Positions 1 through 64,000 of a DNA stretch of 64,000 bases are shown here, piece after piece. The stretch comes from Takakia lepidozioides (Eukaryota; Plantae; Bryophyta). The notes under the pieces were generated by a model. It searched no databases and was not told the DNA's origin. It worked only from the letters and a program-made list of their open reading frames with translations. Position 1 is the first letter of the stretch. The number at the start of each line of letters is the position of its first letter. The stretch is taken from NCBI GenBank assembly GCA_030704615.1, contig CM060733.1, positions 14,694,001 to 14,758,000 on the forward strand, given 5' to 3'. Made by a program: the position numbers and the translations under genes.

Positions 1-1049
1 TTTGGGATTGAAGGGGATGCTGAGATTTACAAGAACCTCCTGATGGGTTTGGGTAGACACACTTCTCAAGTCCTTCCGAAGCCCCATCCCGCTGATACTG
101 ATACAAAGGGGACTTCTGACAAGGAGCTGGACTCCGACTTTGCCTGTGAGTAAGTTCAACCTGTGCATGCTTGCATTGTTGTTTCAATATCGAGAATCGC
201 TGTTCTTGAGGCAAAGTGCACATGGGAGATATCCTCTTTGTTGGACTTGTGCATTGCATCATTGTGTTAAAAATGGGGTTTTGTGGACATGTGCAGGAGT
301 CCGCGTGCTTCCACTTGCCCTCCAGGGCTATCACACCTATTTGGACTTGTTTGTAGTCCTCCTCGGTCTTGCGTGCTACCTATCTATGCGGAGGCACTCG
401 CAGCAAGCATGTCCGTTCATGGCACTCGGAGTCCACCTTACGACGGCCTTCGTAGAACACGTGGTGTTGGGGCCAGAATCTTTGTAGATGACATAGCACA
501 GGAGGTGGACACTGATTGTGATGACTGCGACACTTGATATGAAGTTTTCTTTTGGTTTAATTCTGGGCCAAATTTGAAATGGGATGGTTGTGTGTCCTTG
601 TTGTCCTATTTGCAATGTGTGCGTGGAATTCACATTCATGGTTACAAACTATTGTTGGAGATGGGGGTTGCATGGACTGCCTGGATTGTTCCTTCAATCT
701 ATTTGGTGTTTTGTGGACCTCACAGACTTGAGTACATTGCGAAAACAAACAAACCACTTTGGTTCGTGTAGAGCATTCTCGCATCATTTGCTAGTTGGTC
801 CCCAAACTATTCCTGCTAGAAGAATGGTTGGTGAATCCATCACGGTGAAGTCCACCTCATCAAAAACTGTTCAGGCATTCTCAATTCTACCCACATCAAC
901 CCGCGGAAATAGGTGACACCACTCGGAAATAGGTGACATCCGCGGAAATAGGCACTGTTTGCATGCTGACGTGGCGTGAGCCTATGCTGGGCTCACGCTT
1001 TCCTGGGCTCACAGGCTCACGCCTCCGGGCTCACGGAATAGCACCCCAC
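1..1049. mobile_element. Right end of a Mutator-like DNA transposon (second copy of the 5571-16134 family), cut by the window start
   Basis: 325-890 aligns with ~15041-15600, and 895-1049 aligns with ~16000-16134, including the terminus ...GGGCTCACGGAATAGCACCCC(A/C)C. Retroelement gag sequence (cf. 17563 onward) resumes at 1050. Confidence 0.85.
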
Positions 1050-1800
1050 CTTTGTCCTCACCCCTTGGTAGTTCCCTCTCAACTGTTCGAAGAACTCCAC
1101 AACAGGGTTGAAGGCAGGCACGGGTACTGGTGCAGGTGCGGTAGTGGCTTGGGTGGACGTCGTAGCTACGGTACCACCGGTCCTACTAATCCCACTGCTG
1201 CTTGCTGAACCTGCCGGTGCAGCGGCAGGTGTAGCCACTGCCCTCGTGACTCTAGTGCCCCTAGTGATGGAGACATAGTCGGGTGACCAGTACATCCTCC
1301 ACTCCTCGATCTCAACCTCATGCCCCCACCTGAACTCATGGTAATCATCCATAGACGGCCCCTCAAGGTGCTGAAACAGCCCCTTCCATGCCATGAAAGG
1401 CGTAAATAGTTGTGGATTGCGCATTTGCTGCAAATCACACCAACTATCAAACTCTTGCACAAAATCATCCAACTCGATGGTGACCACCGCCCCAGAGTAC
1501 CTTCGTGGCCCCTTGGTAGCTCCATACATCTCCTCCATTGTGTCCCACAACAATGGTAAGGAAACAACTTGCACCGCCGGTACGAGTCATCCTGATTCAG
1601 AATCCGAATCAGAACCTTCCGTAGAAGACACAGGAGGTGAAGGTGGCCTAAACCGCACACCTCGTCTCGTGTACCCACTAGTATCGCTAGTGCTCAAACC
1701 GACACTATCCCCAGCAACTAATGGCACCTCCGTGTTGACACTCAACTGGTCATGAACATGTCCGTAACCCCCTCTCCACAAGGTAACCGGGTAAAGAACC
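1050..1800 (-). mobile_element. Ty3/gypsy retrotransposon copy 1: leader and 5' part of gag, interrupted by the DNA transposon at 1049/1050
   Basis: ORF 1017..1574 (TMEEMYGATKGPRRYSG...FDSWCDLQQMRNP...YWSPDYVSITRG...GNYQGVRT) is nearly identical to the gag pieces at 2901-3176 (+) and 17563-17806 (-). Confidence 0.85.
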
Positions 1801-2593
1801 TGTTGCGGCTTATGGTTTGGAATACTAGGTTCCTAACATAGCCTACACCTGTACCTGCATCCACCGCAAGCACTCCTATGGTTGGCTGGTCATTACCTCC
1901 AACCTCACCACAGGAGAAATAATGATGGTCTGGCTGGTCATCACCCCAGCCTCACCATCGATAGCATGCTCTAGGACTGGCTGGTGATCAAATCCGGACC
2001 AATCACCTATAAAAACAAGCGCCCACACAAAACTAGCATGGCGCACAGTCAAGCATGCAAGTATGGAGGGGATCCAAACACAAGAAATCAGAATGACAAC
2101 TCCCCCACACCAAAAACAACTCCACGGTGTTGCTCCTGCAAGGACACCCCAGCCCAAACCCGGACTGACTCTTGCCTCCACCTACGGAAAGGTCTTGGCC
2201 TAATGAGAGGGTGGAAACTACGAGGAAGAGAAGCTAAAGCAATGCCTAACCCCAGCATGCCCTCATCCCAACACTCTTCCTCTCCTCTCTTCCCTCACTT
2301 TGCATGACCATGGGAATATCATGAAGATACTCCTCAAACCGCCCTCCACGAGCTTCAAAATTCGGCCTTCAAGACCACATGCCAGTCCTTACGCAGTCCA
2401 CCAGTTCCTCCACGAGTCAGCACAGGCCGTCCACAGGTCAACACGGGCCACCACAGACCAGCACAGACCCACACAGCTCACTGATCACAGCCGTCACAGC
2501 CCCACACAGGCCACAGCCTGTCACAGCCCTACACAGGTCACAGGGTCACAGCCCCAAAGGCCACATATCACGTAGTGGTAAAATAACTTGACA
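1801..2593 (-). mobile_element. Putative 5' LTR of retrotransposon copy 1
   Basis: The minus strand begins TGTCAAGTTATTTTACCACTA, identical to the first 21 nt of the LTR at 20800, and ends ...GCAACA just upstream of the gag leader. The interior is unlike the 20800 LTR and the 3' boundary is inferred. Confidence 0.55.
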
Positions 2594-2745
2594 CGGTGAA
2601 TGAATTAGGAACTCGATATGTGTCGGCTACTTGCAAACACATGCTCATGGGTTAGGTTTGAGTCCCGCTATTTTTTGAACCGTGTGTATCTTGCCATTTT
2701 TCAAAATTCAAAAATTAAAAAAAAACTCAAAATTAAAAATACAAG

Positions 2746-2766
2746 TTTAGGGTTTAGGGTTTAGGG
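2746..2766 (+). repeat. Interstitial plant telomeric repeat (TTTAGGG)3
   Basis: Three exact TTTAGGG units, directly abutting the truncated 5' end of retrotransposon copy 2. Confidence 0.85.
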
Positions 2767-3176
2767 CCACTAGTTGCTGGGGACAGTGCCGGTTCGAGCA
2801 CTAGCGATACTAGTGGGTACACGAGACGAGGTGTGCGGTTTAGGCCACCTTCACCTCCTGTGTCTTCTATGGAAGGTTCTGATTCGGATTGTGAATCAGG
2901 ATGACTCATACCGGCGGTGCAAGTTGTTTCTTTGCCACAATGGAGGAGATGTATGGAGCTACCAAGGGGCCACGAAGGTACTCTGGGGCGGTGGGCACCA
3001 TCAAGTTGGATGATTTTATCCAAGAGTTTGATAGTTGGTGTGATTTGCAGCAAATGCGCAATCCACAACTATTTACGCCTTTCATGGCATGGAAGGGGCT
3101 GTTTCAGCACCTTGAGGGGCCGCCTATGGATGATTACCATGAGTTTAGGCGGGGGCATGAGGTTGAGATCGAGGAG

Positions 3177-3620
3177 CCCCCAGAATGTCGTCTTCTGCTT
3201 GTCCGCCTCCTTGATTGGCAACTGGTGATATCCGGATCGTAAATCCAAAGTGCTAAAGACCTTAGCATGCCCGATGGCATCAAAGATCTCCTCTGGTGTT
3301 GGCATGGCATACTTATCGGACTTGGTCTGATGATTTACAGGCCGGTAATCACCGCACATACGTCTCTCCGTCCAATTGCCATAGACATCCTATTTGGCTG
3401 GCATCACTGTGGCTGAAGCATACTCTCCACCAGAGAGCTCCACCAAACCTGCCTCCCAGAGATCTTGAGTCCTCATCTGGATCAAAGACCTCTCCATGTC
3501 ACTGTATCTATAGGGTCTCCGAAAGATTGGCGGGTCAATGACCAACTCAATACGGATCTCTTGACCCTTCAGTGCTCCCAAGTCCTTCAAACTGAAGGCA
3601 AAGCAATTCCTGTAAGCCCT
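3177..3620 (-). pseudogene. Reverse transcriptase N-terminal half (inside the inverted segment)
   Basis: PIFRRPYRYS...YASATVMPAK*DVYGNWTERRMCGDYRPVN...DKYAMPTPEEIFDAIGHAKVFSTLDLRSGYHQ...KTTFWG; one in-frame stop at 3390. Confidence 0.92.
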
Positions 3621-3929
3621 CAGGAACCGCCATATACGTCGTCTCTCTCCTCTGGTGACAATGGGTACAATGTCAGGCTCCCAATTGTCCTCCGTAACTG
3701 CAACCTTAAGTCCAGTGGGCTTAGAGGTAGAGGACGCGTCTAGTGGTTGCTATGTTGCATCCTCTTGAGCAGTACTCCTTACCTGCTCAGTCAGTGACAA
3801 GGCCTCATCCTGCCCCATCATCTCATCCTCAAGGACTTCCTCCACCCGAGAAAAATCCCCAACCTCATCTTTCATCGCCACCTTGGCTGCCAACTCCCTT
3901 TGAACCTCACTTGACGACGTGATGCCTCA

Positions 3930-4775
3930 AAAAGAGACGACACCGCTATGGTACCAGTGGTAAAACCCATTGCCCACTCACACACGTCAGCATTAGGCTC
4001 CACTAACTACTGCAACTGAGCATCCCACAGGAGGCCAGGTCCACTATCCCGGAAAGCATGCGATCCTGGGAAGCTGAGCAGTGTAGGTAATGCTGCTCGT
4101 GGTTGACCCACCTTGTTGACCACTGCCAAAGGCGAACCGTCATCGTGTCTCACACGCTGAGACTGCCTCCCTGTGTCCAGAATGCTATCCACTGTGAGAT
4201 GTGCTGGCCGCTGCACCCCATCAAATGCACGCTTGAGCAGTGCGGGTGACATCACTGTAGCTGCATCTAGTAACACTGCTGACCCAAGCCACGACCGGAC
4301 TTGATGCACACTGGCCATCACCTGGCCCGAGAATCGCCCATCAGTGGCACATTCTCCAAGATGTATGCTAGAGATACAGCTTGATGAAGCTGCAAGTGGC
4401 GCAAAACCCGCACCATCTCCCAAAACAGACCCGACCTCGAGTCTCGCAATCCATTGTCATGCCCGGCTGATGAATGCCCTTGGCAGGGCCAACCTGCCAC
4501 TACCAGATCAATGGAGCCAACCCGCTCCAAATCCTGCGCCCCCAGCAATGAAATGTCTGCTGGCAAGGCCTGCTGATATCCACGAATTGCAGACACCGAC
4601 AACAACTCAGGGTACCGCTGCACCAACTGAGCAACATGGCGAAGTGAAATGCGTCGTGCAGTCTCATCCCTCTCCACATACAGGTAACGCCGAACTCGTA
4701 CACCTGCCTGTAACACAGCAGCCAATCCGGTGCTGATCCCGCCAAACAAGTCCAGAAGACAAATGCCTTCATCCA
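3930..4775 (-). pseudogene. C5 cytosine DNA methyltransferase domain embedded in the retrotransposon pol
   Basis: Motif I LLDLFGGI, motif II YVERD, motif IV DLVVAGWPCQG (catalytic PC), SGLF, motif VI YILENV. After a frameshift near 4320 it reads LLDAATV...LPTL...EPNADVCEWAMGF (motif IX-like). It is in frame with the upstream protease; there is a stop at 4007 and no motif VIII RxR is visible. Confidence 0.9.
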
Positions 4776-5169
4776 GATACTGCCACATAATAGGTGTGGT
4801 GTCCAATGGAGACAACTGAGGTGGTCCTGGTGCAATCCCCGCACTCTCCTCCTCTCCTGACGGTACAAAAGCCTCCACCCAGGCTTGTTGCACCCGTCGA
4901 TCAGCATCCCGCTGCAAATCCTTGCTCGTGCCCCACAATGGAGTCTGAGCAACCATGGTAGGCAACTCCGCCATACCATACATATCATCCTGCTCTCCCA
5001 GAGGTGGCACATCCTCTGAATGAGCGTTGTCCTCAAGCAGCTCTCCGGGCCAATTCACTGCCGCTGTGAATGCTGCTAGTGTCGGCATCTTGCCTCGTTG
5101 GGCAACCGCAACTCCTCCTATGAACGTCACAGGGAGCTGCACACGCCGGCCCTCCCCTGACTGCCATCC

Positions 5170-5570
5170 AGGCCTATAGGAAGCTGAATCCTCCCAAAAA
5201 TCTAGGGTGAAGCCCATGGGGTACAACACTGCCCCACCAACCAGGAAATCGTACGAGACCGCGTCTGTCACAATGGCCTTGGTTCGCATTACTGAGCCAT
5301 CTGTAGGGTGATCCGGCCGTAGTCTGATAGCCAACTCATGCCGTGGCATGCCCCGAGCCTGCTCCGATCCTCCCAGAGACGTCTGTATCTGGAAAGGACA
5401 AGGCTCCATATCCGCCTCCGTGAGGCCCAAGCCTGCAATAGCAGCTCTGCCCAACATCAATGGCTGAGATCCCGAGTCCAACAAGACCCGCAGTGGCCGG
5501 TACCTCTTGCCTGCCGGTCCACTCAAACAGAAAATGCCATCCTGGTTGTCTAACATGACAACTCCAGGTG
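5170..5570 (-). pseudogene. Retroviral-type aspartic protease domain
   Basis: RVLLDSGSQPLMLG active-site motif and YDFLVGG C-terminal motif in ORF 4318..5622. Confidence 0.85.
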
Positions 5571-5989
5571 CAGCGTAGCTACGGCGTGAGCCCAGCCCCG
5601 TGAGCCTGGGAGCTGAGCTCACGTTGAAGCTGCAAAGCGTGAGCTGAGCTCACACTTCAGGGAAGCGTGAGCGGCACAAATCTGCTGGAGAAGCAGGTCC
5701 TATAGGCGAGGATTGCAGGAAGAGGGCCTATTACCGTGGACAAAACAAAGGGGGCCACCATGCACCGTGTCTGCAATGCCTGCACAAAAAGAGGAATATG
5801 AAAATATGGCAGATTTGAGCTCAGAATGATTGACACACTTTATTTGAATTCACAGATAGACGCTTACAATGAATGGCATGTGCATTTACCCTGGTTCCGT
5901 GAACGAAATGTATGTGTTTGTCATAAATGCAAAGTCTTCACACGGTAACCTGGAAACCAGCATGGGAAGCGGGCATGGCTCGTATGTGT

Positions 5990-7203
5990 TCAAAGAGAAT
6001 TTGGCGGAGCCCCACGTGAGGTGTCCCGCTGCAGAAGGGTGATGACTTCTCCGTAGCCTAGTGTGGCTTGGTGAATGAATTGGTCTCTCTTACCGTCGCA
6101 ACACATAATTACAAGGTATATGTAATATTGATGCTTGCAGAGGATCCACTTCCCTCTCATGCCGAGAGCGCCCTCACGCATCGTTACAAAATCCGGACAA
6201 GTGCATTTAGGGAAATTCCCCACGGTAACCTGATATTCTTTGCCATGAAAAATTGAGCCAATAGACAGCACTGTGTAAATCCGTCCATACCCCGGGGCAG
6301 GGACTTCAGTGATACGAGTCACCCGAGCCTGCAAAATTCTAGCCGATTCCATCTTGCATTTGTGATTTGCACCCGATTCGTCATCAGCCGATTAGCGCTG
6401 TTTCTCAGCCGAGGGCAAGAAATATTCACGCACTTGCAATGCCCAACGCAAACCGACCTTCGAAATTTCAATCCAATGTCGTTGTGGATGTTCGATGTTT
6501 TTGTCATGCACCAAGGGTGTCCGTCATGTTTCTTGTCCATGCCTTGCAGAAGCCTAGCCAGTCCACTGGAAGACGTGGGAGGGTTGAGCTCAAACAAGAT
6601 GTCCCCATCAAACTTTGTTGGCACGTATTGAACCCACTGCACACGAAGGGACTCCCAATCAACAAAACGCAGCTCGCTCTTGCACCCAGGCACCCTGCGA
6701 GGGCTTTCAATTTCGGAATGACACTCGTTATCTCCTGCAATTCGTCATCATCCAAGATGGGAGTCTGCACTGGCGGAGGAATCTCAGAAACATCCTCCGA
6801 GGACGAGTCTGAAAGAGTCACGAATGTAGTGGATGTGCTCACCTCTTGTTTCACATGAACTGTGCCCTTCTGCTGCACGACTGATGCTGCAGTGCCAGGG
6901 GTAACTACTGATCCTGCTGATTGTCTTCTCTCTTTTCCAAGGACACAGGAAGTGCCTGGAAGGACTCTCCACTTCCTTCCACACTCGCCAACCAATGGTT
7001 TCTCCAAGTGCCCAGAATCCAAATTCCCATCCTCGTCATACACCTCTTTTTGAACAAGCAGAGAACCCAATTCCAGCGGGAACACTGTAACCAGCTCATC
7101 CTCATGAACAACTGCAAACCCATTGTCGTCTGTAGTGGTAGTCAGTGGAAGACTACCTGCATTGGAATGAAATCGAGCGAGTCTATCTTGCTCCCTCGAC
7201 ATG
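5990..7203 (-). pseudogene. Internally deleted, frameshifted transposase-like gene: N-terminal region, WRKY/GCM1-like Zn domain, C-terminal SWIM finger
   Basis: Overlapping ORFs 6504..7367, 6319..6693 (DGHPWCMTKTSN...FRRSVCVGHCKCVNISCP, GCM-like) and 5990..6352 (YQVTVGNFPKCTCPDF...CKH, SWIM CxCxnCxH). No DDE core is seen between them. Confidence 0.7.
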
Positions 7204-7559
7204 TTTTCCTCCACTGACCAAAAATTGCGATTCACAACGGAATCCCCGAACTGATAGCCCGTAATTCTCGAAAAGGGATCCACCACAAACAAACTGAGGT
7301 CAATAAGGTTAGCACTAACCCAAAGACTGTGGGCGATGCCTGCAAAGGATGTAGGAATGACATGCACCGAACTTCGCAGACAACCACACTGAGAGACACC
7401 AACCAGAAAAACTGTTTAGGGTGACAAGAAGCCACAAGAAGCCGTGTTGTATTTGGATGAAAAACAAACCCTAAACATGACATGAAACCATCAATTATGG
7501 AAAGACGACAACAACCCTAGAGAGCAGTAAACAGGAAGACCCCGAATGTAATGAGGTTG

Positions 7560-8383
7560 TGTTGTGCACCTTGTCATTGTTTTTTTCATTTGGAATCGGC
7601 CTTATAGGGTATCTCTTTGAGCTTCAATGCACACTTACCTGGCAGCTCTAGCAGTGTGTGTCAACGCACACTGTTTGAGCCCACCTTGTCATTCTTTTTT
7701 TCATTTGGAAATCGGCCTCATAGGCATCTCTTTGTTGTTCAATGCACACTTACCTGTCAGCTCCAGCAGTGTGCGTCAACGCACACTATTTGAGCCCACC
7801 TTGTCATTGTTTTTTTTCATGTGAAAATCGGCCACATAGGGCATCTCTTTGAGCTTCAATAAACACTTACGTGGTAGCTCCAGCAGCATGCGTCAATGCA
7901 CACTGTTTGAGCCCACCATGTCATTATATTTTTAATCTGAAAATCGGCCCCATAGGGCATCTCTTTGAGCTTCAATGCACACTTACGTGGCAGCTCAAAT
8001 AGTGTGCGTCAACGCACACTGTTTGAGCCCAACTTGTCATTGTTTTTTTCATGTGAAAATTGGCCACATAGCGCATGTATTTGAGGTTCAATGCAGACCT
8101 ACCTGGCAGCTCAAACAGTGTGCGTCAACGCACACTGTTCCAGCCCACCATGTCATTGTTTTTTTTATATGAAAATCGGCCACATAGGGCATCTCTTTTA
8201 GCCTCAATACACACTTACGTGGCAGATCAAACAGTGTGCGTCAACGCACACTGTTTGACCCCAACATGTCTTTATTTTTTTCATGTGAAAATCGGCCACA
8301 TAGAGCATGTATTTGAGGTTCAATGCAGACTGACGTGGCAGCTCAAACAGTGTGCGTGAACACACACTGTTGCAGGCATCCAT

Positions 8384-8418
<35 letters not shown>

Positions 8419-8956
8419 AAAATCGGCCACATAGGGCATCTCAAGGCAGCTCCAGCAGTGTGCGTCAACGCACACTGTTTGAGAACACCATGTCATTATT
8501 TTTTTAATCTGAAAATCGGCCACATAAGGCATCTCTTTGAGCTTCAATGCACACTTACGTGGCAGCTCAAATAGTGTGCGTCAACGCACACTGTTTGAAC
8601 CCAACTTGTCATTGTTTTTTTCATGTGAAAATTGGCCACATAGGGCATGTATTTGAGGTTCAATGCAGACTTACCTGGCAGCTCAAACAGTGTGCGTCAA
8701 CGCACACTGTTCCAGCCCACCATGTCAGTGTTTTTTTTTATATGAAAATCGGCCGCATAGGGCATCTCTTTTAGCCTCAATACACACTTACGTGGCAGCT
8801 CAAACAGTGTGCGTCAACGCACACTGTTTGACCCCAACATGTCTTTATTTTTTTCATGTGAAAATCGGCCACATAGGACATGTATTTGAGGTTCAATGCA
8901 GACTTACGTGGCAGCTCAAACAGTGTGCGTCAACGCACACTGTTGCAGGCATCCAT

Positions 8957-8991
<35 letters not shown>

Positions 8992-10472
8992 AGAATCGGC
9001 CACATAGGGCATCTCAAGGCAGCTCCAGCAGTGTGCGTCAACACACACTGTTTGAGCACACCATGTCATTATTTTTTTAATCTGAAAATCGGCCACATAA
9101 GGCATCTCTTTGAGCTTCAATGCATACTTACGTGGCAGCTCAAATAGTGTGCGTCAACGCACACTGTTTGAACCCAACTTGTCATTGTTTTTTTCATGTG
9201 AAAATTAGCCACATGGGGCATGTATTTGAGGTTAAATGCAGACTTACCTAGCAGCTCAAACAGTGTGCGTCAACGCACACTGTTCCAGCCCACCATGTCA
9301 TTGTTTTTTTTTATATGAAAATCGGCCACATAGGGCATCTCTTTTAGCCTCAATACACACTTACGTGGCAGCTCAAACAGTGTGCGTCAACGCACACTGT
9401 TTGACCCCAACATGTCTTTATTTTTTTCATGTGAAAATTGGCCACATAGGGCATGTATTTGAGGTTCAATGCAGACTTACGTGGCAGCTCAAACAGTGTG
9501 CGTCAACGCACACTGTTGCAGGCATCCACGTTTTTATTTTTATTTTTATTTTTATTTTTCTGAAAATCGGCCACATAGGGCATCTCAAGGCAGCTCCAGC
9601 AGTGTGCGTCAACGCACACTGTTTGAGCACACCATGTCATTATTTTTTTAATCTGAAAATCGGCCACATAAGGCATCTCTTTGAGCTTCAATGCACACTT
9701 ACGTGGCAGCTCAAAGAGTGTGCATCAACGCACACTGTTTGAGCCCAACTTGTCATTGTTTTTTTCATGTGAAAATTGGCCACATAGGGCATGTATTTGA
9801 GGTTCAATGCAGACTTACCTGGCAGCTCAAATAGTGTGCGTCATCGCACACTCTTCCAACCAACCATGTTTTTATTTTATTTTATTTTTTTATTTTTATT
9901 TTTAAAATAAAAATCGGCCACATAGGGCATCTCTTTGAGCTTTAATGCACACTTACGTGGCAGCTCCAGCAGTGTGCGTCAACGCACACTGTTCGGGTCC
10001 ACCATGTCATTATTTTTTTAATCTAAAAATCGGTCACATATGGCATCTCTTTGAGCTTCAATGCACACTTACGTGGCAGCTCAAATAGTGTGCGTCAACG
10101 CACACTGTTTGAACCCAACTTGTCATTGTTTTCTTCATGTGAAAAATTGGCCACATAGGGCATGTATTTGAGGTTCAACGCAGACTTACCTGGCAGCTCA
10201 AACAGTGTGCGTCAACGCACACTGTTCCAGCCCACCATGTCATTGTTTTTTTTTATATGACAATCGGCCACATAGGGCATCTCTTTTAGCCTCAATACAC
10301 ACTTACGTGGCAGCACAAACAGTGTGCGTCAACGCACACTGTTTGACCCCAACATGTCTTTATTTTTTTCATGTGAAAATTGGCCACATAGGGCATGTAT
10401 TTGAGGTTCAATGCAGACTGACGTAGCAGCTCAAACAGTGTGCGTCAACGCACACTGTTGCAGGCATCCATG

Positions 10473-10503
<31 letters not shown>

Positions 10504-12188
10504 TAAATCGGCCACATAGGGCATCTCAAGGCAGCTCCAGCAGTGTGCGTCAACGCACACTGTTTGAGCACACCATGTCATTATTTTTTTCATCTGAAAA
10601 TCGGCCACATAAGGCATCTCTTTGAGCTTCAATGCACACTTACGTGGCAGCTCAAATAGTGTGCGTCAACGCACACTTTTTGAGCCCAACTTGTCATTGT
10701 TTTTTTCATGTGAAAATTGGCCATATAGGGCATGTATTTGAGGTTCAATGCAGACTTACGTGGCAGCTCAAACAGTGTGCGTCAACGCACACTGTTGCAG
10801 GCATCCACGTTTTTACTTTTATTTTTATTTTTATTTTTCTGAAAATCGGCCACATAGGGCATCTCAAGGCAGCTCCAGCAGTGTGCGTCAACGCACACTG
10901 TTTGAGCACACCATGTCATTATTTTTTTCATCTGAAAATCGGGCACATAAGGCATCTCTTTGAGCTTCAATGCACACTTACGTGGCAGCTCAAATAGTGT
11001 GCGTCAACGCACACTTTTTGAGCCCAACTTGTCATTGTTTTTTTCATGTGAAAATTGGCCACATAGGGCATGTATTTGAGGTTCAATGCAGACTTACCTG
11101 GAAGCTCAAACAGTGTGCGTCAACGCACACTGTTCCAGCCCACCATGTCAATGTTTTTTTTTATATGAAAATCGGCCACATATGGCATCTCTTTTAACCT
11201 CAATACACACTTACGTGGCAGCTCAAACAGTGTGCGTCAACGCACACTGTTTGACCCCAACATGTCTTTATTTTTTTCATGTGAAAATTTGCCACATAGG
11301 GCATGTATTTGAGGTTCAATGCAGACTTACGTGGCAGCTCAAACAGTGTGCCTCAACGCACACTGTTGCAGGCATCCACGTTTTTTTTTGTTTTTCTGAA
11401 AATCGGCCACAGAAGGCATCTCTTTGAGCTTCAATGCACACATACGTGGCAGCTTAAATAGTGTGCGTCAACGCACACTGTTTGAGCCCAACTTGTCATT
11501 GTTTTTTTCATGTGAAAATTGGCCACATAGGGCATGTATTTGAGGTTCAATGCAGACTTACCTGGCAGCTCAAATAGTGTGCGTCATCGCACACTGTTCC
11601 AACCAACCATTTTTTTTTTTTTTTTAATTTTTTTTTTAATTTTTTTTTGAAAATCGGCCACATAGGGCATCTCAAGGCAGCTCCAGCAGTGTGCGTCAAC
11701 GCACACTGTTTGAGCACACCATGTCATTATTTTTTTCATCTGAAAATCGGCCACATAAGGCATTTCTTTGAGCTCCATTGCACACTTACGTGGCAGCTCA
11801 AATAGTGTGCGTCAACGCACACTTTTTGAGCCCAACTTGTCATTGTTTTTTTTCATGTGAAAATTGGCCACATAGGGCATGTATTTGAGGTTCAATGCAG
11901 ACTTACCTGGCAGCTCAAACAGTGTGCGTCAACGCACACTGTTCCAGCCCACCATGTCAATGTTTTTTTTTATATGAAAATCGGCCACATATGGCATCTC
12001 TTTTAGCCTCAATACACACTTACGTGGCAGCTCAAACAGTGTGCGTCAACGCACACTGTTTGACCCCAACATGTCTTTATTTTTTTCATGTGAAAATTTG
12101 CCACATAGGGCATGTATTTGAGGTTCAATGCAGACTTACGTGGCAGCTCAAACAGTGTGCCTCAACGCACACTGTTGCAGGCATCCAC

Positions 12189-12233
<45 letters not shown>

Positions 12234-14735
12234 AAAATCGGCCACAGAAGGCATCTCTTTGAGCTTCAATGCACACATACGTGGCAGCTCAAATAGTGTG
12301 CGTCAACGCACACTGTTTGAGCCCAACTTGTCATTGTTTTTTTCATGTGAAAATTGGCCACATAGGGCATGTATTTGAGGTTCAATGCAGACTTACCTGG
12401 CAGCTCAAATAGTGTGCGTCATCGCACACTGTTCCAACCAACCATATATATATATTTTTTATTTTTTTTTAAAAAAAAAAATCGGCCGCATATGGCATCT
12501 CTTTGAGCTTTAATGCACACTTACGTGGCAGCTCCAGCAGTGTGCGTCAACGCACACTGTTCGAGTCCACCATGTCATTATTTTTTTAATCTGAGAATCG
12601 GCCACATATGGCATCTCTTTGAGCTTCAACGCACACTTATGTGGCAGCTCAAATAGTGTGCGTCAACGCACATTGTTTGAACCCAACTTGTCATTGTTTT
12701 TTTCATGTGAAAATTGGCCACATAGGGCATGTATTTGAGGTTCAATGCAGACTTACCTGGCAGCTCAAACAGTGTGCGTCAACGCACACTGTTCCAGCCC
12801 ACCATGTCATTGTTTTTTTTTATATCAAAATCGGCCACATAGGGCATCTCTTTTAGCCTCAATACACACTTACGTGGCAGCTCAAACAGTGTGCGTCCCC
12901 ACCATGTCATTGTTTTTTTTTATATGAAAATTGGCCACATATGGCATCTCTTTTAGCCTCAATACACACTTACGTGGCAGCTCAAACAGTGTGCGTCCCC
13001 ACCATGTCATTGTTTTTTTTTATATGAAAATCGGCCACATAGGGCATCTCTTTTAGCCTCAATACACACTTACGTGGCAGCTCAAACAGTGTGCGTCAAC
13101 GCACACTGTTTGACCCCAACATGTCTTTATTTTTTTCATGTGAAAATTGGCCACATAGGGCATGTATTTGAGGTTCAATGCAGACTTACGTGGCAGCTCA
13201 AACAGTGTGCGTCAACGCACACTGTTGCAGGCATCCACGTTTTTTTTTTTTTTTTTTTTTTTTCGAAAATCGGCCACATAGGGCATCTCAAGGCAGCTCC
13301 AGCAGTGTGCGTCAACGCACACTGTTTGAGCACACCATGTCATTATTTTTTTAATCTGAAAATCGGCCACATAAGGCATCTCTTTGAACTTCAATGCACA
13401 CTTACGTGGCAGCTCAAATAGTGTGCGTCAACGCACACTGTTCCAGCCAAGCATGTTTTTTTTTTTTTTTTTTTTTTTTTTTATTTAAATTTAATTTATT
13501 TATTTAAAAATCGATCACATAGGGCATCTCTTTGAGCTTCAATCCACACTTACGTGGCAGCTCCAGCAGTGTGCGTCAACGCACACTGTTCGAGTCCACC
13601 ATGTCATTATTTTTTTAATCTGAAAATCGGCCACATATGGCATCTCTTTGAGCTTCAATGCACACTTACGTGGCAGCTCAAATAGTGTGCGTCAACGCAC
13701 ACTGTTTGAGCCCAACTTGTCATTGTTTTTTTCATGTGAAAATCGGCCACATAGGGCATGTATTTGAGGTTCAATGCAGACTTACCTAGCAGCTCAAAGA
13801 GTGTGCGTTAATGCACACTGTTCCAGCCCACCATGTCATTGTTTTTTTTATCTGAAAATAGGCCACATAGAGCATATCTTTGAGCTTCAATACACACTTA
13901 CGTGGCAGCTCAAACAGTGTGCATCAACGCACACTGTTTCAGCCAACTTGTCATTGTTTTTTTCACGTGAAAATTGGCCACATAGGGCATGTATTTGAGG
14001 TTCAATGCAGACTTACCTGGCAGCTCAAACAGTGTGCGTCAACGCACACTGTTCCAGCCCACCATGTCATTGTTTTTTTTATCTGAAAATCGGCCACATA
14101 GGGCATCTCTTTGAGCGTCAATGCACACTTACCTGGCAGCTGGCATTTTAGAATCGACCACAAAGGTCATCTCTGTGAGTTTCAATTCACACTTACCTGG
14201 CAACCCAAACGGTGTGCGTCAACGCACACGGTTTGAGCCCCCCTGATTTGCTTGTTTATGGATATGGAAATTGTGCACCTACGGCTAGTCTGGCAAGTTC
14301 ATTCGACTCCAAAATGGAAGCTCAAACAGTATGCGCGGACGCACACTGTTTGAGCCCCCTTCACTGCCTTTTATTTTATTTCAAATTGGCCACTTATGGC
14401 CACTATGCCATATTAAAATCACACCTTATTGCAAGCTCAAACAGTGTGCGGCAACGCACACTGTTTGAGCTTCCTTATGTGATTGATTTTGATGTGAAAA
14501 TCGGTCTCCTGGGGCCACTTTGGCAGGTTGAATCCAATCTTTATTGGAAGCTCAAACAGTGTGCGGCAACGCACACTGTTTGAGCTTCCTTATGTGATTG
14601 CTTTTGATTTGAAAATCGGTCCCCTGGGGCCACTCTGGCAGGTTGAATCCAATCCTTATTGGAAGCTCAAACAGTGTGCGGCAACACACACTGTTTTGAG
14701 CCCCCTTCGTGCTTGTTTTTCTATGTGAAATTGGG
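7560..14735. repeat. Tandem array of ~116-bp units (roughly 60), each with a 36-bp palindrome; higher-order structure
   Basis: Unit ~TGAAAATCGGCCACATAGGGCATCTCTTTGAGCTTCAATGCACACTTACGTGGCA-GCTCAAACAGTGTGCG-TCAA-CGCACACTGTTTGAGC-CCACCATGTCATTGT(T)n. A 573-bp period is visible as homologous ORF starts at 8323, 8896 and 9469. Confidence 0.97.
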
Positions 14736-14773
14736 CCTAACAGGGCCAGTATGCATGCTCAAAACTTCCATAG

Positions 14774-15253
14774 TTGTCAAAACTCCCATGGTATTTGGAT
14801 TGCCCTCCTTCTGAGACCCCAGCTCAGGATGTGTCTTTGAGGAGAGAGAATGAGCGTATAGCAGCCACCGCCGCAGCAGCCGACCTCGACATTCATGATA
14901 GAAATTTGAGGACTCTTGCAGAGAAGGAGCCTCCCGCTCAGGATACCCTGGGTAGAGGTAGAAAGGCAAAGGGAAAAGATGTTGTTGGTGGTGTGAGGAA
15001 AGGAAGGGGTAGGGGGAAGGGGGCACAAGGGCAGGTAGGTGGGCTATCACACCTATTTGGACTTCTTTCAAGTCCTCCTCGGTCTTACGTGCAACCTGTC
15101 TATGCGGAGGCACTCGCAACAAGCATGTCCATTCATGGCACTCGTTGTCCGCCCATTGACGGCCGTGGTAGAAGACGTGGTGTTGGGGCCAGAATCTTTG
15201 TGGATGACATAGCACAGGAGGTCGAGAGTGATTCTGATGACTGTGACACTTGA
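14774..15253 (+). CDS. Transposon accessory ORF of unknown function (basic GR/K-rich stretch, acidic C-terminus); probably partial
   Basis: The last 70 codons (GLSHLFG...RIFVDDIAQEV..D.DDCDT*) are indel-free and share the stop with 325-537 in the other copy. No in-frame ATG start is evident. Confidence 0.45.
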   Translation: MSKLPWYLDCPPSETPAQDVSLRRENERIAATAAAADLDIHDRNLRTLAEKEPPAQDTLGRGRKAKGKDVVGGVRKGRGRGKGAQGQVGGLSHLFGLLSSPPRSYVQPVYAEALATSMSIHGTRCPPIDGRGRRRGVGARIFVDDIAQEVESDSDDCDT

Positions 15254-15409
15254 TATGAAGTTTTCTTTTGGTTTTATTCGGGGCCAAATTTGAAATGGGA
15301 TGGTTGTGTGTCCTTGTTGTCCTGTTTGCAATGTGTGCGTGGGATGCAACTTCATGGGAACAAACTATTATTGGAGATGGGGGTTGCATGGACTGCCCGG
15401 ATTGTTCCT

Positions 15410-15716
15410 TCAATCTATTTAGAGTTTTGTGGACCTCACAGGCTTGAGTGCATTTCAAAAACAAACAATCGACTTTGATTCGTGTACAGCATTCTCGCAT
15501 CATTTGCTCGTTTGTCTCCAAACCATTCCTGCTAGAAGAATGCTTGGTGAATCCATCGAAGTGAAGTCCACGTGATCAAAGATCGTTCAGGCATTCTCAA
15601 ATCTGGTGAGCATCCATGATGCTCCCGCACATACTTGGCATGTTCACAAAGGTGGTGAGTAAGAAAAGATTTCGCAGGGATCCGCTTTAGATGATGTCAG
15701 TGTGCACCTCCTCACG
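15410..15716 (-). pseudogene. Captured, decayed PLS-class PPR gene fragment inside the DNA transposon
   Basis: EEVHTDII*SG..NLFLLTTFVNMPSMCGSIMDAHQI / MPERSLITWTS / GFTKHSSSRNGLETNEQMMREC parallels [68 protein letters not shown] of the PPR at 43904. A shorter homolog lies at ~700-890. Confidence 0.8.
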
Positions 15717-16134
15717 ACGTACCCACATTCCAATGCAGAGTTTGGCTTTCCGTCCTTAAGCTCCCGACAGTCTCGAGGCTGAGCCAAAAGCCCAGGCCCT
15801 CCTGAGGCCTAGTTTTTGGGCAAATTACACACAGCAGATTGATGCTTGTGTGAAGGGATTTCTAGAGGATATCTGGAAAACCTGGATTAATTCTTTATAT
15901 GAAGGAAAGTCTTTGATAACATCTAGATGGATGCAATGGATACAAAGGATGGATACAATGGATGTAATACATCCAGTCTGCATTCCCGGGAAATGGCTGT
16001 TCAACCCGCGGTAATAGGTGACACCCGCGGAAATAGGCCCTGTATGCATGCTGATGTGGCGTGAGCCTGTGCTGGGCTCACGGTTTCCTGGGCTCACAGG
16101 CTCACGCCTCCGGGCTCACGGAATAGCACCCCCC

Positions 16135-17806
16135 CTCCAGGTGTAACCATGGTGCGCTCAATGGCTGGCCTAGCTGGCAGCTCCATCAACCTGGCAGCTG
16201 CAGCTTGCCATGGCGCCGCCGTGGCAGTCTTGACCCTCAAATCCGAGGATCCCTCCGGCACTACACCTCCCACTATCTCCGCAGAAGATGAAGTAACCTC
16301 CCCACTCTCACAGAGTGTAGCTGTCAGCCTGAAGACCTCAGCTGGTCTTACCCCCGGCGTCGCAATCATGGTAGCCGAGAACAATGGAGCCTGGCACACA
16401 GATGTGGCCGCTCCTAGTAGCACACTAGCTGCCGTAGCCTTGGCAATACTAGGTAGTGGTGCTACCCGTGTAGCTCTCCCCAATGGCATAGTAACCTCCG
16501 CCTCGGTAACAGTCGGGCGAGAACTAGGTGCCATGGATGGCGTCGACACTGTCTCCGCCAATGTGAACGACTGAGGAAGCCTAGCCTGACGGCTTGCCTC
16601 CCCACGCTGTGGATCCAACTCCACCTCTGCACCTCGTGGCTCAAGAACTCGTGCTGCTCCTCGAGTCACGGCTGCAACAGACTCCACCTGCACTAGTGGT
16701 AGTGCTGCTGTACACATGAATCCCATGTCTCCCATATCTCCTCCCTTAGGAGCAGGAGGTGGACCATCCGGCCTTAGAGCCGGTACCACCTGAGCTGTAG
16801 CCATGGCAGCGAGCCTCTGCTGTAGCTGCTGAAGCCGGTTGGCCATGCCTTGGTCAACACCCTGACCTCCGCGTCCTTGGCCATGTTGAGCTTGCCCTTG
16901 GCCTGCACCTCATGGCTGGCCACCTCGTCCTCTCTGGGCTGCTCCACCTTGCCCCCGGCCACCATTGTTCCCTTGGAACTAGCCTGGGCGCAACTCAGGA
17001 TACAAACCATAACACTGGGCCTCTCCATGCCCGTGCTTGCCACAATGCCCACACTGCAACTGTGCATGTGCCGGCCCTTTGCCTCCCTCTGGGAAATCCT
17101 TCTATGGGGTCCTCCACATGTCCAGCACACCACATCCGCTCGTTGTTGGCCAGCAAATGAAGGGAGAGACCCCTGCATCTGAGGTCCTCTCTGCCCTTCC
17201 CTGAGCTTCACCTGAGCCCCCTTGTTGCCTTGAGCACGTTGAGGTAGTGGTTGGCTAGGAGCACCACTACCCCGTGGTGTCTCCTTAGCAAATCCCACCA
17301 TGACCACTCGTTCCTCCACCATGTTGAGCTCTATCCGCTCTGCTAACAAAAACACATTTGCTAAGGTGGGTTGGGCCGCTTGTAGGAGAGTTGCATCCCG
17401 CACCCTTCTCCTCAGCTCCTTGTCCAATATCCCATACCAGAATTGGACTGCCTGAGCTTCCGTAACCCCTTGGGTTACATTTATCAAGCGCCTCATGCGA
17501 GTGAAAGCCTCCCTCAAGCTCTCGGTCGGCTTTCGTTGGAACTCTTGCAAGCTCCGCAACTTCTCTGTCCTCACCCCTTGGTAGTTCCCTCTCAACTCTT
17601 CAAAGAACTCCACAACAGGGTTGAAGGCAGGCACGGGTACTAGTGCTGGTGCGATAGTGGCTTGGGTGGACGTCGTAGCTACTGTACCACCAGTCCCACT
17701 AGTCCCACTGCTACTCGCTGAAGCTGCCGGTGCAGCGGCAGGAGTAGCCACTGCCCTCGTGGCTCTAGTGCCCCTAGTGATGGAGACATAGTCGGGTGAC
17801 CAGTAC
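16135..17806 (-). pseudogene. Retrotransposon gag (C-terminal two thirds) and linker, inverted segment
   Basis: ORFs 16774..17820 (FQRKPTESLREAFTRMRRL major-homology-like region; CWTCGGPH and CGHCGKHGHGEAQC knuckles) and 16094..16846; frameshifted. Confidence 0.85.
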
Positions 17807-19075
17807 AATGAGCACGACAAGGATTGCTTATATCAGTGGCGGTTCTTACCATTTGGGCTTAAGAATGCTCCTGCAGAGTTTCAGAGAGTCATGGATAGGA
17901 TTCTAGCAGGGGTGGACTTTGCTCGGTGTTATATAGATGACATCATCATCTTTAGTGTTACGATGAAGGAGCATGAGAGACACCTTCAGGTGGTATTGGA
18001 GCGCTTGAGAGCGCACGGATTGAAGTTGCATCCGGGGAAGTGCAAGTTTTTCCACAACCAGATTGAGTATCTGGGTCACATGATATATCCTGGAGGATTG
18101 GGGGTACAACAGACTAAGGTAGAGGCCATTGCACAAATTCCACGCCCCACGGATGTGAGCCGAGTTCGAGCTTTCATGGGGTTGACAAACTATTATAGAC
18201 GGTTTGTCAAGGGATTTAGTACCATTGCAAAGGCTCTAACCAAGCTGACCAAGATGGACCAGGAGTGGCAGTGGGAAGATGAGCAAGAACGAGCTTTTCA
18301 AGAGCTCAAGGCGAGGTTGACCTGGACGCCTATCCTGAGACGACCTATCAGGGGGCGTCCCTTTCAACTGCATACGGGTTGGAGCATGCTGGGGCTTGGA
18401 ACGGTGCTCACACAGATGGATGATGAGGGAAGAGAATTCGTAGTGGCTTATGCTAGCCGCTCAAACAACGCTGTAGAGACTAAGTACAGCTCATATGAGG
18501 GAGAGTGCTTAGCTGCAGTGTGGGCCGTGGCACACTTCAGGTGCTATCTATACGACAATCTTTTCACCCTTGTCACGGATCACCAACCACTCAAGTGGTT
18601 GATGGAGTCAGACAAGCTTACGGGGAAGCTTGCACGGTGGGCACTCATACTCCAGGAGTATGACTTTCAGGTTGTGCATCGACCGGGTTTGGTCAATCGG
18701 GATGCGGATGGATTGAGTCGCAATCCATGCATGAGCCAGCAGGATGACATTGGAGCTCGGTGGCATGGTGAGACGGACGAGGAGATGGTGCCGGGATGGC
18801 ACGCATCTGCATTTTTGTGTATCTTGGCATCGGGAGGTCAGGTTGGACCTACAACAGGGATGACTGTAGACGGAGTGTCTGAGGACCCTGAGGCTAGTGA
18901 TGAGCCAGGTGGTGCCAGAGATATACATGAGGATTCTGCTGTGTTGGACTACCTCCGCATGGGAGACACGGCAGCCATTGTGACTACCAAGGAGAGGGAT
19001 CGGATCCTGCAACGAGCCAAGAGGTTCAAATGGGGGGGATACACCTACTTCGAGTGTGGGAGGATGGTCGGGTGA
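17807..19075 (+). pseudogene. RT C-terminal half and RNase H
   Basis: LYQWRFLPFGLKNAPAEFQR, YIDDII, KC.F....YLGH, RAFMGLTNYYRRFV; RNase H LHTGWS (catalytic D replaced by G), YEGECLA, TDHQPL, ADGLSR. Confidence 0.95.
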
Positions 19076-20360
19076 GGATTGTGCCTCACCCCACACAGCG
19101 TGCACAGTGCGGCATGCCCATGAGGAGTTGGGGCATTTTGGAGTGCGACACACTCACAGTTTACTGCAAGGGCAGTATTGGTGGCGTGGTATGCATACAG
19201 AGGTGCAACAGTTCGTGGCTAGGTGCATGGTGTGTGACAGGGTGCGTGCTTCATTCAACACCCCTACACCACAGTTGCATCCTTTACCAATCATGGGATT
19301 GGGCTACAGGTGGAGTCTTGACTTCGCAGGACCGTTGCTACTGACTATGCGCCACCACAGATATGTGTTGGTGATGGTGGAGCACTTCTCCAAGTGGATT
19401 GAGTTGGTTCCATTGCCTGACAAGGCTAGTGAGGGGGCTGCGTATGCATTCTTGGATCGTGTGCTTAGCCGATTTGGTGCTCCAGCTGAGGTACTCACGG
19501 ACCAAAGGAGAGACTTCTTGGGGGAGTTTCAGGCTTTGTGTGATAAAGCCTTGATAGACCACCGCACCACTTCTCCGGATCATCCTGAGGCCGATGGCTT
19601 AGCAGAGAGAGTTGTTCAGACGGTGAAGAGGGGTTTGCGCAAGTATGGCTTGCAGAAGGGACACCTAGGAGATTGGGATCTTCAGGTTCCTTGGTTAGCC
19701 ATGGGCTACAAGTTCAGCAAACAAGCATCACTTGCCTCCTTCTCACCATATTTCCTTCTCTTTGGCCGAGAGCCGGATTTGCCTGCATCTATTTGTAGGG
19801 ACACTGCTCAAGTCCTTAACCTTGACGATCCGGACGTGTGGGTACGTGCATGTGATCAGCATGCAGAGTTGTTCAAGAAAGTCATGCCCATGGTTTTTGA
19901 GAACCTTGCCATTGCACAGTATCGTGATACGTTGAGGTATGCCACTATACGTGGTGGAGGATATTGTCCTGGGGTTCGGAGGTTTAGCCCTGGTGACTAT
20001 GTTTATTTGCAGCAGACTGCTCATATGACTCTGGATGTTACTGCAGGGCGTGTTATTCTGAGGGTTCGAGAGGTGTTGCCCTCAGGGGTCCTGATCTTGG
20101 AGGGTCGGGATGGCATGACTTGGAAGGACCATGTGCGTAATTGTGCGCCATGTCACCTTCCCAATGTCGATGGCAGAGTTGACCCAAACTTGGCAGTGGT
20201 ACCTGCAGGTTTGAGGTGCATGCTCTGTGGGTCTGCCAAAAGGGCAGCCACCATGCTGGTGTGTGATCGATGCTCAAGGGGTTGGCATATGGGATGCTTG
20301 ACACCACCTCTTGAGAAGGTTCCTGATGGAGATTGGTTGTGTCCACACTGCTTGGGATAG
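19056..20360 (+). CDS. Integrase (HHCC + DDE) with C-terminal PHD finger; frameshifted relative to RT/RH
   Basis: AHEELGHFG...CMVC; WSLDFAGP, VLTDQ, DGLAERVV; terminal C4HC3 CMLC-x11-CDRCSRGWHMGCLTPPLEKVPDGDWLCPHC at 20217-20351. Confidence 0.93.
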   Translation: MGGWSGEDCASPHTACTVRHAHEELGHFGVRHTHSLLQGQYWWRGMHTEVQQFVARCMVCDRVRASFNTPTPQLHPLPIMGLGYRWSLDFAGPLLLTMRHHRYVLVMVEHFSKWIELVPLPDKASEGAAYAFLDRVLSRFGAPAEVLTDQRRDFLGEFQALCDKALIDHRTTSPDHPEADGLAERVVQTVKRGLRKYGLQKGHLGDWDLQVPWLAMGYKFSKQASLASFSPYFLLFGREPDLPASICRDTAQVLNLDDPDVWVRACDQHAELFKKVMPMVFENLAIAQYRDTLRYATIRGGGYCPGVRRFSPGDYVYLQQTAHMTLDVTAGRVILRVREVLPSGVLILEGRDGMTWKDHVRNCAPCHLPNVDGRVDPNLAVVPAGLRCMLCGSAKRAATMLVCDRCSRGWHMGCLTPPLEKVPDGDWLCPHCLG

Positions 20361-20616
20361 TGGCAATGGACATGACTGGAGGCAGCTAACAAGACATGGG
20401 AGGCCAAGCTCATAGGAGTCAATACATGAGATCCCAAGCTCAAGTTCACAGATTGCAAGACGGCGACTAACGATGGGGCAACTCTTGCACCCGGCCTCTT
20501 GATCTATCGAGTTTGAGTGTAGTAGGGATAGTGGTAGAGGACTTAGTGAGGCTATGGTCACTATCACATCTTGTGGCTACCTGGACTTAGAGGGACCTAA
20601 GCACCAGCTAGGGGGG

Positions 20617-21293
20617 CAATTGTGTGGACTAGTGACTGCCATAGTGGGCAGCATAGTGGCAGCCTAGTGACTGACTAGCTGTAGCCTAGTGGTTGGACTA
20701 GTGGCTGGACTAGTGGTATACTAGTGTGTGGTGTGCACATGTGTTGTGTGGTTTTGGACAGCGATGTAGTTGTGTAGCGATATGTATGTGCACGACAGCT
20801 GTCAAGTTATTTTACCACTAGTTTGAAACTAGCTAGGAAATAACTAGCTTTTACATATTGACATTTGGGATTGGCCCAAGTGTCAATCCAGGGGTCAAGG
20901 CAGATTTAGGCCCTGGAGTGGTTATCTTCACGGCAAGCGCGGGAGGCTCATCTTTCTCGAGTTGAGCCTCACTGCGCCTAGCTATGGCACCGTAGTGTGG
21001 ATTCCCCATGGCGTGGGGTGCACTTGGCTTGACTTGTATTTGAGTGATGAGGTTATATATGCATGAGTTTATGCTTCAGCTTTGTGAGCTCGCATGAGCT
21101 TGTGCTTGTATTCTTCTTCTTTATCAATTGTGTGGACTAGTGACTGCCATAGTGGGCAGCATAGTGGCAGCCTAGTGACTGACTAGCTGTAGCCTAGTGG
21201 TTGGACTAGTGGTATACTAGTGTGTGGTGTGCACATGTGTTGTGTGGTTTTGGACAACGATGTAGTTGTGTAGTGATATGTATGCGCACGACA
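20617..21293 (+). mobile_element. 3' LTR (20800-21293, TGTC...GACA) preceded by an extra copy of its last ~170 bp
   Basis: Direct repeat 20617-20797 versus 21125-21293; PPT AGGGGGG at 20610-20616; TATA-like TTATATAT at ~21053. Confidence 0.75.
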
Positions 21294-23009
21294 GGGTCAA
21301 GAAACACCATAAGTTACAATTCTTTCGGGAGGCGTCATATATATATATATACTTCATCTAATGAAGAGGAATTATTTGGAAGATGAAGCCTCTCATTTTA
21401 CACCAGAGAGAAAAGACTTCGGTCGAAGCCGGCGTAACCAAGAGCCACTTCGCCTTGTGGCTACTGCCCCCTTTCGGGGTGGGCCCTATATAACGAGGGG
21501 GGGTGTCATGTGGGACACCCAATGACTTTTGAGAATGGAGGAGATAGTGGTACCCTGGGTACCCTTGGAGACCTAGGGGACGTTTGAGGTGCCGGATTCC
21601 AGCTGGCGTTTGTTGAATTTTACACCAAGATGTCCTGCAAACAAATTGCCAGGCTTTGGAACCAATCCCCGGCTTGGAGTTAGACTTTCCACCTTGAATC
21701 GTCCATTTCAGTGAGGCAGGCCAGAGAGGGATGGACCTAGGAGTAGCATTGACAAGATAGAATCTAACCAAACGGCTCCACGGACTTGATAGGTGAGTAA
21801 ATATCATTGGAACCCATTTTGGACTTAACACAACGTACGCCTGGATGTGATCTCTGACGTCACGTCCATTTGTGCAATCCTAGTCGTCCGATAACATATT
21901 TTCAGAAAAACACATTTAACCATAAAAATTTTAAATAAAAATTTAAAAAGAAACTGTGTGCACAGTTGTCAATTATGACAACACATGGTGCAAACACATC
22001 AGTTTCACGGTGGACATCACATCATGATATCGAGTAATTTTACGACTTTACGTCGAGTAATTTTTTTGGGTTGAACTTGATAAAGAATTCTTTCTTACAT
22101 CGTGGGAGAGAGCCTTAGGGTTTGTGTCTACAGGTCCATACTGTATGGCCCCGTTTTATTTCACTTCCATTTTCTATATTACATGATTTTGTATCGTGTA
22201 CGATTTCATATCCACTTATCCCCAATTTCATTATCTATATTATCCACACGATGAATGGTGCAGTATGTAAAACAAATGAACGTGTACGACAGTTTACACA
22301 GTTGATTGTATGTGCATCATTATATTATGGGTGATATGTCTATACAACATTAGGGTCTCGCACATGTATTCTTGGTGAAAGTTATATCGTGGCTGTTGAG
22401 GCTTCATGTGTGTATCATTGATTCTATCTCATTGACACTTATCCTTGCATTTGTCTATAGTTCGTAAGGTTCCTTCACATTCTAAATCACTTTGTTACAC
22501 ATTATGTTCATGTTGTTGCACATCCTCCTCCCGTTGTTGTACAATGTTTATGGTCTTTTTGCTCTTTGGAATCATGTTTCAATCTACCAATCGTCTTTGA
22601 GGTTGCAGAGAACGCTCTCTGCAGTGGCTCCCATGCCCTGTGAAGAACCGTCGGTTTTCATTTTTGCGAAGATGGAATCATGTACAGCTAGTATAAGGCC
22701 TGGAACAATGACGTGGCCCTGAAAGTCGTTTGATTCAGTTGCCAACTCTGGCAAGCATTGCTTACTTTGGAGTTGGCCGGGAAAATCATGGATGCAATTT
22801 TGTTCCAATTTGTGTAGTTTTTGGGCAGTGTACTTTGAATGTTGGCAATGCATACACTGACCGTTGCAAATTCAATTTGGCCTAAAATTTGAAGTCACCA
22901 TGGGACCTCTACCATCCGTTTTTGAAATTATCAATTTTTAGCCTCTGCCCATTCACATACAAAACCTCCCCAATTCTTGGAGGTTTGACCTGAAATTTAG
23001 ACTGAGATT

Positions 23010-23320
23010 GTGGAATGTGACTTTGCAACATTCACCCAACTGATTTTGTAACATTGGCCTAGGGCTTGGTCAAACTTGAATTTGAGTTCTATTTTCTGTA
23101 TTTTGCACAAAATGGACCATTTATTTTTGTTATAATATCCCAAATGCAACGGTGGAATTTGCCAAGATTTGGGGTCTTTGTGCATCTAGTAGGTAGGGAT
23201 GAGTTTCAACCGTTCATCCCTGTGGATGATGTGGATGAAAGGGGGTAGGTAGATACAGACATCTGTGTCAAGGTGGTCTATGTTTTGTCCAAAAATACCA
23301 ATTTGTCGTTTTAGGGTTAA
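23010..23320. repeat. Dispersed repeat ending GTCGTTTTAGGG|TTAA (DNA-transposon end-like)
   Basis: Homologous over ~270 bp to 36670-36932; the homology of both copies stops at GGG+TTAA. Confidence 0.65.
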
Positions 23321-23882
23321 ATAAATTTTTAAAATATATATGTGACTTAATTAGACTTTCAAATATATATGTTGTTTACTAAGTCGATGTCATATTTTTT
23401 GGGTTAATATTTCATGTCATGTGCTAATCTTCATATTTTTTAGCCGATGTGGTATCTGTTTTTTTATCCCCTATGTTTTAACTTATTATTATATAGATTT
23501 GACGTGTAGTCATTGTGAGCGTAAGGTTCGACTTGACTTGATGTCACGTCAATGTGCAACCTTGCCATTGATCATCAAAACTCTTGGGAGTTCATGCTTT
23601 ATATTTAATATCCCATATGTGCTGACACTAGGCCCATGATCCAAAATATCATTGCACTAACACCTTGCTTTAGCTTGGACTCATTGAATATTCAAATTAA
23701 TTAATATATTTATATTACTTCATTGAATTATTGAAAATTTTAATAAATAAAGAATCCAAAAAATAAAATTATATGTAGTAGCGTCACAATTAAACTTTCA
23801 ACTAAAGTGCACATATCTAAATATTACAAAACCATATAATAGTCATTACTTGATGTCTCCAAACCCTAACATAATATCCATT

Positions 23883-42021
<18,139 letters not shown>

Positions 42022-42401
42022 TGCGTCTCACTCCTCCTCTCTCGCCTCCCTGGAAGACTGCTTAGCTCGAGTATCCTGGCGATGGCAGATCGTTGCACAC
42101 CATCCCGAGACAGCCAGGCAACTGCCAGTTACAACACGACCTAGGTCTGCTGCGTTACTGGGAATATTTCATTCGCTAACCCAAGATTTTGAGCAGCTGT
42201 GGGACGGAGGTCCGTCATGAACGGAATTTGAATGAATGTTAAGATCCAAACGCAGGAGAGGGTGTTAGGCAAAATCGTTTCTTGCCCACATTGCTGCCTC
42301 TTCTTCTGTATGGATGTTCATTCTCCCACTCTGGAGCTTATGGCGAGCTGTGGGGGCCTTTGAATATTTTCACATTTCTTCTTCTTTTCACAGGCCCAGT
42401 G

Positions 42402-45400
42402 ATGGCTGCGCAATCCGCCGCTCTTCTGCGAGCGTTGGTAAGGGGTATTTCCAAGCCGCGATGTTGGGCTTGCAGTGAAGGGGCTGGAGGGCTCACGTTG
42501 TGCAACATATTAGCCGGCCAGGCTGTGGAGCGGAAGTGGGTAACCAGCTTGGAAATGACGGTCCCCAGACCCTTCCAAGAGATGGCTATGACGCCTCCCC
42601 AGCCCCGAAGGAAAATGAAGAAAAGGAAGAGGAAGAAAGGTGCAGACATGCAACACTTTTGTCCTGCTTTGCTTCTGTGAATTGTGTGCGTTGGAGCGAT
42701 GTATGATCTGTATTGTCCGTCGCCCATCCTAATAGAGGAGTACATATCAACACTTGCCAGTCAATTTGAGAGGTTTGAAAGGGGCAGAGAGCATCCAATT
42801 GGTGGGGTTTCTACCCAGCAGAGTACTGAAACTCAGCCCGAGAGAGGAAACAACACCAGAGCCAAAAATAAAAACTACTGCTCAAGTGATTGTCTAAGGG
42901 TGAAGGCCTCGTGCAGGTAAGCTGCCAAGCATTTCTGATCCTCATAGTGGAAGACTTCAGTGAGAGATTGGGTTCCGCGGAATAGACAGTGGAATCTCCC
43001 ACGGATCTCATAGTATAGAGGCCAATCGAAGAAGAAGTACTGTTCAGTTTCAATTTCCCGGTTGCGCCCTGTGCAAGCTGGAAAGCAAGCGATCCTCGGA
43101 AAGACCGAGGTCGACGAGGGACTGCTAAAGATCCATGTCTGAAGCGCTAGGACTCCTCAATGGAGAGTAAGGCAATCAGAAACTGGCAAAGTTTTAAAAT
43201 TCTTGCAGTTCTTGCATCCAGGTCAAGCAATGAGCAAAGAAGTGTTTTGGCAGGAGTTCTTCTTATATCCTTCACTTTGGTGGCACGATGGGTTTGACAA
43301 GGTGAGGCTCTTTGTCCAGGAGGGCTTCTGACTGGAGATGGCATAGCGATGGTCTTGTGAACTGGATTATATAGAGTTGGGTCAAATTCATAGCATTTTT
43401 GCTCTTTGTTGCTAGAACTGCAGAGACACCAAAACTTTACCTTTGCTCTCAGTAAGTTGTACCTGTTAGTCAAAAGATGTTTGGAGCTGTGGTGGTTATA
43501 CCTGGTCTATGTGAGGCTGTGGTTAAGCTATGGCTGCGGAACCTGCCCCAGGGTAGTTTTTTGCAGAAAAGTCCAAGGTCACCAGACTTCAAACATAAGC
43601 ACACAAAAGTAGTCCTTTGGATTGACAGTCGTTCAAACCCTCTTGGACAAAAGCAGAGCTAGCTGCCTTGATACAAAGTTGAACAAAATCTAATGTGGAT
43701 TTACATCATCAAACACCAGGCCGAGACTACAACGGGTATTCATTTGATGATAGTTCAAGGGTTCAAGCTCTTGGTACAGCAAGTAGATGACTGCAGTAGT
43801 ATATTAATCCTCAAGTCTATCCTCATGGAGAGATCTTGAAGTGTTAATGAGCTTCGACATAATTATGTGAGTTTAGCTCTAACACAGCTTTCAGCCGTGC
43901 AGGATGGCGGGGAGAAGTCAGGCACAGTTGTTTGAAACAGGGACTTCCAACATGAGCATAGTTTCTGACAGGGGACCAAGAGAGAGTCTCAACAAAAACT
44001 CTTCTGGCACTTGTGGGGATATGAGGACACTATGTAAGGCACGGCAACGAAATAAGATGCTTGACGTTCTGAACCAACCAGGCATTTTTGCAATTCCCGA
44101 CACCTATGTCTATCTCTTGCAGGAGTGCATCAAAATTAAAGACCTAGAAATTGGAAAGCAGGTGCATGCCCACCTAATCCAACGTGGATACAGGCCAAGC
44201 GTCTTTCTATTCAACAACCTTGTCAACATGTATGTGAAGTGCGGTAGTATGGTCCATGCAGGTCAAGTGTTTGACAAAATGCTCGAACGAAATCTGTTTA
44301 CATGGACTATAATGATAGGAGGATATGCCAAACATGGGTGTGGCAGGGAAGCGTTAGCTACCTATGAGCAAATGATATATGAAGGGTTGACACCCAACAG
44401 GGTCACTTTCATTTGCGTTCTCAAGGCATGTGCCAGCCTGGGAAACCTCAAAAAAGGCAAAGAGGTCCATGCTGATATAATTAAAGCTGGGATTGTGCCA
44501 GATATCATTCTGGAGAATACTCTTATCGACATGTATGCCAAATGCGGGAGCATGAAGGATGCGTGTCTAGTGTTCAGCAATATGGATCAACCAGATGTGG
44601 TATCATGGAGTTCGATGATTGCAGGTTATGCTCAGTTTGGATGTGGTATGGAAGCTTTTGAGACCTATGAGCAAATGATACAGGAAAGGGTGGTACCCAA
44701 CAGGGTCACATTCATGGCCGTCCTTAATGCATGTGCCAATCTAGGGGCCCTGGAAAAGGGCAAGGAGGTCCATGCCGACATCATCAAAGCAGGAATTGGC
44801 CTAGATGTCATGCTGGAGAATACTCTTGTCGACATGTATGCCAAGTGTGGGAGCATAGAGGATGCATGTCAAGTATTCGACAATATGGCTCAACGTACAG
44901 TGGTCTCATGGAGTGCGATGATTGCAGGATATGGTCAGCGTGGGTTTGGCAGGGAGGCGCTCCAAATTTATAAGCGGATGATACGGGAAGGGGTGATACC
45001 CAACAGGGTCACATTCATTTGCGTTCTTAATGCTAGTGCCAGCCTGGCAGCCCTGGAAAAGGGCAAAGAGGTCCATGCTCACATCATCAAAGCTGGAATT
45101 CCTCCGGATATCATTCTGGAAACAGCCCTTGTTGACATGTATGCCAAATGCGGGAATATGAAGGATGCACGTCAAGTATTTGACAATATGGCTGAACAAG
45201 ATGCGGTGTCGTGGAATGCAATGATTGCAGGATATGCTCAACACGGTTGTGGTAAAGAGGTCCTTCAACTATTTGAACAAATGCAACAGAAATGCTGGAG
45301 GCCGGACAGTGTTACCTTCACATGTCTTCTCTCTGCATGTAGCTGTGTGGGCCTAGTGGATGAAGGCCATCATTACTTTGATTCGATGAGGCAAGCCTAT

Positions 45401-46126
45401 AGCCTCATTCCAACAATGGAGCATTTTAGCTGCATGGTGGACCTTCTTGGCCGTGCTGGGAGATTGGATGAGGCAGAGCACTTCATCATTAAAATGCCAA
45501 TCGAACCAGGTGCTTCAGTGTGGGGGGCCTTGCTTGGTGCCTGCAGAATTCATGGTGATGTGAGGAGGGCAGAACATGCAGCTAAATGTCTTCTCGAGTG
45601 CGCACCTCAGGATGCTGCAACTTATGTGCTGCTATCAAACATCTATGCTGCAGCTGGCAGGTGGGACGATCTAGCAAAGGTGAGAAAAATGATGGTAGAC
45701 AGAGGTGTCAGAAAGGAGCGAGGGCAAAGCTGCATTGAGGTGGACAACCTGTTGCATACATTCGTTGTAGAAGACAAAGCACATCCCCAAATTCAGCAGA
45801 TCCATGCTGAATTGGAGAGATTGTCTGTGTTGATGAGGGAGGCGGGATACGTGCCTGACACACGGTTTGTATTGCATGATGTGGAGGACGAGCAGAAGGA
45901 ATTCTCTCTGTGCCACCACAGTGAGAAATTGGCCATTGCTTTTGGGCTCATTAATACGCCCTGTGAGAAACCCATCCGCATTATCAAGAACCTTCGCGTC
46001 TGTGGTGACTGCCACACTGCGACCAAGTTCATCTCAAAGATCGTTAGGCGAGAGATTGTTGTGCGGGATGCCAACCGCTTTCACCATTTCCAAGATGGAG
46101 TCTGTTCTTGTGGGGATTATTGGTGA
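42402..46126 (+). CDS. PLS-class pentatricopeptide repeat protein with E1/E2/DYW deaminase domain (organellar C-to-U editing factor)
   Basis: ORF 43904..46126 has P-L-S triplets, [21 protein letters not shown] and terminal CSCGDYW. A probable first exon 42402-~42535 ([20 protein letters not shown]..., transit-peptide-like) splices in frame to 43903; that exon is less certain than the main ORF. Confidence 0.95.
42825..43700 (-). mobile_element. Decayed RTE-X-like LINE fragment in the putative PPR intron
   Basis: [58 protein letters not shown], the same family as 38610 and 53085. The 5' extent is approximate. Confidence 0.75.
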
Positions 46127-49100
46127 AACAAGCATTAGGAATGCGTGTCACTCCAAATTGGCGGGCTTAAAACCTAATAACTTAGGAAGTTTTGTAAGCA
46201 TGTGAGTGGAAAGACTCTTGTTATTGCAAGAGTGAGCATAGCACATTTTCAAGACCACCAGACAGCATCATTGCTGTCAAACAAAGGATATTTGTACAAG
46301 GGAACAGCGCTCTCACTCAGACTACAGTCAGACTAGAGCACCATCCAGCATCCATTTTTGTTGGCGAATTTTCGCCAGATTTCGACCTCAAAAAATAAAA
46401 TGAAATATTCTGTAGCAAATCCCCTGTTTTTTCATGGATGAAATCGAAAATTTCTCCATATAAAAAATAAATTATGGATGAATTCGCCATGGGTTATGGT
46501 ACAGAGGTAGATGAATTTCAGTGGATGAACAGAATGTACCGCTATTTTCTGCAAAACTCTGTAGGCACTTGTGCTGTTTTCCAAATTTCTTACAAAAGAC
46601 ACTGATGAGCACCGTTTGCCCTCTTGGCAAGTGTGGCAGGTGAAATGGGCCACTATAGGTGCTCCCAGTCAACCGGCGCGGCGAGGAGTGACTGTTGACC
46701 GCAGCAGTTACGAAAAGTAACCGCCGTGGTAACCGTGAACTGGCCTGGCAGCAGGGGTTCCGCCAGTTTTCAGCTCCGAAACCCGTTTCGCCGTATTCGC
46801 TTCTGTTGTCTGTATTTTGTTCCGTGGATCATCGTATGGATATGTATTTATTGAGGCTGTTCTGGCAAAACTGGAAGTAGCGGCGAAACTTGCAGGAATG
46901 AGACTCGTACCTCCGTTGTTCTCTGGAGGCTTCCTTCCCTTTCGTCTTCAGTGTACTTAATGAAGAGAACTGGTTTCTGTTTCGCACACAGCTCTGCCTC
47001 GCTCTGAAGATTATCGAAGTTCTGAAAGAAAGGGACTGCGAGTGCGTAATTGATCTCTTCTTACAGACGGCTCTCAAATCTCTCATATTAATTATCTCTC
47101 ATATCTAGAGCTTACAGCAGCTATGGAAAGATAGGTCACATCTGAAACAAGCTCGATCGCTTTTCTTCCGATTTCTGATCTAGCTCAACTAATGGCATAT
47201 TGAAGAGAACAAGTGATTCCTGTCTCCCTTTCCCTCAAATTTTTCCATGCTCATAGTTAGGACTGGTCAGGGCCGATATGTTCTGTCAGAATTGTAACAG
47301 GCGCATTGATCTCTCGACTAGTCGACATACTAGCAGCTGTAGAAAGTAGATGTAACAAGTGAGCACTCTTTCTCCGCACATAGCTGGGGGAATATTACCA
47401 GTTCTATGCTATGCATTAAGTGAACTCCATCTCTTTATCTTCCTCTGATCTCCTTATCTACCTGTAACGCGTGAAGCGTACATATCTGCAACTCGGTTAT
47501 GTGGAAATTCAAGTTCCATTTCCTGAAGTTCTCTTCGTGCACTGTTGACTGCAGATCTATAGGAGGACAAGTGACTCACTCACCCTCCCGCAAGTGGAAA
47601 GTTCTTACACAGGTCTAGATACGACAGTACTTCCGAGTACTGTTTCTGTACTGTTCCAGAAAAGAATGTGATTACAGATTTAACTGGTTGCTGCAAGTGC
47701 TCAGCTGGCTCTGTGTCGCTCTCCAAAGCTCTCTATACGTGACTTTCCAGCTAGTCATCTAAAAGGTACGACATTATGTAGACAAGTTTCTCCATGAATC
47801 ACTACTTCTAGAGGTTCTCAACAGAAACGTCAAAGTTCTACAGAAGGAGAATTAAAAGCCGATTCTCTGTCTTCGTGTCTTTAGTTCTGCATTTATCGTT
47901 ATCGGTCGGGTCTCTACGTAGGTGAGTGGTAAATCGTACCCCGGGAAAAATTTCTCGGTTCAGGAACAAAGATCCCTCCACTTGTCTCTCCATTTGTCTC
48001 TCCAAATTCTTAACTTAATAAATCATCACTTTGTATTGCATTCTTCCCTCCTCTGCTCTCTCCGGTGTCTCTTCTAGTACTATAGGGTGTGTACAGCTGT
48101 TTCTAGACGAAGCGTGTACAAAGAATAGTTAGACTTGTCTACTAATTGCATTTGTGTCTCATTACCGCATGATAGGTCTATTAGTCAAAAGTTTCAGACT
48201 AGTGCAACACGTGATCTTTTTCTAACCACTCTTTCTAAAGATCTATACTTCTTTGGTAAGTGGAAGGCATAGTTTGGCAAAATGCTTGAGGAAAGGAATG
48301 GAAGTTTAACGTGGAGAATATTTAAAGAGCATAAGGTTCCACGGACGGAGAGATCGAGCAGACGGAGAGAAGACTGATCCGTCCGTTGCAGACGTAATTA
48401 AGAGCCACTGCTATTCTGGGTTGTCCACCGACAGATATCTTTGCTCACAAAGAAGGAAGAGAGGTTTGCATGATTGAGGAAAAATTCATTGAAGTAGATC
48501 TGATTCAAAAAACCATTCATGATCATCAGTTAAAAATTCTACTGATTGTCTTAATGGCCTAACAGATCAATTAATTCAGATGGATGTGAAAGTGACCATA
48601 CCACGAACTGCAGTCCCCGGCCACATTGACAGTATCACTCGTAAAGTAAAATATGTGGACCCAGCCCATAGATACTGCGTTCCCGGTTTCCCAGCAGCTT
48701 CATTCACTCCCAAAAACAAGAAAGACAAATATCATGGGCGTACACACAACAGCGTCACGACCATCAAAATGAATGATGGGGAACATGTTGCTGTAAAACC
48801 TCTTCTCTCTCCTATGTTCGATCACTTTCGTAAGTTTGAGAGCGAAAGGGAGGGAGAAATCTGTGTTGTTACATCCTAGTATGCACTGCATTAATCTTAC
48901 TACTGATCAAAGGTGGAGAATAATAGTACATGTACAAGGAAAGCTTCCTGCACGTCAAGTTGGTGCAACAGGGGAACTCTCTCTATCTCTCTCTCTCTCG
49001 CACCACTCAGCTCGAGTAGATTTTGCACATGAACTTTGAAGTGTTTGCACGGTCGCTAGTCGACACTGATCTGAAGAGATTCATTTGTGGCTTGACAGAA

Positions 49101-49404
49101 AGTGACAAGTGTTGGGCATGATATAGGTTCCATATCCACAAAAACTGACAGGATACAAGGCCCCGAACGCCTATGGCCACACTCCAGTCTTGGATTGCCT
49201 CACGTACCAGACTTCACCCTACTTTCTTCAAACTTGCTACCAATTGAGTAGAGGATGAATGAAAAATTAAATACCGACTACCTTATACATGAACGAGACG
49301 ACGAACGGTGAATGGAAAATAGCTGTAGGATACTCAATCCAAAGCGAATGATGGATGAAGATACTAGTTGTCTTTTTTTTCTAAATATGCGAAAGTAACG
49401 AAAT

Positions 49405-49630
49405 AGGAGAAAAGCTGTACAGGAACATGTATCCATTCAGTGATAGAATAAGAAAGCTGTATGTGAACATGTATCCATTCAGTGATAGAAGGAGAAGAAA
49501 AGCTGTATATGAACATGTATCTTTTCATGATAGAAGAAGCAAAGAAGCAAAGCTATATAACATGTAGCTATTCAGTGCCAGTGTGGTAGAAGAAGCAAAG
49601 CTACATATGAACATGAATCTATTGATCAGT
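49405..49630. repeat. Degenerate ~42-bp minisatellite (about 5 units)
   Basis: Repeats of AAAGCTGTA..TGAACATGTATCCATTCAGTGATAGAA. Confidence 0.75.
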
Positions 49631-49974
49631 GCCCAAGTATGTTGTTACCCAGAAAGACCACCATGTTTGGACAGGGTGAACAACTTCTTTCAAAGTAAAG
49701 TTCGAAAAGTAGGAGAGGAAATCTCCCATAGCCAGAAGAAATTGGTGCCCTACGACATGATGGCCTACCGCAACCAAGCCAGAGACATGAGTCACATCCA
49801 AGTCGGCCTTAAATGCTTCGACCGCCGCAATGCGAGTTACCTTGAGTCTCTCTCTCTCTCCAGCATATTTGTACTAATGAATCTCACTCGGTCTCTCTCT
49901 CTCTCTGTCTAGCATATTTACTAATGAATGGGCAACCCGACATTTAGCCTTGTAGTGGTTGTGGGTTTGGTTAA

Positions 49975-50229
49975 TTGCTTAATTATTTGATTATTTATTT
50001 TTTAATGGGAAACACCCAGTGGGAGCGACAGCTCACAAATCAGGCCCCTGAATTCTAGTGAGAGGAGAACATAACCTCTTTCGCAGTAACCTCGCCATGA
50101 AGGCTTTCGCATGGGACACTGCCCACGCGAAGTGGGAGAAGAACATACCACACCCATCAAGGTAGTAGGATTTGACCCCAGAATCATCTGGTTGGCACTC
50201 AGTGCACTATCCAACTGAGCTACTGACTG
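49975..50229 (-). mobile_element. tRNA-derived SINE
   Basis: Minus strand: A box TAGCTCAGTTGG, B-box-like GGGTCAAATCC ~30 nt later, ~160-nt body, A-rich tail. Confidence 0.7.
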
Positions 50230-53084
50230 TTGTTTTTTTTTTTTTTTAAAACTAGTGAATGGTATGTTCATGCTTTTTTTGTTGTGTGAATTTTAGCCCC
50301 CTGTGTGTTAAAGTGTTGGGAGTGCCGGGCTGATGTAGCTTGACAACTGGAAATGAACGACACTTCCGGACACCCTTGACCACCAATCAACTGTATTATC
50401 GTGTATATAAAGACCAAGTGGGCTTGGCTCATCCTGGCATTCTTGCAGGTGATCACGTCTCAGCTATCATTTATTTTTTATTTTTTTTATTTTTTCTTCT
50501 GCACAAGGCCCCAAGGGAGGCCAAATATATTGATAATGAGGAAAAAATAACCTCACATGACAGGCCATGGAGGCTGACCCCTTAAGTACTAATTTAATAA
50601 GTAGTTAGTTAGTAAGTAGGAAGAGAGCCCCCCTCTCCTTTATATACCCTCTCATGGCGGTGGAACCCTTCTAGAATAGTGGGACACATGTCACACCCTA
50701 ATCAGGCCTACTCCCACCACTTGACACCTCTACCCTAACTACCCAAATTGGCATGAACCATCCCCTATTTAATAGGTATCACCTTCCTGCTTTCTTTTTT
50801 TGGACCCCTTCATTTCTTGAAATCCCTCTACATATGCCTTATTATGTATGCCCCCAGTCTAATTCCTGGACCACTCTAGAATGAACCGGGCCCACCCAAA
50901 CTTGGGGGGCTTATTCATTCCTAAAATTTGTTTCGTATCCCATTCCATTTCCGTTCTTGCATGTTTTGCTCTAATTTTTCCTGAATGTTTCATCCCCATA
51001 TTTGGAGAGATGACCATCAGAATCACCAATGTTAAACATGTATGTGTGTTCTTTGGGTTGCAGAAAAAGCCAGGATCTGCCATAAGATACAAAGTGGTTT
51101 ATTAGCACGCAAAACCAGGGACTATTGAAATGCATTTTATGTAGACATCTCGGTAAAGCCATACACTGAGATACTAAAAAGGCTACCTCCCCTTTATCAA
51201 AAAAAAAGGCTACTAGGTAGTACGTCCAGTTTTCCTGGACAATTTAATTTTGTTCTGGTAGGGTACATGATAATTCTGGGTACATGCACGTCGGGATATG
51301 GCCCATGTCCCAGCCATCGGCAGAGCCGTAGAACCGTTATGGCTCAACCGATAAAGGGAGCCGGGGGGGGGTAAGAAGCGCAGTGAGAGACAGGGCTTTC
51401 AGTGAGTGAGCGTGAAAGAGTGGGATTACAGGGAATTAGCCTTCGTTTGCACTCTAACTGCCGCTTCTTCATCCCTTATTTCTCGCTCGCTCTCCAACCC
51501 CTTTCCCACCTTCCTTCCCGCTTCTTAGGTCAGATCCCACTTCCTGATTTGTACTTGATACTGGCAAATGAATCTGTGTTCTTGAATCGACGATGTGTGC
51601 TATGATTTCCTCTTTCCCACGCAATTCCGCGGAGCTGAAGCTTGTCAGCAACGTGTACTATCTGATTTATATTCTCTCAGGATTGATGAGTACTTAACCT
51701 TTCCACCGAGATCTTTTCATCGCCGGACGTGGTCTCGTCCCTTGGAGCTGCAGATTCAAATCTAATTGCTAAGAAGTGGCATGATCTCTTATGAACCTCT
51801 GCTCCTTGTTTTCCTCCTGTGACATGAATACCCCGGTATATTCACGTGCGGAATGTTCAAACTAGAGCTTGAATTATATAATGCTTGCTATATATTCCTT
51901 TCTGGATTTTCTTGTCTGTTCGTTTGGCCGCGGATCAGACCCCAGCGTCCCAAACGTTAACTTGCAAGCATAATACTGAGGATTCTAGTTTTTCATAGAG
52001 TTGACGGCGCACATTCTACATTTCTAAAATGTCCGGTCAATCTGCTGATAAGATACTTCCTGTTCTGTACCTAAATGTCCCCTGCTCAAGAAAATGTTCG
52101 CAAATGAACCTCATGATTCTAAGTTCTAATGTTGCTCATCAATGAGGACCGTAAATTGTGACGATTCAGTGGTATTTGATGACACACCTGACAAGTTTGG
52201 TACCTAATTATCCAATTTAGAGACAGGAAATTTTGTCAAATGTTATGATCTCTCGGAGTGTCGGTCTCCGGCCTGAGGAAGGCAACAGGCCGAAGACAAG
52301 TTTTGGACTTCGAATGTTGTGAGCCCCAATACTCATGGGGGAAAGGGCGAAGCAATTTATGTATCTTCATGGTGCTGTGTTCGCTCGTCTTTGGAGATGC
52401 TTCCTCTTCCACTCCTCTTCCACTGCGTGCACATGTCTGAAGTCTCCAATATCCCCATAATAAATTAAAGGACTCTAATCCCTTCCTCCAGATGATACCA
52501 TCCCCATTCTGATCTGATGAGGAAAGACTATATACAGATGATCTCAAAGACTCCAACTACGGTCCGCAGCCAACATCTTCTCAATCCATGGCTTCATGTC
52601 TATATTTTAGGGTCTCCCTCTTCATATGTATAATATTCACAGGTACAGTCTATTTGTTCTCTTTTCACATTTGAACATTTTCAGGACTTGGATTCCGCAG
52701 GCACCTTCTCTTAGAGCTGCTCAAGAGCACTGTTACGATTTACCCTTTTCATAGGGCTGCGCAGAGGAGCCATAGTTCCTAGATGTGGCCCTTACGCCAA
52801 ATCCTACTGGCCCTGATTTCCATTTCCAGATGACTCTCATTTGAAATCACTCCAATTGATCTAAAAGCCAAGTACTCTTTCTTATCGCTAGATGTATGTG
52901 AACAGTAGTTTCGGAGAGTCTCTAGGGATCTGCCTGTAGTGAACTAATTACTGATTTAAGGGCTCCTGAATATCTGTTTGGTCAAAGGGCACAGGTTCTC
53001 CGACAAAAGTGGCAAAGAAGTGCTCAATCTTTATCGACTTTATATAGTTGGAAAAGTAGAATTCAGATATCTCCTTGAATCTAT

Positions 53085-53290
53085 TCTCTCACTGAAGTCT
53101 TCCACTATGAGGATAAAAAATGCTTGGCAGCCTACCTGCACGAGGCCTTCACCCTTAGACAATCGCTAGAACATTAGTTCTTATTCTTGGGTTCTGGTTT
53201 TGTTTCCTCTCTCATATTTTCTTCCATTTTGTCCCATAAGCTCTATGAGCTTTCCGCGGACGTTATAAAGCACCATTTCATTTCTTTCTC
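53085..53290 (+). mobile_element. LINE 3' end of the (CATTT)n family upstream of SAS-6
   Basis: [27 protein letters not shown] plus the family UTR and tail. Confidence 0.8.
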
Positions 53291-53641
53291 TGATCTGTCT
53301 CTCTCTCCTGATTCAATATCAGAATGCCACACTGAAGGTTCAAAAATAACGGGGCTACTCGATCTGCAGAAGACAAATTCAGACTATCCTGGGATGCCGT
53401 ACTGGACATGTAGGGATTCATGAGCTGAAGAGTTTGTTGGACGTGTTTCGTTTGCGCTAGAGAGATGGTGAAGCCTGCAAGTTTAGTTATACCGAGAACT
53501 GCGCTTTACATAACTGCCAAATGTTTTACATATTCCAACCTGTGCTTGCAGTTTCAAATTCTTACCTTTTCCTTGTCCACGTGGCTCCCTTCTTTCATTA
53601 TGTAGGTATTTATAGTCTATCTAACAAGTCGAACAGCCCTG

Positions 53642-56600
53642 ATGGGGTTTGACGTAGAAGAATACGTTAAAATTAGTGGCATGGAAAGTAGCTCCACGTT
53701 GTTTGAGAAGGTAGTTCCTGTGCGTGTCACGAAGTGCAATTCTGAAGACCGACACATGGATCTCACTGCGCGGTTCATCATGGGCTTGAGTAAGGTTCAC
53801 CGCACCACTAAGGTACGTCCTGCTGCCTTTCCGGATCCCAGCCTGTTTGTCGATGTGCAAGAAAGCAGACTTACGACAGGGTGATATAGAGAGCGCAGCA
53901 TGAGAATGAGGAGGACTGAGGGGCTGGGAGATGAAAGGAACGGTAGGGACGAAATAGGCTTGAGAAAGACGTATCCTAAGTTTTCCGAAAAGAGGGATGA
54001 TCATGGATTGGAGAGACCATCTGGAAGAGTATCAGTTTACCCATGGGTCTGATATTACTTGTCCATGTCTGTGGTCATTTACTGTGTGCATCATGAATGT
54101 AGGTACATTCAGTCTGGCAAAGAATCAAGCTTAGTTATTGGTCTACAGCAGCTCTTAAACTAACAATCAACCCGTAGATGTCACGTTTCTTCACGATCAT
54201 ATGACACATCGGCAGGGAAATTCTAGGAAGCTCGGGGAAGTGTGCTAGAGGAGGATCTCCAGAGAGGGTCTAGAGAGAAAATTTCTAAGGAAATTTAGAG
54301 GACTAGTTACAATTTGCAGGCCGTTATGCAGGTCCTCCAAGTGCAAATTACAAATGAATTGGATCCTTTTTTTTTCTATTCTCTGGAGGTAAACGAGGAC
54401 GATTTTCAGAGCCTGAAGGTGGAGCAGTGCATATTGGTGGACTTTTCAACATTTCCTTACAAGTTCATCGAGCTGTTGGAACAGTGCATCGTGTCAGGGA
54501 ATTCTGACAACCCCAGGTCTAGATGACTTTCCCCCTCGACCATAACTCTTGCACAGAAAAAGTTCATTTTCTTAAATGTCCAGAATATAGATCTATTGTT
54601 ACACATTTGTGTGCATTATTAAATTGAGCCTTGGGGTAAGATCTGGACAAGCGTTTCTTCCAATGCTCGTTTACTGGTTTGGTCTGGCACCACCAAGCGC
54701 TATAGATCTTGATTACTGTCCAAAGTTATCAGTCAAGGTACTTAAGGCTCCACCTAGGTAAGACTTTGCAATTGCCTGGGCATGGAGTTTGCAGCGCATC
54801 AATCAGCATAAAAAATTATACATGATGTAACTATATGATTTACTGCTTGTCCAGCTCTGCCAAGAAACCACCTAGGTGTTGACCAATCTTAGCCATTGAA
54901 ATTCATTTCAAATAATCAAGCTGTGCTGGCTCAGGGTGTTGTCTAGCAGGCATGGCCAAGGCCAAACTTGCATATTGAGATTCAAGTTGTATCGATCGCA
55001 AACACTAACCTAAAATTCTGGACGTATTACCTCCAGGACACAGATGTGAACCATAATTTAGAATTCAGCCACCTGCGCTTTATGTTTTTGCTGAAATTTA
55101 GAGGCATTGTGGGCAGATTCCTGGCGATATTGCATGTACGAACAGGAGATTCGACCTTCACTGTTGTGGAGACAAACCAGTTTAAGCACCTCAGCCATCT
55201 TGCCCTTGTTTTTCGGCAAGGGAATGATGCCGTCATCAAGTCATTTCTTGCAGGAAGGCTTGCTGAGTACAAGGTACTTACACGTTCATTTAATGTCCAC
55301 ATGATTCTACAATTCTGCAGGGGCCTGCAAAGTACTTTCTCACAGCGTTCACGACAACTGTGCATGCTTTTCTTTTGGTGCGCATAACCAGTAAAAACTC
55401 GGTTTAGATGGGCCGCTTCATTGTTTGAGCAGTGTTTCTGTACAGGCCTGCACGACTTGAGTTGCGGTTGCATATACACGATACATATAGGCAGAGATAT
55501 ATAAAATAACCTAAAATAACTCAAGTGCCACTTTTTGCCACCATCACATATCTTTTTGTTCTTTAGAAGATATGATAAAATACAACTAATGCATCGAACG
55601 CGAGCCACGTCACTGTGGAGACACTGAACTTGTTCCGCTGCAGCAAAGTTGGAACACCCAAGTAAAATTCATGATTTGACCAATTAGCTTATAAACTCAA
55701 CTGTGGGGTGAATCTTTCTGTATGGGACAGTCCCTCAATGGTGACCTGCATGAAAAATTGCGGCGTACCCTGCATTCACTGGAGAAGGCCCTCCGGGACG
55801 TTAATCAACTGAGCGGGTGAGCATTGGTATCCCACTTGCAGGTTTTATTATTGAAACTGCCAGAAAATTAGATCTGGAATCATACATGTGACCTGCCGGT
55901 TTACCTGGCTGATAATTGTGAACATGTAACATTGGGTTGTGGACATCGTATGGAGTGCCCTCAAAATCCTCACTTACCTAAACCTTTATCCCTGGGTAGA
56001 CTGAAATGAGGCCAGCATGTAAAAGCAGCTGCCTATGATCCATCTTGCACTGATCATTACTAGAATAACATTTAAGTAGACCTGCATCCTGGGCGGAGAC
56101 TACCGGGCTGCTGATGTCCACACAGTTTCGACACTACTGGCTTAATTTGGGTATGTAAAGTTTAGATGAGTTCACATGCTTTTATGACCGCACTTGTTCA
56201 ATCACGCTTATTCTGTCATTTCCTGAGTAGCTTGTGACTAAAGTGGCTTATGGTATGCCTGCATAGACCTGCTTTTGGAAGCCTTTAGCACTCTAAAAAT
56301 TGAAGTATCGAGTTCACATGAATTTAAATTAAAAACATGAAGAGCTCTCCTTTAAATTCTTCTTGATCGATAGAGGAGGAGGGCCACTTGACCAAGGTTA
56401 AGGTTTTACTCATGCAAGATGTTTGTGAATTTCATGCCATATTGAATCTTTGACTCTTGCAGTCTCTGGAAGACGACCACTGCTAAACAACTCTTTTTCC
56501 CCTACCTCCATCGACGCATGCAGCGAACTTCGTGAGCTGAAGGAGAACCAGTGCCGAAACATTAGTGAGATGAAAGCTGAATACACTCTCGAGCTTGCTC

Positions 56601-59600
56601 GTGAGAAGGAAAAGGTTTGAGCAGTAACTAACTTCATATAGAGCTCTACATACTAGTAAGATTTCTTGAAATTTTCAGTCAGAATGTCAGACTAGCTCTA
56701 CAAGGGACCCAGGACTCACAGGGAGACTTGAATTCAGGTTTGATCTTATGATTCAATGAAACCGTTGCCAGACTGAAAGAGGACGAAAACAGCTTATCAA
56801 GTTATCTCTGACTACGCTGTGATGAACTGAGTGCCTAAGCTTAGTGGTTGAGGCACATGCTGGAATGCTGTTCAATGACGCAGGAAATGCAAGAGACAGC
56901 TGCTCTAAAGGATCGACTAGAAAGGGAATGGGGAGAGCTAGAGCATCGTCTTCGCCAGCAAGTTGACCAACAAAACGAGCGTGCGAACGAACTGGATAAA
57001 CAGGTTTAGCTTCGCCTCCAGACACCAATTATTTCAAGTGCTTGGTGCCATTCCCTGATTGTACACATGTTGCAATCTCGTTTTATTCATGGGTGTACGG
57101 CCGCTGTACTGCCTGAGCTACGCTTCTCTGTCTTGTATACAGTTTCCCGACTCCATGGATGACCCAAACAACCACATGTATACCCCCTGCCGCCATTGAA
57201 TCCCCGTCCTCATTTTTTTTTCTCGCCTACCCGGTATTGTAGAGGTCAGATTACTGTCTTTGCAGAACTCCTCCACCTTTGGTATGTTTTGGCAATATAC
57301 GTGGCCCGAACTTTCTGTAATTAAACGAGTCAGTAGTGTCGGGGGGCCCTGAAAACAGGTGCGCGCTTCGGTAGACACCAAGTACCAGTTGGACGCTAGG
57401 ATCGCGGAGCTGCAAAACAAGTTTGTTACTATCGAGAAAAATTTGGATGACAAAGGACAGGTAACATTCTCAGTACTTTCGAAGGCCATACATTGGAACT
57501 AAGAATCGCCTTAGACATTTGACAATTTAAGCTGAGCATTAGGCTTCACTGACCACCATCCTCCTCATCGTATGTAGAGTTCAAATTTGTTATGCCATCT
57601 TTCAAAATGTCTAGAACTTGGCAACTGTCGCACTGTAAAATGGACTTTTTTGTTTTTTGTTTTTGTTTTTGACAGAGGAGTTGTCCAAATTCACGTAGGA
57701 AATTCATATCAACAACGAAAGAATCAGGTCCAAGGCGATTCAATGTAGCGTGTTGTATTTGTTGTATCATTTTTGAGGAATACAGTAACATTGTCTGTAG
57801 GATGATTGGAAAAGTACGCTCCACGCATATCCCTTCTCAGGAGCCCTACATGAGATCTTTAGTATCTTTTCCCATCACATGAGCGATTGGTTGTCTGATC
57901 GATTGTCTACAGTCACTGCACTAAGACATCTTTTCTTTCGAACCTTCACGAAAGAATCTATTGTGTTTGGGTGTTTGATAAAGACAGGAATGTGAGCGGC
58001 TAAGGAGAGAGAACCGCACCCTGGACTCTGAGAGACATGAAGGAGCAAAGGCAGTCAACCGCCATCTCATTCGCCTCAGCGCGCTTGAACAGGAAGTACG
58101 TCAGTACCAGGCCCCGGCCTCCATTACACAAATGTAGACTTACTTTATCAAACATTTATAGATCTGTGCTACTTCTTGTTATTTATGTTGTGAATGATTG
58201 CTTGGTGCAGGTTTCAGATAAGAACGACTTGCTAACTAATTTGACAATGCAGCTTGAAGCTCAAGCCTCCCATAGGTGTGGCACCTAGCAGCCTTCATAT
58301 ATATGACATTTCCACAAAGTATTTGATTTGTTGATGTCCTATTGTGACTTCTGATTCCGAAGTGACAATTGGGGTAAACAGCTAGAGGATTAGCAGGCAA
58401 CAAGTAAAGAGCAGTACTATGCCTGTTTGTGTGCTGCACCACATGATTGGATTTACTGAAGATAGTTTCAGAAGTACAGGACTGGCTAGTAATTATAGCT
58501 TCATCTCCCACAACCATACCCTTGAAAGAAAACCCAAGATTTAGCAAGTGGAGATTGGTTTTCCTTGGCCCTATTACTCTGCAACAACTTCCACTTTGGA
58601 TTCAATAGCCTGAGGTTAGACCAAAGTTTTGCAAGCCCTCCTTGTGTCAGTGATCATGATAAAATTACTGCAATTATTTCCACACAGTTCAAAAAGCAAG
58701 AGAAGCTTCCTCCAGGTGATAATGGGAGGCATCAACTTTTCAAACCTATTCAGAGGCAAGCACTGGCTTCTCGTTTCGCAGTATTGAGGGAGGTGAGAAA
58801 AACCTTGAGCCAGCACGGGAAGAGTTTCTTCAATCAGACCAAGCTAAGACCTCTGAACGAGCTCTGAACTACTATTGGATGAATGTGAGTGACTCGTACA
58901 GGGCAGCATTGGAGGGATCATGGAAGGAGGCACAGGCAGCAGCTGAACGGGCAGAAGACAGAGCAAGTGCCAGTGCTACTGAGATAAGCAAGTTCTACCA
59001 GATCATTGAAAAACTTCAGGTGTGCCCTTATGCTATCCTATCTGCCTTTGCTCCAGTCACTGTCTGCATTTCTTCCTAAAATTCCAATCCTCCTGTTCCA
59101 GAGTCTGTTTCTCCAAATCACTCTCTTCCATCCAATAACTGCAGCTATGGCTCTGCCTTGGAATTCTTAAGGTGGAGCTGCGGTCATCGAAGACCAAGGT
59201 GAAGCTGAAAGGACAGGTGACGTCACAGCAAGACAGTCTGCTGAATGAGCGGCAGTCAGCCATTGAAAAGGCTCAGTCTGACAACCACATATTGCGCCAT
59301 GAACTGGCCAACTTGAAGGTCGATCAAGACGGAAACAAAAAGAAGGTATGCCTCCAAACTTCGCAACTACAGCTTTAGACACAGAGGTCTACAGATAATA
59401 CTTCCTTGGAGACAGATAAGAAGGAGAACATGGAGGAGCTACTTGGAGGAGCTACTTACAGAGGAAACATGACCTCCCCGTCATTGCAAACCAAGGTCTT
59501 GAGTTGGCCCAAATCAACTTTAGCCAAATACTCATGTCAACAATTTTTAACAAACATGAAATCATATCCTCTTTATAAAGCTACTACAATCAAGGATAGC

Positions 59601-61452
59601 CTAGGTGTAGATGGTGACCTTGAGGGGGGCATTGCAATTGTGGGTCGGTATGTTCCAGGCAGAAGAAATGAGCGCCAAGTTGGATGAGGCACAGGATGTC
59701 CTGAGGTCCAACCAGCAAATGATCCAGTTGGCTGCCTTCACACTTTTTGCCCCAGTTGGTTGTCTCTTCAGCTGTGCTTTCAGTTCTCAGTCCTATAAGG
59801 AAAACATAGTATATTATCCTCATTTATTTGAGTGGCTGGATTGACACGAACCTAAGGGCCACTTGAGGATGTTGTGCTCATAAGGTGGTGGGTGAGCAGT
59901 CAAAGATCATTACCTTGTGTCATCCTCTGTTCACAGAAAGTCTTTGGACCACCATATGAAGGCTAAGCAAAACAACTCTCACAGAAGAGAACAGAACTGA
60001 CCTGTTTGAGCTGCCTTTAGCGCCAGTAGAAAGTCTGCATTTATATATTTCGTGTTGGGACTATGCCTTCAGTTTCAACCTTTTCACTTCGGTGTGCAGG
60101 GACTCTAGGGAATTGAAATGAAATGGGGAGGACAGATTGAAAGAACCCCACAAATGTTGCTCAAGAAAACTTGCCAGTGCAATTTTAAACGCCCAGGAGT
60201 CTTGAATGAGGTGTTCCTGGTATTGGGTGCAGGTGGTTGAACCAGCAACTGACGGAAGCCCAACTGGGGAAGCTAGGCAGCACAGCATCGTCCCGTTACA
60301 ATACATTCACCCCCTCCAACACAGGGGCTCTGGGCAACTACTCCACAAGCACCTGTCTCACCGGCAACAGACCTGTTGATGCAACCACCCCACTCTCATC
60401 CAACAGCTCCCTGGTTGGGATGTCCACATCGAATGCCTTCAAGAACCAGTTCCCAATGACAGCGCCCTACTTGTCATCCTCAGCAACCCCCTTCATAGGT
60501 GTTTCCACTATCCCTACGAAGCCTCAACAAAGCAGCATTGGCGGTCTCTGCTTGACACCATCGCTGGCTGGGAGTCAGCGCAGCTCAATGTATTTGCCAG
60601 TTGCCAAAACCTCCATTCAATCTTCGACCAAAGTGCAGTACAAGCCAAAGCTTGGTATGCCTTCAGTGTATGTGGGTTGCAATCAGTACCCCTACGCTAG
60701 CGGTCAAATGCCGATGGATAACTCGGTCTTGAACTCATGGGACGACTGTGGATCCTGGGGTTCAAAGCAGTGTATTACCGCGACAGCAGCTTTCCTTTAC
60801 CGACAGGTCTGACTCCTTTTCTTTGTCCAGCCCAAATGTTTCCATTGGAAAGTCCAGACCCGTAAGCATGACCGATGTAGGCCGATTGCGTAACATTTTA
60901 TGAAATTGTCAAGAACCCTGGGCAATTAACTGCACATTACATTGATTTTGCAGCTAGCCTAGACCATAGCAATCAGGCTTATAATGGTCATGAGGATTTC
61001 TTGCTGTTCAACACCACAATTGCAGGGTGATCAGTTGGAAATGTGCCTGGATCTCCGCAAATTATCTCAAGCTTACCCTTGAAGTTGTTGTCGGCAGCCA
61101 GCTCGATAAAGGCTCTACTCATCCTGGTGGGCCCACCAACAGCACAACTGCAGCCGCAGGCGACTCGGGACCGGTTTCTCCCACTCAACAGTTGCAGTCA
61201 CCTCGTGGAAGGCAGTCGCCGCTTAGACCACAGTCACCATCTGTGTCTCTTGCGCGCCCTCAGTCACCGGCTGCATCCGTCCCAAGTGGATCTGCTCGAT
61301 ACCCCTCACCTAAGAAGGCCCACAATCCCTCAGCCCCTCGGTCTCCTCGTGACGCACAAACATGCAGTAAAGGACACGGCCGAGCTACTCCAAGGACGTC
61401 CCCCACTCGATTGCCATCTCAGTCCCCCACAAAAACCCGATTCCGATTGTAG
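53642..61452 (+). CDS. SAS6: Centriole cartwheel protein SAS-6 (~15 exons)
   Basis: N-terminal head with the PISA motif (ITNELDPFFFYSLEVNEDDFQSLKVEQCILVDFSTFPYKFIELLEQC; VVETNQFKHLSHLAL), coiled coil and QQMIQWLNQQL. Phase-consistent exons: 53642-53812, 54332-54516, 55117-55273, 55731-55816, 56524-56614, 56884-57003, 57359-57460, 57988-58095, 58211-58275, 58902-59019, 59172-59345, 59659-59726, 60233-60654, 60831-60861, 61026(or 61098)-61452. The last two exons are less certain. Confidence 0.9.
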
Positions 61453-62282
61453 TAGACTTATCTGTTCAAGTTGGGCTTGGGCCAGCCTTGGGTCATGGGA
61501 TCTGAGCTGCTGGAGAACCGAGTGGTTCTCCATATGTGGGTTTTTTCTTTGACGTGAGGCTGTAGCTACCTGTTTGTACCTGTTTCCTCACACATGGCCC
61601 ACTGGCAGTAGCCTAGCAGAGAGACTGAAGGCCACTTTACACTAAGGGACAGATTGAGGTGATAGTTGAAAAATTGACGTGTTGGCACACGTGATTGGAT
61701 AAAAAACAGAGAATGTCATCATGTGGGCAATTTACATTGTGTTGCGGCAATGAGATGCCACTGCTTACAGGGAATAGTAGAGTCAGCACGTGGCAACAAA
61801 CATTACATGAACAAAATTGAATTCTTCTTGGAACTGATGCACACAGGCTAGTCGAAACCAAAATTAATTTTTTCATCAACAAAATGGATTCACATTGAAT
61901 TGAAGTGTTGTTGAAGTTCATATACATTAACTGATAGCTGAAATGAAACTGCATGTTATCCTCAACAATGTTGAATTCCATCTAACTTTTGTTAGAATGG
62001 ACAAAAAGGGACCCATGGGCATTGGGTTTTTATTTTGTATATTCTTAAGAAAATAAATGTTTTCTCTTCTCATATGCCTAACTCAAAAAACTTATAACAT
62101 GAAGATGTCTAATGTGAAGAAGGTTTGAGAAACGTGCCTAAGCATCTGTTTGTTTTTTTAATAATTATTAGGCGCAAAAATGCCTAAACGGTTGTCTTGG
62201 GACAGTATTAACCATTGAAATGTTGTTGAGAATGATTACACAATAATTGATAATAAAAACAATAATATATTTTTATCATTAT

Positions 62283-63740
62283 TGAGCTCCATTGACTTCT
62301 TTTTGGAGTATTTGTATGCTAACTGATAGGCAAAACCATAATTTCAGTTTTCTTCAGCCCTAACTTGTGATTATTGTACATTAATTGATTTGATTTTGGT
62401 ATAAAATTTGATAGTGGAACGGGCCCCTTGGTCAATCACGACCTATTTGCTGAGAATTGTACTCCCCATTCTTTGTTCGTGTGAACCTTCCTCCACCTGT
62501 TGATCAAATCTCGATGATCGACTTTGAAAATTTGCAGAAACAACCGTTCGATATCTTCAACATTGCAGAAAGTGCATGTGCCTGGAAACAGGTGCCCTCC
62601 GATTTTCTCAAGTGTCAGTGCAACCTCGAGAGGCTTGGAGGTGTGTGAGGTACTGCCGCTAATTTCTGAGCTCTTGGCTTTTAAGCTTCTCAAGATTTTA
62701 AGGTGTTTAGGTCCAAATTCTACCTCAGATTCCAAGGATATTAATTTTGAATTTGTGACTGATTTGTGACAATAAGATATTATTACCATTTTTGAGCTCC
62801 GTTGACTTCTTTGGAGTATTTATATGTTAACTGATAGGCAAAACCATAATTTCAGTTTTTTTCAGCCCTAACTTGTGATTATTGTACATTAATTGATTTG
62901 ATTTTGGTATAAAATTTGATAGTGGAACGGGCCCCTTGGTCAATCACGACCTATTTGCTGAGAATTGTACTCCCCATTCTTTGTTCGTGTGAACCTTCCT
63001 CCACCGGTTGATCATATCTCGATGATCAACTTTGAAAATTTGTAGAAACAACCATTCAATATCTTCAACATTGCAGAAAGTGCATGTGCCTGAAAACAGG
63101 TGCCCTCCGACTTTCTCAAACGCCAGTGCAACCTCAAGAGGCTTGAGGTACTGCAACTAATTTCAAAGCTCTTGACTTTTAAGCTTCTCAAGATTTTAAG
63201 GTGTTTAGGTCCAAATTCTACCTCAGATCCAAGGATATTAACTTTGAATTTGTGACGGAATGCGGTGACCGCTTCCCTCGACCTAAGCCACTCAGCCTTA
63301 TCTCTTGGCTCTATGTTTCCCTTTCCATGGTCCACCATCTCAAAAAAATTACAAACAACGAAGTCCGTGAAAGCCCGCAATGAGTTCATCATCTCATGTT
63401 CCGTAAACAGTTCGGAATCAAATAACCGTTCGTCTGCGACATCCGCTCGAATCTCCAGTTTATTTGCTCGAACCTTCAGTTTATGTCTCTCCTGGGATTC
63501 AGTTGGTATCTTTCCTAGTCCAGTTGGATCTTCATGTCTCTCAATCCTTTGTGTATGTCTCAATCCTTTGTGTATGTCCAGGACGTACTTGTATGCTAAT
63601 TGGTATGGAAAACCAAAATTTTAGTTTCCTTCAACCCCGACTTGTGATTATTGTACAATACAGTTTTGGTATAATATTTGATAGTGGAACCCAAGATTAA
63701 TGAATTGACCATTGAAATGTTGTTTAGAATGATTACACAA
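62283..63740. repeat. ~510-bp tandem duplication plus a third partial copy, containing a decayed minus-strand ORF of unknown origin
   Basis: 62283-62790 is similar to 62791-63256; 63590-63690 repeats 62312-62420; ORFs 62436..62789, 62944..63156 and 63012..63563 share peptides. Confidence 0.8.
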
Positions 63741-64000
63741 TTATACCATAATAGAACACAAAATATATGTTTACCATGCTATGTACAAGCATCGCTTTCT
63801 GTAGAAACGCTAAGAATGAATTACCCATTTGGTACTTTTATGTGCATGTCAATGAGGGAAGCACGAGCAGTCAATGCATGATGTGCATAACTCATCATCA
63901 GATCATGCTGACATGCATGGTAGTGAGACTGAGGATATTGAGAGTGAGCATTCTTTGAGTGGTGGAGATCATGGAGTGGATGATGATGACCACTATTCCT

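Follow-up and report, generated by a model that had tools for sequence, protein, structure and literature searches.

The window (the whole stretch of DNA that was analysed, 64,000 nucleotides long) contains a single Gypsy element, which spans 2766-21293 and is broken up by an inversion and a nested transposon. Part of a second copy of the same family precedes it, and host genes follow further downstream. The features are the following.

1050-2593, minus strand: second copy of the family, 5' end and gag, interrupted by a further copy of the nested transposon
2766-3176, plus strand: 5' part of gag, main copy; 93% identical to the second gag copy (1302-1725) and homologous to the N-terminus of Marchantia P0001
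3177-17805, minus strand: internal inversion of 14.6 kb, with breakpoints within gag and the reverse transcriptase (RT)
3177-3749, minus strand: 5' part of RT; RVT_1 E-value 8e-5 on the fragment, below cut-off; 62-77% identity to RT in most related loci
3744-3752, minus strand: in-frame stop and hexamer, TAG CAA CCA; predicted readthrough site between ORF1 and RT
3909-4770, minus strand: DNMT3-like C5 DNA methyltransferase (MTase); motifs I, IV, VI and IX present, VIII and X deleted in the window copy only
5170-5570, minus strand: aspartic protease (PR), LLDSG at 5470-5484; same frame as the N-terminal half of the MTase
5571-16134, no strand assigned: nested DNA-transposon-like insertion, which splits Gag from the protease and contains a 116-bp satellite (TRF)
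16144-17805, minus strand: 3' part of gag, decayed and frameshifted; Retrotrans_gag E-value 0.0028, below cut-off; homology to P0001 and P0007 judged by eye
17806-20360, plus strand: 3' part of RT, RNase H (RNH), integrase (IN; H2C2 and rve) and C-terminal PHD finger, by Pfam
20605-21293, plus strand: polypurine tract and split direct repeats (B1 20617-20797, A2 20800-21124, B2 21125-21293), with a CA end
43883-46126, plus strand: host PPR-E-DYW gene, embryophyte context
54299-54523, plus strand: host SAS-6 exon (SAS-6_N, E-value 2.2e-21)

Anatomy of the element and its surroundings

The main copy is truncated at its 5' end at 2766, and loose ends of other copies fall at 2766 and at 3176. Gag resumes on the minus strand at 17805, and RT goes on from 17806 on the plus strand. 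Within the inverted block are the nested insertion (10.6 kb), the protease and the MTase, flanked by the rest of gag and the 5' part of RT. Contigs of other copies read through the two inversion joints, leading from 3176 into the sequence at 17805 and from 3177 into that at 17806. The nested insertion is flanked by a 9-bp target duplication (5562-5570 and 16135-16143) and is likely a MULE (its SWIM match is weak, with an E-value of 0.06); in copies that do not carry it, 5570 joins the sequence at 16144 directly. Together, these contigs give Gag-PR-MTase-RT-RNH-IN-PHD as the natural arrangement of the element. With the inverted block turned back, the window follows the Ty3/Gypsy order Gag-PR-RT-RNH-IN, which stands uninverted in the related loci L001, L013, L020 and others.

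Pfam E-values at 17806-20360 are, in order, 2.5e-24 (RT), 3.9e-33, 4e-14, 4.7e-12 and 1.3e-10. The protease of the window copy has no match in a Pfam search; it aligns (E-value 3e-38) to Closterium P0070 over the Pfam gag-asp_proteas domain of that protein.

Three TTTAGGG repeats (2746-2766) stand exactly at the 5'-truncation point of the main copy. The nested MULE-like element carries about 60 copies of its 116-bp satellite, which has an internal palindrome, and two copies of this element (5571-16134 and 325-1051) have hit two retrotransposon copies of the same family within 16 kb. The 5' end of the second retrotransposon copy (2300-2593) matches A2 of the main copy for 21 nt only and then diverges; the gag genes of the two copies are nonetheless 93-94% identical.

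Two complete flanking LTRs of identical type were not found; in their place stand split repeats in the layout A-coding-B-A-B. The window copy has no 5' end, and its 3' end reads B-A-B and contains a 91% direct repeat. Five related loci (representing four insertions) show the full layout, and a sixth has A at both ends. A 4-bp target duplication flanks three of the four independent complete insertions (L020, which is the same insertion as L039, L022 and L034), L044 being ambiguous. TG...CA termini and a polypurine tract were found in the relatives, with one 5' TG mutated and a G-rich tract ahead of B1. At the internal B1/A2 boundary (20780-20810 in the window, and likewise in L001, L020, L022 and L034), the element's own 3' CA meets a 5' TG across a 2-nt spacer. 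The boundary has the look of a circle junction that is already in place; the polypurine tract lies before B, not before the TG end. Such an arrangement hints at replication by an uncommon path, with a junction of this kind being cut by a DDE integrase.

The earlier note on this DNA had argued for an embryophyte host, and the neighbouring genes bear this out: the PPR-E-DYW gene, an exon encoding the nucleotide-binding part of a V/F-type ATPase and the SAS-6_N exon are all confirmed. Among the best 120 of 7,697 matches to the PPR-E-DYW gene, the named best ones are all embryophytes, at no more than 69% identity; we take rows labelled 'Gb_' to be Ginkgo. Judging from the SAS-6 exon, the host likely has flagellated sperm. 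This exon, the density of genes and the relatives of the element together suggest a seed-free plant, probably a bryophyte. At 62259-63777 lies a tandem duplication of roughly 500 bp (92%) with unassigned open frames.

The window copy and its family

MTase motifs had been noted between the protease and RT, in the frame of the protease, and all of them were located on the minus strand: motif I (LDLFGG) at 4738-4755, IV (GWPCQ) at 4480-4494, VI (ENV) at 4348-4356 and an IX-like segment at 3965-4000. The protease LLDSG and motifs I, IV and VI share a single stop-free frame, 4318-5649. An HMM search, as the earlier note had proposed, matches the window frame to Pfam DNA_methylase (E-value 4.4e-12; 46.5 bits for a cut-off of 22), a score far enough over the cut-off to show that the motifs are not due to chance. 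Past a frameshift at about 4320 the MTase runs on to 3909, with a stop at 4007-4009. Compared with intact relatives, a deletion of 42 nt (14 codons) near 4254 removes motif VIII, and a second one, of about 190 nt at 3908, takes out motif X. The copy is dead, as had been proposed from the frameshift, the stop and the loss of motif VIII, each of which we confirm.

Are these lesions shared by the family? In four runs (X1, X5, X6 and X8) all of them are private to the window, and other copies read through. At the 4007-4009 stop, 99.5% of the summed depth in run X1 departs from the window copy; at 4320, about half of the depth has an extra base; and the sequence missing at each deletion is provided by loose ends. 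Another organism contributes a 2.3-kb contig (record 25) that reaches from PR into RT and is longer by 42 and 190 bases at the two deletion points. The canonical order of motifs I, IV (PC), VI (ENV), VIII, IX and X is complete in the family, and the window copy is the one without VIII and X.

The family is a high-copy Gypsy retrotransposon and a very abundant one. The element stretch is present in 13 of 17 listed runs (6 studies), the best of which possibly come from the window's own source. Run X1 alone has 30,567 contigs on 2700-5800 (3.1 kb of the element), a contig depth that is not to be equated with copy number. A metagenome scan returned 79 loci, 70 of them with the window architecture or fragments of it and 9 with another architecture. 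Most are decayed: of 27 single-frame loci with the full domain, 3 are free of stops, 2 of these having all five scored motifs. In named species, Marchantia polymorpha accounts for 14 of 22 matches (51-75% identity) and Sphagnum fallax for one. Among the matches listed (120 of 226), nine rows name bryophytes, including Calypogeia fissa, S. troendelagicum, M. paleacea and Riccia sorocarpa, and no vascular plant is named. Closterium also carries relatives of the element. A scan of viral contigs yielded distant phage-type methyltransferases only (16 loci, best E-value 7e-14), so that nothing points to a virus as a recent donor.

The search for other copies that the earlier note had called for thus finds the domain order again in host runs, metagenome loci and named bryophytes. 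That note had also listed, as grounds for giving up its reading, a one-off capture, a family without catalytic motifs and a contig from outside the land plants; we found none of these. The window copy itself is badly rearranged, which could speak for the capture of a host-gene fragment on a single occasion or for an assembly artefact. Yet the same domain order stands in dozens of independent loci and in six named bryophyte species as well as S. fallax, and the contig from another organism spans PR-MTase-RT; the read-through contigs and metagenome loci refute this explanation, to which we attach next to no probability. What the window holds is a dead member of a real Gypsy family with a DNMT3-like C5 MTase in an embryophyte.

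The metagenome loci of the second architecture, RT-RNH-MTase-IN-PHD (L069-L071, L073-L076, L078 and L079; also protein P0100), mostly have long open frames, of up to 3329 aa, and one member is from Scenedesmus sp. PABB004. Their MTases form a clade of their own (support 98), and the parts of the literature examined contained no chlorophyte Gypsy-DNMT3 element. Two retroelement-like proteins, P0068 and P0136, combine a C5 MTase with a Dam-type adenine MTase. P0319 (from a 2.4-kb contig labelled as a bacterial MAG) sits among the element proteins and is likely mis-binned.

The stop codon between methyltransferase and reverse transcriptase

The earlier note had made the MTase a part of Pol, and here our results depart from it. 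A conserved in-frame stop separates the MTase from RT, so the first ORF consists of Gag-PR-MTase and the MTase is its last domain. In four runs (633 contigs in X1), no variant of at least 2% occurs at 3743-3754, a stretch that includes the TAG at 3750-3752, and bases beside the stop do vary (3741, 3742, 3755 and 3760). In the related loci, all 43 homologous junctions (32 distinct) hold a stop, TAG in 31 and TAA in 12, and none a sense codon. These are drawn from the 49 loci of window architecture that reach the end of the MTase (3 others end earlier and 3 are interrupted); the junction search was anchored and allowed substitutions, and a sense codon could have matched. Unbroken Gag-to-MTase proteins of 1319 and 1329 aa end at the junction point, and Marchantia and Calypogeia proteins stop 97-99 aa past motif X, like the metagenome family, as judged from their protein ends.

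Decay at the junction, or recurrent deamination of a CAG codon, was considered as a source of this stop and is ruled out: none of the 43 loci has a sense codon, and none reaches 2% in the host family. By contrast, a genuine decay site at a CAG codon of the same linker reads as a stop in only a minority of loci.

The frame is kept across the stop. RT is in the frame of the MTase in 29 of the 38 loci where RT is linked, and most of the other 9 carry small indels; by arithmetic, the 190-base offset of the spanning contig also brings the MTase frame into register with RT. In the window family and in L013 the stop precedes the hexamer CAA CCA, which fits CAR-YYA exactly. CAR-YYA is known in plants as the type I readthrough signal (PMC2754532, PMC2194720), and PMC13517186 also gives it as a plant-virus signal; the hexamer thereby matches the type I signal of TMV, UAG-CAR-YYA. 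This hexamer is conserved and the linker around it is not. The first AUG past the stop is at codon 85, inside RT, in the window family, and at codon 48 in L013. An invariant stop, a kept frame, a match to CAR-YYA and no near AUG in the window family make readthrough of the conserved UAG the best reading of how RT and integrase would be produced, and we consider it probable.

The stop could instead be a true terminator, with Pol made by reinitiation, by splicing or from an internal promoter. The commonest metagenome family lends itself to this: its hexamer, found in 40 of 43 metagenome loci, is CAA CCC, which departs from CAR-YYA at a single base, and an AUG follows at codon 3 past the stop, so that reinitiation is possible there. 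Tca2 is a precedent, showing that a stop in frame between gag and pol does not have to be crossed by simple readthrough (PMC2194720). Against a terminator stand the frame kept over the stop, the conservation of the hexamer within a variable linker, and the combination, in the window family and L013, of an exact signal with distant methionine codons. On balance we find it unlikely. Readthrough at such a position would have partial parallels in MuLV gag-pol, SIRE1 pol-env and Tca2, where two ORFs in the same frame are parted by a stop (PMC2194720, PMC2754532, PMC13517186). In the window family, by contrast, the stop follows the protease and an extra enzyme rather than Gag, and readthrough is predicted.

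The same PR-MTase-RT order is seen in Closterium P0057, P0070, P0084 and P0300, as well as in P0067 and P0299. In P0067, P0299 and P0300, which are of the Closterium type, the MTase runs on into RT with no stop, and the stop may thus be a land-plant innovation.

The enzyme, its relatives and its possible role

A profile built from 11 unbroken domains gives E-values of 2e-20 for DNMT3A, 6e-17 for DNMT3B, 1e-8 to 3e-5 for DRM-type enzymes and 2e-7 for M.HhaI. The predicted model of the MTase domain has a pTM of 0.75, and all 33 of the Foldseek matches listed are DNMT3A, DNMT3B or DNMT3C, with a TM of up to 0.80; the 943-aa Gag-PR-MTase stretch gave a low-confidence fold model (pLDDT 36). By profile and by predicted fold, the enzyme is closest to DNMT3, in line with the DNMT3-like appearance first noted for its motifs, and not to DNMT1, DNMT2, DRM or bacterial enzymes; its motifs are unrearranged. 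It is under purifying selection between families, with a dN/dS of 0.07-0.20 (18 pairs with a value, near synonymous saturation; 8 more are saturated); RT-RNH gives 0.05-0.07. Comparing decayed copies of a single family puts the MTase ratio at 0.37-0.98.

Such selection might preserve the domain for a task that is not catalytic or does not concern DNA, for instance binding nucleic acids or shaping the particle. The Klebsormidium relative discussed below produced no methylation in yeast, in a test that its authors call inconclusive (PMC5890265). The lack of a CpG signature in the element can be cited on the same side: its CpG observed/expected ratio is 0.46-0.54 against 0.45 in the host PPR gene, a depletion no stronger in the element, and the CpG and CHG ratios reveal nothing specific to it. 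Since depletion does not exceed that of the host gene, there is no signature of self-methylation, and this result supports neither side. The catalytic PC, ENV, the motif VIII arginines and the SAM-binding motifs are nevertheless kept across distant elements, and related SymbioDIRS-Dnmt3 enzymes perform de novo CG methylation, as shown in yeast (PMC5890265). A non-catalytic role is in our estimate very unlikely.

In the MTase tree, the window groups with elements from Marchantia, Calypogeia and Sphagnum (13 rows, support 99), and in the RT tree a land-plant clade (99) is sister to the Closterium-type MTase-RT elements (98); both trees are quick searches without bootstrap, and host DNMT3 and named Klebsormidium sequences are absent from them. 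The lineage likely descends from streptophyte-algal Gypsy elements and is not a fresh capture in land plants.

The Gypsy-DNMT3 kind is already known from KnitGypsy-Dnmt3, an element of Klebsormidium nitens described by de Mendoza et al. in 2018 (PMC5890265), which agrees with the charophyte precedent invoked in the earlier note. Compared by its published description, KnitGypsy-Dnmt3 resembles the window family in its Gypsy domains, its unrearranged, intronless Dnmt3-type domain under purifying selection and, according to the legend of Fig. 4c, its DIRS-like split repeats A-coding-B-A-B. It differs in that a single ORF encodes its DNMT together with RT and RNase H, whereas the window family has a stop between them, and in its algal host, the window family being found at very high copy in a land plant. 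SymbioDIRS-Dnmt3 elements likewise carry a DNMT3-family domain in a retroelement polyprotein, for which a role in cDNA methylation has been proposed; they are, however, DIRS elements of dinoflagellates with a tyrosine recombinase (PMC5890265), where the window family has a DDE integrase and 4-bp target duplications. EpiLTRs are LTR elements that also combine a cytosine MTase with a chromatin-reader domain, but theirs are a DNMT4-sister domain, with DAM, and a chromodomain, in Euglena and a chlorophyte; they are stated to be distinct from streptophyte Gypsy-DNMT3, and the passages of that preprint examined make no mention of bryophytes, land plants or readthrough (bioRxiv 10.64898/2026.05.21.726589). 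The host enzymes PpDNMT3a/b share a DNMT3-type unrearranged catalytic domain and differ by a C-terminal DUF3444 (PMC6453930), which was not found on the element proteins.

The 96-genome table of PMC5890265 lists Physcomitrella and Selaginella, and the words Marchantia and Sphagnum are absent from it; in the parts examined, PMC12344493 (2025) and the preprint of May 2026 (10.64898/2026.05.21.726589) cite only 'streptophytes'. In the literature searched, neither the land-plant members nor the stop is described; PMC5890265 may mention them in its main supplement.

What would such an enzyme do at the end of a Gag-protease ORF? We lean towards a scheme in which the MTase is packaged at capsid level and methylates new cDNA, Pol being supplied by UAG readthrough. 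ORF1 would be translated into Gag-PR-MTase at capsid stoichiometry, and the protease would free the MTase inside the particle. A readthrough fraction, as the CAR-YYA match predicts, would provide RT, RNase H, integrase and the PHD finger. The MTase would then use SAM to methylate the cDNA de novo, either ahead of integration or as it takes place, and the new insertion would arrive pre-marked as host-like or silent. The PHD finger of the integrase may steer integration or chromatin targeting.

An active MTase could also act on nuclear chromatin (the insertion site, sister copies or competing elements) rather than on cDNA in the particle. Plant host DNMT3s work de novo without RdDM (PMC6453930), the integrase has a PHD finger, and an enzyme made at Gag level is presumably more than one cDNA needs. 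Fusion behind Gag and protease, on the other hand, places the MTase in the particle, and we judge a nuclear target improbable relative to packaged methylation of the cDNA.

Plants defend themselves against transposons mainly by cytosine methylation. Despite this defence, the family has kept a methylation writer under selection across liverworts, peat mosses and the window host. What retrotransposon DNMTs do has been a standing question since 2018, their hosts being hard to manipulate; with homologues in Marchantia polymorpha, it becomes testable in a genetic model. The conserved stop shifts the expected MTase dose from Pol level to Gag level, and annotation tools will read such a programmed stop as decay. 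Counts of bryophyte DNA methyltransferases may in turn be inflated or confused by gene models of the element.

More tentatively, and with more doubt than confidence, one may picture a Gypsy lineage of algal origin that kept its DNMT3 through the bryophytes, and in which, on entry into land plants, a leaky, TMV-like stop raised the dose of the enzyme from Pol level to capsid level, each particle bringing a massive amount that places 5mC on the new copy and its surroundings. If this is true, writers encoded by the element would shape bryophyte methylomes beside the host enzymes, and Marchantia would carry more than a dozen unrecognised gene models of element MTases.
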